Shown: piece by piece, positions 1-64,000 of the stretch
How positions within the stretch are numbered: the stretch's first letter is position 1
Layout of the letters: every line of letters begins with the position of its first letter
Assembly: GCA_001804285.1 (NCBI GenBank)
Contig: MHFR01000016.1
Location: forward strand, 13,975 to 77,974
Direction of reading: 5' to 3'
Origin: Candidatus Danuiimicrobium aquiferis
Lineage (GTDB): Bacteria > Omnitrophota > Omnitrophia > Omnitrophales > Danuiimicrobiaceae
Length of the DNA stretch: 64,000 bases
Notes under the pieces: generated by a model
Seen by the model: only the letters and a program-made list of their open reading frames with translations
Databases searched by the model: none
What the model was told of the DNA's origin: nothing
Position numbers and translations under genes: made by a program

Positions 1-3000
1 GAGTTTTCCACGAATTTGTCGGCGAACGTGCGCGCGCCTTTTTGAAAGAACGGATTGACTGGGACATGAATATCGCGGAGCCGCTCGCCGCGCAGGATTG
101 GGTCAGCCGCATGAGCGTGTTAGTCGCCCGGCATAAGGATTTGATTGTGTCTTCGATTAAGGATATTGCTGATCTTGATGACACGCACAAAGTCACTTTG
201 TCTCAGCTTGGCACGGAATGGGAAAGCGAGAAACTGTATCCCGTCTTCGACTGGGGCAGTAGTCCGAATCCTTACCGGAGAGACCTCATTCCGTTTCTTG
301 ACGTGTTCGGAAAAGAAAAATTAAGGTTTCGATTTTGGCGGCATGCGTTGCGCGCTTTGGATGCCGCGAAGGAATCGTATCAATTGTTAGGTGATGTGAT
401 TTGGGAAAAGTGGGCAGAAAATTTAATCAGGGAAGCGACCGATGCCGGTGAGAAAACCAAAATCATCGAACGGATCATTCGCGAAGCAGAACCGCTTGAG
501 GTGTTGAAAACATCGATAGAGACAAGGGAGATGCGCGAAGAAATTAAAAAGTTAAGTATTTTTCAATGGCCGAGCGAAATCTTGTCAACGATCGTCAAAC
601 ATCGTAAGGGACAGTTTGATTTTTACGGCATGTCGGAGAAGAGCCGCTGGACGCGAATGGTTGAGACCTATAGTTTGAGAGCAACATTAATGAGTTTAGG
701 GCTTGGAGTTTTCTTTTTGTTAATAAATTATTTGCTAACGCTAAGTAATTTCGGCGGCAGTTTAGTGTTTCGAATGATTGGCGAGTGGAGCGGCCTCGTC
801 ACACTCGTTTTCGCGTTTATCTTTGTCATGACGGGGGGGATTGTGCGTTTCGTTTTTTCGACAATCCTTCAACGGGATTGGAAAAGTTTGATGGGGTGGG
901 ATTTTATTATTTTGATACAGCGCCAGGCCAAAGATGCCCAGGCGCTTCTTGACGGGTTGTATCTTTCGGGCGACATGGACCGCGCGCATGATGACTTGTT
1001 TCTTGCAAAAAAGGAATTTTGGACTGAAACAGCGAGGTTTTTGACCCTTTTAGGGTTTGTTGGGATATGGATCGTTCCGGTGTTTGCAATGCAATTAGGT
1101 CTCTATCCATCGATGATGGTATTCGGGCCGGTAGCGCTTGTTCTGCCATTTATTATTATTGGGCTTCAGTATGGTAAGTTTTCGGCGATGCGGAAAGCGA
1201 GTCAAAAACTTGAAGCGATTCGCCGTGCCGACGAAGAGGCATCCGTCAATACCTTTAACGATACGCATCGCTCCGAAGTTCGCTTCAATACGCCCAAAAC
1301 GGGGACAGGTTCTGGATCAACGAAATCAGAACCTGTCCCCGTTTTGGGTAGCCTTTATCAAAGCGCGCAAGTGTCCTCGCAGTTTTTTGCGAGGGCCGAA
1401 GCGCGCCAGCTTGTGCGGTCACCAGTTACGAATCAGCAGAGAACGCAAAGCCTGTCATTCCCGCATGCCTTAAGCGGGAATCTACAGCCTTGGATCCCCG
1501 CTTCCGCGGGGATGACACAAAAACTACGTGCCGAAGTTCGGGCGGCGAGGAAACCGAAAATTGATTCGCAGGAAAAAGTCATGACGGCGATCGATCCGAA
1601 TACGCACACCATTTTTATCGAAGCGCGGAAGGAAATACTGGATCAATTCGTAGTGAATTTGGCCAAGCTGTTATCGATTTCGGTAGAGGCGTTGCCGGTT
1701 GACATTCAAAATTTCTTGGCTGGTTCATCCAAGTCACTTGAATTGGGAAACCATTACTTTTTGCGCCGGCTTTCTTCCCCGGCGGACGGTGAACTTGCAC
1801 GGTTTGTTTTCACTTACCACATGAACAATCTGGCGTACGGCCAACAGGAAATATTTGATCAAAATAAGATTTGGGAAACTACGCAGACTACTTTTAAGTC
1901 GGTTATCCGTGGGACGATCGGGAAAACTCGAAAACTGGTTGAGACGGTTGAAAAGCCTATTTCCGAAAGGCAATTTTCAAGGTGGCTGACGGGAAAAACT
2001 TCCGGTGAAGCGGAGACGGTTCGAAGAATTCGGGAGATGACTGAAAAAGCGGGCGTTCTGAGCGCACGCGGCGATTTTGATCAGGCGGAACGTTATTTTT
2101 ATAAGGCTTTGCAATTGATCGAGCGGCATTCAACCGTCGAGGATTTAATTTATAAGTTGCAAGCGGGTGACGACACTATTCCGGTGTTACTTTCGGGCGA
2201 AGACGGCCTTGTCCGTGGCTATCTTCGGCAATTTATGAAAGCTCCGGAAGAAGCGATTGAGGATTTGGATCGTGTTGTGGAGATCTTGGATATTGTGGAA
2301 ACCGAGTTTGTCCGAAATCCCGTAATGGACGCGAGCGTTTGGGTGCCATCACTGATTGCTGCATATGTCGAACTCGCAAAGGCCTGCATTCATGATGACA
2401 GGGTTCCTCCGGGATTGAACGCCGTACGCCGTGCGTTCGAGTTGGTGGAGCAATTTTTGGAAATTACGGAAGCATCGCCGGAAATTGCGACTCTTTTTCA
2501 GGTTTTGCTCGATGGGATCGAATCCATGTGGACCGTGCCGGCTTTTGAGAACAATGCGCTTTCACGGGATGAATTTATTGATGAACCGGTTGAAGCGATT
2601 CGTATCGGAAATCAGATTTTATCCGAAGAGAAATTCCAGGCCCAAGTTCATCCTGAGGCGGTGAAAAAATTCCGCCAGCTCGAAAAAGACGTCAATGACC
2701 GGTTGAAACAGCTACAAATGCAGTACGAGGCGAATTCGTTTGATTGGCGCAATTGGCTTACGGGGCCGGATTTTAATTTAAATCAAGCGGTGACGTTGCT
2801 TGCCAGCGGTCCGGAAGCGCAATACGGGCTTTTTCACTATATGGTGCATCCGCAGTTCCGGCAGGTATCTGTTGTCGGACAACAGCATGCATTTCGCGCG
2901 ATGGAGAGCTTGGTCCGGTCAGAGAGGATCCTTTTGAGCAACGATTATATGTGGGAGCGTTTAGAGGCGCTTGAATATGTGACAGACCGTTATGCCATGA

Positions 3001-6000
3001 AAGAGTTCAGTGAATTTGCAGACGCTGTGAGAGAGTGGCGGCGTCCGCGAGCAAGCCATCCAGCCGGAATTGTGTCTCAGCAAGCAGCCAAACGTTCTGA
3101 GGATGTGTTGCCAATTCCTATCAAGAGGTCTGCTGCTTTGGTGCGGCAGACAATAGCGCTTTTAGAGCGAAAGGACGTGGATGTGTTGGCCCAGTCAATC
3201 GCGCATGCAGCTTCCTTGATTCCGGTGCGTACGCGTGCGGTCAATCAGGAGGATGTCAGAAAATGGACTCATCAGCTCGAATATCCAAAATTCAGAAATC
3301 AAGCGGAGGCCTTGCTTGTCGCGCGCGCAAAAGAAGGAGACTCAATCAAACAGATAGCATACGAAGCTACATCGGCTTTGGGTAGCGATGGAATTGCTGC
3401 ATCTATCGCTGCGATTTTTCTTGAGCTTGCGAAAGTGAACCAACGAATCACTATCCGTGCGCTGGTAAGTGTGAGCCAAAACCGGCAGCTGGGTCAAGCA
3501 TCTTTAAGGCTGCTTCGATGGTTTTTTGAAGATGACGAAGATCGTGTCCTTGCGATTTTGCGAGATTTTGCTTCTCCAAGCGAAGAAAATCCGCTGCTTC
3601 GCGAAAAAGCAGGTCTAGTGTTGGCTCAGTTCGTGCGTTCCGAAGCGCGAAATACCGATTTGTCGAAGGGTGATGCGGGAGCGGGTAAGGAAGGGGCTGA
3701 TGAATTGGTCGTTCAAATTGCTCGGCTCGCACAAGAAATCCGTAATAGGATAGAGATATTTATAGTAGAGGATACGAATTTTGCATTTCAGGAGCAAGAG
3801 CTGGAGGCCATTCGCAATGCGATGATTCTACTTGAAAAACTTGAAAGACAATCTGGATGGAAATTAAAAAAATTGCCGCCGAAAACGGAAGTAGTGACAA
3901 GAAAATTTAATGAATTAACAGAACAAGTTAAGAAATACCGGATAGCACTTTTGGGAAGCACAGCGGATGAACAAGTAGCTATGGCTTTGCCCGGAAGCAA
4001 GTTGAGCATAGAGCAGCTGCCATGGGGGAATGGGTTTATTGCGCAAAGGTTAGAAGCGTTTAAGGGAACGCTACAAAAAAGAATGAACACAATTCGCGAA
4101 GCGACTCGGATTATCGGGGTTGGCTATTCCAGCCTTTATGGGTTTGTGAGAGACCATCCCGATGCGGCGGAGTTTTATCATATCCGACAACCAGTCCTCT
4201 CTCCTCGGAGGGGAAAGCCTTCCAACCGGGCCGAAGCGCGCCACTCTGAAAATAGTTCCAAGGAATTATTAACCAAAGCGCGCAAGAGTCCTCGCGATGC
4301 ACAAGAGGATGGAGCGAGGGCCGAAGTTCGCTTCGAAAAAGATAGTACAAAAGAGATGCTTTATCAAGGCGAACGAGTGTCTTCGATACGGTCCAATATG
4401 GATGTATCGAGGGCCGAAGTGCGCGCGAAGGGGAAAAGCGGGCAGCTTTTAGGAATCGTGGTCCGAGGCGAAGACTCACCTCTTTGGGGGCAGTTTCAAG
4501 CCGCTGTTATCGGGGCGCTTCAAGTGAAGAGAGTTCTTGAAATCACACCGGCCAATCTTGAAATTTTTCATTATTCGCCACTTGATGGTGAAATCGGGGT
4601 TCTGTCAGTGACGAACAACCACAAACAACACAACGATTCTGGCAGTGTTGCGTTGGTGACATATAGTCTGAGAGTTGAGCGGGCGAAGCATGCCTCTGCA
4701 AAAGGCGGAAGCCGTAAAATTCTTAAAATCTCAGGACAAGACACCGGTTCGAATTATCAGAGCCTCGGTATGATGCGCCTCTTTTACGCTTATTTAAGCG
4801 CGTTCCATGGCATCAATCGTTTTGTCATTGACGTTAATACCGCACCCCGATTTCTCAAACGGTTAAAAGCGCAAGGTTTCATCCTTTCAATCCGCCAAAA
4901 AGGTTTATTCACCACCGTTGATTTGAATCATGAAAAATTAGCCGCCGTACTCCGTGTGTCTAGAGCTGAAGCCCGAGATAAGGGTGTTAAAACAGCCAAA
5001 AAGAGAATGAATGAAGAGGCCAAACTTCGCCGTCGCGCGGGGCGTTTGCGCAGGAATATTTGGAACTGGATTGCGGAAAATCCGGTTGTGTTTAAACGGA
5101 CACGACAGAAATATGTTACCAATGCACTCGGCCGGTTCAGGAAATACATCGACGAAACGCACGTAAGATTTGAACGGAAATGGCTCGATTATTTAATCAA
5201 AAAAGAGGCAGAGGTGACTCGTGTTTCATTGCCGGATCAACGGATACTCAGAATGATTTTTATTCCTCTTCAATCATTTATTCCGTTTTTCGAAACGCAT
5301 CAATATCCGGACGGTGATACCAGAGGTTTCGGTTTTTTGGAGGTTAATAAACGCAGCATTGGTTCTGGATTTTATTCTTATTCCCGGACTACCGGGGATA
5401 TGATTATCGGATTTCGGATCTTTCAGGAATTCCGCGAAAAAAATAACAAAGAAGTTTTTAAGGCGTTTTTGAATGCGCTTCTTCGTAAATTTCATCCGAA
5501 AAGATTTGTTGTGCCGAACCAGCAAATACATAATGCTGACACATCGCCGGCAGCCACTCTTTTTTATCTTAAGAGTGGTTTTATCCCTTACGGCGTTTCC
5601 CATAAAATACAAGCATCGGTAGACATGCGTTTTGTGCAACTGATGGAAGGACAGCGCTTGAGTTTGAAAACGATCCGTTCTTTGCACGATCGAATAGAAA
5701 GACATATTACCTTCACCGAAAACCCTTGGCTTTATGAAGGCGTTTGGGTTTCTCCGTTGATAAAACCCAAGAACGGACGATCGGAAGTTCACTCGCAGCC
5801 TCTTATTGATCAGAATGATGCTGCGAGTACAGCTTGGCCCTTAACGGCGTCGACTGTGTCTCCGCCAAGGGCTGAAGCGCGGATTTTTCATTCCGGTATT
5901 TTAGACCGTGGATTTCAAACAGAACTTAACGGGAACCAAGTCTATATGAAGGGACTCGACCGCGTCGCGTCACATCTCCTTTTGCCGAAGCGGTCCGAAG

Positions 6001-9000
6001 CGCGGGCGGACCGGTATGGGATCGATTGGGATGCAGTCGCGCGCGGGCTGTCGACGCAGCTTAGGAACATTGAAACGTTTGTTGTTGAGGCGACCACGCG
6101 TAAAGAATGGGCCGAAGTCACGCGTGAAGTGGAAAAACTGATCAACACGTTCAAAAAAGGCGTGCAGTTTGCGCCAACGGAGGTATTAAAAGGCCCTTCC
6201 TATGAGCAACTTTTCTTTCGGCTAAACCGTGTGGTCAAAATAGTGGCCGAAGAAACGGCAAAGATGCTTGTATCCCGCATTAACTCGGATGTGCTTATCA
6301 TTCTGGCGCAGCTTTCGCTTATAGTATTTCTTTTCGCCTTGGTAAGTCTTCCTGTCGCGATCGGTTTGTCTGCGCTGCTTTCCATTGGTTCGGTTTTGGC
6401 TCTGACCGGTATCTTGCGCGATCAAAATATGCGTAAGGTAACAGCCTCATGGCTTGCTCAAAAGCAGCGGGACATCGACGATCTGGCCGCGAACGGGCGG
6501 AAAGAAGACGCTTTCAGAACTGAACGTTCCGAAGCGCGGACGGAAACAAGCGGACAACCCCAAAAGTTTTGGGTGCCACACCGTGTGTTGATTGTCGAAG
6601 ACGATGATGTTTCTGCGCGTTTTTATAAAGCACAAATAAGGGCGTTTTGGAATTTGAACGAAGATCAAATTGACATCGTCTCTTCTGGAGATGAGGCAGT
6701 TTTGCGTTTTTATCCTGAATATCCGGCGACCTATGATCTTCTCATACTAGATCATGATTTGCCGGGCGAAATCCATGGTAAGGATGTTTTAGCCCTGGCG
6801 CGGCTCAAATCTAAACAAACAATGATTGTCTTTAACTCAGCCAACAGTGTTGCGAGACAATCGGTAAGAGATTCCGGGCTGGCCGATCTGGTTGTGCCCG
6901 GAAAGATCGGCGTTGAAAAAGACTTGTCGGATCCAAAATCAGATATCAGCGTTTGGCTCCGTGAAACAAACAGCATTGCTTCCTCTCGGCGGTCCGAAGC
7001 ACGAAGTGAATTCCCATTAAATCAAGAAGAAGAACGGATTTTGCGCGAATTGGGAATGTCTGTTGATGAAAAAACAGGAAAACTTTTTTATATCGATAGA
7101 ACCGGTGAACCGAGAGTCGAACTCGAGGCAGATGTGTCAATTGTGCGGCACGGTGAAACTTTACTGATTGAACAAAGCAGAAAAGATGGGCTTCAGCGTT
7201 TTCAGGGAGCATTAGATGGCCCGGAGAATCAGCTCTCGGAAGAAGGAAAACGGCAGGCCGAAGAATCGGCATTGAAATTATATCAAGAGCTTATTGAAGA
7301 ACGGAAGCTTGATCCCCGTGAACTTATTCTTGTTTCAAGTCCATTGACAAGAGTGTTGGATACGCTGCAGGCTTTTATTGATCTTGTTAAGGAAAGAACC
7401 GGATATGAACTAAAAATAACGCGTGATGAAGAGCTCGAGCGCCTTGCTATCGAAATCAGTTTTGGCGCCTATGAAAATTTAACCGAACCGGAAATTCGCG
7501 CCATGGGCGAAAAAGATTATCAACTTGCCCGGGCGTTTCGAAACGGCCATGCGCTGGTTCGATTTCCGGCGGGAGAGAAACCGGGCGAAAGTTTCGTCCA
7601 GGATTTAGTCAGAGCGTATTATTTAACGAAATATATCAATGAACATTACCGCGGGAAACATGTTGTTCTTGGAAGCCACGGGACGACTTCTGGCGCGATG
7701 CGAGTCATTCAAAAAGATCCGGCCATGTTTAATGCCGATGGATTTGTTGATTGGCGAACGAATATGCTAAAGCCGGCTCAGGTCTTCCATTTATCGAAAA
7801 TGAGCCGCCGCGCTCCGTCTCAAAAAGGCTGGAGCGATAAAGAACTATTGGGATTAGCCAGAAGAGCGTGGAATCTCGGCTATCAGCCGGAAGAAAAATC
7901 CGAGCGGCCGGTTCCTGATGTTATGGGATTGATCGCGAAACAATTGGCCGTCGAAGATAATCAAAAAACCCGCCGACCGGAAGCACCTAACGAAATTGCC
8001 AGAGCCAATTCATCGGAGGGCATTCAACGACAGATTAAAGCAATTAATGATAGTCTGGTTAAGTTGAGGCGTATGGAACTTGACTTACTCACCCGGCTGC
8101 GTTATCCCACTGAACACACTTTTCCCTACTGGCGGAATATTTCGGAGAAAGAGTTGCGCGCAGAATTGGAAGCAGTCAGAGCACAAATTGCAAAATTAGA
8201 CACAACAGCAAATGCTCTGAGGGATAAACTCGGTCGTTCCGAAGTTCGCAACATTAATAATAGTTCCGGGTTCCGAGTTTCTGGTTCCGAGTTAAATTCA
8301 CAATTAGGAACTCGGGACTCGAAACTCAAAACTTCCGCCGAAGGCGGACGTGCCGAAGTGCGGCAGGTGAAACGGCTTGTCAATTTTAATCGCATTGTTG
8401 ATTATCTTAAGAAACAAAAAATATCACAACAGGCGCTTCATTATTTAAACGAAATGCGTTTTGATTTTCAAATTCATATGACCGACGAAAGTAATGTTTT
8501 GAAACGCTTTGATTTCTCTGCATTGGATGAGGAGGATCGTCTGGTTTTACAGGAAGCTCTGAACAAATGGGTAGAAATATTTCAACAATGCAAAGCTTAT
8601 ATTAATGGAGAGGCGTGGGTTAGATATTCTCGAGTCCTCGAGTTTCTTTTGGCGGAATATGGTGGCTTAGAGAAACTGAGAGGAAAAAAAGTGGTTGAGC
8701 TCGGGCCATCTGACCGGGATGGGCTCTTGCGGTTTTTGAAAGATTCCGGGATTGATTCAATAGGATACGATGTGAATCCTGCGGTTCAAAATGATTTAGT
8801 GAAACCGGCGGATTTTTTTCGGGTGGCTGAGGATTATGCGCCAAACACGGTCGAAGTTGTATTTAGTGTTGATTCATTAACGGTGCCGTATATGATCCAA
8901 GCGAGCGGATATAGCCGCAATGAAGTTTATCGCACGGAAAACATGAATCGCTTGATGAAAGATTTGAACAGAATGATGACCTCAACAGGAACAGTGATTT

Positions 9001-12000
9001 TTGAGATGGAGCCGGTTCAAGATTTGGATACGTCGGGTTTTGCAATCATTGAACAACCATTAATGGACCTTCGTGGATTTTGGGTTTTCAAAATACAACG
9101 TGCCGAAGTTCGCAACCTTGCAGACCAAAAAGGGGACAGGCATATGACTCCTGTTGAGCAATTGCCTGTCCCCTTTTTGGCTAATCAAGGCGAACGAGTG
9201 TCCTCGCAGCCTTTTGCGAGGGCCGAAGCGCGCGCGGAGAGTCAGCCATTTTTTGTCGAACGGAAGATGCCGTTCGTTGAGATGGTGCAAGCGCTGCCGG
9301 AACTCTCTGAAGAATTGAAAGCCCAATTTGATTATGCGCGTGCAATTTATTTTGGGGATAAAAATCGTGCGGCTGATTTATGGAAATCGCTGGCTGAACA
9401 TGGATATAAGCTCATCGGAGGGAAATGGTACGCCATGGTGTTTTCTGTCAAAATAACGCTGGCCGGGGCGAGTATTGAGCCACTTCAACCAGACAGCTTC
9501 TTCTCGCATCTTCAGGTGGTGTTGGGCCATGAACTCAAGCATCTGGATCCTGCTTTGGCCATGAAGCTGTATGAGCATCTCGGATACTTTTTTTCAAATA
9601 TGAAAGTTGATCCGAGAATTCTCCCGACGGTATTTGATCTGGATTTGAGCCGCGCCTACTATTCCGAAGGCACACTTCCGGACGGAAAAGTTTTAACGCA
9701 TGTTATATTCCCTAACACCATTAACAGAAGCGTGTCAACGTCCGATTATGTGAGCGAATTTTTCTTTGTGGATGGTGTGTTCTATGCGTATGGAGCCATG
9801 CATGACTTTTGGTCGAATGCTGAGTTGGAAGAAAGCTTTTCAGTGCTTGAAGCAGAAAATGGAAATGCGATTGGACGTGGCGTTCCTCACCTTGCCCGTG
9901 ATGTATATGAAGCGCGTCTCAAAACCATTTTGAAAATTCTGCCGGGCCGGGTGGTGCGAGTTCCGTCGGCACAATTCTCTCTGAAAGCAGACGGGCACAG
10001 CGCGCTTATTTTTTATCTCAAACTCGGGTTTCGCCCGCGGCCTTTGCCGGAGGATATTGACTTGAGAAGCAAAGTTGATGACTGGATGGCAAAGCTTGAT
10101 AGCGATCCAAAACTCCGTATTCCCGAGCGTGAAATCGAACGGTTTTTATTGCGCATGGGAGAAAAAAACCTGTATTACATTCCGCCGGAAATGTTGAGAA
10201 GGGCCGAAGCGCGCTTGAATTCGGTTAATTCAACCACTGCCCTATCGCAACTATTAAATAAAAAGGATTTATTGAATGAAGCGATAGGACTGTCATGGCT
10301 TCCGATAAATATGTTTTCACATAGTCAATGGAAAGCCATGGCTGCTTCGGGCGATGCATTGAGGCATCGCTCCGAGCTGCGAGCGGGGTTACCCGAATTG
10401 AATGGAGAAATTCCGGGCGAGTTTACGCCGAAACAAGTTGCGCGGAAAATCCGGCAATTTTCAAAACAAGCTTTTGAGGAGAAGGAGCGCGGTAAAAAGT
10501 TCAACCTTGTTTTGACACAAACGGAAGAACAGCTTCCGGAAGAAGTGACGGTGACGGCGAGAAATTTAGATGCGCGTATGAGACGAGTGAACCGATTTTT
10601 AGCAGGATTTCCGAAGGGATACAGGTTTAAACTTTACTTCGTCAACGCTCAAATTCCCGTATTGATAGTGTCTCAAGCTCAAGAAATTCCAGCTGGCGCT
10701 ATTGTCAAAGCAGACGTTTTAATGAATAAGTTAAAACATGCGAATGATGCACTCGTCAATATCATGATGACATTAAATCAAAGTAAAAATCTAGTGACGA
10801 AAGGAAATTTAACGCATCTTCGAAGGCAACTCGCAATTGTGAGACAAATATATGATGACCAAGAAGGAATGTTAAAAAAAGAATTTCAGAAAGCCTATGC
10901 AAATGCAGATAAAACTGACTTTTTGCTTATGTTTATGTTGGCTGGTGCGCTCAAAGCTGTGGCGCACATTGTCGATCAAGGAAGCCCGAAATTACCCCAA
11001 CCTGTGAATTTTACAAATTTGTTGCAGTCATTAATGCCCATGACGAAAGCATTCGATTATCCGATACAGGTTACGGATGACACCTCAATTTTAAATCGCT
11101 CCGAAGTACGACTTATGCAACCGATGATGGAAAATGCAGCTGAAATGAAAACCGCTCGACCGAGCGCGACTCAACCGAGCAGTGTGGAACAATTGGAAAA
11201 TGCGAGGGATTATTTGAATCCGGCTTTAAGTTCGAGCCGGGTGACGCGTTTCGCTAAATCGGGAATTGAAGCGCCAACAACATCTTCGACGGCTACAAGG
11301 CGTGTTTCAACAGAAATTAATCGTTCTTCGACCCCACCAAGACGCTCTTTAACTTCATCCATATCTGTACGAAGCGCACCCAAGCCTTCAGCAACAACCC
11401 GAAAATCACTTTTGAGATCTTCAACTAATACACCAACTTCACGTGCGGTAAAATCTGACGTCATGGCAATAACACCTTCTCTTTCTGCGGGAGACCGAAA
11501 TTTAGCAGACAAACCGGAAGTTGTCAATATAAATCAAGATCATAATAATATTGAGTTTAAATCAACGGTAGAGATTCCCACATTGCCTCGCAATGACGAA
11601 CGATTGATCTCTGATTCCTCAATTAACCAAGCTGCCGATCATGTGGCGCTTGCGATTGCGCCGGAATCGGTTTCGTTGAATCCGGGAGACGAAATCCAGC
11701 CGGCGGACGTTCAGCGGGAACTGGTGATATTAAAGGAAGTTGATGTTGATGTGTTCAGTGAAAAACTTCGCGCTGCAGTCATTAAAAAATTGAAAGAACT
11801 CAATCCACAGGTTGACGTTGAAATTGTTGATCCTGAAATCGTGAAACAGTTAACGGGAAACTGGATCGACTTACTCGCGGAAAAATTGAGCGGCAAATTA
11901 TCGATTGCATTTGAAATGAGCGGTCAGTTGACGGTGGATAAAATAGTTGAAGCGTTTCAAGCTGAAGGCTTTCGCGGACGGATCAAAAATTTGATTCTGA

Positions 12001-12464
12001 CCGGTGAGCGCGTTAATTTGACTCCGGATCAGCGGAAAACGATTGGGCTGCCGGTGATGTTGAGAAATCAAGTGGATTTCAGAAGATTAAATCCGGAACG
12101 GGTGCTGAGTCAAAGCGTTCTTCCGGTTGTGAGTAAAAACCCCGAATTTCAATTAGGCCCGAACAATCCCGGCTTTTTGGAAGTTGGGGTCGACACCAAC
12201 CGGGTTGATTCCGATCCGTATCTTGAGCTAACAGAATCAGTGCTTCAAATTGTAATCGGTTTATTAGCTGCAGAGAAAATTAAAAAAGTGAAAGATCTCA
12301 CAATCGAGCAAATCAGAGCCGAGCTTTTGAAGGATTTATTTATCGGATACGGAAGCCGGGAAGATATTGTCCGCATTGATCAAGGGCGGCTGATTATTTC
12401 AAGGTTGGCGCTGAGGCTCTTTTTGGAACACGAAATGACGAAACGGGTGGAGATGTCGGCGTAA
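1..12464 (+). CDS. Giant multidomain membrane protein, 5'-partial (open to the window edge). It has N-terminal and mid-protein transmembrane clusters, a CheY-like receiver domain, a histidine-phosphatase (RHG...SHG) domain and a class-I methyltransferase-like segment.
   Basis: A single stop-free frame runs from nt 3 to 12464 (more than 4150 codons), which cannot occur by chance at this GC. Its amino-acid composition is protein-like over almost its whole length. Recognisable motifs: receiver 'VLIVEDD...LLILDHDLPG...K', 'RHGET' and 'GSHGT', 'VVELGPSDRDG'. Hydrophobic helices lie at about nt 680-1190 and 6280-6420. The frame stays open upstream of the track's TTG at 42, so the gene continues beyond the window. 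Confidence 0.7.
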   Translation, partial: VFHEFVGERARAFLKERIDWDMNIAEPLAAQDWVSRMSVLVARHKDLIVSSIKDIADLDDTHKVTLSQLGTEWESEKLYPVFDWGSSPNPYRRDLIPFLDVFGKEKLRFRFWRHALRALDAAKESYQLLGDVIWEKWAENLIREATDAGEKTKIIERIIREAEPLEVLKTSIETREMREEIKKLSIFQWPSEILSTIVKHRKGQFDFYGMSEKSRWTRMVETYSLRATLMSLGLGVFFLLINYLLTLSNFGGSLVFRMIGEWSGLVTLVFAFIFVMTGGIVRFVFSTILQRDWKSLMGWDFIILIQRQAKDAQALLDGLYLSGDMDRAHDDLFLAKKEFWTETARFLTLLGFVGIWIVPVFAMQLGLYPSMMVFGPVALVLPFIIIGLQYGKFSAMRKASQKLEAIRRADEEASVNTFNDTHRSEVRFNTPKTGTGSGSTKSEPVPVLGSLYQSAQVSSQFFARAEARQLVRSPVTNQQRTQSLSFPHALSGNLQPWIPASAGMTQKLRAEVRAARKPKIDSQEKVMTAIDPNTHTIFIEARKEILDQFVVNLAKLLSISVEALPVDIQNFLAGSSKSLELGNHYFLRRLSSPADGELARFVFTYHMNNLAYGQQEIFDQNKIWETTQTTFKSVIRGTIGKTRKLVETVEKPISERQFSRWLTGKTSGEAETVRRIREMTEKAGVLSARGDFDQAERYFYKALQLIERHSTVEDLIYKLQAGDDTIPVLLSGEDGLVRGYLRQFMKAPEEAIEDLDRVVEILDIVETEFVRNPVMDASVWVPSLIAAYVELAKACIHDDRVPPGLNAVRRAFELVEQFLEITEASPEIATLFQVLLDGIESMWTVPAFENNALSRDEFIDEPVEAIRIGNQILSEEKFQAQVHPEAVKKFRQLEKDVNDRLKQLQMQYEANSFDWRNWLTGPDFNLNQAVTLLASGPEAQYGLFHYMVHPQFRQVSVVGQQHAFRAMESLVRSERILLSNDYMWERLEALEYVTDRYAMKEFSEFADAVREWRRPRASHPAGIVSQQAAKRSEDVLPIPIKRSAALVRQTIALLERKDVDVLAQSIAHAASLIPVRTRAVNQEDVRKWTHQLEYPKFRNQAEALLVARAKEGDSIKQIAYEATSALGSDGIAASIAAIFLELAKVNQRITIRALVSVSQNRQLGQASLRLLRWFFEDDEDRVLAILRDFASPSEENPLLREKAGLVLAQFVRSEARNTDLSKGDAGAGKEGADELVVQIARLAQEIRNRIEIFIVEDTNFAFQEQELEAIRNAMILLEKLERQSGWKLKKLPPKTEVVTRKFNELTEQVKKYRIALLGSTADEQVAMALPGSKLSIEQLPWGNGFIAQRLEAFKGTLQKRMNTIREATRIIGVGYSSLYGFVRDHPDAAEFYHIRQPVLSPRRGKPSNRAEARHSENSSKELLTKARKSPRDAQEDGARAEVRFEKDSTKEMLYQGERVSSIRSNMDVSRAEVRAKGKSGQLLGIVVRGEDSPLWGQFQAAVIGALQVKRVLEITPANLEIFHYSPLDGEIGVLSVTNNHKQHNDSGSVALVTYSLRVERAKHASAKGGSRKILKISGQDTGSNYQSLGMMRLFYAYLSAFHGINRFVIDVNTAPRFLKRLKAQGFILSIRQKGLFTTVDLNHEKLAAVLRVSRAEARDKGVKTAKKRMNEEAKLRRRAGRLRRNIWNWIAENPVVFKRTRQKYVTNALGRFRKYIDETHVRFERKWLDYLIKKEAEVTRVSLPDQRILRMIFIPLQSFIPFFETHQYPDGDTRGFGFLEVNKRSIGSGFYSYSRTTGDMIIGFRIFQEFREKNNKEVFKAFLNALLRKFHPKRFVVPNQQIHNADTSPAATLFYLKSGFIPYGVSHKIQASVDMRFVQLMEGQRLSLKTIRSLHDRIERHITFTENPWLYEGVWVSPLIKPKNGRSEVHSQPLIDQNDAASTAWPLTASTVSPPRAEARIFHSGILDRGFQTELNGNQVYMKGLDRVASHLLLPKRSEARADRYGIDWDAVARGLSTQLRNIETFVVEATTRKEWAEVTREVEKLINTFKKGVQFAPTEVLKGPSYEQLFFRLNRVVKIVAEETAKMLVSRINSDVLIILAQLSLIVFLFALVSLPVAIGLSALLSIGSVLALTGILRDQNMRKVTASWLAQKQRDIDDLAANGRKEDAFRTERSEARTETSGQPQKFWVPHRVLIVEDDDVSARFYKAQIRAFWNLNEDQIDIVSSGDEAVLRFYPEYPATYDLLILDHDLPGEIHGKDVLALARLKSKQTMIVFNSANSVARQSVRDSGLADLVVPGKIGVEKDLSDPKSDISVWLRETNSIASSRRSEARSEFPLNQEEERILRELGMSVDEKTGKLFYIDRTGEPRVELEADVSIVRHGETLLIEQSRKDGLQRFQGALDGPENQLSEEGKRQAEESALKLYQELIEERKLDPRELILVSSPLTRVLDTLQAFIDLVKERTGYELKITRDEELERLAIEISFGAYENLTEPEIRAMGEKDYQLARAFRNGHALVRFPAGEKPGESFVQDLVRAYYLTKYINEHYRGKHVVLGSHGTTSGAMRVIQKDPAMFNADGFVDWRTNMLKPAQVFHLSKMSRRAPSQKGWSDKELLGLARRAWNLGYQPEEKSERPVPDVMGLIAKQLAVEDNQKTRRPEAPNEIARANSSEGIQRQIKAINDSLVKLRRMELDLLTRLRYPTEHTFPYWRNISEKELRAELEAVRAQIAKLDTTANALRDKLGRSEVRNINNSSGFRVSGSELNSQLGTRDSKLKTSAEGGRAEVRQVKRLVNFNRIVDYLKKQKISQQALHYLNEMRFDFQIHMTDESNVLKRFDFSALDEEDRLVLQEALNKWVEIFQQCKAYINGEAWVRYSRVLEFLLAEYGGLEKLRGKKVVELGPSDRDGLLRFLKDSGIDSIGYDVNPAVQNDLVKPADFFRVAEDYAPNTVEVVFSVDSLTVPYMIQASGYSRNEVYRTENMNRLMKDLNRMMTSTGTVIFEMEPVQDLDTSGFAIIEQPLMDLRGFWVFKIQRAEVRNLADQKGDRHMTPVEQLPVPFLANQGERVSSQPFARAEARAESQPFFVERKMPFVEMVQALPELSEELKAQFDYARAIYFGDKNRAADLWKSLAEHGYKLIGGKWYAMVFSVKITLAGASIEPLQPDSFFSHLQVVLGHELKHLDPALAMKLYEHLGYFFSNMKVDPRILPTVFDLDLSRAYYSEGTLPDGKVLTHVIFPNTINRSVSTSDYVSEFFFVDGVFYAYGAMHDFWSNAELEESFSVLEAENGNAIGRGVPHLARDVYEARLKTILKILPGRVVRVPSAQFSLKADGHSALIFYLKLGFRPRPLPEDIDLRSKVDDWMAKLDSDPKLRIPEREIERFLLRMGEKNLYYIPPEMLRRAEARLNSVNSTTALSQLLNKKDLLNEAIGLSWLPINMFSHSQWKAMAASGDALRHRSELRAGLPELNGEIPGEFTPKQVARKIRQFSKQAFEEKERGKKFNLVLTQTEEQLPEEVTVTARNLDARMRRVNRFLAGFPKGYRFKLYFVNAQIPVLIVSQAQEIPAGAIVKADVLMNKLKHANDALVNIMMTLNQSKNLVTKGNLTHLRRQLAIVRQIYDDQEGMLKKEFQKAYANADKTDFLLMFMLAGALKAVAHIVDQGSPKLPQPVNFTNLLQSLMPMTKAFDYPIQVTDDTSILNRSEVRLMQPMMENAAEMKTARPSATQPSSVEQLENARDYLNPALSSSRVTRFAKSGIEAPTTSSTATRRVSTEINRSSTPPRRSLTSSISVRSAPKPSATTRKSLLRSSTNTPTSRAVKSDVMAITPSLSAGDRNLADKPEVVNINQDHNNIEFKSTVEIPTLPRNDERLISDSSINQAADHVALAIAPESVSLNPGDEIQPADVQRELVILKEVDVDVFSEKLRAAVIKKLKELNPQVDVEIVDPEIVKQLTGNWIDLLAEKLSGKLSIAFEMSGQLTVDKIVEAFQAEGFRGRIKNLILTGERVNLTPDQRKTIGLPVMLRNQVDFRRLNPERVLSQSVLPVVSKNPEFQLGPNNPGFLEVGVDTNRVDSDPYLELTESVLQIVIGLLAAEKIKKVKDLTIEQIRAELLKDLFIGYGSREDIVRIDQGRLIISRLALRLFLEHEMTKRVEMSA
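1268..1406. repeat. In-frame palindromic insert module bounded by ccgaagttcgc and ggccgaagcgcgc. It has a 20-bp stem (cccaaaacggggacagg / cctgtccccgttttggg) and a gcgcgcaagtgtcctcgc / gcgagggccgaagcgcgc hairpin.
   Basis: Inverted repeats read directly from the sequence; translated as ...RSEVR...ARAEAR... Confidence 0.7.
1452..1519. repeat. MITE family B copy (tgtcattcccgc...gcgggaat / ggatccccg...cggggatgaca) lying in-frame inside the giant ORF.
   Basis: Near-identical to the intergenic copy at 17495-17567. Translated in-frame as SLSFPHALSGNLQPWIPASAGMTQK. Confidence 0.75.
4228..4426. repeat. Composite in-frame repeat module: three tandem ggccgaag[ct]gcgc units, each with a caa[ag]gcg..gtcctcgc hairpin arm.
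   Basis: Sequence repeats; translated RAEAR...ARAEVR...SRAEVR. Confidence 0.65.
6526..6575. repeat. In-frame module ccgaagcgcgg + ccccaaaagttttggg hairpin, immediately before the receiver domain.
   Basis: Shares the motif and the palindrome with the module at 1268. Confidence 0.55.
8235..8364. repeat. In-frame module bounded by cgttccgaagttcgc and gtgccgaagtgcgg, with ccgagtt / aactcgg and ccgccgaaggcgg palindromes.
   Basis: Sequence repeats; translated RSEVR...RAEVR. Confidence 0.6.
9098..9237. repeat. In-frame module with the same architecture as 1268-1406: ccgaagttcgc, a ccaaaaaggggacaggc / gcctgtcccctttttgg stem, then gtcctcgc..gcgagggccgaagcgcgc.
   Basis: Aligns along its whole length with the module at 1268-1406. 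Confidence 0.7.
10201..10290. repeat. In-frame module gggccgaagcgcgc + ttgaattcggttaattcaa palindrome + ccctatcgc / gcgataggac hairpin.
   Basis: Read directly from the sequence. Confidence 0.5.
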
Positions 12465-12484
12465 TTGATTCTGTGAATTAATAT

Positions 12485-12823
12485 GAAGAAAAAAGAATGC
12501 TCGCTGCTCGGCACTGACTTACATTGAAAATATTTAAAAGTTTTCTTATTTCGGTAGTCAGTACCGCCCTTGAGCTATTCAATAAAATCTTTCTTAAGGA
12601 AGCTCAATGGGCGGACATATCTGCGCTCCAGTGGGTGCTCGATAACTCGCTTCGAGCATTCTTTTTTCTTCATCTGTTCCGCCTCTCCGCCATCATAGAA
12701 GGTAAAATTTGTGAAAAAGGAAGCCGTACAACAAGTTATCTATCCACGAGTTCGGAAAAAGCGGAGGGAATTCACTCATTAGCTTTTTACGCTGTCTGAG
12801 TGGGAGATAACTTGTTGTACGGC
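12485..12823. other. Structured intergenic region with two long perfect inverted-repeat pairs: 12485-12503 pairs with 12655-12673 (19 bp), and 12716-12734 pairs with 12805-12823 (19 bp).
   Basis: Reverse-complement matches read from the sequence. The second stem is followed by cttttag. Candidate terminator, ncRNA or MITE pair. Confidence 0.5.
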
Positions 12824-12891
12824 TTTTAGATCTATTGTTTAAATATTCTAAACCATTTCATATCAACACTTTACGATTTATTTTAATTTTT

Positions 12892-12921
12892 TTGACATTT
12901 ACTCTATAAGTTTGATATAAT
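12892..12921 (+). promoter_or_regulatory. Sigma70-like promoter for rplM-rpsI: TTGACA, 18-nt spacer, TATAAT.
   Basis: Exact consensus hexamers with an 18-nt spacer, about 75 nt upstream of rplM. Confidence 0.6.
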
Positions 12922-12996
12922 TCCCGCCTTTCTCGCATCCAATAAGGAGCGGGGGTTACACTTTAAAATCAGCAAAGGAAGTTCGGGTTAGACGTT

Positions 12997-13425
12997 ATGC
13001 AAAAAACATTTATTCCAAAACGAAAAGATATTAAAGAAGAGTGCTATCTCATTGATGCACACAATAAAATTTTAGGCCGGCTTGCCACGCAAATTGCAAA
13101 TCTCCTGATGGGAAAAGGGAAAGTTTGTTACGTGAAGCATGTTCAGTGCGGAGATCGTGTCGTGATCACCAATGCGAAGGGCGTGAAAGTAACGGGCCGA
13201 AAAGCGGATACAAAAACATACGCTCATTACACCGGATATCCGGGCGGCTACGAAGAGTTGCCATTCAAAGAAGTTTTGTCGAAACATCCCGAGCGGATTA
13301 TTGAAGAAGCGGTGAAACGGATGCTTCCCAAAAACCGATTGCGGGCGAAATTATTAAAAAGACTTCATATATATGCTGGCGCTGAACACGAACAAGCAGC
13401 GCATAAGCCAGTCGTGTTGAATTAA
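12997..13425 (+). CDS. rplM: 50S ribosomal protein L13
   Basis: 142 aa. The N-terminal sequence and length are typical of L13, and it is adjacent to rpsI. Confidence 0.93.
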   Translation: MQKTFIPKRKDIKEECYLIDAHNKILGRLATQIANLLMGKGKVCYVKHVQCGDRVVITNAKGVKVTGRKADTKTYAHYTGYPGGYEELPFKEVLSKHPERIIEEAVKRMLPKNRLRAKLLKRLHIYAGAEHEQAAHKPVVLN

Positions 13426-13446
13426 TTAAGGAGAGAGTGGGTACTC

Positions 13447-13881
13447 ATGGAAGAAATCGTTCAAAATCAAGAATCAAAAAAAGTAACAAAAGTGCCGGGG
13501 TCTTATTATGCAACCGGCCGGCGCAAGAGATCAATCGCGCGTGTGTGGTTATTTGATGGGACCAAAGACATCAGTGTCAATGGAAGGACAATGGAAGACT
13601 TTTTCCCGCGAGAAACGCACCGCATGATTATTCGTCAACCCTTTGAGGCTACGAAGCTGACTGATCGGTTCGGGATTCGTGCAAGCGTCGAAGGTGGCGG
13701 CGGGAGCGGACAGGCAGGTGCGGTTCGGCTTGGGATTGCGCGTGCTCTTATTGTTTTCGATGAAAAATTAAAAACCGTTTTGAGAAAAGCGGGTTTGGTG
13801 ACGCGGGATCCTCGCGAGCGTGAACGGAAAAAGTATGGAAAGAAAGGCGCCCGCAGAAGTTTCCAATATACGAAGCGATAA
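13447..13881 (+). CDS. rpsI: 30S ribosomal protein S9
   Basis: 144 aa with GRRKRSIARV and a basic C-terminal ...RRSFQYTKR, as in S9. Confidence 0.93.
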   Translation: MEEIVQNQESKKVTKVPGSYYATGRRKRSIARVWLFDGTKDISVNGRTMEDFFPRETHRMIIRQPFEATKLTDRFGIRASVEGGGGSGQAGAVRLGIARALIVFDEKLKTVLRKAGLVTRDPRERERKKYGKKGARRSFQYTKR

Positions 13882-13900
13882 TCAGTCGCTTATTTCCGTT

Positions 13901-14032
13901 ATGGAGAAATTGAATTGGTGGTTGGTTGCGTTTTTGTTGTGTGTGGTGTTGATTGTCTCGAGCGGGTGCGCGGCCTTTCTTGAAGATTACAGCTATAATC
14001 CCATCGGAAGCGGTTACTCAAGTAATAACTAA
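13901..14032 (+). CDS. Possible small lipoprotein/membrane peptide (about 43 aa)
   Basis: MEKLNWWLVAFLLCVVLIVSSGC has a lipobox-like SGC. There is no clear Shine-Dalgarno sequence. Confidence 0.25.
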   Translation: MEKLNWWLVAFLLCVVLIVSSGCAAFLEDYSYNPIGSGYSSNN

Positions 14033-14056
14033 GTCTTTTTCAAAGCAGTCCATTTC

Positions 14057-16681
14057 ATGAAGGGACATTCAATGCGGCGCGGTCTCTTTGTTGTGATAAC
14101 CGCGGTTTTTATTGTGGTTGTCATTTTTTTCTTTGCGCTTCCGTTTGTTGTTCGTCCTGCATTTTTACAAAATCTCATTCGAGAGCGGGTGGAAGCCCGT
14201 CTTGGGTTGACGCCTTCCTTTCAAACTTATCGGGTTTCTTTATGGCCGCTTCCCGTGTTGCATTTTAATGTATGTAAGCTAACCAATTCTCAAGAGCGCA
14301 ATGCCCTGCCGGTTTTGGAAGCGGAACGCGTGAGTTTTCGGCCGAGCATTCTTCCGCTTTTTGGGGGACGCGTCGAATTTGCCCAAATTTCATTAGTTAA
14401 TTCTAAAATCCGTTTTCCGCTCCGGATATTTGATAAGAAATTAGACAAGCAACTCGTTCTGGAAAATATTTCATTAAATTTATGGAATGTCCGCTCTCGT
14501 AACCGTGTCCGGTATAATTTGCAGGGAAAAATGTGGAGCGGCATTGATAATATTCGATCGAAAGGGGAGTTTCAATTTGACTTTGACAAATTCGATTTGA
14601 AAGACCTTTTCTTCGAAAGCGATTTTTCGATAGAAAAAATAAAGTGGCAGAAATGGGTTGAATGGTTTGGTGTGTTGCCGATAGACCTTCTCGATGGAGA
14701 ATCTTCGTTGATGGGAAGGGTGAAGAAAAGTCCGGGGAGCAAAGCGTTTACGATCGACGGGCTTGGGCAAGTGAAGAATATGGTTTATCAATCCAAAGAT
14801 AAACTCACCAAAAGTTATCCTACCGATTACGATATTCAAGCACAGGCCGAGTTTGATGTGGAAAAAGGTTTTGTAAGGCTAAAGGATGGCATCTTGAACG
14901 CGCCTTTTACAAAAAAAATTCAAGTAAGCGGAAAATTTATTTATGGCACCGGTGTGTTCGAGGAATTGTTATTAAAAGCCGAATCGCTCCGGTTTGATTT
15001 GCTCCCGCTCCACATTCTTTCTTTTGCGGATATATTTCCCGTGAACCTGGGGCTTTCCGGCGAAAGCGGATTGGATTGTTATGTGAAAGGGAATTTAGCG
15101 GAGCTATCCATTAATGCGCATCTTGATTTAACAAAAAACGTCGTGAATTATTCGACTTATTTTTCGAAACCGGCGGATACGCCTCTTATTTTGGGGTGGG
15201 ATTTGAAATTGTTTTTAGGTCGCTTGCTCAGAGGAGATTTTTCTATTAATTTTGATAAAGCTTCGGCGAAAGGGTCCCTTGTTGATTTTGATTTGCGGAG
15301 TTCGACGGGCGAAATGACAGTAATGACGAATAATTTTATAGTTGATGGCTGGCAAAAATATTTTCCATCAATTCAAAATGTTGAATTTACAGGTGGGCTA
15401 AAAGTCTTTTCCAGTGCCAAAGGAAATTTTAAGGAAATCTCAAAACTAAAGTGCATGAACAATCTTACTTTTTCAGATGTGAACGTGAAGGCAGCCAATG
15501 GTGCATTGCTTGAAAAATTAAACGGCTTGATTGACTTCGGCCCTTTTGAAGCGGAAATGAAAGATGTGAAGTTTAACATGGGCGGGGCATCTTTTGCGAT
15601 GCAGGGAAAAATGCTGCGGCAAGTTGACGCGACGTGGCTTTTTCAGATTGATTCGGAACAATTTCACATGATCAAGTTGATTGATCAAGCCGAGAAAATA
15701 TCAAATGCGATTCAATTATTTGGCAAAACGAAATGGGATTCCGTACCGATTCAAAATTCGCTGCGCGAATGGCTTGCGGGCGGTGACATATTTGATCGCT
15801 TAAGCGTTCAGGTTGGATATCGGCCGGGACAGCTTGGGATTCCGGAAGCGCATTTTGATGCTTACGGAGGAACGGTTTCGGGAAAAGCGCTTTTTGAGCT
15901 TGCCGCGGAAAAACCATCTTCAAAATTTGAATTGCAGTTTGAAAAGCTTAATTTGGTACGGATGCAGGGTGAAAAAGAAAACCTGCTTGTCGAAGGAAAT
16001 TTGTTTGGAGCGGCGCATTTTGCAAGTGATGGGCCGTTTGATGCCGGATGGCTTGACCGGTTAAAAGGAGAAGGAACGGTTGGCGTGACAAACGGGGAGT
16101 TCCGGACATTTGATCTTGTGGGCGAATTGGGGAAAATCGCGGAACTTGCGATGCTTCTAAATTACGGGACCAAAACAACAAAATTTAATGATGTACGTTG
16201 CGTTTTTTCGATCGGCGATAAAAAAGCTTCGTCCAAAGATATTTTTCTTGTTTCCGACGACCTTGAAATTAATGGAGAAGGGGATATCGATTTCAGCGGC
16301 AATTTAAATACGCGGCTTTCGATTTATTTAATGCCGTCGATGGGCGGGAAGGTGACGAATAAAATTAGCCAGGATGACCGTCTTGGGCCGATTCCTCTGT
16401 TGCTTACGGGGACGCTTAAGAAACCGATGATTCAAAAAGATGCCATCGCGCTTCAAACTTTTCTTGATCTATTTTCGCAAGGACAATTTTCGAAGATTGT
16501 TTCGGCCATTACGCGAAAGCGATTACCGAAAAAAGAATCCGCCGAAACAAAAGATGCATCAAATTCTTCAGGTAAGAAGAAAGAAAATCAACCCGCCGCT
16601 TCTGAGCTTACTCAACAAATCTTAGATACCGGATTTGGACTTCTCGATCAGTTTCTTGCGAAGCGGGGAACCGCTTCTTAA
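14057..16681 (+). CDS. AsmA-family outer-membrane biogenesis protein-like (N-terminal transmembrane anchor, 874 aa)
   Basis: N-terminal transmembrane helix followed by a long beta-rich periplasmic region; overall resemblance only. Confidence 0.55.
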   Translation: MKGHSMRRGLFVVITAVFIVVVIFFFALPFVVRPAFLQNLIRERVEARLGLTPSFQTYRVSLWPLPVLHFNVCKLTNSQERNALPVLEAERVSFRPSILPLFGGRVEFAQISLVNSKIRFPLRIFDKKLDKQLVLENISLNLWNVRSRNRVRYNLQGKMWSGIDNIRSKGEFQFDFDKFDLKDLFFESDFSIEKIKWQKWVEWFGVLPIDLLDGESSLMGRVKKSPGSKAFTIDGLGQVKNMVYQSKDKLTKSYPTDYDIQAQAEFDVEKGFVRLKDGILNAPFTKKIQVSGKFIYGTGVFEELLLKAESLRFDLLPLHILSFADIFPVNLGLSGESGLDCYVKGNLAELSINAHLDLTKNVVNYSTYFSKPADTPLILGWDLKLFLGRLLRGDFSINFDKASAKGSLVDFDLRSSTGEMTVMTNNFIVDGWQKYFPSIQNVEFTGGLKVFSSAKGNFKEISKLKCMNNLTFSDVNVKAANGALLEKLNGLIDFGPFEAEMKDVKFNMGGASFAMQGKMLRQVDATWLFQIDSEQFHMIKLIDQAEKISNAIQLFGKTKWDSVPIQNSLREWLAGGDIFDRLSVQVGYRPGQLGIPEAHFDAYGGTVSGKALFELAAEKPSSKFELQFEKLNLVRMQGEKENLLVEGNLFGAAHFASDGPFDAGWLDRLKGEGTVGVTNGEFRTFDLVGELGKIAELAMLLNYGTKTTKFNDVRCVFSIGDKKASSKDIFLVSDDLEINGEGDIDFSGNLNTRLSIYLMPSMGGKVTNKISQDDRLGPIPLLLTGTLKKPMIQKDAIALQTFLDLFSQGQFSKIVSAITRKRLPKKESAETKDASNSSGKKKENQPAASELTQQILDTGFGLLDQFLAKRGTAS

Positions 16682-17356
16682 TTTTTTTAGCAAGCCTGCA
16701 GCTGCTTTTGCTTCCGCTTCCTTTAATGTCCGACCTTTTCCTTTCGAACGCATTTTCCCGTGAATGCTGACCCACGCTGTAAATTGGTGTTTTTCTTTAT
16801 GGCCGATTTCATAGCTTGGCAGGATGTGCAGTTCTTTTTGCACGTATTCCTGTAGCGTGCTTTTGGGGTTGGGGTCAATTCGAAACAATTTTTTCTGATC
16901 AAAATAAGTATTAAAGTGTTTTGCTAAAAATTCTTCGGTTTTTTTCAGGCCACGATCATAATAAATGGCCGCAACCAATGCTTCAAACGAATCGGCCAGA
17001 ATTTTTTCTTTGAGGAGAGAAAATTGTTTTTTTTCATGCTTGCCGATGTCCAGAAATCTGTGAAGTTTTATCGTTTTTCCGATTTTGGCGAGTACCCTTC
17101 GTGAAACAAGGATGGAGCGCAACCGGCTGAGAAGGCCTTCGTCAGCATCGGGAAATAGCTTGTAAAGTCTTCTTGCGATAAAAAAATTTAAAACAGAATC
17201 GCCGAGGAACTCGAGACGCTGAAAACACGCTACGGGTTTTACGGAGACGCACTCATTCCGATAAGACGGATGTGTCAGCGCAGCTTCGATCAATTTCTTA
17301 TTTCGAAAGGAGAAACCCACAGCTTTTCTTAGTTTTGCGATTGTTTGTTTTGCCAT
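16622..17356 (-). CDS. rnc: Ribonuclease III
   Basis: ERLEFLGDSVL signature and a C-terminal dsRBD; 244 aa. Confidence 0.92.
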   Translation of the reverse strand: MAKQTIAKLRKAVGFSFRNKKLIEAALTHPSYRNECVSVKPVACFQRLEFLGDSVLNFFIARRLYKLFPDADEGLLSRLRSILVSRRVLAKIGKTIKLHRFLDIGKHEKKQFSLLKEKILADSFEALVAAIYYDRGLKKTEEFLAKHFNTYFDQKKLFRIDPNPKSTLQEYVQKELHILPSYEIGHKEKHQFTAWVSIHGKMRSKGKGRTLKEAEAKAAAGLLKKLRSGSPLRKKLIEKSKSGI

Positions 17357-17494
17357 AGATTAAAATAAGGTGTTAAATTTTGAATGGATTATGCTCAAGT
17401 TGACATAACCTATTCATTTGACAAAAGATAAGCAATTTTTTATAATATCGACTCACATTTTTTTAACTTAAATGATTTGAACTCTGCAAATTTC

Positions 17495-17567
17495 TGTCAT
17501 TCCCGTAAGCTTTAAGCGGGAATCCAGAAAAACATGGATCCCCGATAAAAACATTCGGGGATGACAA
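17495..17567. repeat. MITE family B copy (two gtcattcccg..cgggaat / ggatccccg..cggggatgaca hairpins)
   Basis: Inverted repeats in the sequence; intergenic between rnc and argC. Confidence 0.75.
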
Positions 17568-17709
17568 ATTAGTAATTGTCAAAGAGTTGTGATTATTACG
17601 CCATAAAAAGTGCAGAACTCAAGTTAAATGATTAATCACTATTGGTAATAAAGATATCGGATTCCTCTGGTTTTTTTAATTTCATTTACAATAAAAAAGA
17701 GTATTTCTT

Positions 17710-17816
17710 TAGCGTTTTGAAGTTGACAGGACTCCAATACCCTTCCGCCAAACAGCGCGTCGGATCCGCCTCTGACGGAAACCCTCTCCCTCAGGGAGAG
17801 GGCAGGGGTGAGGGCG
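17710..17816. repeat. Family A element (tagcgttttgaagttgac ... ccctctccctcagggagagggcaggggtgagggc)
   Basis: The same module recurs at 21186-21268 and 44351-44452. Confidence 0.6.
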
Positions 17817-17876
17817 ATTTCAGTCATTTGATATCTGATAATTTTGATACAGAAACAAATAATCCGTGAGGTTTTT

Positions 17877-18899
17877 ATGATTTCTTGTTCGATTATTGGC
17901 GCAACGAGTTATACCGGGAATGAATTAATCCGGCTTTTGGCGAAACATCCGAATGTAAAGTTCGGATGCCTCACCACACGATCGGAAGACCCTGTTTTGG
18001 CGGCGGAAATGGTGCCTTCTCTCGGTAAAAATGACACGCTCTGGATCGAAAAGTTTGACGAGAAAAAAGTGCTTAAAGTATCCGATGTTATTTTTCTCAC
18101 GTTACCGCACACGGCAGCGATGGAATATGGGGCGAAGTTTTTCAAAGCGGGCAAAGTGGTAATCGACCTTTCCGCGGATTTCCGGTTTCAAGAACCGAAA
18201 GTTTATGAAGAGTGGTATCGCGTAAAGCACAGTGCGACTGCGCTTCTTAAGAAAGCGGTTTACGGTCTTCCGGAAATTTATCGGGAACAAATTAAAAAGG
18301 CGAATTTAATTGCGAATCCCGGTTGTTATCCCACCGGCCCAAGTATTGCGCTTTATCCGCTTCTGAAAGGAAGTCTGATTCAAGCGGAGTCGATTGTGAT
18401 TGATGCCAAGTCGGGCGTAAGCGGCGCGGGAAAAAAACTTTCTCAGGTCACGCAATATTGTGAAGTGGATGAAAATTTCAGCGCGTATAAAGTTAATTGC
18501 CACCAACATCAGCCGGAGATTGAGCAGACTTTGTCGGCAATTGCCGGTAAAAAGATTAAAATTACTTTCGTTCCGCATCTTTTACCGCTTCAGCGGGGAA
18601 TTCTTTGCACGATCTATCTGAAACGGAAACGAAATGCAAGCAAACAGAAAATCGTAGAAACGTTTGAAAAGTTTGCCGGAAAACAGCCGTTCGTTCGTTT
18701 TCTCGGGCACGGAAAATTCCCGGGGTTGCATCAAGTTCAATATACAAATTTTTGCGATATCGGAATTGCCGTGGATGAAAATTCTGACGGGGTGATCGTG
18801 ATTACGGCGATCGATAATTTACTCAAGGGCGCAAGTTCTCAGGCCATACAAAATATGAATATCAGAATGGGATTCGCCGAAACAGCGGGGTTGTTATAA
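17877..18899 (+). CDS. argC: N-acetyl-gamma-glutamyl-phosphate reductase
   Basis: Rossmann N-terminus IIGATSYTGNEL and NPGCYPT active-site region. ATG at 17877 has a Shine-Dalgarno sequence; the track start at 17844 is TTG. Confidence 0.9.
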   Translation: MISCSIIGATSYTGNELIRLLAKHPNVKFGCLTTRSEDPVLAAEMVPSLGKNDTLWIEKFDEKKVLKVSDVIFLTLPHTAAMEYGAKFFKAGKVVIDLSADFRFQEPKVYEEWYRVKHSATALLKKAVYGLPEIYREQIKKANLIANPGCYPTGPSIALYPLLKGSLIQAESIVIDAKSGVSGAGKKLSQVTQYCEVDENFSAYKVNCHQHQPEIEQTLSAIAGKKIKITFVPHLLPLQRGILCTIYLKRKRNASKQKIVETFEKFAGKQPFVRFLGHGKFPGLHQVQYTNFCDIGIAVDENSDGVIVITAIDNLLKGASSQAIQNMNIRMGFAETAGLL

Positions 18900-20155
18900 T
18901 GAAAGATTTGAAAGTGGTTCCAAACGGCAGTGTGACATCCCCTCAGGGTTTTAAAGCTTTTGGAATGTATGCGGGCATTAAAAAGAATGCGCGCAAATAT
19001 GATGTTTCTTTGATTTGTTCGGATGTGCCGGCGGTTTCGGCCGGAACGTTTACGACGAGTAAAGTGAAAGCATGGCCGCTTCAATATAATTTAAAAATCA
19101 TGAAAAATAAAACGCACCGCGCGATTTTTGGAAATAGCGGGAATGCCAATTGTTTTAACGGGATCGGCGGGAAAAAAGCGGTGGGTGTGGTTGCCGGCCT
19201 TCTGGCGCGGCGATTAAAAATCAAGCGTAATCAGATTTTCATGAATTCGACGGGGATTATCGGGCGTTCCTATCCCACTGAAGTGGTTGAGAATGCGCTC
19301 CCGCAGCTCGTGAGTGGTTTGTCTTACGAAGGCGGCCATGAAGCAGCGCGGGGAATTTTGACGACGGATACGCATCCAAAAGAAATTGCGGTCCGTTTTT
19401 CACTACACGGGAAACCCGTGACAGTCGCAGCGATGGCGAAAGGTGCCGGGATGATGTATCCGGATATGAATGTGCGAGGGGAAAGTCCGAATTCGATTAA
19501 GGGAAAGCATGCGACGATGCTTTGTTTCGTGACAACGGACGCGAATATTTCTAAACGATTGCTTGAGCGTGCACTTGAAAACGTGATCCGGAAAACCTTC
19601 AACAAGATTGCGATCGACAATGATCAAAGCACGAACGATACCGTCTTGATTCTGGCGAACGGCCTTGCAGGAAATCAAAAAATCGTCAAGCAAGATCAGG
19701 GTTTTCTCGCTTTTGAATCGGCGCTACTCTGCGTTTGCGAATATATTGCCAAACATCTGCTCAAAGACGGAGAAGGTGTGACTCACGTTTGCGAGATAAT
19801 CGTGAAGGGCGCAAAAACGGGTGAAGAAGGAAACCAGCTTTGCCGCCAAATCGCGACGTCCATGCTTGTGAAAACGATGCTCGCGGGCGAAGATCCGAAT
19901 TGGGGGCGTCTGATGGGATGCGTTGGGTCGAGTCAAGTGGCTTATTCGCCCGAACTTGATATTGCGTTTGACGGAGTTCCGATTATTAAAAATGGCTGTG
20001 AAGTAGCTAAAAACAAACTTCATCTTCGTCAGTGCCTGAAGAAGAAAGAGTACGTGCTCGAAATTGATTTAAAAAAAGGCCGCTATGAAGAGCGCTTTTG
20101 GACGACGGATTTAACCAAGTTTTACGTGTGGATTAATTCACAATATTCGACGTGA
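18899..20155 (+). CDS. argJ: Bifunctional glutamate N-acetyltransferase / ornithine acetyltransferase
   Basis: ATMLCFVTTDA self-cleavage/threonine motif; TAATG overlap with argC. Confidence 0.9.
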   Translation: MKDLKVVPNGSVTSPQGFKAFGMYAGIKKNARKYDVSLICSDVPAVSAGTFTTSKVKAWPLQYNLKIMKNKTHRAIFGNSGNANCFNGIGGKKAVGVVAGLLARRLKIKRNQIFMNSTGIIGRSYPTEVVENALPQLVSGLSYEGGHEAARGILTTDTHPKEIAVRFSLHGKPVTVAAMAKGAGMMYPDMNVRGESPNSIKGKHATMLCFVTTDANISKRLLERALENVIRKTFNKIAIDNDQSTNDTVLILANGLAGNQKIVKQDQGFLAFESALLCVCEYIAKHLLKDGEGVTHVCEIIVKGAKTGEEGNQLCRQIATSMLVKTMLAGEDPNWGRLMGCVGSSQVAYSPELDIAFDGVPIIKNGCEVAKNKLHLRQCLKKKEYVLEIDLKKGRYEERFWTTDLTKFYVWINSQYST

Positions 20156-20181
20156 ATGGTTAGAAACAGTTTCGTAAAGTC

Positions 20182-20209
20182 TGTCATCCCCGCGAAAGCG
20201 GGAATGACA
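20182..20209. repeat. MITE family B single hairpin (tgtcatccccgcgaaagcgggaatgaca)
   Basis: Palindrome in the sequence. Confidence 0.65.
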
Positions 20210-20253
20210 TGAGAAAAAAGTTAGGTTAAAACAATAGGAGTTAAAGAAACAGC

Positions 20254-21114
20254 ATGATCGAAGAAATTATTGATAAAGCGGATATTTTAATCGAGTCGCT
20301 TCCGTATATTAGAGAATTTCGGGGAAAAGAAATTCTGATTAAGTATGGCGGAGCTGCGATGACGGATCCGGAAATCAGGGATCACGTTTTACATGATCTT
20401 GTATACATGAACTACGTCGGGATTCGGCCGATTTTGGTGCATGGCGGCGGGCCGGCCATTACGGAAAATTTGAAAAAAGCCGGAGTCGAATCCAAATTCG
20501 TGAACGGTCTTCGTGTGACGGATGAAGCGACGATCAAAGTGGTGGAAGCGACTTTGCGCGGGTTGAATCAAGAACTCGTCAGCGATTTAATTAAATTTGG
20601 TGCGCAAGCCATGGGGTTGTCGGGCCATGATGCCCGGATTTTAAAAGTGAAGAAACACACAGCGAATAATGTCGACATCGGTTTCGTTGGCGATGTGGTT
20701 GAAGTGAATACCAAGCCGATCAAGAAACTGACGGAAGCAAATATGATTCCGGTGGTTTTCCCGATCGGTTACGATGCGGCCGGTGCGATGTATAATGTGA
20801 ATGCGGATGAAGCAGCGGCGCAAATTGCAATTGCGATGAATGTGAGCAAAGTGATGGTACTTACAAATGTGAGAGGGATTCTCCGTGATAAAGATGACGC
20901 CCGGACGCTCATATCGTCCCTTCATGTGAACGATGTCGAAATGCTGAAGGAAAAACAAGTGATTTCCGGAGGAATGATTCCGAAAGTAAATTCCTGTATG
21001 AAGGCAATCAATGGAAATGTTCCGAAAGCGCATATCATCGACGGAAGAATCAAACATGCGCTTTTGTTCGAAATTTTTACTGAAAAAGGAATCGGTACAG
21101 AGATTGTAAAATAA
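20254..21114 (+). CDS. argB: Acetylglutamate kinase
   Basis: ILIKYGGAAM ... amino-acid kinase family; 286 aa. Confidence 0.9.
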   Translation: MIEEIIDKADILIESLPYIREFRGKEILIKYGGAAMTDPEIRDHVLHDLVYMNYVGIRPILVHGGGPAITENLKKAGVESKFVNGLRVTDEATIKVVEATLRGLNQELVSDLIKFGAQAMGLSGHDARILKVKKHTANNVDIGFVGDVVEVNTKPIKKLTEANMIPVVFPIGYDAAGAMYNVNADEAAAQIAIAMNVSKVMVLTNVRGILRDKDDARTLISSLHVNDVEMLKEKQVISGGMIPKVNSCMKAINGNVPKAHIIDGRIKHALLFEIFTEKGIGTEIVK

Positions 21115-21127
21115 CGCTATGGATTTA

Positions 21128-21320
21128 GGTCACTAGTCACCGGACACTGGTTACTATGTTCTGTTGACATTTAGTGTTCTCATTCCTTCTCCCTTTTGGG
21201 GAGAAGGTTAGGATGAGGGGGAATTTCAATCCCTCACCCTATCCCTCTCCCACAGGGAGAGGGGAAAGTATGTAAATATCAGCAGAACATAGTGAATAAA
21301 TGAGAAACCAGTGACTGGTG
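21128..21320. repeat. 193-bp palindromic element with 35-bp terminal inverted repeats (ggtcactagtcaccggacactggttactatgttctg / cagaacatagtga...ccagtgactggtg) enclosing ccttctccc/gggagaagg and ccctctccc/gggagaggg hairpins
   Basis: Inverted repeats read from the sequence; lies between argB and argD. Confidence 0.7.
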
Positions 21321-21345
21321 TCAAGTGTCTATCGACGAGGAAGTT

Positions 21346-22533
21346 ATGAAAACCAAAGAAGTTCAGGAACAATATAATCAATATGTGCTTCCGACTTACA
21401 CGCGGGTTTCGATGTGTATTGTCAAGGCAAAGGGCCTTAAGGTTTGGGATATCGAAGGGAAAGAGTATCTCGATTTTTTTTCGGGTTGGGCGGTTTCCGG
21501 ACTCGGGCACTGCCATCCGGCTGTTGTCAATGCGATTAAGAATCAGATCCGGAAAGTGATTCATATTCCAAACAATTTCTATGGTATCAAACAAGGTCAG
21601 CTTGCGGAGAAAATTATTCAGCATTCATTTCCGGGGCGTGTTTTCTTTTGCAACAGCGGAGCGGAAGCGAATGAGGGCGCGATTAAATTTGCGCGACGGT
21701 ACGGATCTCTTTCCGGGCGTTATGAAATTGTGACGATGAAAAATTCGTTTCACGGAAGAACATTGGGTGCGCTTGCCGCGACGGCACAGGAAAAATATCA
21801 AAAAGGGTTTAATCCGCTGCTTGAGGGATTTAAATATGTTCAACTGAATGATTTCGAAGCGCTCCAAAAAGTGGTATCGGATAAGACTGTTGCGATTATT
21901 TTGGAGCCGATTCAGGGCGAAGGCGGAGTGAATATTGCCGATGTCGATTATATCAAACGCCTCCGGACATTTTGTGATGACCGGAAGATACTGCTTATTT
22001 TCGATGAAGTTCAAACCGGTATGGGGCGGACGGGATATTGGTTTGCCTTTCAGCATTATGGAATAGAACCAGACTTGATGACGCTTGCGAAATCGCTTGC
22101 AAATGGCGTTCCGATCGGCGCGTTGGTGGTGAACCGGAGGATTAAAGAGGAAGTTTTAGTCGCCGGGACGCATGCGTCGACATTCGGTGGAAATCCGTTG
22201 GCAACAGCAGCAGGACTTGCGGTTTTTAAGGCGATTGAGGAGGGTGGATTGCTCACTCGCGCGAAAGAAATGGGTGAATATTTGCGGGCGGGTCTTGAGA
22301 AAATAAAACAAAAGCATCCGGCTGTCATTAAAGAAATCCGGGGGATGGGGCTGATGCTTGGCGTTGAACTGCATGTACCGGGGTCCGATATTGTGAATCG
22401 CGCGCGGGAAGCGGGTCTCCTGATTAATTGTACGCAGGACAAGGTGCTTCGGATTATTCCGGCGATGACGATTACGAAACGGCAGGCTGATCAGGGACTC
22501 GACATCTTAGATCAAGTGTTAGCATCTGTTTAG
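21346..22533 (+). CDS. argD: Acetylornithine aminotransferase
   Basis: Class-III aminotransferase with the PLP-lysine region FDEVQTGMGRTG. ATG at 21346 has a Shine-Dalgarno sequence. Confidence 0.9.
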   Translation: MKTKEVQEQYNQYVLPTYTRVSMCIVKAKGLKVWDIEGKEYLDFFSGWAVSGLGHCHPAVVNAIKNQIRKVIHIPNNFYGIKQGQLAEKIIQHSFPGRVFFCNSGAEANEGAIKFARRYGSLSGRYEIVTMKNSFHGRTLGALAATAQEKYQKGFNPLLEGFKYVQLNDFEALQKVVSDKTVAIILEPIQGEGGVNIADVDYIKRLRTFCDDRKILLIFDEVQTGMGRTGYWFAFQHYGIEPDLMTLAKSLANGVPIGALVVNRRIKEEVLVAGTHASTFGGNPLATAAGLAVFKAIEEGGLLTRAKEMGEYLRAGLEKIKQKHPAVIKEIRGMGLMLGVELHVPGSDIVNRAREAGLLINCTQDKVLRIIPAMTITKRQADQGLDILDQVLASV

Positions 22534-22540
22534 CGCTTTG

Positions 22541-22650
22541 AAGTAGCGAATACGTCAAAGTTGTGTCATACCCGCATGCAGCGAAGCAGGCATGACAAAA
22601 AAGTTGAGGTCCTTTTACGGATAAGCACTTCAAAATGCTAAATAAATGCA
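22541..22650. repeat. Family A element (tagcgctttgaagt ... cacttcaaaatgcta) with a nested family B hairpin at 22574-22607
   Basis: Terminal inverted repeats match those of the copy at 44351-44452. Confidence 0.55.
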
Positions 22651-22668
22651 AGCATTAGAGGAGTAAGT

Positions 22669-23592
22669 ATGAATTACAAACGGTGTATTGACGTATACGA
22701 TTTCAGCGTTTCGGAGATTTTTGAAATTTTTGATCTTGCGATGCGGGTGAAAAAAAATCCGCTTGCATATAAAAATCTTTTGAACGGGAAAGCGCTCGGC
22801 CTGATTTTTGAAAAGCCGTCAACACGGACCTGGGTGTCGTTTGACATCGGGTTTTCGACGCTCGGCGGACATGCGATTTATTTAGGCCCTCAGGATATCA
22901 AACTCGGCGTACGCGAAGAAATCCGGGATGTGGCGCGTGTGCTGGCGCGGTATTTGGATGCGATCGTGATGCGGACTTTTTCGCATAAAACGATTATTGA
23001 ATTTGCGCGCTATTTTGCAAAGCCCGTGATTAACGGATTAAGCGACTTAGAACATCCGTGCCAGGCGTTAACGGATTATTTTACCATGTTGGAAATTTTT
23101 GGCGATTTCAAAGGACGAAAAATTGCCTATGTGGGTGACGGAAATAATGTTTTAAGTTCGCTTTTGTTACTTGCTGCGCGGCTGGGCGTGGATTTTTCGT
23201 TTGCGACCCCAGAAGAGTGCCTGGTCCGCCGTTCGACGTTGATGCGGGCCCGGCGGGAAGCCAAGCGGACCAAAGCAAAAATTTCAGAGTTTCACAATCC
23301 CGGCCAGGCGGTCCGGGGCGCAGACATCATTTATACGGATGTCTGGGTGAGTATGGGCGAAGAGCACAAGTCGAGTAAACGGAAATATTTTAAGCCGTTT
23401 CAGGTGAATCAAAAACTTTTAAGCAAAGCAAAAAAGGATGTGCGTTTCATGCACTGCCTTCCGGCACATCGCGGGGAGGAAGTGACAAACGACGTGATCG
23501 AAGGAAAACATTCGGTTGTGTTTGATCAGGCGGAAAACCGCATCCATGTTCAAAAGGCGATTTTAATTTATTTGTTGGGAATGAATGCATAA
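22669..23592 (+). CDS. argF: Ornithine carbamoyltransferase
   Basis: STRTWVSF and HCLPAHRGEE motifs. Confidence 0.9.
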   Translation: MNYKRCIDVYDFSVSEIFEIFDLAMRVKKNPLAYKNLLNGKALGLIFEKPSTRTWVSFDIGFSTLGGHAIYLGPQDIKLGVREEIRDVARVLARYLDAIVMRTFSHKTIIEFARYFAKPVINGLSDLEHPCQALTDYFTMLEIFGDFKGRKIAYVGDGNNVLSSLLLLAARLGVDFSFATPEECLVRRSTLMRARREAKRTKAKISEFHNPGQAVRGADIIYTDVWVSMGEEHKSSKRKYFKPFQVNQKLLSKAKKDVRFMHCLPAHRGEEVTNDVIEGKHSVVFDQAENRIHVQKAILIYLLGMNA

Positions 23593-23640
23593 GTCAAATG
23601 AGCGCTCGACCTTACGGAACGTAAGTCGATGCGCGAATTT

Positions 23641-23746
23641 GATCCCCGCATGTTTTTAGCGGGGAACCATTGTTCTGGATTCCCGCCTCCCTGGAAATAC
23701 AGGGCCGGCCCTCGCTTTACCGAGGGAAGGCATGCGGGAATGACAA
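23641..23746. repeat. MITE family B full-length copy, in opposite orientation to the copies at 27769 and 32232
   Basis: The reverse complement aligns with 27769-27878. Confidence 0.75.
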
Positions 23747-23804
23747 TGTTCGAAGTTGAGGAATTAACAGAGTTCAAACGTTGATTGTATGATGAAGGTG
23801 ATTC

Positions 23805-24989
23805 ATGAAAAAGATTGTATTGGCTTATTCGGGCGGACTTGATACATCATGCGCGGTGAGATGGCTCAAAGATACTTACGAAGCTGAAGTGGTTTGTTTT
23901 TCGGCGTTTATCGGTGAAGTCGGAGACCGGAAGCTTTTGATGCAAAAGGCAAAATCCGCCGGAGCTTCCAAAGTATACGTCGAGAATTTAAAAGAAGAAT
24001 TTGCGGATGATTTTATTATGCCGGCGCTTTGGGCTCATGCGAAATACGAGGGGAAATATTTGCTGGCAACGGCGCTTGGCCGGCCGCTGATTGCAAAACA
24101 TCTTGTGAAGATTGCGGCAATCGAAAAAGCCGATTGCGTGGCGCACGGCTGTACGGGAAAAGGAAACGATCAGGTCCGGATTGAAGTGGGTGTGAAAACG
24201 CTCAATCCCGATCTTCAGATCGTCGCTCCTTTAAGGGAATGGTCCTTCAAATCAAGAGAAGAAGAAATTGATTATGCCGAAAAGCACAATATTCTTGTAT
24301 CTGCGACGAAAAAAAGCCCTTATTCCATCGATAAAAATATTTGGGGGATAGCGATTGAGGCCGGAATCCTTGAGGACCCGTGGACGGAGCCGCCGGCAGA
24401 TGCTTATTTCATGACGCGGCCGCTTTCTGAGGTTCCGAAGAAACCCCTCTATGTCACGATTGGATTTGAGGAAGGGCGTCCCGTTTCTCTGAACGGCAAA
24501 AGCATTAAACTTGTGGCATTAATTGAAAAATTGAATGACATTGGCGGCCGGTATGGCGTGGGGCGGTCGGATTTAATTGAAAACCGTTTGGTCGGAATTA
24601 AATCGCGCGAAATTTATGAAGCGCCGGCGGCGACCATTCTTCAGCTTGCGCATGAAGAACTCGAAGGTCTTGTGATGGACCGTGATTTTCTGCATTACAA
24701 GCGGGTGTTATCGGAAAAATATGCGGAACAGGTTTATTACGGACTTTGGTTTACGCCGCTCAGAGAAGCACTCGATCAATTTTTTGCGACGCATCAATCC
24801 CGAGTAACCGGTTTCATCCGGATTAAATTAGACCAAGGGCAAGCGGTTGTCGTCGGACGGAAGTCGCCCTTTTCGCATTATTCGGAAGAGCTTGCGACTT
24901 ATTCTGAAAAAGACAAATTTGACCGGAAAGCAGCCGAAGGGTTCATGAAAATTTGGGCGATGCCGTATCGAGGGCATAAAGGCAAATGA
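23805..24989 (+). CDS. argG: Argininosuccinate synthase
   Basis: AYSGGLDTS P-loop; 394 aa. Confidence 0.93.
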   Translation: MKKIVLAYSGGLDTSCAVRWLKDTYEAEVVCFSAFIGEVGDRKLLMQKAKSAGASKVYVENLKEEFADDFIMPALWAHAKYEGKYLLATALGRPLIAKHLVKIAAIEKADCVAHGCTGKGNDQVRIEVGVKTLNPDLQIVAPLREWSFKSREEEIDYAEKHNILVSATKKSPYSIDKNIWGIAIEAGILEDPWTEPPADAYFMTRPLSEVPKKPLYVTIGFEEGRPVSLNGKSIKLVALIEKLNDIGGRYGVGRSDLIENRLVGIKSREIYEAPAATILQLAHEELEGLVMDRDFLHYKRVLSEKYAEQVYYGLWFTPLREALDQFFATHQSRVTGFIRIKLDQGQAVVVGRKSPFSHYSEELATYSEKDKFDRKAAEGFMKIWAMPYRGHKGK

Positions 24990-25057
24990 CGAAACGCGAA
25001 TGACAAATGTCGAATTTTGTAATTCGTTATTTAACATTGTAATTAAATGGTGAACGT

Positions 25058-26491
25058 ATGAAAAAATTATGGGGCGGACGGTTTAAAACAGATCTCGATC
25101 CCGTGGCGAAGAAATTTTCTTATTCGCTTGCGGTAGACTGCGAATTGTTGGATGCGGAGCTTTATGTGACGGCTGCGCATGTGCTGATGCTTGCGAAGGT
25201 GGGTATCCTTTCAAAGAGAGAAGCAAAAGCGATTGTGGACGGCCTTTGGAAAACAAAAGAAACTCTCAACAAAACAGTGGTTCAGGACGTCGCTCAAACA
25301 TGTGAAGATGTTCATACTTTGATTGAAATGACGCTAACCCAAAAGATCGGATCAATGGCAAAGAAAATCCATACCGCCCGGTCACGAAATGATTTGGTGG
25401 CCACATCGACGCGGCTGTATGTGAAAGAAAAAATCCATTCAATTTTGGAAGGGATTAATTCATTTCAATCAACGCTCGTTGCGCAGGCTGACCGGTATGC
25501 GGATGTGGTGATTCCGGGGTACACACATTTGCAGCGTGCGCAGGTTGTTCCACTCAGCCATCATTTGCTGGCGTATGTTGAAATGCTTGAGCGGGATAAG
25601 TCGAGGTTTTTGGATGCGCTGAAACGGCTCAATGAATGCCCGCTTGGCGCAGGAGCGATTGCAGGCAGCGGACTTCCGATTGACCGGACGTTTGTTTCGA
25701 AACTTTTGGGATTTGAAAGGCCGACGGCGAACAGCATTGATTCGGTGAGCGACAGGGATTTTGTCGTAGAAGTGACATCGTGTGTTGCGGTTGCGTATAT
25801 GCATTTATCGAGATTTGCAGAGGATCTGATTTTATGGAATTCTCAGGAATTTGGTTTTATCGAATTGGATGACCGCTTTGCAACGGGATCGAGCTTGATG
25901 CCGCACAAGAAAAATCCGGACATGCTGGAACTGACCCGCGGGAAAACGGGCGAGGCTTACGGAAATTTGATTTCTGTTTTGGTGACCATGAAAGGGCTAC
26001 CGCTTGCGTATAACCGGGATATGCAACAGGATAAAAAACCGCTTTTTGCTTCACTGAAAATGTTTACTGAAACGCTGGATGTTCTATCGGGAACCGTCAA
26101 GACATTTAAAGTGGACAAAAATAATTGCAAACGCGCGTGTAACGATAGTTTCCTGTTTGCGACGGATGTGCTCGAGTATCTCGTCAAAAAAGAAATTCCG
26201 TTCCGGGAGGCGCATGAACTTGTCGGGCGGCTTGTTCGTTATGCATCGGAAAGCAATACGACACTCGGCGCGCTGACGCTTGAAACATATAAAAAATATT
26301 CCGAAGCGTTTGAGAAAGATGTTTTTGATCTTTTCGATCCGCTCGTTTCGGTGAATTCAAAAGTGTCAACGGGCAGTGCGAACCCGGAGCTTGTAAAAGC
26401 GGAAATGGATCAGTGGAAAGTGCGTTTGAAATCAGAAAAAACAAATCTGAAGAAACAATATCACATCACCCAAGAGGCGTTTGTCCTGTAA
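25058..26491 (+). CDS. argH: Argininosuccinate lyase
   Basis: GSSLMPHKKNPD fumarate-lyase signature. Confidence 0.93.
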   Translation: MKKLWGGRFKTDLDPVAKKFSYSLAVDCELLDAELYVTAAHVLMLAKVGILSKREAKAIVDGLWKTKETLNKTVVQDVAQTCEDVHTLIEMTLTQKIGSMAKKIHTARSRNDLVATSTRLYVKEKIHSILEGINSFQSTLVAQADRYADVVIPGYTHLQRAQVVPLSHHLLAYVEMLERDKSRFLDALKRLNECPLGAGAIAGSGLPIDRTFVSKLLGFERPTANSIDSVSDRDFVVEVTSCVAVAYMHLSRFAEDLILWNSQEFGFIELDDRFATGSSLMPHKKNPDMLELTRGKTGEAYGNLISVLVTMKGLPLAYNRDMQQDKKPLFASLKMFTETLDVLSGTVKTFKVDKNNCKRACNDSFLFATDVLEYLVKKEIPFREAHELVGRLVRYASESNTTLGALTLETYKKYSEAFEKDVFDLFDPLVSVNSKVSTGSANPELVKAEMDQWKVRLKSEKTNLKKQYHITQEAFVL

Positions 26492-27750
26492 TGCATGATT
26501 TTCGATATGAAAATGGAGAGCTTTTCTGCGAATCCGTCCGTGTGCGCGATATCGCAAAAAAAGTCGGGACACCATTTTATGTTTACAGTTATAAAACGGT
26601 GATCGACCACTTCGAGAAACTCAAACAGGCTTTCCGCCCCGTGAAACCCATTATTTGTTTTTCAGTGAAGGCAAATTCAAACCTTTCGGTTTTGCGGTCG
26701 CTTGTCAAAGCCGGTTCCGGGCTTGACATTGTTTCCGGCGGCGAACTTTTCCGGGCCAAACAAGTGAAATGTCCGTCATCCAAAATCGTGTATGCCGGTG
26801 TCGGGAAGACGGTGGATGAAATCATGGCGGCGATCAGAGCGAAAATTTTGCTTTTTAACGTTGAGTCGGCCCCGGAACTTGCACGAATCCAGCGGATTGC
26901 CTATCTGATGGGAAAGAAAGTGAACGTGTCTCTCCGCATCAATCCCGCGATCGATCCGGAGACGCATGACCACATCGCAACCGGGAAAAAGGAATCGAAA
27001 TTTGGCCTTGAAATGGAAGAAGCCGATCGCATTTTTGAAAATGCCGATCAATATCCGAATGTGTCTTTGTGCGGTGTGCACGTGCATATCGGCTCGCAGA
27101 TTGTAAGCGGCGAACCGTTTGTCCGGGCACTCCGGAAAGTAATGATCTTCATTCTCAATTTGGAAAAGAAAGGGCATAAAATCAAATATCTCAATTTGGG
27201 CGGCGGAATGGGGATTGTTTATTCGGATGAACATCCGCAGACTGCCGACGAATATGCGAAAAAGATTTTACCGCTGATCCGGCGAGGCCGATATCAAGTA
27301 ATTCTTGAACCCGGGCGTTTTATCGTCGGGAATGCGGGAATTTTTGTAACGCGCGTTGTGTATATCAAAAAAACGCAATCGAAAAATTTTGCGATTGTTG
27401 ACGGCGGCATGAACGATCTCATCCGGCCGGCTTTTTACGGATCATTTCATGATGTGTGGCCGCTTGTAAAAGATGGCCGGGCGCAAAAAATTGTATACGA
27501 TGTGGTCGGGCCAATTTGTGAAAGCTCCGATTTCCTTGCGAAGAACCGGCTGCTTCAGGAATTGGATGCCGGCGATGAAATCGCGCTGGCCAGTGCGGGT
27601 GCGTACGGTTTTTCGATGTCTTCGAATTATAATGCGCGACCGCGTGTATGCGAAGTGTTTGTTCACGGTTCGAAGTTTGAAATCGTGCGCCGGCGCGAAA
27701 CGTATCAGGATTTGATCCGCGGCGAAAAAGTTCCAGCGTGGCTCAAGTGA
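26491..27750 (+). CDS. lysA: Diaminopimelate decarboxylase
   Basis: VVGPICESSDFL and the PLP-fold N-terminus. ATG at 26491 overlaps the argH stop (TAATG). The track start at 26413 is upstream and in-frame. Confidence 0.9.
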   Translation: MHDFRYENGELFCESVRVRDIAKKVGTPFYVYSYKTVIDHFEKLKQAFRPVKPIICFSVKANSNLSVLRSLVKAGSGLDIVSGGELFRAKQVKCPSSKIVYAGVGKTVDEIMAAIRAKILLFNVESAPELARIQRIAYLMGKKVNVSLRINPAIDPETHDHIATGKKESKFGLEMEEADRIFENADQYPNVSLCGVHVHIGSQIVSGEPFVRALRKVMIFILNLEKKGHKIKYLNLGGGMGIVYSDEHPQTADEYAKKILPLIRRGRYQVILEPGRFIVGNAGIFVTRVVYIKKTQSKNFAIVDGGMNDLIRPAFYGSFHDVWPLVKDGRAQKIVYDVVGPICESSDFLAKNRLLQELDAGDEIALASAGAYGFSMSSNYNARPRVCEVFVHGSKFEIVRRRETYQDLIRGEKVPAWLK

Positions 27751-27768
27751 CAAAGGACGCTTTTTAAG

Positions 27769-27878
27769 TGTCATCCCCGCATGTTTTCCCTCGGTAAGGC
27801 GAGGGCCGGCCCTGTATTTCCAGGGAGGCGGGGATCTAAGGGGCAATAGATTCCCGACAAAAGCTTTCGGGAATGACA
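27769..27878. repeat. MITE family B full-length copy
   Basis: Hairpin modules gtcatccccgc / gcgggga.. and ggattcccg / cgggaatgaca. Confidence 0.75.
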
Positions 27879-27898
27879 AATATCTGAAAATAATCAAT

Positions 27899-28774
27899 AT
27901 GACCAATACAAAAACGATTCCATTCTGTAAAGCAGTGGCTTCCGGAAACGACTTTGTTGTCGTCGATAACCGGAAAGGATTGATCAAAAACGAAAAAAAG
28001 TTTGCGCAAAAAGTTTGCCGTCCGCATCTTGACATCGGAGCCGATGGGGTTCTTTTAGTTGAAAAATCAAATAAAGCAGATTTTTTTATGAGAATAATCA
28101 ATTCCGACGGTTCGGAAGCGGAAACCTGCGGAAATGGATTCCGTTGTATCACGCTGTATGCACACTGTGTATTGGGTTTCCCGAAAAAAATGAAATTTGA
28201 AACACTTGCCGGAATGATTGACGGTGAGATTCTTTCGTTTTCCCAAAATGAGCGTCCGGGCGATGCGGGAATTTGGGCCTGTATGCGGGCAAAAATGGTG
28301 AATCCGAAGGATTACAAGAAAGATATCTTTCTTGAGCTGGAGGGAATCAAAAAACTGCTCCACTGCTCATTTATCGATACCGGGGTTCCTCATGCGGTGA
28401 TTTTTACGGAAGGACTTGAATCCGTGGCTGTTCACGAATTGGGGAGAAAGGTCCGTTACCACGACAGATTCATGCCTCGCGGCACGAATGTTAATTTTGT
28501 GGAGATAACGGGGAAAAGTGCTCTATCGATTCGAACATACGAGCGCGGAGTAGAGGCCGAAACGCTTGCGTGCGGAAGTGGTTCAACGGCGGCAGCTGTG
28601 ATCGGATGTCTGACAGGGCATGTTCAATCGCCGGTGAAAGTGAAGACGAAAAGCGGTGAGATTTTAACCGTCCGGATGAAGATTGCGGGCGATAAAGTGC
28701 GAAATGTATTTTTAGAAGGCGATGCGAAAATTGTATTTGAAGGAAATATATTAGTTAAGGGAGACGTAAAATGA
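27899..28774 (+). CDS. dapF: Diaminopimelate epimerase
   Basis: GNDFVVVD and CGNGFRC active-site cysteines. Confidence 0.9.
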   Translation: MTNTKTIPFCKAVASGNDFVVVDNRKGLIKNEKKFAQKVCRPHLDIGADGVLLVEKSNKADFFMRIINSDGSEAETCGNGFRCITLYAHCVLGFPKKMKFETLAGMIDGEILSFSQNERPGDAGIWACMRAKMVNPKDYKKDIFLELEGIKKLLHCSFIDTGVPHAVIFTEGLESVAVHELGRKVRYHDRFMPRGTNVNFVEITGKSALSIRTYERGVEAETLACGSGSTAAAVIGCLTGHVQSPVKVKTKSGEILTVRMKIAGDKVRNVFLEGDAKIVFEGNILVKGDVK

Positions 28775-29694
28775 AATTAACAAGAAAAAATTTAAAAGGT
28801 TCAATGGTGGCGCTTGTGACTCCTCACAAAAAAGGGGAGATTGATTTTGATACGCTTAAAAAACTGATTGATTGGCAGATTGAAGAGGGCACGGACGTGC
28901 TCGTCCCGTGCGGGACGACCGGCGAGGCCGCGACCATGACACACGATGAGCATAAACGAATGATGTCATTTGTGATCGAATACGTAAATGGGCGTGTTCC
29001 CGTGATTTGCGGTGCCGGATCGAATTGCACGCAGGAAGCGGTTGGTCTGATTTCGCATGCAAAGAAAGCCGGGGCGTCTGCGGTTTTGCTTGTGACGCCC
29101 TACTATAATAAGCCAACGCAGGAAGGTCTTTATCGTCATTATGAATGTTTGGCGAAAACAGTCGATATACCTATTGTACTTTATAACGTGCCGGGAAGGA
29201 CGGGTGTCTCTATTTCGCCCGAGACGGTTGCGCGTCTTTCGAAAATTTCGTCGGTTATCGGAATTAAAGAGGCGAGCGGTAATATTGACCAGTCGAGCGC
29301 GATACTGTCGCTCTGTGACCTTGCGGTGGTTTCCGGAGACGACAGCCTGACGCTTCCGCTTCTTTCGATCGGAGCGAAAGGCGTGATTTCGGTGGTGGCC
29401 AATGTGGCGCCCCGGAAAGTTCATGAAATGGTGACGGCTTTTCTTGCCGGAAAAACGGATGAAGCGCGAAAGCTTCATTATGAACTGCTGCCGCTTGCGA
29501 AAAACTTGTTTATTGAAACGAATCCGATTCCGGTGAAAACGTCGCTCGCGATGATGGGTTTGGTTCGCGAGGAATTCCGCCTTCCGCTGTGCGAAATGGG
29601 GGAAGGGAACCGGAAAAAACTGGAAGAGGTCCTGAAATCCTGCGGGCTCCTGAAAGCAGGACAAAAAAAGTTATCAATGACAACGAAGGCGTAA
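28771..29694 (+). CDS. dapA: 4-hydroxy-tetrahydrodipicolinate synthase
   Basis: PCGTTGE and YNVPGRTG motifs; ATGA overlap with dapF. Confidence 0.9.
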   Translation: MKLTRKNLKGSMVALVTPHKKGEIDFDTLKKLIDWQIEEGTDVLVPCGTTGEAATMTHDEHKRMMSFVIEYVNGRVPVICGAGSNCTQEAVGLISHAKKAGASAVLLVTPYYNKPTQEGLYRHYECLAKTVDIPIVLYNVPGRTGVSISPETVARLSKISSVIGIKEASGNIDQSSAILSLCDLAVVSGDDSLTLPLLSIGAKGVISVVANVAPRKVHEMVTAFLAGKTDEARKLHYELLPLAKNLFIETNPIPVKTSLAMMGLVREEFRLPLCEMGEGNRKKLEEVLKSCGLLKAGQKKLSMTTKA

Positions 29695-29697
29695 TCG

Positions 29698-30510
29698 ATG
29701 GAAAAACAACGTATCAAAATAGTGGTTGCCGGGGCTGCCGGCCGGATGGGAAAAGCGATTCTCGATCTTGCTCATCGGGACCGCGAAATTGAAATTGCCG
29801 GTGCGTTTGAAAAGGCCGATCATCCGATGACGGGAAAAACCGTCGGCGTATTGATAGGCGTGGATTCCATTCAGGTTCCGATCGATTCCGATATCGCAAA
29901 AACCATTGCGAAAGGCGATGTGGTGATTGATTTTACGCATTCTGATGTGACGCCGAAAATTTTTGAAACCGTATTATCGATGAGAAAAGCGGTTGTAATC
30001 GGGACGACGGGGTTACAGCAAAAATTTATCGAACAATTATCGCTTGCCTCCAAAACGATTCCAATTGTTCAAGCGCCCAATATGAGTATTGGTGTCAATT
30101 TACTTTTTCGGCTTGCGTCTATGGTCGGCGAAGTTTTGGATGACCGTTATGACGTTGAAATTGTGGAGGAACATCACCGCCATAAAAAAGATGCACCGAG
30201 CGGAACGGCCCTTGAGCTTGCCCGGCTCATCGCAAAGGCGCGAAAAATTAATTTGGACGAGAAAGCGATTTATGGCCGTCACGGAATGACGGGCGAGCGT
30301 TCACAAGGTACGATCGGAGTTCATGCGGTTCGCGGCGGAGATACCGTCGGATATCATCAAGTCTGTTTTCTGACGGAAGGCGAACGGGTCGAGCTGGTTC
30401 ATCGGGCGACTTCGCGAAACGCTTTTGCAGCCGGAGCTTTGAAAGCTGCGAAGTTCCTTGCGGATAAAAAGAGCGGGTTTTTTAATATGCAGCAAGTGCT
30501 GGGCCTGTGA
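29698..30510 (+). CDS. dapB: 4-hydroxy-tetrahydrodipicolinate reductase
   Basis: VAGAAGRMGK and EEHHRHKKDAPSGTA. Confidence 0.9.
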   Translation: MEKQRIKIVVAGAAGRMGKAILDLAHRDREIEIAGAFEKADHPMTGKTVGVLIGVDSIQVPIDSDIAKTIAKGDVVIDFTHSDVTPKIFETVLSMRKAVVIGTTGLQQKFIEQLSLASKTIPIVQAPNMSIGVNLLFRLASMVGEVLDDRYDVEIVEEHHRHKKDAPSGTALELARLIAKARKINLDEKAIYGRHGMTGERSQGTIGVHAVRGGDTVGYHQVCFLTEGERVELVHRATSRNAFAAGALKAAKFLADKKSGFFNMQQVLGL

Positions 30511-30576
30511 TGTGAAGTGAGATCGTCGAAACCAAAATATCGAATTTTAAAAAACAATAGCCGGGAAATAACAATT

Positions 30577-32187
30577 ATGATTTCAGGGCTAGTGAAGCGA
30601 AATAAATTTTTAGGTTTCTGTGCTTTGGTTTCTGTTTTTTTAATCTCGTTTTCTTTTCTGTCTAATGGTTTTGCCCAGACGGATCAAATTCCCAAAACTC
30701 CTCAGGCCTCTTCCGAGCAGCCGTCAGTTAACTATCTTTTTCGCGATTCTTTTTACGCCAATCCAAACCTCAAAGCCAAATATGACATCACGGAAGTCGA
30801 GGGGCTTCTGCTTGTTAAGAATCAGGATTTTTTGCGGCGGTCGAATTATTCGATTGTGACCGGCTTTGAAGGCTCAATCCTGGAGTCCCGTGTTTTGAAA
30901 AATGTCCGTTCCAAGGAAGAAGCTCAGGCCTATATTGAAAAGAATCTGAGAAAAATTCATTTCGAACGCATTCCTATCCGCGAGCTTCCGCTTGTTGAAA
31001 AAAACGGAACACCGACGTCCAGATTCTGGGTCGGGCAGCGCGCATTTTCGACATTAGAAGATGCAAAAACGAGTGTTGTCAACGCGAAAACCATGATTGA
31101 AACAGATGGCGGAAATTTCGACAAAGCGCTTGAACTTGTCGAAGAGTATTTTCCCGAAATGCCTGGTCCGACGGAAGAAGAAATTCGGGCGAATTACAAA
31201 CGCGAAGAAGAACTTGCGGTTAAAATGATGGATTGGCTTGATATCGGCGAAAAACTTTACGGGCCAATGACGGGAACGCCGATCGGTGAGCGGCTCCTTT
31301 GGCAGTCATTCGGGGAAACTTCTTTTCGCGATACAAATTTATCAAATCATAGTTTTGACGGACAGACAGGCTATTGGACGAACCGGTTGGTATTTAAAGG
31401 ACTCCGGTTTTTAGGAGAGCCGACACTTGATCCTTATGTTGAAGTGACTGCTGCAGCTGATACCGAAGGGCTTAACTATCCGAAGCATCTCGACTTGATC
31501 GGTGGTGTGGAATACCGCCCGCTTGGACGAGCGGCGTTTCTTGAGAATTTCAATCTCTATGGGTTAAATGTTCTCAAGTTTGCGCGAAGTTACCGGCTTT
31601 ATGTTCAGTACATGGAGCGTAAAAATTTGACCGATGAAATCGAAGGGAGCAGAGATACCGATCTTTGGGCAGGCTTGGATATTTTCTATGAGTGGGGCAT
31701 TGATCTTGAACAGCCGTGGGTAGGGCGCGACTCGAAAAGTATTTCCAATTTAATCCGGAATTATGTTTGGGGCGAGTATTACGGAAATTACCGGTGGGAA
31801 AAGACGGACTTTACTACCAATGAACATTTTCATTCCTGGATTTTAAATTCGACGGTGACGTTCGGCATTAAATGGCCGAGGATTGATCTTCCCAAGAACC
31901 CGATTAATGACGAATTCCTTCTCATGCCCTATCTGCGTTTCGAGCAAACAACAAATCCAAACCGGGAATTTTCATTTCAAAACCAAATGTATATGGCCGC
32001 CGGTGTCCGCTGGATGCCGTTTAGGAGTTATCAATTTATGAATAATGAGTGGCTGTTTAAAACAAAATTATTCGCCGAATATGCCGGAATCGGAGGCATT
32101 GGCCATCCCGGACCGGCCGGAAAATCACCCGATACGCCGGATTACGATTGGCGGTTCGGCGTGAACGTGTCGTTTAAACGGTATTAG
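30577..32187 (+). CDS. Secreted protein of unknown function (signal peptide; possibly outer-membrane associated)
   Basis: ATG at 30577 gives MISGLVKRNKFLGFCALVSVFLISFSFLSNGFAQ, a signal peptide. The rest is beta-rich and aromatic-rich. Confidence 0.55.
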   Translation: MISGLVKRNKFLGFCALVSVFLISFSFLSNGFAQTDQIPKTPQASSEQPSVNYLFRDSFYANPNLKAKYDITEVEGLLLVKNQDFLRRSNYSIVTGFEGSILESRVLKNVRSKEEAQAYIEKNLRKIHFERIPIRELPLVEKNGTPTSRFWVGQRAFSTLEDAKTSVVNAKTMIETDGGNFDKALELVEEYFPEMPGPTEEEIRANYKREEELAVKMMDWLDIGEKLYGPMTGTPIGERLLWQSFGETSFRDTNLSNHSFDGQTGYWTNRLVFKGLRFLGEPTLDPYVEVTAAADTEGLNYPKHLDLIGGVEYRPLGRAAFLENFNLYGLNVLKFARSYRLYVQYMERKNLTDEIEGSRDTDLWAGLDIFYEWGIDLEQPWVGRDSKSISNLIRNYVWGEYYGNYRWEKTDFTTNEHFHSWILNSTVTFGIKWPRIDLPKNPINDEFLLMPYLRFEQTTNPNREFSFQNQMYMAAGVRWMPFRSYQFMNNEWLFKTKLFAEYAGIGGIGHPGPAGKSPDTPDYDWRFGVNVSFKRY

Positions 32188-32231
32188 GAGGAGTAGAGAG
32201 TGAAGAGGGCAGAGAAGAGAGTATCTTTTCG

Positions 32232-32340
32232 TGTCATCCCCGCATGTTTCCCTTGGGAAAGAAAGGGCCGGCCCCAGTTTTTCCGGGGTAGGCGGGGATC
32301 TACGATTCTGGATTCCCGACAAAAACATTCGGGAATGACA
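32232..32340. repeat. MITE family B full-length copy overlapping the 5' end of the next ORF
   Basis: Near-identical to 27769-27878. Confidence 0.75.
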
Positions 32341-35300
32341 CAGGTCTTGGGTATTTGCAAAATTTTTTTTAGTGTCCAGTGTCTATTGACTTTATTCTGC
32401 GCTTGTGTACTTACATTCTTTGCCCCATTGGCAGTGCACGCTATCGTCACCAACCAAACCAACGTTCTTGGTAATGAAAGTTTTGAGTTGGCGCTCGGTG
32501 GCTCCGGAAATTGGGATAATACGCCGGGGCGCGCAATTAGCAATCCCAGCATAACAGGTGCTGTTGATGGTGCGCATGTGCTTCGCTTAGGTGAAATTAC
32601 CGGTGGAAGTTATACATTTCAAACTGTGACTGGAGTTAAGGCAGGTGATTATATTGGTTTAAGTATTTATGCTCGTCGCCTCAACTCTGATGGTACCAAT
32701 TGCCAGTTTCTTATAGAATTTCAAACCAGTGCCGGAGCTCTTATTTCAAGCACCGTACCTGTCGAAGTTACTTCCTCATCTTTTATGCAACATACTACCG
32801 GAGACACTGCGCCTGCTGGTACCGGACAAATTGTGTATGTTTTGAGGCTAAATGGTGGCGTTGCGACAGGCGGTACAACTATCGGTGAATTTGATGCTGC
32901 CGTTGGAACGGTTTCGAGTTTGCCGATCATTATGGATTCTTCGGCTTCAAAGCCTAATCTTACCAAAGGAAGTGCTACATTTATCAGCAACCGGATGAAA
33001 AATATTTCTGGTAGTACGCTCAATAATGTTCAAATGGTGGTCACCGTACCGGAAGGATTTGTATTTATTGATTCTGCGTCACGGTTGGACGGAACACCGA
33101 TTAATTCTACGAAAGGTTCAAGAATCTTTTCGATTGGTTCAATCGGCGGGTTTGAGTATAAGGACCTCGGATTTTTGTTGGTGGCTTCGCAGGCGGTTCA
33201 GATTGGGAAACGATATGAAGTTTCGTTTTATGCACGTGACAGCGTTGCCGGAACGGTTCTTTCTAATATTCAAAGAATGGAAATTGTCATTTCTGCCGAC
33301 CCATTTTTCGACGAAGGAACGATTCTTGGGAAAGTGTTCGACGATAAAAACGAAAATGCGGTGCAGGACAAAGGTGAAGACGGTATCAGCGGCGTCAAAA
33401 TCGCGACGGAAGAAGGAATTGTGGTGGTGACGGATCCTCGCGGCCGGTATCACATTCCTGCAATCAAGCCGGGCCGGCATGTGGTTAAAATAGACGGGCA
33501 CACGCTTCCGAAGAATACAAAATTTGTTTCGGAAGAATCGGTGTTGATTAAAACCACAAACGGAATGATGAACGTCGTGAATTTCGCGGCGAAACTTCCC
33601 GAATCAAAAATCCCGGAGAGCCATCGCGATAAATTAAAAGTCATGGTGACGCAGGGAACGGATTTTGAAAAGCCGGAACTGGCCGTGACGATGCAGCCCG
33701 AAGTTCTGCGAATGGGCGTCGGAGTGTTTGAAGAAGATCCACGTTTTATTATTAATACGAATTACGGAGAGTTAATCGCGGGTTGGCGAATTGAAGTAAC
33801 GGATCAATTTGGCGAAAAAGTATGGGCAGGATACGGCCTCGGAGTTCCGCCTGCGGAAGCGCCGTGGACGGGAAAGAAAGCCAACCGTGATCCGGTGGAG
33901 AAGGGTATCTATGCGTACCGCTTAGTTGTCCGCGATAAAGAAGGCCATGAAGATTGGACGCCGCTCAGGTATTTCCGCGTTGTAAGCAAGCTTGATTCCC
34001 ACGTGCCCGATCATCCGGACATTCAGGTCCCGGCGGCGGGAAATATGGTGATCAATCGGGACGGCAAGCGCAGTATTCCGATTAATGCGAAACCGAAAGT
34101 TCTCATTCGCGGGACGACCCAACCGTGGAATACGGTGGCGGTGAATGGGGAACAGGCGACGGTTCATTTGGACGGAACGTTCAGCAAAGAAATATATGTT
34201 CCGCCCGGAAAACAATCTGTGACCGTAACGACTACAGATCAGAATGGGAATGCCGTTTCCTATCAGGAAGATGTGGATGTGAAAGATACGATGTTTTTTA
34301 TGGTTGGGTTGGGCGAACAGGAAATGGGAGCCAATTTTCTTGACGGGAATCTTGAAGCTTTGGGCCGCGACGAAAAATTCCATCAGGGATTTTATCAGGA
34401 CGGCCGGCTTGCGTATTATTTAAAAGCGAAAATAAAAGGGAAATTCCTCGTGACATCCCGTTATGATACCGACGATCCGCGAACTGCTTTCTTTACCAAT
34501 TTAGACCCCGATCAGTATTATCCGGTTTACGGGGATGATTCACAGATTCAATATGACGGCGAGACCGCCAACCGTTTTTATATTTTAGCCGAAATGGACC
34601 GTTCGTATTTGAAATGGGGGAGTTTCAGTACGAATTTTACAGATACTGAACTTGCGTCGCACAACCGGACATTTTCCGGCCTCAAGATTCATTATGAGAC
34701 GTTGGCCATGACGCGTTATGGCGACGCGAAACGGGGGTTTGCGGTTTACACGGCGAACGTCAAGCAATTGGGTGATCATAACGAATTTATCGGGACCGGA
34801 GGATCACTCTTTTATTTGCGGAATAAAAATGTGATTCAGGGAAGTGAAAAAGTCCGGGTGGAGGTTCGCGATTCCATTCAAAATATTCCGGTCTACAGCA
34901 AAGACCTTGTTTACGGCACCGATTATGAAATTGATTATCCTCAAGGGCGGATTATTTTGAGAAAACCGCTTTCGGCTGTGAGTTTCTCCGATTACATCAT
35001 CTCGAATGATATTTTGAACGGCAGCGATACCTATTTGCTGGTTGATTATGAATTTGATCCGCAAGGAGAAATGAATAACGGCAATAACGGAATTCGCGGG
35101 TATACGCATCTCGGCGACCATTTCAGGGTTGGAGGAACAGCGATTGAAGACCGGCAGCCGGGGAAGGATTACGATTTGCGGGGCGTTGATTTGACCGGAA
35201 AATTCGGAAAAAATACGAAAATAATGGCTGAATATGCGCGTTCACAAGGCAGCACGAACCGGAATGCGATCTCTTATAACGGTGGAATCACATTTACGGA

Positions 35301-36948
35301 TATGCCGACGGGCGAAAAGTTGCTTAAAAAACCGACGCGCTTGTTTGATGACGCTTATGCCGTGAAGGCTCAGACAAAATTGATCACGGGGACGGACGTT
35401 TCCGGTTATGTTCAGCGGATGGATCCGGGATTTTCAAATGCGGATTCCATCAGCCAGGCCGGGCTCCGGAAAGCGGGCCTTGAGATGCGCCATAGGGTGG
35501 GGGAAAATGTTGAGCTTCGCTATCGTTTTGATGATCAGAAGGCAACAGATCCGGGAAATAGCGCTGAAATTTTCACGGAAAGTCCGAGCAAAGGCCAGTT
35601 TCATACAGCACAGATGAAAGCCGATTACGATAACTATTTGGGTGCGGTGGAATACCGCTATCAAAACATCAGTACCTATGAATCGTATGACCGGTATCAC
35701 ACAAATGAATTTGATTCGTCGGCGTTTAAGAACGCACTCGGCGCAAAACTCGGATATAAATTAAGTGAAGGCGTGATGCCGTATGTGAAAGGACAGGGGA
35801 CTTGGGACGGACAAAACGGCGCAAATAATCAATTCGGTGGCGGGCTTGAATCGGACGTGATGGGCGGTAAAGGACGGGTTCGTGTGGAAGAAATGGTGGG
35901 CAATGTCGGAGATGCGACAACGCTTGGTTTTAATATGAAAACCTCCGAAACGACCGATGCCTATACGACGATTCAAACAGGCCCCGATCCGGAACACTTG
36001 AATCGTAACTATAGCACAACCATCGGAAGTTCGACGCAACTTGACAGTAAAAGCCGGTTTTACAGCGAGCGGGAACTTTCTTCATACCGGGTTGGCGATC
36101 GGGAGGCCAACATTCTGGGCTATGACCGGCAGCTTTCGGAGCGTTGGAGTGTTGGCGCGAATGTAGAGCGCGGTCGGCTTCGCGAAATTTCCGATGTGGA
36201 TACGGATCGTACGGCCGGCGCGGTCGAAGTGAGTTATTTAGATCGTGAGTTTCTTAAAATTATCAGCCGTTATGAATTGCGTTATGACCGCGGTGGGCCG
36301 ACGGACCGGATACAATTTCTCTTTCGGGATACGGTTGATTGGAAAATCAATGAAGATTTCCGTTATTCCGCACAGCTCAACCGTGGCGATAGCATCGCTC
36401 TTACGAATGTGCATAAAGACGGGCTGTTTACGGAATTCAACACAGGGCTTGCTTACCGGCCGGTCGCGAATAACCGTTTGAATGTACTGACTCGGTATAC
36501 ATGGCTTGAAAATATCGGAGCGGACAGTCAATTTGATACACCGGACATTTTTGGAATCGGGGTTGATGAATCGGCGCATATTTTTGGCCTTGAGTTTGGG
36601 TATGATGCGTTGCCGCCTTATTTGAGCGTGACCGAAAAATTGGGCTATCGCCGTTCGCTCCTTACGGCGGAAGGCGATACGCATGAAATCAGTAATTATC
36701 TTTGGGCGACCCGGTTTAATTTTCATGTGATCCGGAAATGGGATTTGATTGCGGAATACCGGCTGTTTTGGGATTTCGAGATGATCCAGGCTTTGAAACA
36801 CGGGCTCATTCTGGAAATAGACAGAGAACTGATGGACTATGTTCATTTTGGTATTGGTTATAATTTTTCCGACTTTACGGATGATTTACAGTCGCTCAAT
36901 AATTATGACCATCATGGGTTATATACGCGATTAAGCGGTAAATTTTAA
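32335..36948 (+). CDS. Large surface/outer-membrane protein (about 1540 aa). It has a signal peptide, a Cna-B/SdrD-B-like domain, and a C-terminal beta-barrel-like region ending in F.
   Basis: Signal peptide ...FFAPLAVHA. KVFDDKNENAVQDKGEDGISGVKIATEEG...TDPRGRYHI is a Cna-B-type fold motif. Alternating-residue beta strands and a terminal ...SGKF. The start is uncertain: the first ATG lies inside the MITE. Confidence 0.55.
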   Translation: MTQVLGICKIFFSVQCLLTLFCACVLTFFAPLAVHAIVTNQTNVLGNESFELALGGSGNWDNTPGRAISNPSITGAVDGAHVLRLGEITGGSYTFQTVTGVKAGDYIGLSIYARRLNSDGTNCQFLIEFQTSAGALISSTVPVEVTSSSFMQHTTGDTAPAGTGQIVYVLRLNGGVATGGTTIGEFDAAVGTVSSLPIIMDSSASKPNLTKGSATFISNRMKNISGSTLNNVQMVVTVPEGFVFIDSASRLDGTPINSTKGSRIFSIGSIGGFEYKDLGFLLVASQAVQIGKRYEVSFYARDSVAGTVLSNIQRMEIVISADPFFDEGTILGKVFDDKNENAVQDKGEDGISGVKIATEEGIVVVTDPRGRYHIPAIKPGRHVVKIDGHTLPKNTKFVSEESVLIKTTNGMMNVVNFAAKLPESKIPESHRDKLKVMVTQGTDFEKPELAVTMQPEVLRMGVGVFEEDPRFIINTNYGELIAGWRIEVTDQFGEKVWAGYGLGVPPAEAPWTGKKANRDPVEKGIYAYRLVVRDKEGHEDWTPLRYFRVVSKLDSHVPDHPDIQVPAAGNMVINRDGKRSIPINAKPKVLIRGTTQPWNTVAVNGEQATVHLDGTFSKEIYVPPGKQSVTVTTTDQNGNAVSYQEDVDVKDTMFFMVGLGEQEMGANFLDGNLEALGRDEKFHQGFYQDGRLAYYLKAKIKGKFLVTSRYDTDDPRTAFFTNLDPDQYYPVYGDDSQIQYDGETANRFYILAEMDRSYLKWGSFSTNFTDTELASHNRTFSGLKIHYETLAMTRYGDAKRGFAVYTANVKQLGDHNEFIGTGGSLFYLRNKNVIQGSEKVRVEVRDSIQNIPVYSKDLVYGTDYEIDYPQGRIILRKPLSAVSFSDYIISNDILNGSDTYLLVDYEFDPQGEMNNGNNGIRGYTHLGDHFRVGGTAIEDRQPGKDYDLRGVDLTGKFGKNTKIMAEYARSQGSTNRNAISYNGGITFTDMPTGEKLLKKPTRLFDDAYAVKAQTKLITGTDVSGYVQRMDPGFSNADSISQAGLRKAGLEMRHRVGENVELRYRFDDQKATDPGNSAEIFTESPSKGQFHTAQMKADYDNYLGAVEYRYQNISTYESYDRYHTNEFDSSAFKNALGAKLGYKLSEGVMPYVKGQGTWDGQNGANNQFGGGLESDVMGGKGRVRVEEMVGNVGDATTLGFNMKTSETTDAYTTIQTGPDPEHLNRNYSTTIGSSTQLDSKSRFYSERELSSYRVGDREANILGYDRQLSERWSVGANVERGRLREISDVDTDRTAGAVEVSYLDREFLKIISRYELRYDRGGPTDRIQFLFRDTVDWKINEDFRYSAQLNRGDSIALTNVHKDGLFTEFNTGLAYRPVANNRLNVLTRYTWLENIGADSQFDTPDIFGIGVDESAHIFGLEFGYDALPPYLSVTEKLGYRRSLLTAEGDTHEISNYLWATRFNFHVIRKWDLIAEYRLFWDFEMIQALKHGLILEIDRELMDYVHFGIGYNFSDFTDDLQSLNNYDHHGLYTRLSGKF

Positions 36949-37003
36949 TTGTTTCGAAGAAATGCATTGATTACAATTTCCCTTAAGGGAAAAGGAGGCT
37001 CGG

Positions 37004-37438
37004 GTGAAAAAATTTTTTAATGGTTTTATTTTCTTAATGATCGGAGTCATGTTGGTGATTGGCGGATGCGCCAGCGTAGAGGGGCCTAAATGTGATCAAG
37101 TGCTTGTTTATGAGCAACCCTATGATTTGACTTACCTGCGGGCGTTGGAAGCCATGAATGAATTTCAAGGTTGGCTTCTTGAAGCAACCGATAAAGGGAC
37201 CGGCGCCATACGGCTTCGCAATACTGAATATGGGCATATGTTTGATCGTGATAAAGCGGTTGCCGATGTGGTGGTGAAACGGATCTCGAAGGATAAAACT
37301 TCTATCTCCTTAGCTCCTGATTCACAAATGGTTTTGAAGGGTAAAGAACTGCTTGAACATATTGATACCTGTTTGAAATCAAAACCTGCACATCGAAAGG
37401 TTGATGCACCGGTGACAGGGGATAAAAAAGCAGGTTAA
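37004..37438 (+). CDS. Lipoprotein, unknown function
   Basis: GTG start with an AAAGGAGG Shine-Dalgarno sequence; lipobox VIGGC. Confidence 0.5.
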   Translation: MKKFFNGFIFLMIGVMLVIGGCASVEGPKCDQVLVYEQPYDLTYLRALEAMNEFQGWLLEATDKGTGAIRLRNTEYGHMFDRDKAVADVVVKRISKDKTSISLAPDSQMVLKGKELLEHIDTCLKSKPAHRKVDAPVTGDKKAG

Positions 37439-37554
37439 TTTAAACGTTCCATTTCTTTCTGAAGAGAACCGCGGGCAGAGGCTGATTCCTTCCGATTGTA
37501 TTTTCATATGAGGCATTCTATTACTTCCGCAGTCAGTGACTTTTGAGCAGGAAC

Positions 37555-40338
37555 ATGAAAGAAGAAATTGTTTTAACGGGTGTCCGTACTCACAATTTAA
37601 AAAATATCGATGTTGCCATTCCGCACCGGAAGATAACCGTTATAACGGGATTAAGCGGTTCCGGAAAATCATCGCTCGCATTTGATACCCTTTATGCGGA
37701 AGGCCGCCGACGGTATGTTGAATCGCTTTCAACCTATGCACGCCAATTTCTGGAAAGAATCGAAAAACCCGACTTAGATAGTGTTGCTGGGATGCTTCCT
37801 GCAATTGCGATTCAAGCGAAAAATGTCGTGACGAATGCGCGTTCAACCGTCGGTACGCAAACGGAGCTTCATGATTATTTCAGGCTTCTATATGCCCGAA
37901 TCGGGGTTACGTTATGTACGTCCTGCCATAAAAAAATAGAGGTGGATTCTGCTGAAAGTATTTACGAAAAGCTCGCCAAGTCTTTCGAGGAACAATTGGT
38001 AACGATTTCTTTTCCGTTTTCTGTTTCAAAAAAATCCATGAAGGTGACCGAAGGCGTGGTCCAGGAACTCGAGAAACAGGGCTTTTTATTTTTAATGCTC
38101 GGAGGGAAAAAGGTTGCGCTCGAAGAATTGCAAAAACAGCGCCTGAAACAAGTTAGAGATATGTTGATTGTGGCGGATGAAGTGGAGCTTAAACCGAGAA
38201 ATCGCAATCGAATCATTGATTCTCTTGAAAGTGCTCTCAGATTGGGAAAAGGATTCGTTTCTATTTTTTCTGAGCAGGGTAGTGAGTTTGTTGGGCAGAA
38301 ATTTTCCAGCCATTTCCGCTGTGCTCATTGCGATTTGGAATATCGCCTTGCGACACCAAATACATTTTCTTTTAATAATCCGCTCGGCGCTTGTCCGGAA
38401 TGTCAGGGGTTTGGGAGAGTGATTACGATTGATTGGAATCTGGTTGTTCCCAATCCACAGCTTTCAATTTCGGAAGGCGTCATTGAGCCATGGACCAAGC
38501 CAAGTGCCGTCAGGGAATTCCGACAGCTTAAAAAATTTTGCGAACACCGCCAAATACCAAAAGACGTTCCGTTTTCTCAACTCGCCGAGGAACAACGTCA
38601 GTGGATTTTAAAAGGAGGAAGTGGGGACGCAGATTATTTCAGCGTAGTCGATTTTTTTAAATATCTTGAGAAGAAAACTTATAAAATGCACATCCGGATT
38701 TTCTTAAGCAAATACCGCGGATATATTCCATGCGCCACTTGTTTGGGAAAACGGCTCAAGCCCGAAGCGCTTGCGGTAAAAGTTGACGGCAAGGATATTT
38801 CGGAATTGAGCGCTTTTACGATCTCGAATCTAAAGTCTTTTTTCGAAACATTGAAATTTTCCGAATATGATGAGAAGGTGGCAGAGCCGATTCTCCTTGA
38901 AATTCGGAAACGGCTTAATTTTTTGTACCATATCGGGTTGGGATATCTTTCACTGGATCGCTTATCGCGGACTTTATCCGGCGGAGAAGCACAGCGGATA
39001 CACCTGGCTTCTTCGCTCGGCTCTGCTCTGGTTGATACCCTTTATGTGTTGGACGAACCGAGTGTCGGGCTTCATGAACGCGATAACACCATGCTAATCA
39101 ACCTCCTCAGGGAACTTCGCGATTTGGGAAACACCGTTGTGGTGGTTGAACACGATAAAATGATGATTGAGGCCGCGGATTATATGATTGATCTTGGGCC
39201 GCTCAGCGGCGGGAAAGGCGGCGAAATTACGTTTGCCGGGCCGTTTGAAAATCTCAAATATGCGAAAGATTCATATACCGCGCGTTATTTTTCAGGTGAA
39301 TTTCAAATTAAACGCGGGAAGCCGTTTCTTGCCGAACCCGGCAGTGGAAGGACGATTTCAATTGACGGCGCGCGGCAGCATAATTTAAAAAATATTTCAG
39401 TTTCAATTCCTTTGCAACGGATGGTAGTGATTACCGGAGTTTCCGGTTCAGGGAAAAGCACGTTGATGTACGACATCCTTTACAATCATTATTTGCGTTA
39501 CCGGGGGAGGAAAGTCCAGGATGTCGGTGAAGTGAGGGGGGGCAAGGGGTTCGAATGCATTAAAGATATTTTATTGATCGACCAGTCACCGATCGGAAGA
39601 ACCCCTCGCTCAAATCCTGTCACGTACCTTAAAGCATTCGATTATATCCGGAAAGCATTCGCCGGTACGATTGATGCGAAGCGAAGGCATTTGACGGCCA
39701 GTGATTTCTCATTCAATGCAGGGAAAGGACGTTGCGAAGAGTGTGAAGGAGCTGGGGTGATGATGGTTGAAATGCATTTTTTGGCGGACATTTCAATGAC
39801 GTGTGAAGCGTGTGGCGGAACACGGTATCAATCGCGGGTTCTTGATGTTCGATACAAAGGTAAAAATATTCACGAAGTTTTAAATATGACGGTTGATGAG
39901 GCGTATGATTTCTTCGGAGATCTGAGAGCTCTTGTAGAGCGACTCTCGATATTAAAACAAGTCGGCCTTGGATATCTCCGACTGGGCCAGTCTGCGACGA
40001 CGCTTTCAGGCGGCGAGGCGCAAAGGCTCAAGCTTGCCTCTGAAATGGTAACGTCAAGCCAGGAAAATCTCCTCTATTTATTTGATGAGCCGACCACCGG
40101 ACTTCATTATCACGATATTGCTTCGCTTTTATCCTCTTTTGAAGTGTTGCTCAAACGCGGACATTCGCTTTGCATTATCGAACACAATATGGAAGTGATT
40201 AAATGCGCCGATTATATTATTGATCTTGGCCCAGAGGGCGGTGATTCCGGGGGAGAGGTCATTTATGCCGGGCCGCTTGAAGGGATCCTGAATGTCCCTA
40301 AATCATATACGGGCAAGGCTTTACGGAAATATATGTGA
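37555..40338 (+). CDS. uvrA: Excinuclease ABC subunit A
   Basis: GLSGSGKSSLAFDTLYAEGRRRYVESLSTYARQFL and tandem ABC ATPase modules with zinc fingers. Confidence 0.95.
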   Translation: MKEEIVLTGVRTHNLKNIDVAIPHRKITVITGLSGSGKSSLAFDTLYAEGRRRYVESLSTYARQFLERIEKPDLDSVAGMLPAIAIQAKNVVTNARSTVGTQTELHDYFRLLYARIGVTLCTSCHKKIEVDSAESIYEKLAKSFEEQLVTISFPFSVSKKSMKVTEGVVQELEKQGFLFLMLGGKKVALEELQKQRLKQVRDMLIVADEVELKPRNRNRIIDSLESALRLGKGFVSIFSEQGSEFVGQKFSSHFRCAHCDLEYRLATPNTFSFNNPLGACPECQGFGRVITIDWNLVVPNPQLSISEGVIEPWTKPSAVREFRQLKKFCEHRQIPKDVPFSQLAEEQRQWILKGGSGDADYFSVVDFFKYLEKKTYKMHIRIFLSKYRGYIPCATCLGKRLKPEALAVKVDGKDISELSAFTISNLKSFFETLKFSEYDEKVAEPILLEIRKRLNFLYHIGLGYLSLDRLSRTLSGGEAQRIHLASSLGSALVDTLYVLDEPSVGLHERDNTMLINLLRELRDLGNTVVVVEHDKMMIEAADYMIDLGPLSGGKGGEITFAGPFENLKYAKDSYTARYFSGEFQIKRGKPFLAEPGSGRTISIDGARQHNLKNISVSIPLQRMVVITGVSGSGKSTLMYDILYNHYLRYRGRKVQDVGEVRGGKGFECIKDILLIDQSPIGRTPRSNPVTYLKAFDYIRKAFAGTIDAKRRHLTASDFSFNAGKGRCEECEGAGVMMVEMHFLADISMTCEACGGTRYQSRVLDVRYKGKNIHEVLNMTVDEAYDFFGDLRALVERLSILKQVGLGYLRLGQSATTLSGGEAQRLKLASEMVTSSQENLLYLFDEPTTGLHYHDIASLLSSFEVLLKRGHSLCIIEHNMEVIKCADYIIDLGPEGGDSGGEVIYAGPLEGILNVPKSYTGKALRKYM

Positions 40339-40418
40339 CAATCAGCACATTTGACTTTTCTCCGTTTAGCAGCTATGTTTTATTATGATTTAATATTGTC
40401 AGGAGTTTAACCGTTAAT

Positions 40419-40763
40419 ATGATGAAATATCAAATTGATTTAAAGCGGATCATTTACGGAGCTGTTTTTGTTGTTTTCGCAGCTGTTTTATTTTTCAGGA
40501 TGCCGAATGGTTTTGGTGGTTTTCAGAGAGATTTGATCAAAGAAACCCAGACGGAACCGGTGCAGGTGACTGAAGAACTTTTGAAACGGGAATCCGAGAC
40601 GGGGCCGGCTTCGCCGACGTTTAAAATGCCGGATGCAAATCAATTTTTGACGGATAAACCCTACGAGGAAAGTCAGGAAGAAGAAGTTGTTACCGAAAAG
40701 AGCGAAGAAAAGACGAAATGGTGGGATAAATGGTTTAACTGGAACGACGAAAAGAATGAATAA
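40419..40763 (+). CDS. Small membrane-anchored acidic protein, unknown
   Basis: N-terminal transmembrane segment and a glutamate-rich tail. Confidence 0.3.
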   Translation: MMKYQIDLKRIIYGAVFVVFAAVLFFRMPNGFGGFQRDLIKETQTEPVQVTEELLKRESETGPASPTFKMPDANQFLTDKPYEESQEEEVVTEKSEEKTKWWDKWFNWNDEKNE

Positions 40764-40926
40764 TTCGTACTAACCTGTTATAAATCAATCATTTAAACAA
40801 AATTAACAAAATCTCGGGTGAACTTGACATTATTTGGGATAAACGCTATTCTTTAGGAAGTTAGGATGAATAAGAAGCATCCTGCCAAGAGATAAAATCT
40901 TTTAACCATCGAATGGATGTGAGGAA

Positions 40927-42600
40927 ATGAGCAAATTCGGCAGACGTTTTAAAATGAATCTTATGAATCATTGGGTGAAGCTTGCGATCACTCTTTCGGT
41001 CGTGATTATGATAGGGCTCTCCATTTGGGGAATGGCTTCTCTGGAAAGCTATTACCGGAACATCACGCTTGCGACGATGCCGATTAATATGCTGATGATG
41101 GCGGTCAATGCCGTCGTTTTTGTCTTCTTATATACCATGGTGATGCAGGGCGGTTTTTCCAAGATAGATACGAAAAGTGTCAATGCCAAGGAAGTGAATA
41201 TTAAATTCAGCGACGTTGTCGGCATGGACGAAGCAAAGGAAGAAGCATGGGAAGTTGTTCAGCTAATCAAAGATCATTCCAAGCTGAAAAAAATTGGGGG
41301 AAAGATTCTTCGGGGAATTCTAATGTTGGGGCCTCCGGGATGCGGGAAAACGTATCTTGCCAAAGCAATTGCGACCGAAGCGGGCCTGCCGTTTCTTTCA
41401 ATGTCAGCCAGTGAATTTGTTGAGGTTTTTGTCGGAGTCGGCGCTTCCCGCGTGAGAAAATTATTTAAAAAAGCGCGCCAACTTGCTTATGGTTTCGGCG
41501 GCTGCATCATTTTCGTTGATGAATTGGATGCCGTTGGGCGTAATCGAGCGTTTAATCAATTTGGAGGATCCGAAACCAATACGACACTCAATCAATTGCT
41601 TGTGGGGATGGACGGACTCGACAGCCAGCAGGAAAATGTTATTGTGATTGGGGCGACAAACGCGCCTGAAGACTCGTTAGACGCGGCACTTCTCCGTCCC
41701 GGGCGATTTGACCGGAAGGTTTATGTGGTGAGGCCGAATTTAGAAGACCGCGCGAAAATGTTTGCGTATTACTTGGAGAAAGTAAAACACGATTCCTCGA
41801 TTGATGTTGCCGTCTTAGCACGCAAAGCCATCGGGAAATCTCCGGCGGAAATTGAGAATATTGTGAAAGAATCCGCTTTGATTTCAGTCCGAAAAGGCCT
41901 AGATGTGATTACGTATAAAGAAATTACGGAAGCAGTCGAGCGGATCGAGCTTGGAATTAAGAATAAAATTAAAATGAATCCACGCGAGCGGGAAATGGTG
42001 GCATATCATGAAACCGGTCATTTGATGGTGACTTATTTGCTACATCCGCGCGACGATGTGTTCAAAGCGTCGATTATCCCAAGGCGAAGTTCTCTGGGGG
42101 TTGTTCACCCGACACCGCGCGAAGAATGGTTTGTGCATGATCGTGAGGCGATTTCAGCGGATATTAAGGTTTGTGTTGCGAGCTATGTCGCTGAAAGGCT
42201 TAAATTTAATACGACCACGAGCGGTGTTTCAGCAGATTTTCAACATGCGATGAGGATTGCGCACCAGATGGTTTGGAAGCTCGGGATGGGGCCATCCGGT
42301 TATATTGGGGATTATTCCTCTATTCCCGAAAACCAGCTTGCTGAAACGATCAAAACCAAACTAAACGATGACACCAATAAAATCCTGAAGGATTGTATGG
42401 ATGAGTGCGAAGCGCTCCTGAAGAAAGAAAATGAGATTTTTGAAAGGTTCGCGCACGAGCTTTTAGTCAAAGATGAGCTTGAATATGATGAAATTGAAGC
42501 GATTTTTAATGAGTACGGCAAGTCAAATCCGAGAATTTTTGGCGGGAAAGGGACCAGTTTTGATAAGGGGCCCGGAACCGATTCTCAGCAAAAGACGTAG
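40927..42600 (+). CDS. FtsH-like AAA+ zinc metalloprotease (single N-terminal transmembrane region)
   Basis: Walker A GPPGCGKT, Walker [10 protein letters not shown], and an HETGH zinc motif. Confidence 0.85.
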
Positions 42601-42615
42601 GGAATGAACGGAATT

Positions 42616-42654
42616 TAAAAAACGCGGAGCATGACCTGCTCCGCGTTTTTTTTA
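42616..42654 (+). terminator. Rho-independent terminator (A-tract, cgcggagca/tgctccgcg stem, T9)
   Basis: aaaaaacgcggagcatgacctgctccgcgttttttttt directly after the ftsH-like stop codon. Confidence 0.8.
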
Positions 42655-42680
42655 GAGAAAAAATTTAAAAATAAATCAAA

Positions 42681-44105
42681 ATGATAAATCAAAAACTCAA
42701 TATTGCATTTCTTTTGTTATTGCTTTCTTTTGCCACTTTTGTCGGTTGCGGGAAGGCGACCTATGATGAGCAAAATATCATCAAGGAAATGAAAAAAATC
42801 TGCTTGGAAGAGTATAAGGTTTCTGATGTTGAGGTGAAAATTGTCGGGAAAACAATAGGTGTTTTTCTTCCGTTAGAGCGCCTTTTTGAAAGTGATATTA
42901 AGAAGATGATTCTTTCCGGAAAAACCACTAATTTGGATTCTCTGTTTGTTCCGCTTCCGGACGCGATGGATAAATTAAATGATGTTCTTTTTACAACGGC
43001 ACGCGTTGTGCTGAGTTCGGATATCGGGCTTGAATTTTATCAGCTCTATGTCTCGGATGTTGAATCGACAGGCCTCCAGATTGTGTTGACCGGTTATATT
43101 CCGGACCTTGACCGGATGCGAATGTGGGACATTCCCCATTCAGAGTATCGAAAACGTGTGCTGCATGATTTAAAGTTGAATCGGGCGTTGCTTTGGGAGA
43201 GACCCGTTCGGAACTTATTCCGTGACGCCGGAAAAATAAGTTCTTTTGAAGCGCTGAGTGTCTATTTTTCAGAACCGCCAAAGCCATTGACTGTGTCACC
43301 TTTATTTTATAATTTTTTAACGGAAATTCAGAACAAGAAAAATTTAAAGATTGATCTCCAAACAGTCAAGGGCCGAACTTACTTTGGGAATCAAGGATTG
43401 ATTTACGTGAAGCTTGTCGAGACGTACGAACCGAAAGATGGAACGAATCCTTCGGGGATTTCTTACCCGTCCGGATCCGAGCTCGAATATATCTTTATTG
43501 TGGATATGATTGAAGAGACGTTTAAAATTACGCAAGTTATTCCGCTGTATTATTTGGATGAAAACCGGCAGCTTAAAAAAATTGCATTCCCAAAGGAGTT
43601 GGATTTATATCAGAATTTGGAATCGTGGCCGGATCATTTTGAAATTGAAGACATTAATATGGGAGAATTCATCGCGATACAACTCGCCCGTCGCATGCAG
43701 AATCTTCTGGCCGAGGATGAGCGGATTCGAAATACGATGACGATGGCTCAAGTGAATATTTCATATTTGCACCATCCGAAAGATATCGGGCCCATTCGGA
43801 AAGAACCGTATTTCAGCATTCAAATGGATTTTGAGCCAAAAAACAGCGGTGCGGGAAATGCGAAAGAATTGCCCTCGGGAACTTTTCTTGAAAACGAAGA
43901 TACGCGTTACGCGGCTGCTTTAGTGATGAAAGAATTCGTAGATGTGATCAGAAGTTACCGTTTTTCCCAATACGGTTATGTTGAGATTTTGGGACTTCAT
44001 CAGGAGTTATCAAAAAATTTTGGAATTTCTTTAGAAAATCTCGAGCTCTTCAGAAAAAAGCAGCTTAATATTAAAGAGCTTTTTGAGGCCGGTTTTAGTT
44101 TATAA
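42681..44105 (+). CDS. Lipoprotein of unknown function (474 aa)
   Basis: Signal peptide plus lipobox FVGC. Confidence 0.55.
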   Translation: MINQKLNIAFLLLLLSFATFVGCGKATYDEQNIIKEMKKICLEEYKVSDVEVKIVGKTIGVFLPLERLFESDIKKMILSGKTTNLDSLFVPLPDAMDKLNDVLFTTARVVLSSDIGLEFYQLYVSDVESTGLQIVLTGYIPDLDRMRMWDIPHSEYRKRVLHDLKLNRALLWERPVRNLFRDAGKISSFEALSVYFSEPPKPLTVSPLFYNFLTEIQNKKNLKIDLQTVKGRTYFGNQGLIYVKLVETYEPKDGTNPSGISYPSGSELEYIFIVDMIEETFKITQVIPLYYLDENRQLKKIAFPKELDLYQNLESWPDHFEIEDINMGEFIAIQLARRMQNLLAEDERIRNTMTMAQVNISYLHHPKDIGPIRKEPYFSIQMDFEPKNSGAGNAKELPSGTFLENEDTRYAAALVMKEFVDVIRSYRFSQYGYVEILGLHQELSKNFGISLENLELFRKKQLNIKELFEAGFSL

Positions 44106-44206
44106 CCTCCTTCCTGTTTAATTCCGGATATTTCTTAAACCTCCGGTTTGTAATAGCTTACATTTTCTTGAAAACCGGTTTGAATTTGTGATATCATTTA
44201 CCCTCA

Positions 44207-44336
44207 TTAGCATTCAAATGGTTAGCCCGGATTTCTCATCGTTAATAAGAAATTCCTTTGGGCGTAACTGATACGGCCCAAAGCGGCTTTCTCGTCGATT
44301 CGCAAAATCGATGAGAAAGGCGGGTTAGAGTGCTAA
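44207..44336. promoter_or_regulatory. Putative CIRCE (HrcA operator) half-sites TTAGCATTC (44207-44215) and GAGTGCTAA (44328-44336), separated by a 103-bp repeat with TTA duplicated at both junctions
   Basis: Deleting 44222-44324 plus one TTA reconstitutes TTAGCATTC-aaatggtta-GAGTGCTAA, a 9-nt spacer. The consensus is TTAGCACTC-N9-GAGTGCTAA. The site lies upstream of hrcA. Confidence 0.5.
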
Positions 44337-44488
44337 CTGGGTTGTGCCTGTTTAGCGTTTTGAAGTTGACGCGCCTCCCTCACCCTAACCCTCTCCCTGA
44401 GGGAGAGGGCAGGGGTGAGGGAGATTTGTTAATCACTTCAAAATGCTAAACTAATACACTGGGTTAGGGATGAGAAATCCGGGCTAAT
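44222..44488. repeat. Composite repeat (family C). Perfect 19-bp terminal inverted repeats ttagcccggatttctcatc / gatgagaaatccgggctaa enclose a family A element (44351-44452) and a 103-bp inner unit (44222-44324).
   Basis: Perfect reverse-complement arms at 44222-44240 and 44470-44488. Confidence 0.7.
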
Positions 44489-44514
44489 TTGATCAGGTTT
44501 TATTAGGAGAGGAA

Positions 44515-45555
44515 ATGGAAGAGCTTTCAGAAAGGCAAAAACGAATTTTAGGATCTATTGTTGAAATGTATGTTTCAACCGTCAATCCTGTGGGCTCAAA
44601 CTCGATTATTGGATTTTCCCGGGACCGGATTTCCTCCGCGACGATTCGAAATGAAATGCATGAGCTTGAGAAATTGGGTTACGTGACACATCCCCATACG
44701 TCTGCTGGGCGGATGCCGACTGATAAAGGATATCGCTACTACGTTGACTGTCTTCTTCGCGGAGTGAGATTGAATTCACGCGACGCCATGAAGATTGCGC
44801 AAGAATTTGAAGCCAATCTTTCGAGTGTTGAAAGTTTGATGGAACGAACAACAAAAATTCTTTCTACGATTTCAGAACAAGTGGGAATGGTGGTGTTTCC
44901 TTCTTTTGAAACGCTTGTCTTAAAGAAAATCGAATTAACGATACTGAGCCGTGGATATTTACTTGTTGTTTGGGTGACGCAGAACGGATTTATTCAGAAT
45001 CGCGTTGTGGATATGAAAGAAGAAATTTTGGAAGCAGAATTAGCGCGCATCTGCCATTTTTTAAATGAAGAATTGCATGGGATGCCCTTAAGCGATATTG
45101 AGTTTTATTTAACTCGTAAACTTGAAGAAGTTCACGATTCCCTTCACAAGCTTTATGAAGAAGCACGGTCGATTATTCAAAATAGTTTTCCGCGCGAAAT
45201 GCCGGGCCGGTTAAGGATTGAAGGATCTCATTATGTTTTAGAAAAGCCCGAATTCGAAAATTGGGAAAAATCGAAGCGGTTTCTTAAAATGGTTGAGGAG
45301 CGGGAATCTCTTTTAGATTTCATTCAGCAAAGCGTAAGGCCGGAACCGGGGGTTCAGGTTTATATCGGTGAAGAGCATAACTGTGAAGATATTCGAGATT
45401 GTTCGCTTGTCACGGCGCCTTATTTTGTCCGCCGCCGCGTGCTTGGCTCTGTCGCAGTTTTGGGGCCTCGTCGCATGGCCTATAACCGGATCATTTCGAT
45501 TGTCGGTTGTGTGGCTGACCGGTTGAGCAGCGAATTGGAACATTGGTCCGTGTAA
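44515..45555 (+). CDS. hrcA: Heat-inducible transcription repressor HrcA
   Basis: N-terminal wHTH RQKRILGSIVEMYVSTVNPVGS; 346 aa; followed by grpE-dnaJ. Confidence 0.9.
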   Translation: MEELSERQKRILGSIVEMYVSTVNPVGSNSIIGFSRDRISSATIRNEMHELEKLGYVTHPHTSAGRMPTDKGYRYYVDCLLRGVRLNSRDAMKIAQEFEANLSSVESLMERTTKILSTISEQVGMVVFPSFETLVLKKIELTILSRGYLLVVWVTQNGFIQNRVVDMKEEILEAELARICHFLNEELHGMPLSDIEFYLTRKLEEVHDSLHKLYEEARSIIQNSFPREMPGRLRIEGSHYVLEKPEFENWEKSKRFLKMVEERESLLDFIQQSVRPEPGVQVYIGEEHNCEDIRDCSLVTAPYFVRRRVLGSVAVLGPRRMAYNRIISIVGCVADRLSSELEHWSV

Positions 45556-45594
45556 GCAATCGTTAAAGAGCAGCATTTTTTAAAGGTGATTCAA

Positions 45595-46290
45595 ATGAAG
45601 CCGAAGGAAAAAAACGAATTTAATAAGGACGAAAAAAAGAAAAGCAGGGAGCCCATTCCACCCGAAAATTCCGGCCATGAAATTTGTGACGAGGCGGAAG
45701 AGAATAAAACGGACGGGAAGGAAGCTTCAAATGAAAAGGTTGAATTGAATCGTGAAGAATATGATCAGTTGCTGACAACCGTGAGCGAGGCGAGTCAATT
45801 GAAGGATCGCTTTTTGCGTTCAGCTGCTGATTTTGAGAATGCGAAAAAACGGCTCTTGAAGGAAAAAGAAGATTTTATTAAATACGCGCTCGAATCATTT
45901 ATTTATGAATTGCTTCCGGTCCTTGATAATTTCGAAAGGGCGGTCAACCACACGGATGAAAACGATCCCAAAACGAAAGCGCTGTACGAAGGTTTCCGCT
46001 TAATTGAAAAGCAATTCATGATGGTGCTTGCGGTTCGCGGGCTTAAACGAATTGATGCGCTGAAAAAACCATTTGATCCCAATTTACACGAAGCTGTTGG
46101 ACATGTGATTTCCGAAGCGGATCCTGAAGGGACTGTGATGGAGGAAATGGTTGCCGGTTACGAATTGAACGGACGATTGATTCGCCCGGCGAAAGTGAAA
46201 ATTTCAAAAAAAGCTGAAGCGAGTTCCGGACAAACTCGGGAAAATGATCGAATTCATTTAGAAGAGGAAAAGAAAGAAGAGCTCACCTGA
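45595..46290 (+). CDS. grpE: Nucleotide exchange factor GrpE
   Basis: GrpE coiled-coil plus C-terminal beta-domain. ATG at 45595 with an AAAGGTGA Shine-Dalgarno sequence. Confidence 0.85.
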
Positions 46291-47411
46291 TGGCTTCCGG
46301 AACGAATAAACGGGATTATTATGAGGTGCTTGGGGTGTCCCGCAGTGCTTCTCAAGACGAAATCAAAAAAGCATATCGGCAACTTGCTCTGAAATATCAT
46401 CCGGATCGTAATCATGAGGATAAACATGCGGAAACGCTTTTCAAGGAAGCAGCCGAAGCCTATGCGGTTTTAAGTGATTCTGAGAAGCGGGCCCAGTATG
46501 ATAAATATGGCCATTCACTCGGAGGTTCCGGATTTCACGGATTTCAAGGGTTTGAAAATTCGTTTACGGATTTCAGCGATGTTATTGGAGACTTGTTTGA
46601 AAATTTTTTTGGGGGGGGATCATCCCGTAGTCATGGCGGAAAGCGCGGACGACGCGGTTCGGACTTAGAATATCCCGTTGAAATTACGCTTGAGGAAGCG
46701 CAGAAAGGAAAAGAGTACCCGATTGAATTCGAACGGGCTGAAATTTGCGAGCGGTGTGCTGGATCGGGAGCGGATACGGATAGCAAAAAAATATCTTGCA
46801 AGACATGCGCGGGTTACGGGGAAGTTCGGATTTCTCAAGGTTTTTTTCAAGTCCAGCGAACATGTCCGGACTGTCACGGTGAAGGAGAAATTATTTCAAA
46901 GCCGTGCAAGGATTGTCATGGTGCCGGGCGGGCAAAAAAAACACGAAAATTAAGTTTGAAAATTCCCGCCGGAGTTGACGATGCTTCTTGTCTCAAACTC
47001 GGAGCTGAAGGAGAAGCCGGCCAAAAGGGGGGGGCTCGTGGCGACCTTTATGTTTATATTCATGTTAAGCCGCATGCCTTATTTGAGCGTTCCGGGAATG
47101 ATATTTATTTACAAATGAAAATTGAAATGCATCAGGCCGCGCTCGGAACGGAAATCGAAGTGCCGGTGCTGGATGGCAAACAGATGCTCAAGATTCCGGC
47201 TGGAACACAACCGGAACAAACATTTTGTCTCAGAGGAAAAGGAATGCCGGACTTGCGCGGTCGTAGTCTTGGAGACCAGATTGTTCGGATTAAAGTTGAG
47301 ACACCTGCTCGATTGTCCCGCGAAGAGTGTGAACTATTGGAACAATATGCAGCTTTGAGAGAAAAATCCGGAAATAAAGGGAAAAGTTTTTTTGAACGGT
47401 GGAAAAAATAG
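46290..47411 (+). CDS. dnaJ: Chaperone DnaJ
   Basis: J-domain YHPDRN, four CxxCxGxG repeats; ATGA overlap with grpE. Confidence 0.95.
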
Positions 47412-47488
47412 ATTTGAATTTAGAACGTTGGTTTAGAACAAAGTAATATTTTTTCATTTTAAACTTTTGATAAGGAGTTAAGCTCTCC

Positions 47489-47767
47489 ATGCCAACATAT
47501 GAATACGAATGTCAGTCTTGTCAACATCGGTTCGATCGTTTCCAATCGATTAAAGAAGAGCCGGTCAAAAAATGTCCCAAGTGTAAAGGCAAGGTCCGGA
47601 GATTGATTAGTGCGGGGGCCGGGTTTCTTTTTAAAGGAAGCGGTTTTTATCAGACGGACTACCGTTCGGACTCGTACAAAAAGAAAGCGGCGGCTGAAAA
47701 AACGCCGTGTCCTTCAGCGAAGACAGATGGTTCGTGTGCTTCGTGCCCGAAAAATATAAAAAAGTAA
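47489..47767 (+). CDS. FmdB-family zinc-ribbon protein
   Basis: MPTYEYECQSCQHRFD...CPKCKG. Confidence 0.7.
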   Translation: MPTYEYECQSCQHRFDRFQSIKEEPVKKCPKCKGKVRRLISAGAGFLFKGSGFYQTDYRSDSYKKKAAAEKTPCPSAKTDGSCASCPKNIKK

Positions 47768-47794
47768 TGAGTCAATGAGTCGGGATGCAGGTTG

Positions 47795-47902
47795 ATCCCA
47801 CCACCTGTTTGTCGCGCGATTCCTAAATCGCGGTAAATTTTTCAATAAAGGCAAAAGTGACGACAGGTTGGATAAAAATCGCTTTTGCGCAAACAGGTGG
47901 TG
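47795..47902 (+). promoter_or_regulatory. 17-bp perfect inverted repeat (atcccaccacctgtttg / caaacaggtggtgggat) with an internal gcgcgattcctaaatcgcg hairpin. The right arm contains the Shine-Dalgarno sequence and start codon of the thioesterase.
   Basis: Reverse-complement arms at 47795-47811 and 47886-47902. The ATG at 47905 lies 1 nt downstream of the right arm. Confidence 0.5.
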
Positions 47903-47904
47903 GG

Positions 47905-48372
47905 ATGAAAATTTTTGATTATCAAACCCGTGTTCGATATGCCGAAACCGACCAAATGCATGTGAGCTATTATGCCAATTACTTCGTTTGGTTTGAGGCG
48001 GCCCGAACAGAATACTTTCGCGCGATCGGGCTGGTGTATGCTGATTTTGAAAAACAGGGGCTATTCCTTCCGGTAGCCGAAGCACATTGCCGGTATCTTG
48101 GGCCGAGCTGCTATGACGATGCGCTTGTGGTTCGTACGGTTGTGAGTCAGATGCGCCAAAGGTCGCTCCGGTTCGAGTATCAAATCTTTAAAAATCTTCC
48201 TCAAGTCGCCAATCCTTTTGAAGGTGCAAAGCCGATTGCGGCAGGTTATACTGTCCACGTGTTTAGCGATGCCAACTTAAAGCCGGCTCGTATTCCGGAT
48301 GCGCTTCGATCGAAGGTTGAGTTGGCCAGCTTGGATATGTCACAATCAGTCAGGCGATCAAATTTCCGATAG
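47905..48372 (+). CDS. Acyl-CoA thioesterase (YbgC/4HBT hot-dog family)
   Basis: MKIFDYQTRVRYAETDQMHVSYYANYFVWFEAARTEYF, typical of 4HBT proteins. Confidence 0.75.
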   Translation: MKIFDYQTRVRYAETDQMHVSYYANYFVWFEAARTEYFRAIGLVYADFEKQGLFLPVAEAHCRYLGPSCYDDALVVRTVVSQMRQRSLRFEYQIFKNLPQVANPFEGAKPIAAGYTVHVFSDANLKPARIPDALRSKVELASLDMSQSVRRSNFR

Positions 48373-48379
48373 AGGCCGC

Positions 48380-50251
48380 ATGAGGTTTAACTTTTGCATT
48401 TGCCGGTTTTTTTATATTCACGCTCTGCGACTGATCATCATTCCAGTTTTAGTTTTTGGTTATTCTCTTCAATCACCTCTTGTTTATGCCGTACCCTCAC
48501 GAGAACTTCGCGTGGGTGTCGCTGTGACGCGGGAGTATCAATCAAACCGCGAGTGGAAACCCTTGTTTGAACGGCGGCTTGCCTATGCGTCAAAAATATT
48601 CCAGAATGAATTTCAAATCAAATTTAAACCTGCCAAATATTGGGATTGGAATCCTTCGAATGAAAATCGGGACATGACCTATTTATTGGAAGATCTGAAA
48701 AGCCAGTTTCCTCTCAATCGAATGGATGTCGATTTTGTGATCGGGCTCAGCCGGTTGTTTGAAGTCAAGACACCGGAGGAAATGAAAGATGTAGATGTGA
48801 TCGGACGAACACAGATTTTTGCCGGCTATATTATTTTGCGAAATCCCAAAAAAACGCTTTATCAAATACAGGAAGAAACAGTGCTTGTGCATGAAATCGC
48901 CCACCTGTTTGGAGCCGTTCACACCAATGAATCAAATACGATTATGTATCCGATTGTTTACCGCCAGATTCCGACACGGTTTGACATGAAAAATCAGGAT
49001 ATTATCCGGCTGACGCGCGATATGAATTTTAAAGAAGGACAGAGGTCGCTTGATCAAAAGACTGCGAAATTATTGATCAACAATTATAAACAGCTCATGG
49101 GATATGATAAATCTTTTGGCTTTTTTTACGCGCTTGGGATTTTTTATTTGAAGCTTGGCTATTATGATGATGCGGCGAATGCGTGGAAAGCGGCGATTGA
49201 GGTTGAGCCGGACAATCCGCAGGTCCGTTATGACCTCGGTGTTTTATATTACAAGCGGGGGAATTCAAAACAGGCAATGAAAGAGCTTGCCCGGGCTGTC
49301 CAGAAATTTGATCATCCAAGCCAGCGTGGAAGTAAAATTTCAGCGCTGAAAATGCTCGGTGCCGCTTATTATGAAGTAGGAGATTCCAACGCCGCGTATC
49401 GTTCATGGACCCAGGTGTTAGTTCTCGATCCTGCAGACCAGGAAGCGAAATTGAATTTGACGACACTCAAATTAAAACAGGGGCAGGTGGACGACGCGAT
49501 TCAGTCATTCCAAAAGGCGTCCGCGAATGAAAATTCTCCACAAGTCCTCAGTAATTTGGGGTCGGCTTACTTCCAAAAAGGGGATTACACAAAAGCGATT
49601 GAATATCTCAACCAAGCGCTCGAGCTTGCGCCGAAACAAAAAACACGCGATGGCCGCGTCAACGAACTTGAAAACTGGCAACCCTCAGAGATTTATAAAC
49701 GCCTCGGATATTGTTATTTGAAGCTCAACCAAAATCAAAAGGCCCTTGAGTCTTTCGGGCAGGCTTGCAGTTTGAATCCTTCCGTTGAATGTCACGAGCG
49801 TCTTGGCGAAATCTATTTCCGGATGCGTGATTGGCAAAATACAATTCGTGAGCTGAGTGCGGTCGAAAGACAGGGTGAACAGTCCGCAGAACTTTATGGG
49901 ATTTTAGGAACGGCGTTTACCCGGCTGGGACAAACAACCGAAGCGGTCAGTATGTTCCAAAAAGGGCTGCCGCTTGCAAAAGATTCGAAAGTGGCTGCGC
50001 AATTTCATAATAATTTGGGAACTTTATTTTTGCATTTGAACCGCCCGGATGATTCGGTTAAGGAATTTCAGATCGCTATTCAAAGAAATTGGAATAATGA
50101 CGAAGCACACTTTGGGCTCGCCCGGGCATATGTTCTTCAGAACCGGTTTCCGGAAGCAAAGCAGTCTCTGGGATATGCGCTTCAATTGAATCCAAACCAC
50201 AAAGAAGCGAAAAAGCTGTTGAAAGACGTGGAAAAGAGCTTGGGACGATAG
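48380..50251 (+). CDS. Secreted zincin-like metallopeptidase domain (HEIAHLFGAVH) fused to C-terminal TPR repeats
   Basis: ATG at 48380 with an AGAGG Shine-Dalgarno sequence; signal or transmembrane N-terminus; HExxHxxGxxH motif; at least 8 TPR units. Confidence 0.65.
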   Translation: MRFNFCICRFFYIHALRLIIIPVLVFGYSLQSPLVYAVPSRELRVGVAVTREYQSNREWKPLFERRLAYASKIFQNEFQIKFKPAKYWDWNPSNENRDMTYLLEDLKSQFPLNRMDVDFVIGLSRLFEVKTPEEMKDVDVIGRTQIFAGYIILRNPKKTLYQIQEETVLVHEIAHLFGAVHTNESNTIMYPIVYRQIPTRFDMKNQDIIRLTRDMNFKEGQRSLDQKTAKLLINNYKQLMGYDKSFGFFYALGIFYLKLGYYDDAANAWKAAIEVEPDNPQVRYDLGVLYYKRGNSKQAMKELARAVQKFDHPSQRGSKISALKMLGAAYYEVGDSNAAYRSWTQVLVLDPADQEAKLNLTTLKLKQGQVDDAIQSFQKASANENSPQVLSNLGSAYFQKGDYTKAIEYLNQALELAPKQKTRDGRVNELENWQPSEIYKRLGYCYLKLNQNQKALESFGQACSLNPSVECHERLGEIYFRMRDWQNTIRELSAVERQGEQSAELYGILGTAFTRLGQTTEAVSMFQKGLPLAKDSKVAAQFHNNLGTLFLHLNRPDDSVKEFQIAIQRNWNNDEAHFGLARAYVLQNRFPEAKQSLGYALQLNPNHKEAKKLLKDVEKSLGR

Positions 50252-50345
50252 AACACAAGAGCACAAGGTTACAGGCGCACAAGTGATTAAATAGGTTGAT
50301 GAGTATTTATTCGTGTCCTTGAGAATTTGGATTGAACGGTTTGTT

Positions 50346-51131
50346 CTACCTGTGATCCTGTGCGCTTATGCTCTTGCGGCCTAATTTTGCCAAGTAGGAC
50401 TTAATCACATTTACGGGAATAGCAAAACTACGTGCTGTTTTTTGATTTGATTTCGCGTTCATAATTCCCAGGAGACTGCCATCTTCATCAAAAACCGGAC
50501 TACCACTGTCACCCTCATAAATATCGAAGTTAATTTGAATCGCGTCAACAGCATGAGCTTCTTTCGAGGGCGTATTTGATCGCTTTGCAATCGCTTTGAC
50601 TTTTCCTTCACTGATTGAATTTTTTCTAAGTTTTGAATTCCCGACGCAATAGACTTTTCTTCCGGGTTTCAATTGATCAGAATCGGCAAAACGGACGGCC
50701 ACCAGAAAAAATGGCGGCTCGATTTTGATAAAGGCTAAATCATTTTCGGGGTGAACTTCAAGTAAAATTCCGTCAACGATGGTTTTGTCGTGAAGCGCGA
50801 CACGGATGCGTCCGGATTTCTGGACGGTGTGAGCATTGGTCACAATAATACCGTCTGGATCAATAATGACGCCCGCTCCTTCCCGCTTGTAGTATACGGG
50901 ACGAACACGGCCGAGCATTACAATCCTTCCGGTTTTTGGATCAAGGAATTGTTGTTTCCCTCCAAACGCGCCGCCTGATTCTGCGCGGACAGTTACGACT
51001 GCCTGGGAAGCGTGAAATAAATTTGCCAGAACTGATTGAGCCGATTCGACTTCCGTGGTACCGGACAGAATCAAAAATTGGATTCCGATGATAAACGTAA
51101 TGGTTTTTCGAGTAAACATATCATTCTCCAT
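50346..51131 (-). CDS. Trypsin-like (S1) serine protease, secreted, no PDZ
   Basis: Signal peptide; GDSGSPV catalytic-serine motif; His/Asp regions. Confidence 0.8.
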   Translation of the reverse strand: MENDMFTRKTITFIIGIQFLILSGTTEVESAQSVLANLFHASQAVVTVRAESGGAFGGKQQFLDPKTGRIVMLGRVRPVYYKREGAGVIIDPDGIIVTNAHTVQKSGRIRVALHDKTIVDGILLEVHPENDLAFIKIEPPFFLVAVRFADSDQLKPGRKVYCVGNSKLRKNSISEGKVKAIAKRSNTPSKEAHAVDAIQINFDIYEGDSGSPVFDEDGSLLGIMNAKSNQKTARSFAIPVNVIKSYLAKLGRKSISAQDHR

Positions 51132-51349
51132 GATACCAATAAATCTATTTTATCATGATTTCTTGGAATTCATAGATGCTGATTTAAAAAATACATGTTG
51201 AGAAAAGTGAACGAAATTTTACTGTCTTTATAAATTTCTTTTCGGCACCATGCGTGAAAAAATTTGATATTTTTATGTATTTTGATTGACCGATACAAGC
51301 ATGCGTGTTAAACTCAAGCCCTTAAAAAACCCTGATAGAATAGGGTTTG

Positions 51350-51553
51350 TAGCGGGCTAACCCGACTTTCTTATTCGTTTTTTGAGTCGGCGAGAAAGTC
51401 GCTTTGGGTGCAATTTATTACACCCAAAGTTTTGCGCCCTATTTGAACAAGGGCGCAAAAGATAAGCCCTGCGGCGCAGAGATATAAGCCATCTTTGCGC
51501 CGCAGCTCTGACGAGCGGAATTTCTCATTAGCGAATCGAAATCCGGGCTAACT
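51350..51553. repeat. Family C-related element: cgggctaac at both ends, enclosing four serial hairpins (gactttct/agaaagtc; ctttgggtg/cacccaaag; gcgccct/agggcgc; ctgcggcgca/tgcgccgcag)
   Basis: Palindromes read from the sequence; located upstream of gpsA. Confidence 0.6.
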
Positions 51554-51573
51554 GTAATTATAATTTTGATATA

Positions 51574-52584
51574 ATGACAAAAAAATATAAAGTTTCAATA
51601 CTTGGCGACGGCGGTTGGGGAACGGCACTTGCCATTTTGAATGCGCGCAGAGAAAATGAAGTGATGCTTTGGAGCGCCTTTCATGATTATGTGCAGGTAC
51701 TCGAAGAAACGAGAGAAAATAAAAAGTTCCTCCCCGACGTTAAAATCCCCCCCCAAGTTCAAATGACTTCTGATATCGGAGAAGCAGTCAAATTTGCAGA
51801 TTTGGTTGTGCTTGCGATTCCATCTCTTTATTTGAGGAATGTCCTTTTTAAACTGAAAGAGTTTGATTTAAAAAATAAAGTTTTGGTTAGCGTAGCCAAG
51901 GGGATTGAGCTTAAGACACTTACGCGCCCATCTGAAATTATTCGGTCTGTCCTGGGGAATGTTGATCTGGCCGTTCTTTCAGGCCCCTCACATGCTGAAG
52001 AAGTTGCGCGTGACCTTCCAACTGTTGTTGTGGTCGGTTCGGACAACCCGAAAATTTCTCAAATCGTTCAGGAGGCATTTCGCGATACTTTCTTTCGAGT
52101 TTATGTGCAGAATGACGTTACGGGAATTGAATTGGGCGGTGTGCTTAAGAATGTGATTGCCCTCGGTGCCGGAATTTCAGACGGGTTGGGTTTTGGCGCA
52201 AATGCGAAAGCAGCGCTTTTGACGCGTGGACTTCTTGAAATGGTACGCTTGGGAGCAAAAATGGGGGCTAACCCAAATACTTTTTTTGGGCTAGCCGGAT
52301 TGGGCGATTTGATTACGACTTGTATTTCTCCATATGGAAGAAATCTTTATGTTGGGCGCGAAATCGGAAAAGGGCGAAAATTAAAAGAGATTTTAGGAAA
52401 AATGGAGATGGTGGCTGAGGGAGTTGAGACAGCGCGTTGTGCGTATGCGCTTGCTGAGAAATATCAACTTCACGCACCGATTATTACAGAAATTTATAAA
52501 ATGCTTTATGAAGATAAAGATCCGCGGCAGGCGATTGTGGATCTGATGACTCGTGAAGCGCATGAAGAGATGAAACAATATTGA
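51574..52584 (+). CDS. gpsA: NAD(P)H-dependent glycerol-3-phosphate dehydrogenase
   Basis: ILGDGGWGTALA and conserved GpsA core. Confidence 0.9.
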   Translation: MTKKYKVSILGDGGWGTALAILNARRENEVMLWSAFHDYVQVLEETRENKKFLPDVKIPPQVQMTSDIGEAVKFADLVVLAIPSLYLRNVLFKLKEFDLKNKVLVSVAKGIELKTLTRPSEIIRSVLGNVDLAVLSGPSHAEEVARDLPTVVVVGSDNPKISQIVQEAFRDTFFRVYVQNDVTGIELGGVLKNVIALGAGISDGLGFGANAKAALLTRGLLEMVRLGAKMGANPNTFFGLAGLGDLITTCISPYGRNLYVGREIGKGRKLKEILGKMEMVAEGVETARCAYALAEKYQLHAPIITEIYKMLYEDKDPRQAIVDLMTREAHEEMKQY

Positions 52585-52761
52585 AACAAAGGACCAATGT
52601 CCAAATCTCAATAACCAAGGAAGCTCCAAAGTTACAATTTTTAATTGGGGAATGATTTTCTTTGGATTTCATTGGTCATTGGGGATTGGACATTGATATT
52701 TTGATTAACTATACTAAGGTAGCTTACATTTGTAAGTTGCTCATTGAAAGGAGGTGAAAAC

Positions 52762-53034
52762 ATGAATAAGCAAGAACTCATTTCCAAAATTGCAAAGGAT
52801 ATGGAAGTTTCAAAGTCCAAGGCAAATGATATGCTGAATTGCACAGTGGAAGCGATTAAAGGTGCATTGAAAAAAGGTCAGCGTGTTCAATTGATCGGCT
52901 TTGGGACGTTTCTCGTCCGCCAGCGCAAAGCTCGCATGGGTCGCAATCCGAAAACCGGAGAAACGATTCAGATTAAGGCGCGCAAGGTTCCGGCTTTCTC
53001 AGCTGGTTCTGAATTGAAGAAGATGTTGAGGTAG
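52762..53034 (+). CDS. hup: DNA-binding protein HU
   Basis: MNKQELISKIA...GFGTF...RNPKTGE signature; AGGAGGTGA Shine-Dalgarno sequence. Confidence 0.9.
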   Translation: MNKQELISKIAKDMEVSKSKANDMLNCTVEAIKGALKKGQRVQLIGFGTFLVRQRKARMGRNPKTGETIQIKARKVPAFSAGSELKKMLR

Positions 53035-53164
53035 GATTCTTCAAGTAGGAGTCAGGTGTCAGAAATCAGGAAGCACAGGTTAGGTTTTCTTGTTGGTTTT
53101 AAATTTTGTTTTCTGGTTTCTGACATCTGATATCTTCCCTCTGTAAATGTTAAATAAAAGTTGG

Positions 53165-53238
53165 CGGGACGTGGCTCAGCCCGGTAGAGCACACCCTTGG
53201 GGTGGGTGGGGTCGAGAGTTCAAATCTCTCCGTCCCGA
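53165..53238 (+). tRNA. tRNA-Pro (anticodon GGG)
   Basis: Folded by hand. Acceptor cgggacg/cgtcccg, D-stem gctc/gagc, anticodon stem caccc/gggtg with loop ttGGGgt, T-arm gagag-ttcaaat-ctctc, discriminator A. CCA is not encoded. Confidence 0.85.
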
Positions 53239-53252
53239 GACGCAAATAGTGA

Positions 53253-53290
53253 ACGGTCAACGACTTATAGTTGTTGACCGTTTTGCTATT
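53253..53290 (+). terminator. Rho-independent terminator after the tRNA (acggtcaacg / cgttgaccgt + T-run); the 3' arm doubles as the -35 of the integrase promoter
   Basis: Stem-loop followed by tttt. Confidence 0.6.
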
Positions 53291-53303
53291 TTGGGGGTAT
53301 AAT
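53274..53303 (+). promoter_or_regulatory. Sigma70-like promoter (TTGACC, 18-nt spacer, TATAAT) for the integrase, followed by the palindrome ctacgtaaattgctacgtag
   Basis: Hexamers and spacing read from the sequence. Confidence 0.5.
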
Positions 53304-53346
53304 GCCATCTGCTACGTAAATTGCTACGTAGAAAAAGGAGAAAACG

Positions 53347-54375
53347 ATGGCTCAAGCATTCCTCCACAAGCGCGGAAAAGTTTATTACGCCCGGTACAGA
53401 AACCGGAACGGAAAAGAGTGCTGGAAATCGTTTAAAACCAATTCCAAAGAAATCGCAAACGCAAAACTTGCCAAGCTCGTAGAAGCCCTCGAAAAAGATG
53501 AGCTCGGCTGGCTCAATCCAAAACCCATTTCAGAATACCTTCCCGAATATCTGGCGATCTGCGGTGCGGAACACTCCCCAAAAACACTCAGCAATGAAAA
53601 GAAAATCTTGGATGAGTTCCTCAAATTTTGCGGAGCCCAAACCTTAAATCAAATTACGGTGGATCGCGTTGAAGCGTTCAAAGTTAAACGCGTCCATAAA
53701 GTCAGCAAATCGACGGTGAACCGGGAAGTCTCGGTCATTAAAGCTTTTCTCAACCGCGCGGTGGCGCTTGGTTATCTCAACCGGCATCCGGCACAATTTG
53801 TGAAGAAATTCAAAGAAGATCAAAAACAGATTCAATTTCTTTCAGACGAAGAGATTAAGAAACTGCTTGCGGTTTGCTCTCCGAAAATGAAACAAATCGT
53901 GACGATCTTTTTGACCACCGGCATGCGCTTGGGCGAGCTGACACATCTGCGCTGGAAAGATGTCGATTTCCGCCATAAGCAGATCATCATTCAGAACCGG
54001 CCTGACTGGACGACAAAGAGCCATAAACCGCGTGTGATTCCCATGCATCCGGTAACCTTTGCGATATTGTCATCCTTACCCAAAGATTACGATTACGTCT
54101 TTCCGACAAGGGACGGCGCCACGATCGACAGTTACATCCGCCAGGAAATCGCCCGCTATGCCGATAAAGCCGGTGTCCACGCCAGCGTGAAAATGTTTCG
54201 ATCAACCTTTGCCAGCAATCTCGTCATGAGCGGCGTTGATATCTACGCCGTCTCCAAACTCCTCGGCCACCATGACGTAAAAATAACCGAAAAGCACTAT
54301 GCACACCTAACGCCAGACTTTTTAAGCCACTCCGTCCAGAGGTTAAGTTTTGAATTTGATAAGAAGAAGGGATAG
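53347..54375 (+). CDS. int: Tyrosine-type site-specific integrase
   Basis: C-terminal catalytic region ...FRSTFAS...LLGHHDVKITEKHYAHL (R..H..R..Y), N-terminal SAM-like domain, directly 3' of the tRNA. Confidence 0.9.
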   Translation: MAQAFLHKRGKVYYARYRNRNGKECWKSFKTNSKEIANAKLAKLVEALEKDELGWLNPKPISEYLPEYLAICGAEHSPKTLSNEKKILDEFLKFCGAQTLNQITVDRVEAFKVKRVHKVSKSTVNREVSVIKAFLNRAVALGYLNRHPAQFVKKFKEDQKQIQFLSDEEIKKLLAVCSPKMKQIVTIFLTTGMRLGELTHLRWKDVDFRHKQIIIQNRPDWTTKSHKPRVIPMHPVTFAILSSLPKDYDYVFPTRDGATIDSYIRQEIARYADKAGVHASVKMFRSTFASNLVMSGVDIYAVSKLLGHHDVKITEKHYAHLTPDFLSHSVQRLSFEFDKKKG

Positions 54376-54427
54376 AATATGGCGAACTTAATGCCGAAAA
54401 AAAGTAGCAGGGAGGTTAGACGTTTAT

Positions 54428-55921
54428 ATGGCATTGCCGATTAATATCGATGAATTGTTGCACGGCCGCGTGGTTGAGACCGAGCGTCTTGAATTCAAGG
54501 AGGGATGGAATCCGCAAGCTGTCCTGCATACGATGTGCGCCTTTGCCAACGATATCAACAACTGGGGTGGCGGATATATCGTGATCGGAGTCGAGGAAAA
54601 TAAGACTGGGCCGGCCTTCTCACCTAAGGGGCTGGCGCCTTCCGAGATCAAAAAAATCCAAAAAAAACTTTTAAGCCTTTCTCACAGGATCAAACCGGAA
54701 TATTTTCCGATTGTTGACGTTACAAATTACAAGGGCAAGAACATCGTCATCATCTGGGTTCCCGGTGGAACGAACCGGCCATATAAAGCCGCGGAGACAT
54801 TAGGCAAGGGCGCGCCATACGCGTATTATATTCGCCGCAACGATACGACAAAACGCGCGACGGCGTCTGATGAGCGTAGTCTAATGAAACTCGCCAACGA
54901 CATTCCTTTTGACGACCGCGTTAATTACAAGGCAACTCTAAAAGATTTGGATATTCGGCGGATTGAACAATATCTAAGCGATGTAAAAAGCGATCTCGTC
55001 CGGGAAATGTCAAAGATGCCGCTTAAGGATCTATACCGCAGGATGAATATAGTTGAGGGACAGGATGAATTGTTGAGGCCAAAGAATATCGGACTTATGC
55101 TTTTTTGTATTGATCCCCAAAAGTATTTCCCGCGCACGACCATTGATGTCGTGAAATATAAAGACGATGTCGGCGACGACTTTGATGAAAAGATTTTCGC
55201 CGGGCCTATTCATGAACAGTTGCGCGCTGCGCTTCAATATATTAAAAATTTGATGATAATCGAATATGTTCATAAGGTTGAAGGCCGGGCAGAGGCGGAG
55301 AGATTCTTTAATTATCCGTACGCGGCTATCGAGGAATCTTTGGTGAATGCGGTATACCATCGTAGTTATGAGGAACGCGAGCCGATCGAAGTGCGGATTT
55401 ATCCGGACAAGATTTATATCATTAGTTATCCGGGGCCTTTACCGCCGCTGGGCAAAGATAATATTAATGAACCGATCGTCACGCCGCGCCGGTATCGCAA
55501 CAGCCGGTTAGGCGATTCTCTGAAAGAACTTGAATTGGCGGAAGGCCGGTGTACGGGATTTCCAAAAATCCGCCGCGCGCTTAAAAATAATGGATCGCCT
55601 CCGCCAAATTTTGAGACTGATGACGACCGCACATATTTTATGGTAACTCTTAAGATTAACCCAAGAGCGAAGAAAATGGCGGCAAAAATAACTCCTGAAA
55701 TGGCTGAGAAAAATGAGGGAATAAACGAGGGATTAAATGAGGGATTAAAATCTCTCTTGAAAGTAATTAAAGAAAATCCCGGCATCAAAGCAAAAGATGT
55801 CAGCTTGCGGCTTGACGGAAGGCCGATCAAAACGATAGAACGGCAAATAACGACTCTTATCGATAGCAAATTAATAGAACGAAGAGGAAGTCGCAAGACC
55901 GGCGGGTATTTCATTAAATAG
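54428..55921 (+). CDS. AlbA_2 (Schlafen-like) + HATPase_c_4-like + C-terminal wHTH regulator, of the family annotated as 'ATP-dependent DNA helicase RecG-related transcriptional regulator'
   Basis: LEFKEGWNP...AFANDINNWGGGYIVIGVEE N-terminal motif; NAVYHRSYEEREPIEVRIYPDKIYIISYPG core; winged helix at the C-terminus. Confidence 0.7.
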   Translation: MALPINIDELLHGRVVETERLEFKEGWNPQAVLHTMCAFANDINNWGGGYIVIGVEENKTGPAFSPKGLAPSEIKKIQKKLLSLSHRIKPEYFPIVDVTNYKGKNIVIIWVPGGTNRPYKAAETLGKGAPYAYYIRRNDTTKRATASDERSLMKLANDIPFDDRVNYKATLKDLDIRRIEQYLSDVKSDLVREMSKMPLKDLYRRMNIVEGQDELLRPKNIGLMLFCIDPQKYFPRTTIDVVKYKDDVGDDFDEKIFAGPIHEQLRAALQYIKNLMIIEYVHKVEGRAEAERFFNYPYAAIEESLVNAVYHRSYEEREPIEVRIYPDKIYIISYPGPLPPLGKDNINEPIVTPRRYRNSRLGDSLKELELAEGRCTGFPKIRRALKNNGSPPPNFETDDDRTYFMVTLKINPRAKKMAAKITPEMAEKNEGINEGLNEGLKSLLKVIKENPGIKAKDVSLRLDGRPIKTIERQITTLIDSKLIERRGSRKTGGYFIK

Positions 55922-55982
55922 TATAGGGTTCAAGTCTGACACCATTTTATGGCGGAAATCATCGAAATGATGATAGGGAAAA

Positions 55983-56042
55983 AAGGTCGTAGAAAGAGTC
56001 GTAGAAAAGGTCGGAGAAAGAGTCACTGAAAAGGTCACTGAA
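55983..56042 (+). repeat. Five tandem 12-nt direct repeats (aaggtcgtagaa / agagtcgtagaa / aaggtcggagaa / agagtcactgaa / aaggtcactgaa) upstream of hsdR
   Basis: Read directly from the sequence. Confidence 0.8.
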
Positions 56043-56087
56043 AACCAAAGGCAGATTTTACTTAAAAGGAAGAAATATTATTTAATT

Positions 56088-58778
56088 ATGAGTGAAGAAA
56101 AGTGGAATGAATACAAAACGCGGAAGGAATATATCGATAAATTGCTCATTCATTCCGGCTGGAAACCCATCGTTGAATTCAAAGAAGGAAAAAATTACGT
56201 CCATGCTTCTGTAGAAGAATATCCTACGAAAACCGGTCCTTGCGACTATGCGCTCTTTTGCAAAAACCGGCCTCTGGCGGCTGTTGAGGGTAAAAAGGTT
56301 TCCGTTGGGCCGCAGAATGTACTTCAACAAGCCCAACGTTACGCGCGCGGATTTCAAGACAGCCCGTTTGCTTTTGGTGAATATCATCTGCCGTTTATTT
56401 ACTCGACCAATGGCAGAGTGGTCTGGTTTCAGGATTTGCGCCATCCGTTGAACCGGTCACGGGAAATCACTGCAATTCATACGCCTAATGCCTTGGAAGA
56501 ACTCCTATCAAGAGACGAAGAAAAAGCTAAGGCGTGGCTTCAAAGTACGTTAATCGACAATCGGTTCCTGCGCCCTTACCAAAAAGAAGCCATTTCAGCG
56601 ATCGAGCAGGCAATCATGGATCGAAAACGCAATATGCTTGTTGCGATGGCAACCGGAACCGGCAAGACCTTCACGATCATCAATTTGATTTACCGGCTGA
56701 TGAAATCCGGTCTTGCGAAGCGGATTTTGTTTTTGGTAGATCGCCGCGCTTTGGCAGCTCAAGCGGTGACAGAACTCGCAAGTTATGAAGCAGAGCCGGG
56801 CCTTAAATTTGATAAATGTTACGAAGTCTACAGCCAACGGTTCAGGCGCGAAGACCTGGATGAGAATATCAAATATGATTCTAAAGTCTTGCCCGAAGAA
56901 TACCTGACCGACCCAAAGAGCCGGGACAGTTTCGTCTACGTTTGTACCATCCAGAGAATGGGGATCAATTTATTCGGTAAGGACGGTATGTTCGGTCAAT
57001 CGACCGGCGATTTAGATGACGAATCAGATGCGGATCAGAAATTAGATATTCCCATTCATGCTTTTGATGTGGTGATCGCTGACGAATGCCACCGGGGATA
57101 TACTTCTCAGGAAGAAAGTAAATGGCGTGAAGTTTTGAAACATTTCGATGGCATCAGAATAGGACTGACCGCGACGCCCGCTGTCCACACCACCGCATTC
57201 TTTAAAGAAGTTGTTTTTCGGTATGAATATGAGCGCGCGGTCAAAGAAGGATTTCTTGTCGATTACGATGCAGTGGCGGTCAAATCCGATATTACGATTA
57301 ATGGAGTGTTTTTGAAAGAAGGCGAAGAAATCGGCCTTAGGAATACGACAACCGGCCAGCTTGTTTTTGATGTTCTCGAAGATGAACGGACGTTGGTGCC
57401 GCAAAGCAACGAAGCGGAATGGACAGCGCCGGATAGAAATAAAAAAGTTGTCAAAGAATTAAAAAAATATCTTCTCGCTCAAGAAGAATCTCTGGGGCAT
57501 TTCCCAAAAACGTTGATATTTGCTGACAACGATTTACCGCATACGTCTCATTCCGATCAGTTGGTCGACATTCTGCGGGATGAATTCAATCGGGGCGACG
57601 CCTTTGTTCAGAAGATAACCGGCAGTCCGACGGTTGACCGGCCTCTTCAGAAGATTCGGGAATTCCGAAACAGACAGAACCCCGGAATTGTCGTAACGGT
57701 TGACATGCTTTCAACCGGCGTGGACGTTCCCAAAATTGAAAATATTGTTTTTCTGCGGCCGGTTAAATCAAGAATCCTGTTCGAACAGATGATGGGGCGC
57801 GGAACACGCCTTTGCCCGGAAATTGGCAAGACGCATTTTACCGTTTTTGATTGTTTTGGCGGAACACTTTTGGAATTTTTCAGGCAAACAACCAGCATAA
57901 CCGCCGAAGCGCCGGCAAAGCCCACCAAAACGATTCGCGAAATAGTGCAGGCAATCGCCGACAATCAAAACAGGGCATACAATGTCAAAGTATTATCTAA
58001 AAGGCTTCAGCGCATCTCAAAAAATATTACCCAGGAAAGCAGGAATGAGCTTAATTATGTCGTTGGAGAGGATATTGCGGATTTTGCAATGAGTCTTGAG
58101 GAGAAACTTTCAAAGAATTGGGCCGGGACTATCAAGATTCTTCAGAGCGAAGCATTTCTTCAGTTGTGCGAAAACTACCATCGGCCCAAGCGCGAATTCA
58201 TTATCGCGGATTCTGCGGAAGACCAAGTCACGTCTGAAATGATTTTCAGGACAGCGGATGGCAAAGAGCTCAAGCCCGTTGATTATCTCAAGCTCTTTGA
58301 AGAGTTCGTCAGAAAGAATCCGGAACACATAGACGCAATCGATATCCTTCTCAATAAACCGCGTGATTTTCACACAGACGAACTCAAGGCGTTGCGAGAA
58401 AAATTGGCCACCAAGCCGGATGCTTTGATCGATAAATTCAACGAACGAAATCTGCGCAGGGCATATAATAGACAATTGGCTGATATAGTCTCGATGATCC
58501 GTCACGCTGCGAAGAACGAGGATTTATTGACGGTCGAAAGCCGTGTCGATCGCGCCATGAAAAAAATAAAAGCAAAAAGACATTTCACGGAAGCACAAGA
58601 AAAATGGCTTGAGCTGATCAGACATCATCTGGTTGCGAACTTGTTAATTGAAAAAGATGACATTGATATCCTGCCGATATTCACGCGGCAAGGCATGAAT
58701 TATTCAAATTTAAATCGGGTTTTTGACGGGAAACTGGACGAACTGTTAAAAGAGATAAATGAGGCGGTGTTAACATGA
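56088..58778 (+). CDS. hsdR: Type I restriction enzyme R subunit
   Basis: N-terminal HsdR_N (MSEEKWNEYKTRKEYIDKL), helicase motifs GTGKT and DECHRG; 896 aa. Confidence 0.9.
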   Translation: MSEEKWNEYKTRKEYIDKLLIHSGWKPIVEFKEGKNYVHASVEEYPTKTGPCDYALFCKNRPLAAVEGKKVSVGPQNVLQQAQRYARGFQDSPFAFGEYHLPFIYSTNGRVVWFQDLRHPLNRSREITAIHTPNALEELLSRDEEKAKAWLQSTLIDNRFLRPYQKEAISAIEQAIMDRKRNMLVAMATGTGKTFTIINLIYRLMKSGLAKRILFLVDRRALAAQAVTELASYEAEPGLKFDKCYEVYSQRFRREDLDENIKYDSKVLPEEYLTDPKSRDSFVYVCTIQRMGINLFGKDGMFGQSTGDLDDESDADQKLDIPIHAFDVVIADECHRGYTSQEESKWREVLKHFDGIRIGLTATPAVHTTAFFKEVVFRYEYERAVKEGFLVDYDAVAVKSDITINGVFLKEGEEIGLRNTTTGQLVFDVLEDERTLVPQSNEAEWTAPDRNKKVVKELKKYLLAQEESLGHFPKTLIFADNDLPHTSHSDQLVDILRDEFNRGDAFVQKITGSPTVDRPLQKIREFRNRQNPGIVVTVDMLSTGVDVPKIENIVFLRPVKSRILFEQMMGRGTRLCPEIGKTHFTVFDCFGGTLLEFFRQTTSITAEAPAKPTKTIREIVQAIADNQNRAYNVKVLSKRLQRISKNITQESRNELNYVVGEDIADFAMSLEEKLSKNWAGTIKILQSEAFLQLCENYHRPKREFIIADSAEDQVTSEMIFRTADGKELKPVDYLKLFEEFVRKNPEHIDAIDILLNKPRDFHTDELKALREKLATKPDALIDKFNERNLRRAYNRQLADIVSMIRHAAKNEDLLTVESRVDRAMKKIKAKRHFTEAQEKWLELIRHHLVANLLIEKDDIDILPIFTRQGMNYSNLNRVFDGKLDELLKEINEAVLT

Positions 58779-60190
58779 GTGATGTAGTCGGTAAACTGTG
58801 GGGATTTTGTCACACATTAAGGCATGACGGCGTTGATTATGGCGATTACATTGAACAACTGACCTATCTTCTTTTCCTCAAGATGGCGGATGAAAAAGGC
58901 GCCGATATTCCAAAAGAATATTCGTGGTCGGCATTGCGTGAGAAATCGGGAACCGAATTGACGGAATTTTATATCGATGCTTTGAGAGGCCTCGGAAAAC
59001 AAAAGGGAACGCTGGGCGATATTTATGCCGGAGCCATCTCAAAGTTTGCGAATCCGGTTAATCTCAAAAAGCTGATCAATCTTATCGATGAAACCGAATG
59101 GACAACTCTCAATGTAGATATCAAAGCGGCGGCTTATGAAGGACTGCTTGAGAAATCGGCGTCGGAAGGCAAAAAAGGAGCCGGTCAATATTTTACGCCG
59201 CGCATTCTGATTCAATCAATTGTGAAGTGCATGAAGCCGGATCCGCGAAAGGCAAAAGACTTTGTTATTCATGATCCTGCTGCCGGAACAGGCGGCTTTT
59301 TGGTTTGTGCTTATGAATGGCTGATGGGCGTGACAAAAGGAAGCCTTGAGCGCGACGATGCCAAGCGAATTACGAATAAAGTTTATACCGGCACTGAACT
59401 TGTCGCCCGTCCCCGGCGGCTTGCATTGATGAATTTGTATCTGCATGGCATTCATGCTGATATCTATCTTGGGGATTCGATCTACGAACCTCTGAAAAGT
59501 GCAAGATATGATTGCATACTCACCAATCCGCCTTTTGGAACGAAAGGCGCCAATCAAGCGCCGGAGCGTGGCGATTTCACGATTTCGACAAGCAATAAAC
59601 AGCTCAATTTCATTCAGCATGTCGTGAATGTTTTAAAACCCGGCGGCCGCGCCGCAATGGTTTTGCCGGATAACTGTCTCTTTGAAGACAAAGCGGGTGA
59701 AGTGCTGGAAATTTTGATGCAGGACTGCAATCTACACACGATTTTGCGTCTCCCACGCGGTACGTTTACGCCGTACAGCCAAGGCGTCAAAGCCAATGCG
59801 ATCTTTTTTCAAAAAGGCGCAGCTACCGAAAACGTTTGGATTTTTGATGCGCGCTCGAATGTCGAAGGCATTACCAAAAAAGACCGCCCGCTTTCCGAAA
59901 AACATTTTGAAGAATTTGTAAAGTGTTACGGCAATGAGCCGAACGGGCAAAGTAAGCGGACAGATTCAGGGCCCGAAGGCAGGTTTAAAAAATTCCATAT
60001 CAGCGAAATTAAAGAACGCAAGTACAAGCTCGACATTACATGGCTTAAAGACGATTCTCTTGAGGACAGTGACGAACTCCCCGAGCCGCAGGACTTAGCC
60101 AGTGAAGCCATCACCGAACTCGAAGCCGTGGTCGACAATCTCCGGGAAATTATCGATCTTGTGGAGAAAGAAGAGGGTATTGAGAAATGA
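58775..60190 (+). CDS. hsdM: Type I restriction-modification N6-adenine methyltransferase M subunit
   Basis: HsdM N-terminus, DPAAGTGGFL, LTNPPFG; ATGA overlap with hsdR. Confidence 0.93.
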   Translation: MSDVVGKLWGFCHTLRHDGVDYGDYIEQLTYLLFLKMADEKGADIPKEYSWSALREKSGTELTEFYIDALRGLGKQKGTLGDIYAGAISKFANPVNLKKLINLIDETEWTTLNVDIKAAAYEGLLEKSASEGKKGAGQYFTPRILIQSIVKCMKPDPRKAKDFVIHDPAAGTGGFLVCAYEWLMGVTKGSLERDDAKRITNKVYTGTELVARPRRLALMNLYLHGIHADIYLGDSIYEPLKSARYDCILTNPPFGTKGANQAPERGDFTISTSNKQLNFIQHVVNVLKPGGRAAMVLPDNCLFEDKAGEVLEILMQDCNLHTILRLPRGTFTPYSQGVKANAIFFQKGAATENVWIFDARSNVEGITKKDRPLSEKHFEEFVKCYGNEPNGQSKRTDSGPEGRFKKFHISEIKERKYKLDITWLKDDSLEDSDELPEPQDLASEAITELEAVVDNLREIIDLVEKEEGIEK

Positions 60191-61530
60191 ATGGCGAACT
60201 TCCGAAGGGGTGGGCATCTGCTCGAATTGGTGAGCTCTGTGATGTTCCGAAAGACAAAGGACATGAAGGCGTTGTGCCCTATTTAGAAATCGGAAATGTC
60301 GACATTAACTCAAAAGAATATACACTCACCGACAAACCTTCGGTAAAAGGGTGTCGAATCGCAAAGAAACATGACGTTTTGGTTTCGAGGGTTAGGCCAA
60401 CGCGTGGTGCAATAACTTGGATTCGCGAAGATGAGCTCGCAGTTTCATCCGCGTTTACTATGTTGCGTAACAGGGGTGCATTTACGGAAAAGTATCTTTG
60501 GCGATATCTCGCATGGAATCAAAACTATTTTGATCATTTAGGCGAGAACTGCACTGGTACGATGTATCCGACCACTTCGGATGATGCTATTATTGATTTT
60601 AAAGTTCCGATTGCTCCGCTTCCTGAACAACATCGACTTGTGGCGAAGCTCGAAGAAGTGCACAGCAAAGTCGAATCATCACAAAAGCGGATTGCGAAAA
60701 TTCCGGTTATTCTCAAACGCTTCCGTCAATCCGTCCTCGCCGCCGCCTGCTCCGGCCGCCTTACTTCTGATTGGCGAGAGAAGGATCCGATTGCTCAGAG
60801 AGAAGCCGATAGGGACGAGATTCCTTCTGGTTGGAAACCAATTTGTGTCGGTGATGTGGTTGAGAATCTTAAATACGGAACTGCGCAGAAGTGTGGGTAT
60901 GAAAAACAAGGGGTTCCTGTGTTAAGGATTCCTAACGTGGTCAACGGTTTAATCGACTGTTCTGATCTTAAATATGCCAAGCTTCCGTCCAAAGAAAGGG
61001 AACAACTCAAGCTGTATGATGGAGATATTCTTCTGATTCGTTCTAATGGAAGTGTATCATTGGTCGGGAGATGCGCGCTCGTTGAAGAAGAATACAGCGG
61101 TTTTGCCTATGCGGGTTATTTGATTCGCATTCGTCCGATTCGCGGACTTGTTGACCCCAAATTTCTGAACTTGGTTCTCGGAAGTTATGACATCCGTTTG
61201 CAAATCGAACTTGAAGCGCGTTCAACGAGTGGCGTGAATAATATCAACAGTGAAGAAGTGAGGGCTTTGCGGTTCTTACTGCCGCCATCAACCGAACAAC
61301 AAGAAATCGTCCGCCGAGTCGAATCATTATTCGCTCTGGCCGACCAAATCGAGGCCCGATTCCAAAAGGCCCAAGCGCAGGTCGACAAGCTCAGCCCGTC
61401 CATCCTCGCCAAAGCCTTCCGTGGTGAACTTGTCCCTCAAGATCCAAATGATGAACCCGCAAGCGTCTTATTACAAAAGATTAAAACAGTCAGAGAGAAA
61501 TCTGGAGGAAAACATGGCCGTACAAAATGA
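60187..61530 (+). CDS. hsdS: Type I restriction-modification specificity subunit (two target-recognition domains)
   Basis: Duplicated target-recognition-domain architecture with conserved coiled-coil ends (..LAKAFRGELVPQDPNDEPA..); ATGA overlap with hsdM. Confidence 0.88.
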   Translation: MNGELPKGWASARIGELCDVPKDKGHEGVVPYLEIGNVDINSKEYTLTDKPSVKGCRIAKKHDVLVSRVRPTRGAITWIREDELAVSSAFTMLRNRGAFTEKYLWRYLAWNQNYFDHLGENCTGTMYPTTSDDAIIDFKVPIAPLPEQHRLVAKLEEVHSKVESSQKRIAKIPVILKRFRQSVLAAACSGRLTSDWREKDPIAQREADRDEIPSGWKPICVGDVVENLKYGTAQKCGYEKQGVPVLRIPNVVNGLIDCSDLKYAKLPSKEREQLKLYDGDILLIRSNGSVSLVGRCALVEEEYSGFAYAGYLIRIRPIRGLVDPKFLNLVLGSYDIRLQIELEARSTSGVNNINSEEVRALRFLLPPSTEQQEIVRRVESLFALADQIEARFQKAQAQVDKLSPSILAKAFRGELVPQDPNDEPASVLLQKIKTVREKSGGKHGRTK

Positions 61531-62458
61531 AACAAGTCTCACGACATCTCAAACATCAGTTCAGACGGATGCGGGATTCACCTATAAATCAACTCGAATG
61601 TTTGAACCGATACCGCCATCGACCGTAGACCTCCTCTTTTTCAAAAAGTTATATTCCAGTTTGAAAGCATCTACGGACGAAATCGCTGACCACGATATTT
61701 CGAGATTGGTGCAACCGCCTGACCAGACCACCGAACAATTCAACAGCTTTAAGATTTACGCGAAGACTTTATACAAAGTGACAATTCACATCTATGGTTC
61801 GCGCGGGGAGTACATTTTCACTGAAAACCCAGGTATCTTTGATGACCCAAGTCTTCCAGATAGAATAAACCGGGTTATATTTGAGAACTCTACACGATTC
61901 AAAACCTTTGCACAGCGTGAGCCGGTGAATCAATTCCGAATTACATTTGATTTCACGACACCACCCATTTTTGATTTCAACATATCTCCCTCGCTGGCCA
62001 CCCCCGTGAACAGCTCTCTCGACATATTTGGTCAGAATGAAACTTGGGTATCTGGGACTTACAGGAAAGTGGTTGAACTGCTTGGGAATCGAAAGAATAA
62101 ACACGGTTGGCTTCATCGGAATAATGTTTGGGATTTATTCCTTTGGCTTGCCATCATGCCGATAATTTTTAGAATTTTATTTGTGCTCCAGAAATCAATA
62201 ACGCCGCATCTGCCGAACATTTCTGGGGTTTTGAAGGGCGCGATTTATGTTTATGCCTTTTTCCTTCTGCTGAACGCTTTCAGATTCATTTTTAGCTACG
62301 CGAGATGGGTTTTCCCATATCTTGAATTGGAAACGCCGCTAAAAAAGACGAATTTACATCGACTTATCCTTGGAACTATCGTCCTTTCAATCGTAGGGAC
62401 AATGGGTTATGAAGTGGTCATGTGGTGCATCAGAACACTGTGGGGGTTAGACGTTTAA
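61514..62458 (+). CDS. Unknown protein (314 aa): about 215-aa soluble N-terminal domain plus 3 C-terminal transmembrane helices; translationally coupled to hsdS
   Basis: ATG at 61514 with a GGAGG Shine-Dalgarno sequence 5 nt upstream; 17-nt overlap with hsdS; no recognisable family. Confidence 0.5.
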   Translation: MAVQNETSLTTSQTSVQTDAGFTYKSTRMFEPIPPSTVDLLFFKKLYSSLKASTDEIADHDISRLVQPPDQTTEQFNSFKIYAKTLYKVTIHIYGSRGEYIFTENPGIFDDPSLPDRINRVIFENSTRFKTFAQREPVNQFRITFDFTTPPIFDFNISPSLATPVNSSLDIFGQNETWVSGTYRKVVELLGNRKNKHGWLHRNNVWDLFLWLAIMPIIFRILFVLQKSITPHLPNISGVLKGAIYVYAFFLLLNAFRFIFSYARWVFPYLELETPLKKTNLHRLILGTIVLSIVGTMGYEVVMWCIRTLWGLDV

Positions 62459-63498
62459 TGAGCGCTAAATTTATTCAATACTTTAAGGATTTGCGAGTTG
62501 AATTTTGCCGCGAATCTGTAAACATCCTTCTGCTGTTTGGAATTATTGCTTCTCTAATCGGCACTATGCTTGGGTCATCGGACACCATTGAACACTTTGC
62601 TTTCTTACACCGGGTATTTGCACCGGAGGTTTATCGGATTGATGCAGGAATCAAGGAACTAACATTTTTCCCGCCAAACGGTAAACATGCCGCATTAAAT
62701 CAGACCGAAACCGGTTTTACTGAAATTCTCGAAATAATTCGACATAATGATCAAGGAGTTCCCCAAAAAATTGTCCAAATTACGAACCGCAAGGAATATC
62801 CCGCTATTTTTTATTGGTCTCACAAAGGTGACCAAAATGCGATATTGTTAGACTTGGTTGAACAAGCAGACGATCAAAGTGAAGTATATCCTGTTAATTA
62901 CACGACGGATGTTTTTCGATGGGTAAACCAAGAACGGATGAAGATACTTGTTTCGCGTGCTTTCATTTGGATTTTTGTAGGGATTTTGTTTGATTTCGTC
63001 GGATGCTTTTTTTGTTTTCGATTGAGACGAAATCGAACAGGAAAGAAAGTTCGGTCGGATGATTCGTCTCAATCAACGAGCAATCGAGGATGCGAATTAA
63101 ATCCGAATTATTGGAAAATTCCAATGGCGATTCTTTTTCTGCTTCTCGGCTATTGGATTATCTATTTCAATAGAAAAAGTCTGTTTTATTTTCCCGCCAA
63201 AGATTCATTTGACGATATGCCGCGCCTTTGGGGTTGTATTGCGGCGAGTTTTATCGGATTCGCTTTTCTCGCCTTTAAAAGTATTCCGAGCAAAAAGACA
63301 ACATTCCCGTGGACGTATTTATGGTATTACCCGGTTTTGTGCATTATTGGGGCGACATTGATCTTTGCAGTGTGTCAATTGTTTGAACGTTCAAACGGTT
63401 ATTTATTTTACTTCCTCGCTTTTCCATTATCATTCATTAGTGCGAATCTCACGGATTACTTTTGGACAGTAATCCTGCATCGGCTATTGAAAGAGTAG
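62458..63498 (+). CDS. Unknown polytopic membrane protein (346 aa, at least 6 transmembrane helices), TAATG-coupled to the preceding gene
   Basis: ATG overlaps the upstream stop codon; multiple hydrophobic helices; no recognisable family. Confidence 0.5.
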   Translation: MSAKFIQYFKDLRVEFCRESVNILLLFGIIASLIGTMLGSSDTIEHFAFLHRVFAPEVYRIDAGIKELTFFPPNGKHAALNQTETGFTEILEIIRHNDQGVPQKIVQITNRKEYPAIFYWSHKGDQNAILLDLVEQADDQSEVYPVNYTTDVFRWVNQERMKILVSRAFIWIFVGILFDFVGCFFCFRLRRNRTGKKVRSDDSSQSTSNRGCELNPNYWKIPMAILFLLLGYWIIYFNRKSLFYFPAKDSFDDMPRLWGCIAASFIGFAFLAFKSIPSKKTTFPWTYLWYYPVLCIIGATLIFAVCQLFERSNGYLFYFLAFPLSFISANLTDYFWTVILHRLLKE

Positions 63499-63662
63499 CG
63501 GACATTGTCAAGCCACCAAGGCGGGAATCCGTTCAAACATTTCAAGGCAGATTTCGGCTTGAGGGGAAACGCAAAACGTTCTAAATTCGTCCAAAAAATT
63601 GACCGAAATCAGGATCATGTCGTTTTCTCCCTCAAAAGCGAATTTCGAATTGAAAGGTTAAC

Positions 63663-64000
63663 ATGACCGAACAAATTCATAATTCATGTGTTCATGATTT
63701 CGAACAGCTGCTTCAATATGTTGCTGAAAACAAGATTGCTCTGACGCCAAAGCAGAGTTTGATTCCTTTGCGGCATATTAAGACGGTTATGCAGCGGTTT
63801 CAGATTCAAGAATCTCACGAGCATTGCATTGGTGATAGGGCTTACAAGACGCGGGATGAAATGGAGTATCCCCGTTTTTATTTTCTGGATCTTTTGGCCA
63901 TAGGGGGAAGACTTCTCAAAATTACCGGTAAGAATTTGCTTGCTAAAGGGCCGAATTGGGAAACTTTTTTTGCCGCGGAACAGAGGGAGAGAGGCTTCCT
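63663..64000 (+). CDS. Partial ORF (3'-truncated by the window end), unknown
   Basis: ATG at 63663 and an open frame to the end of the window (MTEQIHNSCVHDFEQLLQYVAENKIALTPKQ...). Confidence 0.3.
   Translation, partial: MTEQIHNSCVHDFEQLLQYVAENKIALTPKQSLIPLRHIKTVMQRFQIQESHEHCIGDRAYKTRDEMEYPRFYFLDLLAIGGRLLKITGKNLLAKGPNWETFFAAEQRERGF

Follow-up and report, generated by a model that had tools for sequence, protein, structure and literature searches.

A recurrent five-residue mark at the module boundaries of an Omnitrophota giant gene, and its possible role in processing a polyprotein-like chain

Giant open reading frames, with chains of 9,000 to 147,000 residues, characterise Omnitrophota as well as other host-dependent bacteria. 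Published work on these ORFs suspects post-translational cleavage and states that the cleavage points are unknown. The locus described here lies in a 64,000-nucleotide stretch of the genome of Candidatus Danuiimicrobium aquiferis (the window; MHFR01000016.1:13975-77974), and it raises the question of whether a giant chain acts as one protein or is divided into its parts and, if it is divided, where. Positions are counted from the first letter of the window, and all features of the gene given below are on the + strand.

An ORF scan finds frame 3 open from nt 3 to a stop codon at 12462-12464, a run of 4,153 codons, while the longest ORF in any other frame of 1-12464 has at most 172 aa. The frame is stop-free also ahead of nt 42, and the gene is therefore truly cut by the window start. 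On ENA contig k141_296588, which is 100% identical to the window, the full gene is called with 8,641 codons (about 25.9 kb), which leaves about 4,488 aa encoded ahead of the window start, and the window carries the 3' 48% of the giant ORF. This bears out the original prediction of a single gene of at least 4.1k codons, truncated at its 5' side by the window. The proposed upstream extension was achieved only in part: the 8,641-aa gene call supplies it, but contig scans (with the N-terminal part of the window protein, with an AsmA-like neighbour, and among metagenome contigs) did not recover the upstream 13.5 kb. Four 'Omnitrophica bacterium RIFCSP...' MAGs / Ca. Danuiimicrobium aquiferis encode proteins identical to the flanking L13, S9 and ArgJ, and the neighbourhood is one of housekeeping genes, adjoining those for ribosomal proteins. 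Nucleotides 3-12464 are the distal part of one chromosomal giant gene of an Omnitrophota bacterium from the Rifle aquifer. The end of its unit is marked by a sigma-70-type promoter at 12892..12921 (promoter scan, consensus 12/12), ahead of rplM (12997-13425). Promoters and terminators are not enriched inside the giant ORF, which argues that the region is not an ordinary operon, and the region holds no tandem repeats. An S1 peptidase is encoded at 50346-51131, 38 kb away, and is at most a neighbour of the giant gene.

A frame of this size might also be an artefact, either of chimeric assembly or of frameshift errors that merge several genes. The source is a metagenome assembly, and public contigs frequently end within the giant gene, for example at window position 4584. 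Nevertheless, six independent assemblies (three from ENA, and one each from NCBI, JGI and Logan) agree with the window at 99.98-100% identity over 2997-23425, 4,153 consecutive sense codons are impossible by chance, and the punctuated design described below recurs on three unrelated contigs. An artefact is barely credible on this evidence, and the concern about chimerism raised with the original prediction can be laid to rest. An apparent sequence variant in one scaffold (L002) was explained by a run of N.

A whole-protein word search found no homologue, HMMER with the first 1,200 aa against 1.84 billion representatives returned as its sole match a 281-aa fragment of the same gene, and PDB sequence searches with the whole protein and three module regions gave no meaningful match. 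The chain is punctuated by a short peptide, R-[A/S]-E-[A/V]-R, of which the window ORF has 18 exact copies and two variants against 0.05 expected. The motif is absent from the other frames and from the rest of the 64 kb, and a search with its DNA pattern finds 11 occurrences where 0.06 would be expected. It cuts the window chain into 12 domain-sized modules (150-698 aa) and nine short spacers (25-51 aa); every module junction carries it, and each domain-sized module is bounded by it. A junction consists either of a solo mark or of a doublet, whose left and right marks stand on the two sides of a spacer of 19-51 aa. Solo marks mostly read RSE[A/V]R, with the usual coding CGY TCC GAA GCG CGG. 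In the window they are found at 3636..3650 (RSEAR), 4962..4976 (RAEAR, coded AGA GCT GAA GCC CGA), 6525..6539 (RSEAR), 6990..7004 (RSEAR) and 11097..11111 (RSEVR). This punctuation and the hairpin-forming spacers discussed below, together the gene's most unusual feature, did not figure in the original prediction.

The modules so defined are mutually unrelated, and ten of the 12 in the window have no detectable relatives. Hydropathy gives six transmembrane helices in the window part of the chain, distributed over two modules: four at 687..1166 (aa 229-388) and two at 6291..6404 (aa 2097-2134, within the module of aa 2002-2174), in agreement with the clusters originally placed at about 680-1190 and 6280-6420. 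The largest module, of 698 aa (1542..3635), has no homologue, and its weak TPR-like match (aa 683-709) is below the cut-off. The module of 322 aa at 9234..10199 contains HELKH, an HExxH motif (9528-9542, aa 3176); the motif was correctly noticed at the outset, but the module has no Pfam or PDB match and yielded no usable model. The last module, of 450 aa, follows the mark at 11097..11111 and opens with a Ser/Thr/Arg/Pro-rich stretch.

One module can be assigned to a family, and its neighbour probably so. The 150-aa module at 6540..6989 (aa 2180-2329), directly after the solo mark at 6525..6539, is supported as a probable CheY-like receiver, as had been proposed for about 6566-6935. VEDDD (6594-6608), LILD with the phospho-acceptor (6741-6752), FNS and PGK (6897-6905) occur in the order expected for the acidic pocket, the phospho-acceptor Asp, the Ser and the Lys, and aa 2194-2291 give partial NCBIfam response-regulator matches (best E 7e-6, far under the full-length cut-offs). 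An AlphaFold2 model made without an alignment alternates strands with helices at pLDDT 50-67, and its top Foldseek matches are the receivers of KdpE, RcsB, ArlR, ArcA and Spo0A, with target TM-scores of about 0.5 for this low-confidence model; nearly all of the Foldseek matches are receiver domains. Pfam gives no match at E<=1, and CheY in the PDB is matched only at E 0.74. The following module, of 410 aa (7005..8234, aa 2335-2744), had been predicted to be a histidine phosphatase, and its assignment to branch 1 of that superfamily is confirmed by a Pfam match to His_Phos_1 (PF00300; aa 2380-2564, nt 7140-7694, E 7.3e-16, 58.8 bits versus a cut-off of 21.7), with RHGET at nt 7146-7160 (aa 2382) and GSHGT at nt 7671-7685 (aa 2557). 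Long helices are predicted in its C-terminal part (pLDDT 74-87); mean pLDDT is 42 for receiver plus phosphatase and 34 for modules 15-17, again for AlphaFold2 without an alignment. The suggestion that these two domains form a self-contained phospho-signalling module has fared less well: the RSEAR mark at 6990..7004 separates them as marks separate every module pair, and the fact that the two are neighbours therefore says no more for a functional unit than the adjacency of any other pair in the chain. The methyltransferase-like stretch of the original prediction falls in a 245-aa module at 8364..9098, where VVELGPSDRDG (8694-8723) and GYDVNP (8763-8780) suggest, at the level of motifs, a resemblance to a Rossmann/methyltransferase fold. 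Beyond the motifs the resemblance gains no support: motif I reads ELGPSDRDG rather than GxGxG, no Pfam, NCBIfam or PDB sequence match was found, and the AlphaFold2 model (pLDDT 34) was unusable for fold matching.

A search of metagenomic contigs with a hairpin-plus-motif pattern found three, unrelated to one another and to the window (L007, L008 and L009), whose large ORFs are punctuated in the same way. They carry 9, 15 and 11 copies of the motif, in one frame per contig, and the search pattern itself forced only 4 of these 35. Four punctuated loci are known, one of which (the window gene) is assigned to Omnitrophota, and their ORFs hold a total of 53 exact motifs, in a single phase and always between domains. 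Segment lengths are bimodal, either 19-54 aa or 64-698 aa, with the exception of one 5-aa piece at a contig edge. In the window the marks stand between recognisable domains and never inside His_Phos_1 or the receiver; on the other contigs the HPr, M23, HEAT, 2H, receiver and FHA domains are likewise uninterrupted. A motif-profile search of 5.8 billion proteins gave no match, a search poorly suited to a 5-aa motif.

The motif arginines are encoded by both CGN and AGR codons, and rare copies are fully recoded with the peptide kept (for example AGA AGC GAG GTC CGG for RSEVR in L009), arguing that selection acts on the peptide. The reading that we favour, with a probability of roughly 0.45, is that the gene encodes a polyprotein-like chain processed at its marks; cleavage is what we infer from the arrangement of the marks. 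R[AS]E[AV]R would then signal the boundaries of modules and be recognised in the protein, where a dedicated endopeptidase would most likely cut the chain at the mark. The giant gene would act like an operon translated as a polyprotein, the modules being freed and the spacers discarded. The domains of the other contigs are informative in this respect. L008 joins M23 and HPr (an HPr-like phospho-His carrier) in one chain with no convincing transmembrane helix, and L007 has an N-terminal hydrophobic signal and also a Tat-like signal, SRRRFLVAAGLGAAGIIGG, 32 aa past an internal RAEAR (TIGR01409, 15.4 bits versus a cut-off of 16.7). Such mixed compartments and an internal Tat-like signal are easier to explain by processing, because the modules would gain free N-termini. 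A short peptide is present at every junction, as in a polyprotein; on the other hand, HMM and PDB sequence searches identified no protease domain in the 4,153 aa of the window part besides the candidate HExxH. The motif flanks show no conservation beyond the five residues, and five residues without conserved flanks make a small recognition site for a protease, which counts against cleavage, as does the small number of known loci.

The empty protease search also counts in favour of a chain that is never cut. The product would then be one membrane-anchored megaprotein of about 950 kDa, strung like beads, with the motif as a structural cap or spacer and the hairpin-encoded peptides as tolerated flexible linkers; this is close to the view taken in the original prediction. 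The even helix numbers (four and two) would keep every large module on the same side of the membrane, giants with transmembrane helices only and cytoplasmic domains make up 46% of the published catalogue, and giant-ORF peptides of V. archaeovorus have been detected with processing not reported. A structural linker, however, needs neither an invariant five-residue sequence nor a second copy past each spacer. Domains abut the marks with almost no flexible residues (the L009 receiver starts about 7 aa past the motif), and domains of different compartments, together with the internal Tat-like signal, sit in chains without a convincing internal transmembrane helix. On balance an uncleaved chain seems unlikely, if still worth serious consideration.

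Selection on the peptide is not the whole story. In solo marks the serine codon is TCC in 84% of cases versus 14% in general usage, GAA is used in 51 of the 53 copies, and the core CCGAAG is kept at synonymous sites in four unrelated loci. Synonymous conservation beyond codon usage argues for some constraint on RNA or DNA, and a model in which the mark is purely a protease site leaves it unexplained. Pairing of motif position 4 with position 11 was considered and rejected, as all four A/S x A/V combinations occur.

The spacers point in the same direction. All of them are flanked by a mark on either side, stop-free and a multiple of 3 in length, and most fold into hairpins at the nucleotide level. 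The canonical doublet, RSE[A/V]R...RAE[A/V]R, forms a conserved 90-96-nt in-frame structure on the sense strand, which is also carried by L007-L009. Its helices are backed by covariation, and wobble positions covary within them, arguing that the sequence of the element is shaped by nucleic-acid structure as well. These helices, with their invariant U.G pair, fold on the sense strand only, and by GC skew this is the lagging-strand template. A covariance model of the element gives 15 hits at E < 1e-4, each of them on the sense strand of a punctuated ORF and with a length that is a multiple of 3. Across about 96 kb the canonical element turned up only within punctuated ORFs, viral contigs contained no copy, and Rfam returned only sub-threshold matches to generic hairpins (miRNA). 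A hammerhead or other ribozyme was also considered for the element and discarded, since inspection by eye showed no conserved cores and no Rfam family matched.

In the window, two canonical elements form composite linkers. The first, at 1269..1406 (54 bits with the covariance model), runs from RSEVR at 1269..1283, the left copy of the doublet, through a 36-aa spacer to RAEAR at 1392..1406, and it contains a nested perfect 22-bp palindrome (1293-1314 / 1327-1348); the linker has dG -76.6 kcal/mol and z -9.4. The second, RAEVR...RAEAR at 9099..9233 (57.6 bits), contains a nested perfect 18-bp palindrome (9125-9142 / 9163-9180) and has dG -71.2 kcal/mol and z -8.0. A motif triplet at 4227..4424 (RAEAR 4227, RAEVR 4317, RAEVR 4410) encloses two further canonical elements, with spacers of 25 and 26 aa that score 76 and 30 bits, and the doublet RSEVR...RAEVR at 8235..8363 (33-aa spacer, 26 bits) forms a stem of roughly 20 bp (dG -49.6 kcal/mol, z -4.5). 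Other spacers are of different kinds. The one at 1392..1541, which ends in RAEVR at 1527..1541, holds an in-frame REP-like hairpin repeat (TGTCATTCCCGC...GCGGGGATGACA) that occurs genome-wide, with intergenic copies at about 17494, 20190 and 23735. At 10200..10382, RAEAR and a variant RSELR enclose a 51-aa hairpin-forming spacer (dG -65.7 kcal/mol). At 5778..6005, where a variant RSEVH (5778) precedes RAEAR (5868) and RSEAR (5991), the spacer 5778-5882 forms a hairpin of dG -41 kcal/mol, and the spacer 5868-6005 shows no structure above shuffled controls.

The two forms of junction are related in sequence. The solo mark corresponds to the 5' half of the left mark plus the 3' half of the right mark, and the doublet to a solo mark with 81 nt added, the addition being bordered by a CCGAAG direct repeat. 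In the polyprotein-like scheme, the structured element would most simply have arisen by in-frame insertion of these 81 nt into a solo mark, with CCGAAG direct repeats on its flanks. Insertion would regenerate a complete mark on each side, so that the encoded junk peptide could be removed. Other hairpin repeats, including the REP-like family that is also intergenic, may have accumulated in such disposable spacers.

The same relationship could mean that the junction is defined in nucleic acid and that the peptide is incidental. The marks would then be traces left by an in-frame DNA element that is mobile or recombinogenic, whether a selfish one like the Rickettsia palindromic elements or a single-strand transposon of PATE/REP type targeting CCGAAG, or else conserved homology patches for in-frame shuffling of modules between giant genes. 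The insert with its direct repeat, the synonymous conservation of CCGAAG across unrelated loci, the nested palindromes and REP-like repeats within spacers, and folding confined to the lagging-strand template all speak for this. Moreover, element subfamilies are common to several loci, two near-identical L009 copies are flanked by different modules, and the modules are nearly all unrelated, the giants themselves being orphans. A DNA-level origin has difficulty, however, with the solo marks, which outnumber the doublets and have no structure partner, with the recoded copies that break the DNA core and keep the peptide, and with the finding that 53 of 53 copies are in one phase and give the same peptide. 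In addition, no transposase, RAYT or reverse transcriptase gene was found near any of the four loci (96 kb of context), and in that context the canonical element is confined to punctuated ORFs. We judge this explanation improbable.

Joint constraint on peptide and codons could also arise during translation. The nascent peptide, the codons (UCC/GCC GAA) and the downstream helices might program pausing at module ends or, more radically, StopGo-like release or skipping, or a hop of the kind seen in T4 gene 60, from one GAA codon of a doublet to the other. The genome uses TCC and GCC rarely, the left GAA codon is followed directly by the start of helix A, and a Shine-Dalgarno-like GAGG lies 3 nt ahead of the right GAA codon. 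Yet the spacers are always in frame and stop-free, which argues that they are selected for translation rather than bypass; solo marks lack any structure, and we know of no bacterial precedent for peptide-bond skipping. Translational punctuation thus appears very improbable.

A broader proposal combines parts of these readings. Some Omnitrophota giant genes may be single-frame equivalents of operons with a protein-level punctuation code, in which the modules would be separated by a dedicated protease or during translation, together with a mobile in-frame structured element that would home to the mark in its DNA or RNA form, carry its own second mark and have its peptide excised. This we offer as a tentative idea, rather unlikely to hold in full.

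Giant proteins appear to have in R[AS]E[AV]R their first concrete set of marks for cutting or for module boundaries. A mark at each module boundary in four unrelated loci is a precise, testable candidate for cleavage: it tells proteomics where to look, allows giants to be split computationally into modules for structure prediction, and provides a handle for a protease search by co-occurrence. An in-frame element constrained jointly by reading frame, peptide motif and base-pairing is unusual in itself, and it may explain how modules are gained and exchanged in giant genes.

The gene belongs with a known class, the Omnitrophota giants (Seymour et al. 2023, PMC10066038; West-Roberts et al. 2023, bioRxiv 10.1101/2023.11.21.568195; Nielsen & Lui 2026, bioRxiv 10.64898/2026.06.07.730766). 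It shares with them the phylum, an ORF of more than 20 kb, few annotated domains, no conserved homologues, transmembrane helices, tiled unrelated domains (receiver, phosphatase, possible methyltransferase or GNAT) and a housekeeping chromosomal setting beside ribosomal-protein genes. As called on the ENA contig, its 25.9 kb place it above the >20 kb ORF threshold of Seymour et al. 2023, whereas its 8,641 aa fall under the limit of at least 10,000 aa used by Nielsen & Lui 2026. A recurrent boundary peptide, linker hairpins and structured RNA in ORFs are not mentioned in PMC10066038, 10.1101/2023.11.21.568195 or 10.64898/2026.06.07.730766. The original prediction had found no standard architecture to match this gene; that claim does not stand, because membrane-anchored giants that tile regulatory or enzymatic domains of unrelated kinds (methyltransferase, GNAT and receiver among them) have already been described in Omnitrophota.

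Outside this class, each known system matches only a part of what is seen here. SixA-type histidine phosphatases act in His-Asp phosphorelays, and the window chain likewise has a PF00300 member next to a receiver; L008 has its HPr-like carrier. A SixA-like link of the phosphatase to a phosphorelay is possible by analogy, but the window chain has no identified HPt or kinase partner, and a boundary mark stands between the two modules. PATEs derived from IS200/IS605, and REP/RAYT elements, are short and non-autonomous, with subterminal hairpins and strand-specific insertion by a fixed 4-6-nt target, which reappears at the other end of the element as the core does here. They differ in that no TnpA or RAYT gene occurs in the 96 kb of context, and they are, to our knowledge, not constrained to an open reading frame. 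The MARTX toxins of Vibrio are also single giant chains of unrelated modules, in their case effectors that are shuffled between strains and released at short linker sites. MARTX has a cysteine protease domain that cuts after Leu, glycine-rich repeats and a T1SS signal, none of which was seen in this window, and its linkers, unlike the window spacers, lack a structured nucleic-acid element.

Viral polyproteins (those of picorna-, poty- and flaviviruses) yield many mature proteins from one ORF and resemble the window gene in having a short conserved peptide at each junction; the window gene differs in being cellular and chromosomal, with no cognate protease found in the part covered here, and in doubling some junctions around disposable spacers. 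For the spacers themselves the closest likeness is to the Rickettsia palindromic elements (RPEs), reportedly the subject of a paper by Ogata et al. in 2000: hairpin repeats of about 100-150 nt that lie in ORFs, in frame and stop-free, and encode a peptide tolerated by the host. The part of PMC1779305 that deals with RPEs treats them as selfish palindromic repeats located in frame in protein-coding genes. The window elements are likewise a multicopy hairpin family, in frame and stop-free, but RPEs are scattered through many ordinary genes and lie between genes as well, whereas the window elements were found only at module boundaries of punctuated giant ORFs (about 96 kb searched, where the separate REP-like family alone is intergenic). 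Unlike RPEs, they have a conserved peptide mark on either side and belong to a family common to unrelated contigs. If the broader proposal above is true, such giant genes would represent a cellular, chromosomal polyprotein system, and the peptide of the mobile element would be removed through flanking cleavage sites in a manner functionally analogous to an intein or intron.

The giant gene lies in frame 3 of the plus strand (window nt 3-12464), where an ORF scan finds 4,153 codons up to a stop at 12462-12464. Its frame is free of stops before nt 42, and so the gene extends past the window start, as held by the original prediction of a single gene truncated at its 5' end. No ORF longer than 172 aa occurs in any other frame of the region. 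Assembly chimerism and frameshift fusion had been named as points to check, and six independent public assemblies (three from ENA, and those of NCBI, JGI and Logan), retrieved through the neighbouring L13 protein, agree with window 2997-23425 at 99.98-100% identity, the sole mismatch being a run of Ns at a scaffold gap. For practical purposes, an artefact of assembly or frameshift is ruled out. The gene call on ENA contig k141_296588 is 8,641 aa long, with a start about 550 nt from the contig end, so that the window has its last 48% and 4,488 aa lie upstream.

The translation is punctuated by an invariant boundary pentapeptide, R[AS]E[AV]R (the mark), present in 18 copies along with one RSEVH and one RSELR, where composition would lead one to expect 0.05 copies. 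Neither the five alternative frames nor the other 51 kb of the window contain a mark. The build of the protein is modular: the marks divide the chain into 12 domain-sized modules of 150-698 aa, the first of which (422 aa in the window) is shortened by the window start, and nine short spacers of 25-51 aa, each with a mark at both ends. Such a pair of marks is called a doublet, and a single mark a solo. No conservation beyond the five residues is seen around the marks, and a protein-database motif search has low sensitivity for a motif this short.

The domain content agrees in part with what had been predicted. Hydropathy confirms the two transmembrane clusters, with four helices in the first (aa 229-388) and two in the second (aa 2097-2134), and the histidine phosphatase is a solid match to His_Phos_1 (E 7.3e-16) with both catalytic signatures, RHG and the second His. 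The CheY-like receiver was not detected with Pfam profiles, but partial NCBIfam matches, the presence of every signature residue, and a model in which strands and helices alternate and whose fold matches are nearly all receiver domains support this assignment without proving it. Marks form the exact limits of the receiver module (aa 2180-2329), and likewise those of the phosphatase module (aa 2335-2744). The methyltransferase-like stretch and the HELKH found no support other than local motifs. The first 1,200 aa have no relatives among 1.84 billion representative proteins except a fragment of the same gene.

The L13, S9 and ArgJ proteins encoded in the window show full identity to those of four 'Omnitrophica bacterium RIFCSP...' MAGs, which UniRef lists as Ca. 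Danuiimicrobium aquiferis. Outside the giant gene the window is ordinary chromosome, with rplM-rpsI preceded by a consensus promoter, an AsmA-like gene and rnc, genes of arginine and lysine biosynthesis, uvrA, ftsH and hrcA-grpE-dnaJ. A tRNA-Pro(GGG) gene (53165-53238) is followed by a tyrosine integrase (53347-54375), a Schlafen/AlbA_2 protein and type I restriction-modification genes (hsdR, hsdM and hsdS), and the stretch 53165-61530 looks like a tRNA-integrated genomic island. Another large ORF, of 1,582 aa (32200-36948), contains SdrD B-like and glucodextranase-B-like domains and probably encodes a surface protein. This ORF has no boundary marks, arguing that punctuation is not a result of large size alone. 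GC skew is positive in all 2-kb bins of the window and almost all genes are on the plus strand, so that the sense strand of the giant gene is the lagging-strand template; this placement bears on any single-strand-DNA mobility model for the hairpin elements described below.

The same punctuation recurs in unrelated loci. A DNA pattern consisting of the conserved hairpin and its adjoining mark, with four matches in the window, retrieved three metagenomic contigs (L007, L008 and L009) that have no DNA similarity to the window except this element. The ORF of L007 (113-5329, minus strand) is complete, with a length of 1,738 aa, a hydrophobic signal at its N terminus and 9 exact marks; that of L008 (2,841 aa, 5'-truncated) has 15, and that of L009 (262 + 1,031 aa, with one in-frame TAG between) has 11. 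Just four of these 35 marks were imposed by the search pattern, and the marks of each locus are confined to one frame. As an explanation, an artefact is extremely improbable. The modules of the three loci match HPr (E 2e-12), HEAT, peptidase M23 (E 1e-7) and receiver (E 3.5e-8) and, more weakly, FHA and 2H-phosphoesterase; all of these domains sit between marks and none crosses one. Segments in the four known loci have a bimodal length distribution (19-54 aa or 64-698 aa), and paralogy is seen in a single pair of modules. The flanking genes of the three contigs are housekeeping genes (mdh-sdh-sucC, nusG-rplA-rplL, an NlpC/P60 peptidase and a response regulator), and there is no transposase. 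The TAG of L009 (787-789) cuts a HEAT-like module in its middle, has marks on either side, and may reflect a lesion in a pseudogene, an error of sequencing or readthrough. At their C termini the punctuated proteins have small tails rich in Ala: VEMSA in the window (12441-12464), VAQAA in L008 (about 8502-8525) and QFVAA in L009 (about 3859-3882). These tails recall C-terminal degrons of the ssrA type, which, with three examples, may be chance.

Most spacers of the giant gene fold strongly as nucleic acid, with -76.6 kcal/mol (z -9.4) at 1269-1406, -71.2 kcal/mol (z -8.0) at 9099-9233 and -49.6 kcal/mol (z -4.5) at 8235-8363. The spacers starting at 1269, 4227, 4317 and 9099 are homologous to each other at the DNA level, and all spacers are multiples of three in length and free of stops. 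Of a REP-like repeat (TGTCATTCCCGC...GCGGGGATGACA), one copy, at 1452-1512, lies in frame within spacer 1392-1541 and is translated as part of the giant gene; further copies of this hairpin are intergenic, in the arginine operon (about 17494-17524, 20182-20202 and 23727-23745). Perfect palindromes of 22 bp (1293-1348) and 18 bp (9125-9180), with the related sequence CCAAAAxGGGGACAGG..., are nested in the loops of two structured elements, and the differences between the copies keep perfect pairing inside each.

Solo marks are mostly RSE[AV]R (21 exact copies). The doublets of L007-L009 consist of RSE[AV]R, a spacer of 19-22 aa ending ...(Q/R)VSS... and RAE[AV]R (90-96 nt); the homologous doublets of the window show more variation, with either RAE[AV]R or RSEVR as left mark and a spacer of 25-36 aa. 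Aligning 11 doublets gives support for three helices in this in-frame element. In helix A, codons 4-5 of the left mark pair with a GCGNRC segment that lies about 37 nt further downstream. Helix B, which includes an invariant U.G pair, joins GUCCUCGA to UCGAGGGC, its 3' arm overlapping the right-mark codons AGG GCC, and a short outer helix joins the first codon of the left mark to the right mark. Paired cells amount to 95.9% (at most 47% in slid controls), compensatory changes occur at five pairs, with all four Watson-Crick types at one of them, and none of 500 shuffles reached the observed values; RNAalifold independently yields the same helices. A covariance model built from the alignment finds 15 copies (E <1e-4), all on the sense strand of punctuated ORFs, and no convincing copy outside such ORFs in about 96 kb. 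Rfam has no entry for the element. Because of the U.G pairs, this fold is open to the sense strand alone, as mRNA or as top-strand DNA.

The mark is under both peptide and nucleic-acid constraint. On the peptide side, its Arg is coded by CGN as well as AGR, wobble positions vary in codons 1, 4 and 5, and rare fully recoded copies preserve the peptide (for example AGA AGC GAG GTC CGG, RSEVR). On the nucleic-acid side, the core KCCGAAG shows much stronger conservation of synonymous positions than codon usage would give, and does so even where a solo mark lacks any pairing partner: TCC makes up about 84% of solo Ser codons (usage 14%), and GAA 51 of the 53 mark Glu codons. A solo mark has the 5' half of left marks (CGY TCC GAA) and the 3' half of right marks (GCG CGG), and so a doublet reads as a solo split by an 81-nt in-frame insert with the direct repeat CCGAAG at its flanks. 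Two near-identical inserts lie between different modules of L009 and insert subfamilies are common to several loci, as would be expected of a mobile or converting element. Such relations would suit a junction that acts at the nucleic-acid level alone, as the trace of a mobile or recombinogenic element, a reading that is compatible with cleavage but, set against the peptide constraint, rather improbable. Translational punctuation (pausing, skipping or hopping) would sit well with a fold in the mRNA and less well with solo marks that have no pairing partner, and is more improbable still.

The likeliest function of the mark, at a probability of roughly 45%, is site-specific proteolysis of a polyprotein, in which the chain would be cut at the marks and the spacers would be disposable. 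This reading is suggested by the presence of a mark at every junction, including both sides of each disposable spacer, and by domains that adjoin the mark with almost no linker. In addition, junk (nested palindromes and the intergenic-type repeat) builds up only between two marks, and L008 and L007 mix domains or signals typical of separate compartments, and no convincing transmembrane segment divides them: M23 and HPr in L008, the N-terminal signal and an internal Tat-like signal in L007. The latter (SRRRFLVAAGLGAAGIIGG) lies about 32 aa past an internal RAEAR and scores 15.4 bits with TIGR01409 (cut-off 16.7). Against proteolysis, no cognate protease was found in the 4,153 aa encoded in the window and no cleavage product is known, which would fit an uncleaved scaffold with the mark as structural linker; with compartments mixed and a mark at both ends of every spacer, that alternative is less likely than cleavage. 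Even if marks are cleaved, the conservation of synonymous sites calls for an additional role at the RNA or DNA level. Possible candidates for trans-acting proteases, with no link to the giant gene, are encoded at window 48299-51131: a TPR protein that includes a matrixin-like (M10) segment and a trypsin-like S1 peptidase of 261 aa, whose gene is on the opposite strand.

Omnitrophota have been described as having ORFs longer than 20 kb, which show poor conservation, carry few annotations and usually have transmembrane helices; in one class that has been described, regulatory and enzymatic domains unrelated to each other are tiled along the chain. The giant gene belongs to this phenomenon, being above the 20-kb criterion and below the 10-kAA catalogue threshold. 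In their possible mode of working, MARTX toxins and viral polyproteins come closest to it, but a protease is a defining trait of both and none was found here. The spacers most resemble Rickettsia palindromic elements and the PATEs of IS200/IS605 type; however, a transposase would be expected for PATEs and was not found, and Rickettsia palindromic elements should have copies outside giant ORFs, which this element lacks in the 96 kb or so covered. Three papers on Omnitrophota giant ORFs (Seymour et al. 2023, PMC10066038; West-Roberts et al. 2023, bioRxiv 10.1101/2023.11.21.568195; Nielsen & Lui 2026, bioRxiv 10.64898/2026.06.07.730766) mention neither a boundary motif nor intragenic structured elements, one of them stating that cleavage points are unknown, and a full-text literature search gave no match to the mark peptides.

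Follow-up and report, generated by a model that had tools for sequence, protein, structure and literature searches.

An R-[A/S]-E-[A/V]-R junction peptide joins the modules of a giant bacterial gene whose junction spacers carry in-frame palindromic DNA

The palindromic elements of Rickettsia (RPEs) are hairpin-forming repeats that lie in frame and free of stop codons within open reading frames (ORFs) and are translated as an extra peptide (PMC10969869). In MARTX toxins, cleavage takes place at Leu residues of the unstructured segments that separate the effectors (PMC2900308). The giant ORF described here, located in a 64-kb window (the whole stretch of DNA that was analysed), shares with MARTX toxins, gingipain-HagA and viral polyproteins the arrangement of heterologous enzyme and regulator modules in a very large single frame, and with MARTX toxins also a short conserved site in unstructured inter-module segments. 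It differs from the latter in that searches found no cis protease domain, and in lacking RTX repeats and a secretion signal, and it combines 4+2 transmembrane (TM) segments with cytoplasmic-type modules. In viral polyproteins, doubled sites enclose small dispensable spacer peptides, and the doubled junctions around short spacers found here are alike. The vls cassettes of Borrelia are flanked by 17-bp in-frame direct repeats; unlike in such cassette systems, the modules here are unrelated domains and not variants of one cassette. Integrons likewise have short conserved DNA sites at every module boundary, and their attC is a structured element of variable length (57-141 nt; spacers here, 75-153 nt). 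However, the present array is one continuous reading frame with no adjacent integron integrase, and its ends read GTTCGC...GCGAAC, not RYYYAAC...GTTRRRY.

The 12.4-kb ORF (42-12464, plus strand; 4140 aa) is a real gene, whose product is a protein of the beads-on-a-string type. In codon usage and GC1/2/3 it agrees with housekeeping genes, and TM segments together with domain searches divide it into at least 13 modules, among them a 4-TM N-terminal module, helical/TPR, HTH-like, three GNAT-like, 2-TM, receiver (residues 2182-2273), histidine phosphatase (2367-2551) and methyltransferase-like (2864-2946) modules. The GNAT-like homology block covers residues 1665-1899, the three modules being duplicates inside the ORF. 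No orthologue of the giant protein was found in any collection searched. The protein's only peptidase hint is an isolated HExxH at residue 3163; the structure model of the module that holds it is too weak to be of use (pLDDT 48).

One motif, R-[A/S]-E-[A/V]-R, joins these modules and is conserved as a peptide. All 18 sites listed in an earlier, sequence-only reading are present within a few bases of where it had placed them, and its claim of a single codon phase holds for 18/18, each lying in the frame of ORF 42-12464. Amino-acid composition predicts 0.047 copies and 5000 shuffles reach at most 3; the other five frames and the remaining 51.5 kb of the window (12465-64000) contain none. What had been counted as a further copy at 5983 is only part of the motif, repeated out of phase over 9 nt (CCGAAGCGG) at 5985, ahead of the junction at 5991; RSELR (CGCTCCGAGCTGCGA) at 10368 is a 19th copy, in degenerate form. 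The window has 14 matches to the DNA core CCGAAGYKCG where 0.79 are expected, every one of them in the giant ORF and on the plus strand. Each junction is 15 nt long, with flanks that are not conserved and are unique at most sites. As had been proposed for several of them, the motifs sit at domain boundaries: they border detectable domains and homology blocks, and none lies inside one. Single junctions include RSEAR at 3636-3650, RAEAR (AGAGCTGAAGCCCGA) at 4962-4976, which separates GNAT-like modules 1 and 2, RSEAR at 6525-6539, 15 residues ahead of the receiver domain, RSEAR at 6990-7004, which separates the receiver and histidine phosphatase modules, and RSEVR at 11097-11111 (all on the plus strand, as are the junctions and spacers below). 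The 18 junctions differ from one another only in the wobbles of codons 1, 4 and 5, in the type of Arg codon (a synonymous AGR/CGN switch) and in A/S and A/V swaps, a pattern characteristic of a conserved peptide. Selection on the peptide is not enough to account for the frozen wobbles of codons 2 and 3: codon 2 ends in C or T without exception, and GAA is the sole Glu codon (GCY-GAA in 11/11 against a background of 33%, TCC-GAA in 7/7 against 12%; joint probability ~2e-12).

Where about 18 palindromic modules had been described, we find instead 18 short junctions, eight pairs of which are doubled around spacers of 25-51 codons (A-H), with only four or five spacers strongly hairpin-forming. Spacer A (1284-1391, 36 codons) lies between RSEVR (CGCTCCGAAGTTCGC; 1269-1283) and RAEAR (AGGGCCGAAGCGCGC; 1392-1406), the latter serving also as the upstream copy for spacer B (1407-1526, 40 codons), which ends at RAEVR (1527-1541). 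The tandem triple noted earlier (4227-4424) consists of three motifs, RAEAR at 4227-4241 and RAEVR at 4317-4331 and 4410-4424, around two homologous spacers, C (4242-4316, 25 codons) and D (4332-4409, 26 codons). Spacer E (5883-5990, 36 codons) is enclosed by RAEAR (5868-5882) and RSEAR (5991-6005), spacer F (8250-8348, 33 codons) by RSEVR (8235-8249) and RAEVR (8349-8363), spacer G (9114-9218, 35 codons) by RAEVR (9099-9113) and RAEAR (9219-9233), and spacer H (10215-10367, 51 codons) by RAEAR (10200-10214) and the degenerate copy (10368-10382). All eight lengths are divisible by 3, and the 282 codons contain no in-frame stop, whereas the other two frames contain 14 and 14 (P ~6e-7). The spacers are thus kept only in frame and stop-free, and are otherwise unconstrained.

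Three kinds of repeat DNA occupy the spacers. The first, family R1, is structured, private to the giant gene and comprises five spacers: A, C, D, F and G, of which C and D lack a large hairpin and F was found as a non-training match (24.8 bits). The second is a REP-like element, TGTCATTCCCG...CGGGGATGACA, of which spacer B holds an in-frame, stop-free copy (1452-1517). Its family, TGTCAT[TC]CCCG...CGGGGATGACA, consists of short, imperfect palindromes of nested structure, present at five intergenic loci of the window; in the copy at 17494 an in-frame TAA stands in the position of spacer B's CAT. The third is a terminator-like palindrome common among environmental bacteria, and the stems claimed for it are confirmed as perfect, with 22 bp in A (1293-1348) and 18 bp in G (9125-9180); so is the alignability of 1260-1415 with 9090-9242 over their whole length. 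More than 116 metagenome contigs carry this palindrome, for the most part not within long ORFs (6/119 copies are internal to one), and its 5' arm is translated in differing frames in A and G. In at least three cases, the hairpins are from families that are otherwise intergenic.

The proposal that palindromic elements had colonised the gene in the manner of Rickettsia's is borne out for these in-frame, stop-free hairpins with intergenic kin, and the behaviour is real but limited to junction spacers. The hairpins of spacers A, B and G share with RPEs and with intragenic MITEs (ERIC, BOX and SPRITE-type) the placing of otherwise intergenic hairpins in frame. They are set apart from RPEs by a probable lack of sequence relation and by their confinement to the doubled-junction spacers of one giant gene, RPEs being scattered through metabolic genes. 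The R-x-E-x-R motif itself belongs to none of these elements; that it is a mobile palindrome is contradicted by flanks that are unique at most sites, its absence from intergenic copies of the repeats and from the rest of the window, its peptide-type variation and the analogous junction peptide, without palindromes, of the distant giant homologue P0002 discussed below.

The explanation that we consider most probable, although we hold it tentatively, is that the gene encodes a polyprotein-like precursor in which the junction is a recognition or cleavage site and disposable spacers have been colonised in frame by palindromic DNA. The junction would be recognised by a sequence-specific factor acting on the protein, the simplest candidate being an endopeptidase that would cut the precursor into modules and release each spacer as a small, disposable peptide. 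The motif would then be a boundary signal, as its specific in-frame occurrence at module boundaries and its conservation at the peptide level suggest, and the mobile element something separate; the spacers would tolerate repeat DNA because they are disposable after release. In contrast to the processed precursors named above, cleavage is here inferred from sequence, which an uncut giant protein with conserved linkers fits equally well. Neither Pfam nor NCBIfam detects a peptidase domain in the giant protein, which counts against cleavage, and no protease gene adjoins the ORF; a Trypsin_2 peptidase lies 38 kb off, unlinked.

Two other giant proteins bear on this reading. P0002 is the sole non-self match among 1.84 billion representative proteins, and its GNAT-like module is homologous to that of the giant protein (27% identity, E 1e-15). 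It has a junction peptide of its own, [GA]ARL[AS], in eight copies (0/20000 shuffles match), which borders the homologous module. Synonymous codons vary freely at these junctions, with no conservation of the DNA, and the P0002 gene has no hairpins. In the form G-A-R-L-[A/S] the peptide resembles a site of Leu followed by a small residue, and the MARTX cysteine protease domain cuts after Leu. The similarity of P0002 is limited to one module type, however, which counts against the polyprotein-like reading. The other giant ORF comes from the relative L059, with which the REP-like family is shared; it has RSEAR (AGGTCCGAAGCGCGT) at a domain boundary and also carries NAEAR and RAEIR. Its RSEAR implies that the motif tracks a lineage rather than one protein, and is compatible with a shared trans-acting factor.

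It is unlikely, although the possibility carries some weight, that R-x-E-x-R is an ordinary linker repeat, that is, a convenient linker or helix cap that nothing recognises, that multiplied as modules were duplicated, ends included, within the gene, and in whose loosely constrained surroundings hairpins are neutral passengers. The gene does contain duplications, in the three GNAT-like modules and in spacers C and D, which lie in tandem; the frozen wobbles could be what remains of identity by descent; and no recognising enzyme was found. Yet the modules on either side of most junctions are unrelated and the flanks are unique, so these junctions did not spread as parts of a duplicated module. 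Passive linkers would not be expected to keep five residues strictly identical at 18 sites while the other wobbles are fully randomised, and the strict junction peptide of P0002, together with RSEAR in L059, indicates recognition.

We regard as improbable a second alternative, in which the 15-nt junction, with its core CCGAAG, is a DNA target of in-frame recombination or transposition. R1 spacers, and possibly whole modules, would be cassettes inserted at, or excised between, direct junction copies by helix-aided replication slippage, a site-specific recombinase or a single-strand transposase (IS200/IS605- or RAYT-type), and single junctions would be empty sites or excision scars. A core frozen at two wobble positions beyond coding needs fits such a target, and as all copies are direct and in a single phase, exchanges between them would keep the frame; even so, the first residue stays Arg across AGR/CGN switches, a sign of selection on the peptide, and P0002 junctions show no DNA conservation. 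In family members A, C, D and G the upstream junctions resemble single sites, and the downstream junction is always AGGGCCGAAG and part of helix P3 (~1371-1397 in A, ~9198-9224 in G), as expected of an element end. Helix P1, in which the first bases after the upstream core pair with a hexamer near the downstream core, brings the junction repeats together. Helix P3 and the F hairpin are 4-6 kcal/mol more stable in the sense strand, a bias like that of single-strand transposon ends, and strand-biased helices and subterminal hairpins beside a fixed hexamer on both sides are shared by R1 with IS200/IS605-derived elements. R1 copies lie 3-8 kb apart between unrelated modules, and in L059 an A-type hairpin precedes GCTGAAGCGCGC by 60 nt. 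Against a DNA target, neither family R1 nor the junction occurs elsewhere in the window or in any of 100 metagenome loci, L059 among them, and 20 instances of plain CCGAAG elsewhere are without insertions. Paired copies differ at 2-5 of 15 positions, too many for recent duplications of a target, and spacers C-H have no indel in an independent assembly from the same population. No recombinase or transposase lies next to the gene, the sole integrase being in a tRNA-Pro island 41 kb off. The REP-like family resembles REP/BIME elements, which are associated with RAYT (Y1) transposases, in its short, imperfect, nested palindrome and its recurrence between genes (at least five regions). The 5' GTAG that is typical of REPs associated with RAYTs is missing from it, the 64 kb contain neither a RAYT nor a TnpA gene, and R1, unlike REP/BIME, has no copies outside the gene in the window and loci named above.

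Structure prediction separates the spacers. Folding is strong in A (z -9.4; 1269-1406), G (-8.0; 9099-9233), F (-4.5; 8235-8363), with a long hairpin at ~8262-8326 that includes 6 G.U pairs, and H (-4.0; 10195-10344), with two hairpins (~10241-10288 and ~10292-10342). It is not significant in B (-1.6), C (-1.4), D (-2.7) or E (+1.0), and E is also outside family R1. In a sliding scan of the 64 kb, the only coding outliers were four windows adjoining junctions of the giant gene, the rest being intergenic. In the R1 alignment, which consists of only 4-5 paralogues, 97.9% of cells pair (slid controls, at most 48%) and 7 pairs change on both sides (matched by 4/500 shuffles). The arrangement of helices takes in the junction codons, with compensatory changes, and includes an invariant U.G pair in addition to sense-strand G.U pairs. 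That these helices are kept across five spacers suggests a function at the nucleic-acid level and counts against a reading in terms of peptide only. The RNA-structure layer proposed earlier has some support in the shared helices of five spacers. As a general account, in which the spacers would serve as structured parts of the mRNA between modules that slow ribosomes for co-translational folding, direct RNase processing or act as translation-coupled intragenic transcription attenuators, it is less probable still, since ten or eleven junctions and spacers B, C and E are unstructured or not significant, covariation among so few paralogues can reflect shared ancestry, P0002 junctions are without any structure, and no Rfam model matches above threshold, the sole hits being miRNA models matched as generic hairpins.

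The A and G hairpins have the A-tract/stem/T-tract shape of the genome's bidirectional terminators (e.g., 42617-42651), a likeness that favours a role in RNA, but their stems are perfect palindromes of equal stability on both strands, from a family that is mostly intergenic elsewhere. The same palindrome is found in frame within unrelated genes of two other organisms (L116 and L111).

The giant ORF (42-12464, plus strand; 4140 aa) is a real, native gene, as its codon usage and GC content, its agreement with a second assembly, and its setting all indicate. Its usage of Arg, Ala, Ser, Glu, and Val codons is that of 14 housekeeping genes in the window, and its GC fractions at codon positions 1, 2, and 3 are 0.555/0.384/0.457 vs 0.542/0.372/0.478 in those genes. 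An independent metagenome scaffold, L001, covers 16.6 kb of giant-gene sequence at 99.98% identity, with a run of N as the sole difference, and represents the same population as the window organism. The neighborhood is ordinary chromosomal, with rplM-rpsI, an AsmA-like gene, RNase III, arginine and lysine biosynthesis genes, uvrA, ftsH, and hrcA-grpE-dnaJ. An assembly artefact was ruled out by the agreement of the two assemblies and the native codon usage. Few modules of the encoded protein are recognizable: a histidine phosphatase domain (residues 2367-2551), a weak receiver domain (2182-2273), a weak methyltransferase-like stretch (2864-2946), one TPR, one HTH-like stretch, and three mutually related GNAT-like modules (FYLKxGFxP), in addition to four N-terminal transmembrane segments and two near residue 2100. 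Downstream of the gene, the intergenic sequence is structured at 12561-12820, and a perfect sigma-70 promoter (12892-12921; TTGACA, 18 nt, TATAAT, extended -10 TG) lies 76 nt upstream of rplM.

The junction peptide R-[A/S]-E-[A/V]-R occurs 18 times, always in the giant-ORF frame, where 0.047 copies are expected from composition; it is absent from the other five frames and from the remaining 51.5 kb of the window. The corresponding DNA core, CCGAAGYKCG, is present in the window in 14 copies vs 0.79 expected, and a 19th, degenerate junction reads RSELR at 10368. The sequence-only reading, which had reported about 18 copies in a single codon phase translated as this peptide and had placed several of them at domain boundaries, was correct on both points; 18/18 junctions lie outside detected domains. 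Its copies divide the protein into 11 large pieces (150-700 residues) and 8 short segments (25-51 residues), and the flanks of the motif are variable, mostly hydrophilic, and not conserved. The idea that the ORF is an operon with internal starts was rejected, as the junctions are not followed by any consistent start codon or ribosome-binding site.

Of the 15 junction nucleotides, eight never vary and one more, the codon 2 wobble, hardly does. Variation is limited to the nearly random wobbles of codons 1, 4, and 5, to the initial base of codon 1, where AGR and CGN alternate and Arg is kept, and to two positions that give Ala/Ser and Ala/Val swaps; the pattern is that of a conserved peptide. Codon 2 is GCC (9), GCT (2), or TCC (7) and never GCG, even though GCG makes up 41-51% of Ala codons, and Glu is GAA in 18/18. 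Outside the motif, GCY-GAA accounts for 33% of Ala-Glu pairs and TCC-GAA for 12% of Ser-Glu pairs, which gives a joint probability of about 2e-12. These frozen wobbles therefore reveal an additional, nucleotide-level constraint on YCY-GAA-G. The CCGAAG hexamer is not unusual elsewhere in the window, where it occurs as often as expected, so it was dismissed as an avoided or nuclease-target sequence; a self-complementary mini-hairpin was dismissed because its arms are unpaired in most variants. At 5985-6005, a local 9-nt duplication (CCGAAGCGG|TCCGAAGCGCGG) leaves a partial core out of phase (read P-K-R) directly before an RSEAR junction and looks like a slippage footprint.

Eight doubled junctions enclose short spacers, namely A (1284-1391), B (1407-1526), C (4242-4316), D (4332-4409), E (5883-5990), F (8250-8348), G (9114-9218), and H (10215-10367). 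All of their lengths are divisible by 3, and their 282 codons contain 0 in-frame stops vs 14 and 14 in the other two frames (P ~6e-7), from which it follows that the spacers are translated and under selection for an open frame. Obligatory removal from the RNA, or bypass by the ribosome, would require neither a length divisible by 3 nor the absence of stops; as both hold in 8/8, it was rejected. The long stems that the sequence-only reading had ascribed to these segments held up in part. In a shuffle test, the fold z was -9.4 for A, -8.0 for G, -4.5 for F, and -4.0 for H, whereas D was marginal and B, C, and E showed no significant structure. When the whole window was scanned for folding in sliding 100-nt segments, spacers A, F, G, and H were the only coding outliers, all others being intergenic. 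No match above threshold to ribozymes, introns, or riboswitches was found in Rfam 15; generic hairpin matches to miRNA precursor models fell below threshold at 1293-1347, 8266-8336, and 9125-9180. The gene has a strict peptide junction at its module boundaries, doubled around translated but otherwise unconstrained spacers that carry repeat DNA of an intergenic type.

Relatives of the giant protein are few. Pattern scans with the whole protein found none in 185,579 species-representative genomes or in JGI metagenomes, and an exhaustive HMMER run over 1.84 billion representatives, queried with residues 1199-2166, returned only the protein itself as encoded on L001 (P0001) and a distant homologue, P0002. 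No orthologue turned up in any collection searched, and ribosomal protein L13, used to look for syntenic regions in relatives, led only to genomes whose L13 proteins are 44-46% identical. P0002 (2949 aa; GCA_964543965.1, contig L002, 7819-16668) bears a signal peptide, is encoded between two nuo operons, and contains a GNAT-like module homologous to that of the window (27% identity, E 1e-15). Its C-terminus has no similarity to that of the giant protein. The peptide [GA]ARL[AS] occurs in it eight times, at residues 537, 982, 1203, 1530, 2048, 2223, 2296, and 2562, a count reached by 0/20000 shuffles, and two of the copies flank the homologous GNAT-like module. This is a second, different junction code; its Arg, Leu, and Ala codons vary freely, and the P0002 gene has no notable hairpins. 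On a further metagenome contig, L059, from a relative of the window organism, an ORF of at least 1785 aa (3-5357, minus strand), cut by the contig end, has an N-terminal domain homologous to that of P0002 and an HTH-like module resembling residues 1313-1373 of the giant protein. RAEIR occurs in it, as does an exact RSEAR (AGGTCCGAAGCGCGT), the latter where a Gly/Asn-rich linker meets a HAD-like module. The junction peptide therefore goes with the lineage, not with one protein.

From its strictness, from the different and equally strict peptide in P0002, and from its reuse in the L059 protein, we infer that a sequence-specific factor recognizes the junction in the protein. Endoproteolytic release of the modules, with the spacers as discarded peptides, would be the simplest mechanism. 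Similar to processed polyproteins of the MARTX, gingipain, or viral kind, the giant protein has a short conserved junction in inter-domain segments; in MARTX toxins, short sites lie in unstructured segments between effectors (PMC2900308). Unlike them, it has no detectable cognate protease domain. Neither Pfam nor NCBIfam assigned a peptidase family to the whole protein or to ten separate modules, the only peptidase hint being an HExxH at residue 3163, and the predicted structure of this HExxH/GNAT-like module is unusable (pLDDT 48). Besides FtsH (40927-42597), the only peptidase-like genes in the window are a Trypsin_2 peptidase of 261 aa (50349-51131, minus strand) and a TPR protein with a matrixin-like (Peptidase_M10) stretch (48299-50248, plus strand), both 38 kb from the giant gene and with no evidence of a link to it. 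As no protease was found, we give proteolytic release slightly less than an even chance. If the junction is a processing site, the gene would be a bacterial counterpart of viral polyproteins, in which receiver, histidine phosphatase, methyltransferase, acetyltransferase-like, and HTH modules, usually separately encoded, are synthesized as a single 460-kDa precursor and then set free by a five-residue code specific to the lineage. Such processing would also offer a handle on the purpose of the many unexplained giant genes of uncultured bacteria. The searched literature contained nothing relevant on giant bacterial polyproteins with linker motifs.

Spacers A, C, D, F, and G make up a structured family, R1, that is private to the giant gene. 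A, G, D, and C are alignable with one another, and a covariance model built from these four recovered F as a non-training match (24.8 bits, E 2e-5), with nothing significant outside the giant gene in the window or in 100 metagenome loci. In helix P1, GYKCGC from codons 4-5 of the upstream junction pairs with a GCGMRC or GCGGAC that immediately precedes the downstream junction; of the pair types, UU/AA was seen twice and CG/CG and UU/GA once each. Helix P3 takes its 3' arm from the downstream junction, where codon 1 and the beginning of codon 2 always read AGG GCC. In the alignment, 97.9% of cells pair, vs at most 48% in slid controls, and seven pairs changed on both sides, a number reached by 4/500 shuffles. 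G.U pairs occur in helix P3 and in the F hairpin, both of which gain 4-6 kcal/mol in stability on the sense strand. Selection on the R1 structure is suggested by these data, the covariation being suggestive rather than proof because there are only five paralogues.

Two alternatives to a code read in the protein draw on the frozen wobbles and on the architecture of P1 and P3. At the DNA level, excision, insertion, or slippage may occur between direct repeats that the helix brings together. R1 is bordered by two CCGAAG cores, the left one followed at once by the start of P1 and the right one directly preceded by the end of P3, and may be compared with IS200/IS605-derived elements, which have subterminal hairpins and insert 3' of a fixed short target equal to the right-end cleavage sequence; no TnpA was seen within the window, and no R1 copy outside the giant gene. 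In contrast to integron attC sites, the spacers end in GTTCGC...GCGAAC, the opposite order to RYYYAAC...GTTRRRY, and no IntI is adjacent, the sole tyrosine recombinase in the window (53347-54372) lying beside tRNA-Pro. At the RNA level, the same features may serve pausing, processing, or attenuation at the spacers. A third possibility, which we regard as improbable, has the junction act both as peptide and as DNA: the peptide would be a polyprotein cleavage code that differs by lineage (R-x-E-x-R here, G-A-R-L-A/S in P0002), and the frozen CCGAAG DNA would be the crossover or target of a cassette system that keeps the reading frame. Insertion, excision, or shuffling of structured spacers, and possibly of entire domain modules, would then take place between junctions without the frame ever being broken, which would turn this lineage's giant genes into self-assembling, re-arrangeable arrays of modules. 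The specific oddity of the locus, frozen synonymous positions together with a helix enclosing each spacer between direct repeats, is directly testable.

Among the paralogous spacers, the large hairpin is an indel: A and G have it, whereas C and D lack it. The difference amounts to 50-56 nt, which form the perfect palindromes CCCAAAACGGGGACAGGTTCTG/... and CCAAAAAGGGGACAGGCA/.... Between A and G, the stem changes are compensatory and the 5' arm is translated in different frames (PKTGTG vs QKGDRH); it is therefore the palindrome that is conserved between them, not the peptide. The hairpin pattern matched more than 116 metagenome contigs (L012-L127) from soils, sediments, and groundwater, with GC of 37%-69% among the matches listed. 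Across contigs the palindrome has the form AAAANGGGGACAGG...CCTGTCCCCNTTTT, and the matches listed include recognizable sub-families, e.g., ...GGCTACTTTTT... and GAGGTCCTAAAAAACGGGGACAGGACC.... A typical copy has an A-tract before the stem and a T-tract after it, as in bidirectional terminators. Most copies are intergenic and terminator-like, and among the matches listed 6/119 are internal to long open frames. These six include copies on contig L116, where the palindrome is in frame in two tandem genes for PMT-like/TPR membrane proteins (898-961 and 3016-3079; the inserts read KKGTGYFF...KSSLSPFF, and one has a duplicated arm), and on L111, where it is in frame in a DegT-type aminotransferase (942-994). 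In-frame colonization by this palindrome therefore also takes place in other organisms. No relevant paper on the hairpin sequence turned up in the searched literature, in which this widely distributed family seems to be undescribed.

Spacer B contains a different repeat, a full copy (1452-1517) of the nested palindrome TGTCATTCCCG...CGGGGATGACA. Intergenic copies of this REP/MITE-like family lie at 17496-17566, 20183-20209, 23642-23745, 27770-27878, and 32233-32340, about one per 10 kb, with ends TGTCAT[TC]CCCG...CGGG[GA]ATGACA and nested inner hairpins of variable length. The copy most similar to spacer B (17494) has an in-frame TAA where B reads CAT. As short imperfect palindromes repeated between genes, these elements are like REP/BIME; unlike those of the RAYT-associated type, they start with TGTCAT and not with a 5' GTAG, and no RAYT gene lies within the 64-kb window. 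The L059 organism has the same family (a copy about 85% similar at 8342-8440), and its large ORF contains three in-frame palindromes, at residues ~404-420, 455-480, and 560-582. One, an A-type hairpin, has NAEAR (AACGCTGAAGCGCGC) 60 nt downstream, and that at 560-582 is a GTAG-type REP read VGANPRVRP...GQTHGSAPT. The giant genes of the window and L059 lineage are generally permissive to in-frame palindromes.

Palindromic repeats in frame within genes have their precedent in the Rickettsia palindromic elements (PMC10969869). The proposal that the junction modules behave like these elements applies inside the spacers, which are in frame, stop-free, and translated, and in which the spacer B element and the A and G hairpins belong to dispersed multi-copy palindromic families, as do RPEs and intragenic MITEs. 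It fails for the R-x-E-x-R motif, with 0 copies outside the gene, and the R1 family is likewise not dispersed; the likeness is one of behavior, and since the window organism is unrelated to Rickettsia, sequence homology to the RPE families is not expected. The locus is real and unusual, with in-frame palindromic elements and a polyprotein-like architecture. Whatever the role of the junction, in-frame palindrome colonization, best known from Rickettsia, is also found in a free-living, deeply branching environmental lineage, where it is channeled into defined safe havens between doubled junctions, and one terminator-like palindrome, common to bacteria of great diversity, enters ORFs in several.

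Other features of the window may be mentioned. A second intergenic palindrome family (CCCTCACCCTAACCCTCTCCC/GGGAGAGGG...) occurs at 21185-21264, 44375-44423, and ~17782, and the 44340-44460 region has a fold z of -11.2. At 32200-32340, the listed GTG start of a 1582-aa ORF lies upstream of a REP-like copy, and the start is more likely to be the Met ~45 codons downstream, before a signal-like hydrophobic stretch. Finally, the segment at 53165-61527, with tRNA-Pro(GGG), the tyrosine integrase, a Schlafen/AlbA_2-HATPase_c_4 protein, and a type I restriction-modification system (hsdR, hsdM, hsdS), is probably an integrated island.

Follow-up and report, generated by a model that had tools for sequence, protein, structure and literature searches.

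How does a repeat that otherwise lies in spacers come to be situated, without a stop codon, inside a giant open reading frame (ORF), and what kind of repeat is it? These questions were raised by a stretch of 64,000 nucleotides of the genome of Candidatus Danuiimicrobium aquiferis (contig MHFR01000016.1), referred to below as the window. A sequence-only reading of the window had noticed a hairpin pair within the giant ORF and had described it as an in-frame copy of an intergenic-type repeat. For UvrA encoded in the window, all named best matches were from Candidatus Omnitrophica (56-68% identity). For the protein encoded at 14057-16681, a look-up by exact sequence gave no entry.

A hairpin doublet read in frame within a giant ORF

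The giant ORF (3-12464, + strand) comprises more than 4,153 codons, with its 5' end located beyond the window and its stop codon at 12462-12464. Its frame was open from the start of the window up to this stop codon, in agreement with the earlier description of an uninterrupted passage through the repeat, and the hairpin strings and the full peptide quoted in that description were both correct. The two hairpin strings were present at 1453-1481 and 1492-1519, with no occurrences in 100 dinucleotide-preserving shuffles.

The element is a 65-nt, tail-to-tail doublet of SRM/NTS-type hairpins (1453-1517, + strand). Read from 5' to 3', its left half consists of TGTC, ATTCCCGC (1457-1464), a 9-nt loop and GCGGGAAT (1474-1481), followed by a 12-nt spacer, while its right half consists of ATCCCCGC (1494-1501), the loop TTCC, GCGGGGAT (1506-1513) and GACA. 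The left hairpin unit (1453-1485, + strand; stems 1457-1464 and 1474-1481) carries a 5' GTC flank and a C immediately 3' of the palindrome; the right unit (1487-1517, stems 1494-1501 and 1506-1513) lies on the minus strand, where it reads TGTCATCCCCGC-GGAA-GCGGGGATC. In both units, a perfect 8-bp stem is preceded by GTC and followed by C. The element is bounded by terminal inverted repeats of 12 nt (TGTCATTCCCGC and GCGGGGATGACA) with a single mismatch, and its strand had a predicted folding energy of -34.8 kcal/mol (z = -5.2 relative to shuffled sequences). A search of Rfam yielded no relevant family, and only sub-threshold, miRNA-like matches to a perfect palindrome neighboring the element.

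Codons 1452-1517 give LSFPHALSGNLQPWIPASAGMT on conceptual translation, without a stop codon or a change of frame, and the element itself reads (L)SFPHALSGNLQPWIPASAGMT. Its contribution to the predicted protein amounts to 22 amino acids, all within a linker. A tryptic peptide predicted for the giant ORF product is TQSLSFPHALSGNLQPWIPASAGMTQK.

The linker in question is a hydrophilic region at approximately aa 400-530 of the predicted product, which further shows transmembrane segments at approximately aa 231-390 and, at aa 2380-2564, a His_Phos_1 domain. At the site of the element, the sequence is hydrophilic and contains many disorder-promoting residues. In the immediate surroundings (1392-1541, + strand), the element is flanked by RAEAR codons at 1392-1406 and by RAEVR codons at 1527-1541. 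The codon-usage score of the ORF frame was close to 0 over 1351-1576, while the ORF frame was the best-scoring frame on both sides of this region. An in-frame ATG is found downstream of the element, at 1580.

Assignment to the NTS/SRM family and distribution across bacteria

NTS/SRM (Ssn-related motif) hairpins are single-stranded DNA (ssDNA) targets of small GIY-YIG Ssn nucleases, and SRMs are hairpin-forming, oriented inverted repeats of 20-50 nt (Nat Commun 2025, PMC11893778). Neisseria dRS3 forms the core of this type of hairpin. The degenerate SRM motif from that study, HGTCWYN(0-2)YYVSBRHN(0-5)WNVSBRGN(0-2)RNCYNB, was matched by the left unit at 1453-1485 and by an intergenic unit at 17495-17527, while Markov simulations gave a mean of 0.18 matches per window. 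Left units of both copies have retained two features, GTC on the 5' side and a C 3' of the palindrome, which are critical for cleavage and binding by SsnA (PMC11893778). The right unit of the in-ORF element shares the architecture of the left one but missed the SRM expression at one position. A strict 28-nt Neisseria NTS consensus (CGTCATTCCCGCGMAVGCGGGAATCYRG) gave no match even when up to 4 mismatches were allowed. The dRS3 pattern ATTCCC-N8-GGGAAT was not matched either, with a spacing of N13 in the left unit and, in the right unit, a spacing of N8 but arms that read ATCCCC/GGGGAT. Judged by its sequence, the hairpin unit belongs to the NTS/SRM family. The general form of the unit is GTCAT-YCCCGC-loop-GCGGGRAT-C; Rickettsia repeats also start with GTCAT.

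A scan for the doublet pattern matched at least 117 genome stretches from many phyla. Among the matches listed were Omnitrophota, lineages of the candidate phyla radiation (CPR), Elusimicrobia, Nitrospirota, Planctomycetes, Proteobacteria, and others, and the closest copy among them was an intergenic one in another Omnitrophica genome (L044, 89% identity over 66 nt). The repeat is not peculiar to this genome: its doublet is shared by many phyla, and its unit corresponds to a published hairpin. An ATT-type unit was combined with an ATC-type unit in 73% of the doublets. Because pairing within the hairpin (T with A or C with G) was preserved in 59 of 63 doublets, covariation indicates that the individual hairpin is the unit under selection.

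Across the family, 42% of frames were open, as compared to 32% in random 65-mers. In the fetched loci, 13% of the elements were spanned by ORFs, as compared to 46% of random positions. When the window and its proteins were compared by BLAST with the fetched loci in a search for synteny, matches were confined to the element and to distant housekeeping homologues.

Copies in spacers of the window and within genes of other genomes

The 64 kb of the window contain five doublets as well as single-hairpin and degenerate copies, while shuffled sequences gave zero matches. At least seven family members are present in the 64 kb, and all except one lie in spacers. Pairwise divergence between copies was 10-30%. 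The doublet in the spacer between rnc and argC (17495-17566, + strand) has a left unit that shares 90% identity with the left unit of the in-ORF element. Long-form copies were found in the argF-argG spacer (23641-23745, - strand), in the lysA-dapF spacer (27769-27878, + strand) and at 32232-32340 (+ strand), where the copy directly precedes, and overlaps with, the probable start of a secreted protein of 1,5xx aa. In each of these three copies, one hairpin loop contains a nested insert of approximately 45 nt. The four copies starting at 17495, 23641, 27769, and 32232 had previously been listed as matching the in-ORF element module for module. This relationship is real, with the qualification that the copy at 23641 is in reverse orientation with a degenerate far end and that three of the four carry the nested insert. 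Further members, recorded without strand, are a minimal single hairpin, TGTCATCCCCGCGAAAGCGGGAATGACA, in the argJ-argB spacer (20182-20209) and a degenerate single hairpin, TGTCATACCCGC...GCAGGCATGACA, in the argD-argF spacer (22564-22597); an additional degenerate copy may be present at 42580-42616.

The same doublet occurs in frame within conserved genes elsewhere. Among the matches listed, at least eight doublets were located in frame in genes that included those for UvrB, LeuRS, and Mfd. A UvrB protein with an in-frame element aligned to a solved structure (PDB 2fdc, E = 1e-262), in which the element stood out as a clean additional segment, and a similar picture was obtained for LeuRS. Pfam domains surround the insert in further class I aminoacyl-tRNA synthetases (aaRS), Mfd, an AddA-like helicase-nuclease, and a reverse transcriptase. 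The in-frame copies in all these genes bear out the earlier proposal that this repeat family can colonize coding sequence. Copies within ORFs shared neither a length class modulo 3 nor a target-site pattern.

Tolerated insertion or co-option of the in-ORF copy

In view of the family assignment, the element is probably selfish, non-coding DNA in the form of an NTS/SRM-type hairpin repeat, one copy of which was inserted and tolerated in the linker of the giant ORF. A family residing mostly in short spacers between housekeeping genes of an Omnitrophota chromosome would have sent one copy into a hydrophilic, non-conserved linker that separates the N-terminal, membrane-spanning part from the domain that follows. 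Ribosomes would pass straight through this copy, adding 22 tolerated residues. Such read-through would be possible because four of the six frames across the in-ORF element, with its G+C-rich stems, are free of stop codons and because the length of the insert preserves the reading frame. The 22 added residues presumably have no function of their own.

Co-option of the in-gene copy appears quite unlikely. It might serve as a site for Ssn cleavage or for limiting recombination in a variable giant gene, or its mRNA structure (-35 kcal/mol) might pause ribosomes or be cut, for example by RNase III, such that upstream and downstream regions might be separately expressed or processed. Consistent with such a role, the hairpin is very stable, the linker harbors two additional palindromic modules within 230 nt, and another giant ORF rich in RxExR (L027) also carries an in-frame doublet. 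Moreover, NTS repeats of Neisseria are concentrated near genes for surface proteins and reduce the length of recombination tracts (PMC11893778). However, the doublet is absent from the giant RxExR ORFs L124, L128, and L139, and no orthologues were found that could attest to its conservation. In addition, copies in ORFs elsewhere occupy unrelated genes and unrelated positions, which fits chance insertion followed by tolerance. The copy in the linker is therefore best read as a tolerated selfish insertion.

Possible mobility of the repeat

No GIY-YIG gene, RAYT, or transposase was detected in the 64-kb window by phmmer, a small HMM, and Pfam searches of all larger ORFs. Small GIY-YIG ORFs (PF01541) were found beside or between elements in a fetched Omnitrophota locus (L003, with the GIY-YIG protein encoded at 7260-7550) and in three other loci (L107, L070, and L060). 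This arrangement resembles that of genes for Ssn nucleases, which are small GIY-YIG proteins of the cd10448 type and whose genes are typically flanked by hairpins (PMC11893778). Transposition by Ssn nucleases was raised as a hypothesis only in that study and has been demonstrated by no one. By analogy with REP/RAYT and IS200/IS605 systems, the family may spread via ssDNA hairpins on which a small GIY-YIG Ssn nuclease acts, with the nuclease gene located in another part of the genome; because the window contains no ssn gene, this mode of movement is one that we infer.

The sequence-only reading had labeled the repeat a 'MITE (family B)'. The repeat family is real, while the label is a structural one only, with no target-site duplication and no parent insertion sequence (IS) found. 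A classical MITE would be a deletion derivative of an IS with a DDE transposase and TG...CA ends, mobilized in trans, and its resemblance to Ssn hairpins would be incidental. Terminal inverted repeats of 11-12 nt that start with TG and end with CA, together with small size, multiple copies, and a lack of protein-coding capacity, are consistent with this origin. It is nevertheless improbable: no direct repeats indicative of target-site duplication were found in the flanks of the five window copies, and no transposase flanked by these ends was found in the window or noticed in the fetched loci, which were screened for GIY-YIG genes. Instead, small GIY-YIG genes adjoin elements, the unit matches the published SRM motif, and covariation favors individual hairpins over pairing of the terminal repeats.

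Integrity of the locus and the search for an empty site

Comparison with an orthologue of the giant gene that lacks the insert had been proposed earlier. A word-indexed protein search with aa 1-1000 of the giant ORF yielded no orthologue, an exhaustive HMMER search with aa 1-1200 against 1.84 billion representatives yielded only a chimeric 1.1-kb contig with the same sequence, and a DNA pattern for the empty site matched nothing in JGI metagenomes. The protein cluster of the giant ORF product has a single member. Neither an insert-free orthologue in the searched databases nor an insert-free population variant was thus found by the protein, HMMER, JGI, and cluster searches. Since no insert-free orthologue was available for comparison, we infer the insertion event that gave rise to the in-ORF copy.

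An independent JGI metagenome contig (L001) was 99.7% identical to the window over 924-1612, with an identical element. The organism is present in JGI sample 3300009296. This contig spans the element with approximately 530 nt upstream and 95 nt downstream and is chimeric at both ends, with breakpoints outside the element. It bears on whether two genomic regions were joined at a shared repeat during metagenome assembly. Such an artefact is conceivable for a dispersed repeat in what is evidently a metagenome-assembled genome, the more so as the sole other contig over the site is itself chimeric at both ends. It is nonetheless very unlikely, given that the element measures only 65 nt and that its copies differ by 10-30%, that both flanks share the frame, the coding signal, and the rare R-x-E-x-R motif style, and that L001 crosses the element at near-identity with its chimeric breakpoints elsewhere.

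That no insertion took place, and that the peptide is ancestral coding sequence which resembles the repeat by chance or convergence, has in its favor that there is no empty site to compare, and can be dismissed in view of the 89% identity over 66 nt to the intergenic copy in L044, the 90% identity of the left unit to the copy at 17495, the perfect 8-bp stems, and the loss of codon-usage signal over exactly the stretch of the element.

The R-x-E-x-R modules

The inserted repeat had also been taken to support the interpretation of R-x-E-x-R modules of the giant ORF. All 19 R[AS]E[AVL]R motifs in this ORF were in the ORF frame, with no occurrence in any of the other five frames or anywhere in the other 52 kb, and the Arg codons of the modules varied (CGN, AGG, and AGA). 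Giant ORFs of other assemblies contain the same peptide modules. Extension of the insertion model to these modules does not follow, because their distribution differs from that of the doublet: they are confined to giant ORFs and to one frame. For a QVSS...RAEAR subclass, whose palindromic arms are conserved at the DNA level across genomes, the extension may hold, but the present insertion does not demonstrate it. A RAEAR-hairpin pattern gave 27 metagenome matches, mostly chance matches in high-GC DNA, and only L124, L128, and L139 were real. A literature search for RSEAR/RAEAR motifs found nothing.

Comparison with known repeats

With NTS/SRM repeats, the element shares the unit architecture (GTC, AT-YCCCGC, loop, GCGGGR-AT, C), and its left unit matches the motif. 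Both kinds of repeat are numerous, dispersed, mostly intergenic, and spread over many phyla, with small GIY-YIG genes flanked by hairpins in related Omnitrophota DNA. Differences are the fixed tail-to-tail doublet with a 9-nt loop, the failure of the strict 28-nt Neisseria consensus, and the location of any ssn gene outside the window. Neisseria dRS3 has in common the palindromic core ATTCCC...GGGAAT and, for the right unit, the N8 spacing; it differs in the N13 spacing of the left unit, the ATCCCC/GGGGAT arms of the right unit, and lineage, and the element gave no hint of use as a phage attachment site.

Rickettsia is among the SRM-rich genomes (PMC11893778), and Rickettsia palindromic elements (RPE) are palindromic selfish DNA found in frame in coding genes (Ogata et al., 2000, as summarized in PMC10969869). 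The in-ORF element resembles RPE in being in-frame, palindromic selfish DNA that encodes a short, tolerated peptide, often in loops or linkers. The likeness shown is one of behavior only; RPE are defined in Rickettsia and measure approximately 100-150 bp, as compared to 65 nt for the in-ORF element. REP, BIME, and REPIN-RAYT systems similarly comprise inverted hairpin doublets in spacers that are thought to be handled as ssDNA hairpins by a domesticated nuclease or transposase. However, the gene found near the present elements encodes a GIY-YIG nuclease rather than an HUH/Y1 RAYT, and the GTAG-type 5' tetranucleotide of REP is absent. ERIC, Correia, and QMITE repeats, bacterial MITEs that form in-frame fusions (PMC10969869, PMC5896051), are likewise small and non-autonomous, with terminal inverted repeats, stable RNA folds, and an occasional intragenic location, but bacterial MITEs measure 100-400 nt and the present element lacks a TA or other target duplication, an IHF site, and a known parent IS.

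Implications

A far wider proposal can be formulated, which we consider speculative and unlikely. SRM doublets may be pan-bacterial, RPE-like, protein-coding palindromes that spread via Ssn-type GIY-YIG nucleases and have repeatedly added 15-25 residues to essential proteins in more than 10 phyla, including CPR. Giant R-x-E-x-R linkers in Omnitrophota, built from hairpin modules with DNA-level conservation (QVSS...RAEAR arms and GGGGACAGG palindromes), might then be preferred sites of landing or recombination, and hairpin DNA events might help to assemble mosaic giant genes.

The in-frame insertion of a repeat of a known family represents a real and ordinary kind of event, and no new mechanism is established by it. 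For annotation, the repeat gains a name and a published biochemical context of Ssn nucleases and hairpin motifs. It is likely to be encountered often in the annotation of Omnitrophota and CPR genomes, where its translation yields unusual peptides, for example ...IPAxAGMT, ...GSPIKTFGDD, and ...DPRLRGDD. Comparisons and models of the giant protein should regard the 22 residues as derived from a repeat. NTS are rarely intragenic, with 2% in N. meningitidis, and the main text of the study that reported this makes no mention of in-frame read-through, Omnitrophota, or Patescibacteria (PMC11893778). The present results extend that 2025 work, in that members of a family described as rarely intragenic occupy in-frame positions within conserved genes from many phyla, in the manner of Rickettsia palindromic elements.

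An SRM-type hairpin doublet in the giant ORF

The frame of the giant ORF (3-12464, +) was open from window base 1 to the stop codon at 12462-12464, corresponding to more than 4,153 codons, and contained a 65-nt double hairpin at 1453-1517, as delimited from terminal inverted repeat to terminal inverted repeat. Both hairpin strings quoted in the sequence-only reading were found exactly, at 1453-1481 and 1492-1519, with 0 occurrences across 100 dinucleotide-preserving shuffles. The left half (1453-1481, +) comprised TGTC, ATTCCCGC, a 9-nt loop, and GCGGGAAT; a 12-nt spacer separated the two hairpins, and the right half, ending at 1517, comprised ATCCCCGC, the loop TTCC, GCGGGGAT, and GACA. The folding energy was -34.8 kcal/mol (z = -5.2), with two adjacent hairpins or a single nested long hairpin as alternative folds.

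A full-text search with the core sequence identified a 2025 Nat Commun study (PMC11893778), which describes the 28-nt Neisseria Transformation Sequence (NTS, CGTCATTCCCGCGMAVGCGGGAATCYRG, containing dRS3) and defines a broader Ssn-related motif (SRM). SsnA, a small GIY-YIG nuclease, binds and cleaves this hairpin solely in single-stranded DNA form, a GTC just 5' of the palindrome being important for cleavage and a C just 3' of it for binding (PMC11893778). These hairpins typically flank ssn genes and SRM-rich genomes usually encode Ssn, while IS-like behavior of Ssn is proposed only as a hypothesis (PMC11893778). The published SRM regular expression, which gave 0.18 matches per window in simulated sequences, was matched by the left units at 1453-1485 and 17495-17527, and GTC and C were retained in both units of the in-ORF copy (left, 1453-1485; right, 1487-1517, -). 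By sequence, the element is therefore a tail-to-tail doublet of SRM-type hairpins. It did not fit the strict Neisseria NTS consensus because its loops are longer than that consensus allows.

Family copies and genome setting

The further copies proposed in the sequence-only reading were genuine and aligned module for module. The short doublet at 17495-17566 resembled the in-ORF copy in form, with 90% identity between left units. Long-form copies with a nested insert of approximately 45 nt in one loop were located at 23641-23745 (reverse orientation, one end degenerate), 27769-27878, and 32232-32340. A minimal single hairpin (20182-20209, TGTCATCCCCGCGAAAGCGGGAATGACA), a degenerate member (22564-22597), and a possible degenerate member (42580-42616) were also present. 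All copies other than the in-ORF one occupied spacers within the arg/dap cluster or adjoined other genes.

The nested inserts (23660-23735, 27785-27828, 32248-32292) consisted of two mini-hairpins, CCCTCG..CGAGGG and CCCTG..CAGGG, and SRM loops in two Saccharibacteria loci (L023, L037) likewise carried nested inserts. The terminal ATGACA of the copy at 32232-32340 provided an in-frame ATG for the ORF ending at 36948 (window 32232-32400), and the N-terminus encoded just downstream, MTQVLGICKIFFSVQCLLTLFCACVLTFFAPLAVHA, resembled a signal peptide; this repeat may donate the start codon of that ORF or occupy its ribosome-binding region.

The window is ordinary chromosome. It encodes rplM-rpsI, rnc, arg and dap genes, uvrA, ftsH, and hrcA-grpE-dnaJ; the best named relatives of UvrA were all from Candidatus Omnitrophica (56-68% identity), and a further fragment reached 97% identity. 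Region 53165-61530 is probably an integrated island: after tRNA-Pro(GGG), it encodes a tyrosine integrase, a Schlafen/AlbA_2 protein, and a type I restriction-modification system (HsdR, HsdM, HsdS). Another intergenic repeat family was observed at 17708-17820, 21185-21281, 22529-22650, and 44350-44458, with outer arms TTTAGCGTTTTGAAGT...ACTTCAAAATGCTAAA and a core palindrome CCCTCTCCCTSAGGGAGAGGG followed by CAGGGGTGAGGG. No GIY-YIG gene was found within the 64-kb window, and no transposase among its larger ORFs.

Distribution of the doublet and its GIY-YIG neighbors

A scan of one genome per GTDB species with a pattern comprising the inner half of one unit and a complete second unit matched at least 117 genome stretches. 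Among the matches listed were many Omnitrophota, as well as Patescibacteria/CPR, Elusimicrobia, Nitrospirota, Planctomycetes, several proteobacterial classes, Coxiellaceae, Rickettsiaceae, Leptospiraceae, and others; of these listed matches, the most similar to the in-ORF copy was intergenic, in Omnitrophica bacterium RIFCSPLOWO2_01_FULL_50_24 (89% over 66 nt).

Comparison of 63 complete doublets, from fetched loci L002-L118 and the window, showed that two variable positions covaried within a hairpin and that Watson-Crick combinations (T with A, or C with G) were kept inside each hairpin in 59 of the 63. An ATTCCCG/CGGGAAT hairpin was combined with an ATCCCCG/CGGGGAT hairpin in 73% of these doublets, and none consisted of two ATCCCC-type hairpins. 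The covariation inside hairpins supports the individual hairpin, not terminal-repeat pairing, as the selected unit.

Small GIY-YIG ORFs (PF01541, E about 1e-16) neighbored elements, or were situated between them, in L003:7260-7550 (an Omnitrophota locus), L107, L070, and L060. At L003:6680-7630, blocks of approximately 110 nt, each with one doublet, were tandemly repeated, and the GIY-YIG gene was flanked by a disrupted hairpin on one side and a complete doublet on the other. This layout looks like the SRM-ssn-SRM arrangement reported in 2025 (PMC11893778).

Probable insertion into the giant gene

Translation of the element in frame (codons 1452-1517) yielded LSFPHALSGNLQPWIPASAGMT, confirming the earlier observation that the repeat is read through within the giant ORF; four of the six reading frames of this copy were open. 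A codon-usage score, with the window's housekeeping genes as training set, preferred the ORF frame on either side of the element and was approximately 0 across 1351-1576. The site lay in a hydrophilic stretch (approximately aa 400-530) that had many disorder-promoting residues and was preceded by hydrophobic membrane-type segments and followed by the next domain.

In either protein collection, the only homologue of the first 1,200 residues was P0001, a fragment from a chimeric 1,118-bp JGI contig (L001; 3300009296, Ga0103681_1131959) with 99.7% DNA identity to window 924-1612 and an identical element. This public contig matched the window solely over its bases 316-1003, while the unrelated sequence at both ends marked it as chimeric. 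Since these breakpoints lie elsewhere, L001 provides independent support for genuine element junctions. We infer that the element was inserted into the giant gene. An empty-site pattern had no match in JGI metagenomes, the element flanks showed no target-site duplication, and in-ORF copies shared no common length class modulo 3.

R-x-E-x-R modules

The in-ORF element had been taken to support the reading proposed for the R-x-E-x-R modules. This inference fails because the distributions differ: SRM hairpins are mostly intergenic, whereas all 19 R[AS]E[AVL]R motifs were in the giant ORF frame (3-12464), and neither the remaining five frames nor the rest of the window had any. The motifs used variable Arg codons (CGN vs. 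AGG/AGA). Most of them separated domain-sized blocks, frequently clustered in twos or threes at a spacing of 30-40 residues; they could correspond to processing sites or to the borders of cassettes in a mosaic protein.

A QVSS-x(5-9)-RAE[AV]R subclass (e.g., 1357-1406, 4272-4331, 4363-4424, 9184-9233) was encoded by an imperfect palindrome, GCGCGCAAGTGTCCTCG-loop-CGAGGGCCGAAGCGCGC. Near-identical arms occurred in giant R-x-E-x-R-rich ORFs of four other assemblies (L027:5208-5243, 7116-7151; L124; L128:3429-3462, 6279-6312; L139:40-67), between which loops and flanking protein sequence differed. These palindromes were seen solely in giant ORFs, always in the same frame, and no literature on them was found. 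Directly 5' of two such modules, copies of a second palindrome family, CCAAAANGGGGACAGG...CCTGTCCCCNTTTTGG, were observed inside the giant ORF at 1293-1348 and 9125-9180 (perfect arms of 22 and 18 nt, folding at -45 and -40 kcal/mol), so that a composite unit of approximately 140 nt was present twice (1269-1406, 9099-9233). This second family was not observed in any of the 117 fetched loci.

In-frame copies in conserved genes

Of 132 elements in the fetched loci, 17 lay within an ORF that extended at least 80 codons to either side, compared to 46% of random positions; some of the 17 were spurious antisense ORFs and at least 8 were sound. These sound copies upheld the earlier proposal that the family colonizes coding sequence. 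In-frame doublets (L025:5938-6001, L092:5917-5961, L048:3541-3582, L063:6837-6876, L073:1811-1876, L108:854-897, L098:7013-7070) were located in genes for UvrB, LeuRS, other class I aminoacyl-tRNA synthetases, an AddA-like protein, Mfd, and a reverse transcriptase, in Deltaproteobacteria, CPR, Omnitrophota, and Planctomycetes-type genomes. The deltaproteobacterial UvrB aligned to a solved UvrB structure (E = 1e-262), with the element-encoded residues as a clean extra segment. A full-length LeuRS spanned its own copy, two more class I synthetases also contained copies, and in the AddA-like helicase-nuclease (from an Omnitrophota genome), Mfd, and the reverse transcriptase, Pfam domains surrounded the insert. 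In-gene copies used all three reading frames, and SFPx...AGMT, VIPAKAGIQ...GSPIKTFGDD, and CHPRExGNP...DPRLRGDD were recurrent element peptides. The family was slightly better suited to ORFs than chance: 42% of its frames were open, versus 32% in random 65-mers.

The element belongs to the known SRM/NTS repeat family, of which it is a new case, and probably represents a tolerated in-frame insertion in a linker. Such events have precedents among palindromic repeats: the same in-gene behavior has been described for Rickettsia palindromic elements and for certain other MITEs (PMC10969869). In N. meningitidis, just 2% of NTS are intragenic (PMC11893778). Two modest additions are that in-frame doublets are commoner in conserved genes than this figure suggests, and that the doublet form is widespread across phyla.

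Follow-up and report, generated by a model that had tools for sequence, protein, structure and literature searches.

The CIRCE operator and its repressor HrcA exert negative control over class I heat-shock operons, such as hrcA-grpE-dnaK-dnaJ and groESL of Bacillus subtilis, and this system is widespread in bacteria. At the dnaK and groE operons of B. subtilis, an HrcA dimer contacts the two halves of CIRCE on either side of a 9-bp spacer, and in some bacteria the stem that CIRCE forms at the 5' end of the mRNA affects mRNA stability. MITE insertions that alter regulation are well known. In Neisseria, the Correia (CREE/nemis) elements insert in promoter and leader regions, e.g., at mtrCDE, and the long helices of Correia-containing transcripts are cleaved by RNase III (PMC10969869). 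The literature searched yielded no example of a repeat or a MITE splitting a CIRCE, and no description of MITEs of Omnitrophota.

In this context, we analysed a 64-kb stretch of DNA (hereafter the window) of Ca. Danuiimicrobium aquiferis, in which the region ahead of hrcA can be compared with both systems. As in CIRCE/HrcA control elsewhere, two half-sites (the left with one mismatch, the right exact) lie just after a vegetative -10 box and in front of an hrcA-grpE-dnaJ operon, and the cognate hrcA is intact; the locus differs in that the 9-bp spacer has become 112 nt, apparently through a MITE, and in that the operon lacks dnaK, as it does in the relatives. It resembles the Correia cases in that a small non-coding element, which has inverted termini and duplicates a short target, is placed between promoter and operon, and also in the predicted change in regulator access and in long RNA helices on which RNase III could act. 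However, the two belong to unrelated sequence families, their targets are TA (Correia) and TTAG (the element studied here, family A), the putative transposase families differ, and family A splits a repressor operator whereas Correia elements add a promoter or an IHF site. The features of the region are collected in Table 1.

Table 1. Features annotated in the hrcA upstream region, the operon behind it and a second repeat copy (positions of the window).
Feature	Position	Strand	Remarks
Sigma-70-type promoter, TTGAAA-N18-TATCAT	44168..44197	+	TG extension at 44189-90; conserved in relatives
CIRCE left half-site TTAGCATTC	44207..44215	+	1 mismatch to TTAGCACTC; positional homologue of the relatives' left halves
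aaatgg, first 6 bases of the original 9-nt CIRCE spacer	44216..44221	+	
TTAG, left target-site duplication copy of family A	44222..44225	+	
MITE family A, short form	44226..44324	+	99-bp body; 93.5% to family consensus
Left terminus of family A copy, CCCGGATTTCTCATCG	44226-41	+	
Hairpin H1 of family A copy	44229-56		
Hairpin H2 of family A copy	44257-83		
Hairpin H3 of family A copy	44284-44322		
Right terminus of family A copy, CGATGAGAAAGGCGGG	44309-24	+	
TTAG, right target-site duplication copy of family A	44325..44328	+	TTA, last 3 spacer bases; G, first base of the right half-site
CIRCE right half-site GAGTGCTAA	44328..44336	+	exact; sole exact occurrence in the window
ACTGGGTT, left 8-bp duplication copy of family B	44336..44343	+	repeated at 44458-65
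MITE family B	44344..44457	+	114 bp; termini GTGCCTGTTTAGCGTTTTGAAGT and ACTTCAAAATGCTAAACTAATAC
Family C, G+C-rich hairpin repeat	44375-44423		nested in family B; other copies at 17782-17820 and 21199-21263
ACTGGGTT, right 8-bp duplication copy of family B	44458..44465	+	
A-prime, solo inverted family A left end	44464..44487	-	24 nt; TTAG CCCGGATTTCTCATCC CTAA on the - strand
Ribosome-binding site AGGAGAGG	44503..44510	+	ahead of hrcA ATG at 44515
hrcA	44515..45555	+	intact, 346 aa; Pfam HrcA C-terminal domain 8.8e-54, HrcA DNA-binding domain 1.2e-5
grpE	45586/45595-46290	+	Pfam-confirmed
dnaJ	46290-47411	+	Pfam-confirmed
Second family A copy	51357..51552	-	full-length, diverged; 84.5% to consensus; TTAG/TTAG flanks

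The promoter is the sole promoter-like site on the plus strand within 44000-44600, its end lies 9 nt from the left half-site, and transcription is predicted to start near 44204. No terminator-like site was found in the leader region, and no promoter-like site inside the family A unit. A search for groES, groEL, dnaK and further CIRCE sites that covered the window, about 150 kb of contigs from the species and 8 kb past the end of the window found none. In this Omnitrophota lineage (the window together with L007-L011 and L147-L149) the CIRCE-controlled operon is hrcA-grpE-dnaJ without dnaK, and in most relatives a zinc-ribbon gene and one for a 4HBT thioesterase come after dnaJ. Far from this operon, positions 42-12464 of the window are occupied by a single giant ORF of 4140 aa.

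Judged from its sequence, the split site is a disrupted, former CIRCE. It consists of inverted 9-bp half-sites of the type TTAGCACTC / GAGTGCTAA, with a vegetative promoter on one side, a class I heat-shock operon on the other and hrcA in the genome, and the intervening unit opens with TTAGCCCGGATTTCTCATCG at 44222 and closes with CGATGAGAAAGGCGGG at 44324; the exactly 9-bp spacer of CIRCE is present only after in-silico excision of 44222-44324, which yields TTAGCATTC-aaatggTTA-GAGTGCTAA. An earlier note on this DNA had claimed such a restoration, together with the hrcA-grpE-dnaJ gene order, and its coordinates for the half-sites and the unit proved exact on re-reading, while the three genes were borne out by Pfam. 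It had also allowed for an overlooked intact CIRCE elsewhere upstream of hrcA; none was found there, and no CIRCE with up to four mismatches occurs in the entire window. The half-site pair upstream of hrcA is far from chance: GAGTGCTAA is expected 0.33 times in 64 kb and was observed once, 44207/44328 is the only left/right pair (at most one mismatch each) within 500 nt, and chance would put an exact half-site into the correct register with a probability of about 5e-6, or both halves jointly into one fixed register that restores the 9-nt spacer with about 4.5e-10.

Comparison with the hrcA upstream region of related genomes, which the earlier note had proposed as a check, pointed the same way. 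In six distinct syntenic Omnitrophota relatives (HrcA 43-55% identical; 43-56% among the nearest HrcA relatives overall), an FtsH-like gene and a gene of unknown kind encoding about 470-490 aa precede hrcA-grpE-dnaJ, as they do in the window, and the intergenic length is 91-279 bp, vs. 409 bp in the window. At the equivalent position all six carry an intact CIRCE, which has 1-3 mismatches and a spacer of nine bases, follows the -10 box directly and lies 7-30 nt ahead of the hrcA start codon, and in three of them (L007, L009 and L010) it is preceded by the architecture CTTGAA(A/C)-N17/18-TAnnAT. The operators of L007 and L010 read CTAGCGCTC-taatccTTA-GAGTGCTAA and CTAGCGCTC-taatcaTTA-GAGTGCTAA, respectively; both share with the window the 12-mer junction TTAGAGTGCTAA, and both have a single TTAG at the orthologous site (ccTTAGAGTGCTAA, caTTAGAGTGCTAA). 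The former existence of an ancestral CIRCE ahead of hrcA in the window is well supported, because CIRCE is intact there in six relatives and TTAGAGTGCTAA is shared with two of them.

The unit between the half-sites belongs to a repeat family, here named family A. A metagenome scan with TTAGCCCGGATTTC-N(9-17)-GAAATTCC returned 18 loci, 16 of them with the repeat and at least 13 distinct after deduplication; four proteins flanking the copies were identical to proteins of the window's species. Copies are 82-196 bp long, non-coding and 84-98% identical to the consensus, and all are intergenic, in unrelated flanks and in both orientations relative to the neighbouring genes. Full-length elements are about 194 bp and form a chain of six hairpins; the copy at hrcA lacks model positions 36-121, and a copy in contig L134 has the same short form. 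TTAG precedes all 15 left ends examined, including copies found without that constraint, and the right flank is TTAG in most copies and TTAA in three. Family A is thus small, dispersed and multi-copy, with terminal inverted repeats and a target-site duplication, i.e., it has the features by which MITEs are recognized.

In this light, the mobile repeat postulated by the earlier note is real, with at least 13 same-species copies in unrelated intergenic flanks and both orientations, and its imperfect terminal inverted repeats were found again (termini of the hrcA copy complementary at 14/16 positions). A direct flanking duplication exists as it had proposed, although its extent is TTAG (44222-25 and 44325-28) and not TTA. 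A relative with the same segment and no CIRCE halves, which the note had named as speaking against its reading, was not met with in the sense intended; family A copies elsewhere do lack CIRCE halves, and hence the halves are not part of the repeat.

Further observations concern individual copies. The second copy in the window lies in an intergenic region between divergent genes; 22 nt separate its end from the downstream gpsA-like ORF (51574-52584), whose promoter it may affect. Two contigs (L136 7447-7640 and L142 808-1001) have an identical family A copy and right flank with differing left flanks, a pattern that points either to copies having recombined or to chimeric assembly across the repeat. 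Moreover, the TAG of the flanking TTAG ends the upstream ORFs at L134 1387-1390 and L136 7447-7450; the target tetranucleotide thus overlaps stop codons, and insertions sit flush with gene ends. We saw no sign of a dedicated RNA function for family A in these alignments, since covariation was negligible (term +0.47, double changes in 5/66 pairs) and neither the leader nor full-length copies matched Rfam, where searches returned sub-threshold miRNA-like hairpins and one tRNA elsewhere.

Genome contigs (596 Gb) were scanned with the 14-mer TTAGCCCGGATTTC, too short a pattern for that amount of sequence. None of the 117 matches listed was a family A copy, and at least 35 of those listed extend to TTAG followed by CCCGGATTTCTCAC, with variable sequence before TTAG, in many phyla. 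Three of these loci (L109, at 5612-7350, L124 and L061) are complete elements of about 1.74 kb, bounded as TTAG-CCCGGATTTCTCAC...GAGAAATCCGGG-TTAG, which encode an IS1380-family transposase of 472-484 aa (PF13701 8.6e-161; NF033539 413.7 bits). The ends of family A, CCCGGATTTCTCA...GAGAAAGNCGGG, and its TTAG flanks match these complete elements from other phyla, sharing 13/14 left-terminal and 10/12 right-terminal bases; termini and duplication are thus common to family A and to transposase-encoding elements. Like these, family A has termini that start with CCC and end with GGG (CCCGGATTTCTCA / GAGAAA..CGGG) and a 4-bp TTAG duplication, and it differs in its length of 99-194 bp, in encoding no transposase and in a right terminus that departs from the IS consensus at 2/12 positions. 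By its termini and duplication, which it shares with complete IS1380 elements, family A is a MITE of IS1380 type. No tblastn match to the IS1380 transposase was found in the window and the same-species contigs (about 230 kb).

The sub-terminal hairpins and the three TTAA right ends had prompted an IS200/IS605-type model, in which nothing is duplicated, the left flank is the target TTAG and the right one a TTAR that belongs to the element; it was dropped in view of the complete IS1380 elements, which have these ends and lie between two TTAG copies. The IS1380 subgroup with invariant ends is represented by at least 35 loci among those listed (L012-L128), including Acidobacteriota, Verrucomicrobiota, Myxococcota, Planctomycetota and Cyanobacteria, and many copies of this TTAG-targeting subgroup are isolated ends beside ordinary genes, as would be expected if derived MITEs or solo ends were numerous. 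Among 135 IS1380-type ends, one doubtful match with one mismatch was found beside a CIRCE half. The eukaryotic piggyBac elements have a TTAA target and CCC...GGG ends, a suggestive parallel to the TTAG-targeting IS1380 ends. The transposases of IS1380, a prokaryotic family, serve as outgroup to piggyBac (PMC10813416).

The arrangement recurs in independent data. The window and the NCBI MAG 'Omnitrophica bacterium RIFCSPLOWO2_12_FULL_44_17' (GCA_001804245.1, Ca. Danuiimicrobium aquiferis) encode HrcA proteins that are 100% identical, and 16 contigs from ENA, JGI, NCBI and Logan assemblies encode an identical HrcA. In three independent assemblies that span it, the 409-bp upstream region is identical, except for one SNP at 44247 in one of them, and three other contigs start at 44331 or 44409, i.e., within the repeats. 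Assemblers typically break contigs at repeated DNA, and the contigs with identical HrcA either contain the insertion or break in it. Since independent assemblies agree, the split operator is not an assembly artefact. Same-species assemblies do differ in another part of the window, at about 54200-61530 (L150 vs. L152 4000-10000), where a Type I restriction-modification locus (hsdR/M/S) and the adjoining SLFN/AlbA_2-HATPase gene vary; one assembly has an intact hsdR of 896 aa and a gene of 497 aa, and in the other these are split or replaced (390+523 aa; 361+162 aa).

The leader also holds a larger nested repeat structure at 44336-44487, which the earlier note had not mentioned. Within it, family B has termini of the GTTTAGCGTTTTGAAGT type, variable cargo and 8-bp target duplications, and other copies were found in the window (22526-22642 and 17708-17727), in L133 (9646-9935) and in L141 (5875-6040), the last also with an 8-bp flanking repeat, AACCACAT. 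Family C (CCCTCACCCTAACCCTCTCCCT / AGGGAGAGGGCAGGGGTGAGGG) occurs alone or nested within other repeats, with further copies in L131 (10597-10634) and L136 (983-1027). A-prime, the only solo family A terminus found in about 230 kb of this species examined, forms with 44222-45 a 24-nt inverted repeat, 92% complementary, with MITE B and the right half of CIRCE between its arms. On its outer side A-prime is flanked by CTAA (44484-87), the tetranucleotide with which the right CIRCE half closes as well (44333-36), and excision of 44337-44487 leaves 27 nt between CIRCE and the ATG, inside the 7-30 nt of the relatives. These matches suggest that the TTAG on the minus strand of CIRCE was hit a second time, but the other end of the 44337-44487 segment is without a recognisable terminus. 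Such a second insertion at the right-half TTAG, an inversion by intramolecular transposition and a deletion remnant are the candidate origins of A-prime.

The boundaries of the insert could be drawn otherwise, as a single stretch of 266 bp delimited by 44222-45 and 44464-87, in which GAGTGCTAA would be internal cargo; the outer inverted repeat is indeed better than the termini of the 103-bp unit themselves. We consider this highly improbable, given that the outer flanks, TTAG and CTAA, are reverse complements and not a direct duplication, whereas the 103-bp unit is flanked by TTAG on both sides like other family members. Moreover, no GAGTGCTAA follows 44487, TTAGAGTGCTAA recurs in the orthologous operators of L007 and L010, an exact half-site would have had to fall in register by chance (about 5e-6, as above), and the interior is made up of separate elements, each with its own duplication. 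It is barely credible that the 103-bp unit is a dedicated cis-regulatory RNA (thermometer or riboswitch), or that the arrangement reflects chance or misassembly. The unit is predicted to fold very stably (z = -7.0), but no Rfam family matches it, its termini and duplication are of IS1380 type, and copies adjoin unrelated genes in both orientations, which we count as already refuting such a role; against chance or artefact stand the agreement of independent assemblies and the joint probability given above.

Other readings accept the insertion and let the operator keep a function. On DNA, extrusion of a cruciform or multi-arm structure, or looping of the 103 bp, could bring TTAGCATTC-aaatgg and tta-GAGTGCTAA together again, so that repression would depend on supercoiling or temperature. 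Complementary termini (14/16), strong internal hairpins, a length of about 9.8 helical turns that nearly preserves helical phase, and the intact hrcA and promoter are compatible with this. Nevertheless, we regard it as quite unlikely: one small dimer would have to hold a protein-free loop of 103 bp closed, at a high energetic cost, complementarity between the two ends is confined to the 16-nt termini and the interior forms local hairpins of its own, the remaining family A copies have no adjoining half-sites and thus give no hint of adaptation to such a role, and no precedent was found in the literature searched. At the RNA level, the half-sites could pair as an extension of the terminal stem of the MITE and keep a 5' stem, which may alternate with the helix 44222-45/44464-87 in a two-state leader. 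Folding of the extremely structured leader (about 311 nt if transcription starts as predicted; -161 kcal/mol, z = -11.9; several helices of 17-24 bp) does predict two mutually exclusive states, with the nine half-site pairs at a probability of 0.85-0.98 in transcripts that end before 44464, and at 0 in the full leader, where the helix 44222-45/44464-87 reaches about 1.0. The re-apposition by the hairpin that the earlier note had offered as an alternative is thus predicted for the short transcripts and abolished in the full leader by the 24-bp helix. A retained RNA role nonetheless appears unlikely to us, because these are thermodynamic predictions alone and any palindromic insert in the loop of a palindrome would look the same, A-prime and MITE B resemble unrelated insertion debris, covariation in the family is about 0 (with double changes as few as stated above), and the arrangement occurs in no relative. 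A conditional operator, re-apposed either by a cruciform or in nascent RNA before the A-prime strand is made, is decidedly unlikely in our view; if it existed, repression of hrcA-grpE-dnaJ or the fate of its mRNA would depend on supercoiling, temperature or transcription kinetics, and a mobile element would have turned a simple operator into a structural switch.

We return to the reading in which a family A MITE inserted within a former CIRCE, which we hold to be almost certain as far as the structure of the locus is concerned. The insertion event is inferred from distant orthologues (nearest HrcA about 55%) and from the behaviour of the family. On this reading, the element entered at a TTAG made up of the last three spacer bases and the first base of the right half-site, and duplicated it. 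The copy is the 99-bp internal-deletion form of an element of about 194 bp that is multi-copy in the genome, and its arrival moved the half-sites from 9 to 112 nt apart and left the adjoining promoter untouched. Later or independent events placed MITE B, with family C nested in it, and the solo family A terminus between CIRCE and the ATG, and thereby lengthened the 5' leader from about 60 nt to some 310 nt.

The split site would no longer be a high-affinity HrcA operator, because the HrcA dimer spans a 9-bp spacer, and transcription of hrcA-grpE-dnaJ from the conserved promoter would escape HrcA autorepression. Taken by itself, the predicted loss of HrcA autoregulation at the hrcA promoter is somewhat likely; the account as a whole, in which an IS1380-type MITE split CIRCE and the operon would thereby escape autorepression, is likely to be the best explanation. 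Remaining control would be post-transcriptional, through the stable leader, e.g., by processing with a double-strand-specific RNase. Since hrcA is intact, operons at other places in the genome that bear a CIRCE are presumably still repressed by HrcA.

In brief, the analysis defines a new MITE family, family A, tied to a TTAG-targeting IS1380 subgroup. The finding is useful for annotation and as a test of the spacing requirement of HrcA, rather than as a conceptual advance. The CIRCE consensus (TTAGCACTC...GAGTGCTAA) contains the TTAG target on both strands, so that heat-shock operators would be built-in landing sites for such elements. The locus offers a clean natural case in which a transposon-derived repeat appears to have halved a deeply conserved repressor site with promoter and repressor gene intact, and it leads to the prediction that hrcA-grpE-dnaJ has escaped autoregulation in an uncultivated candidate-phylum bacterium of groundwater.
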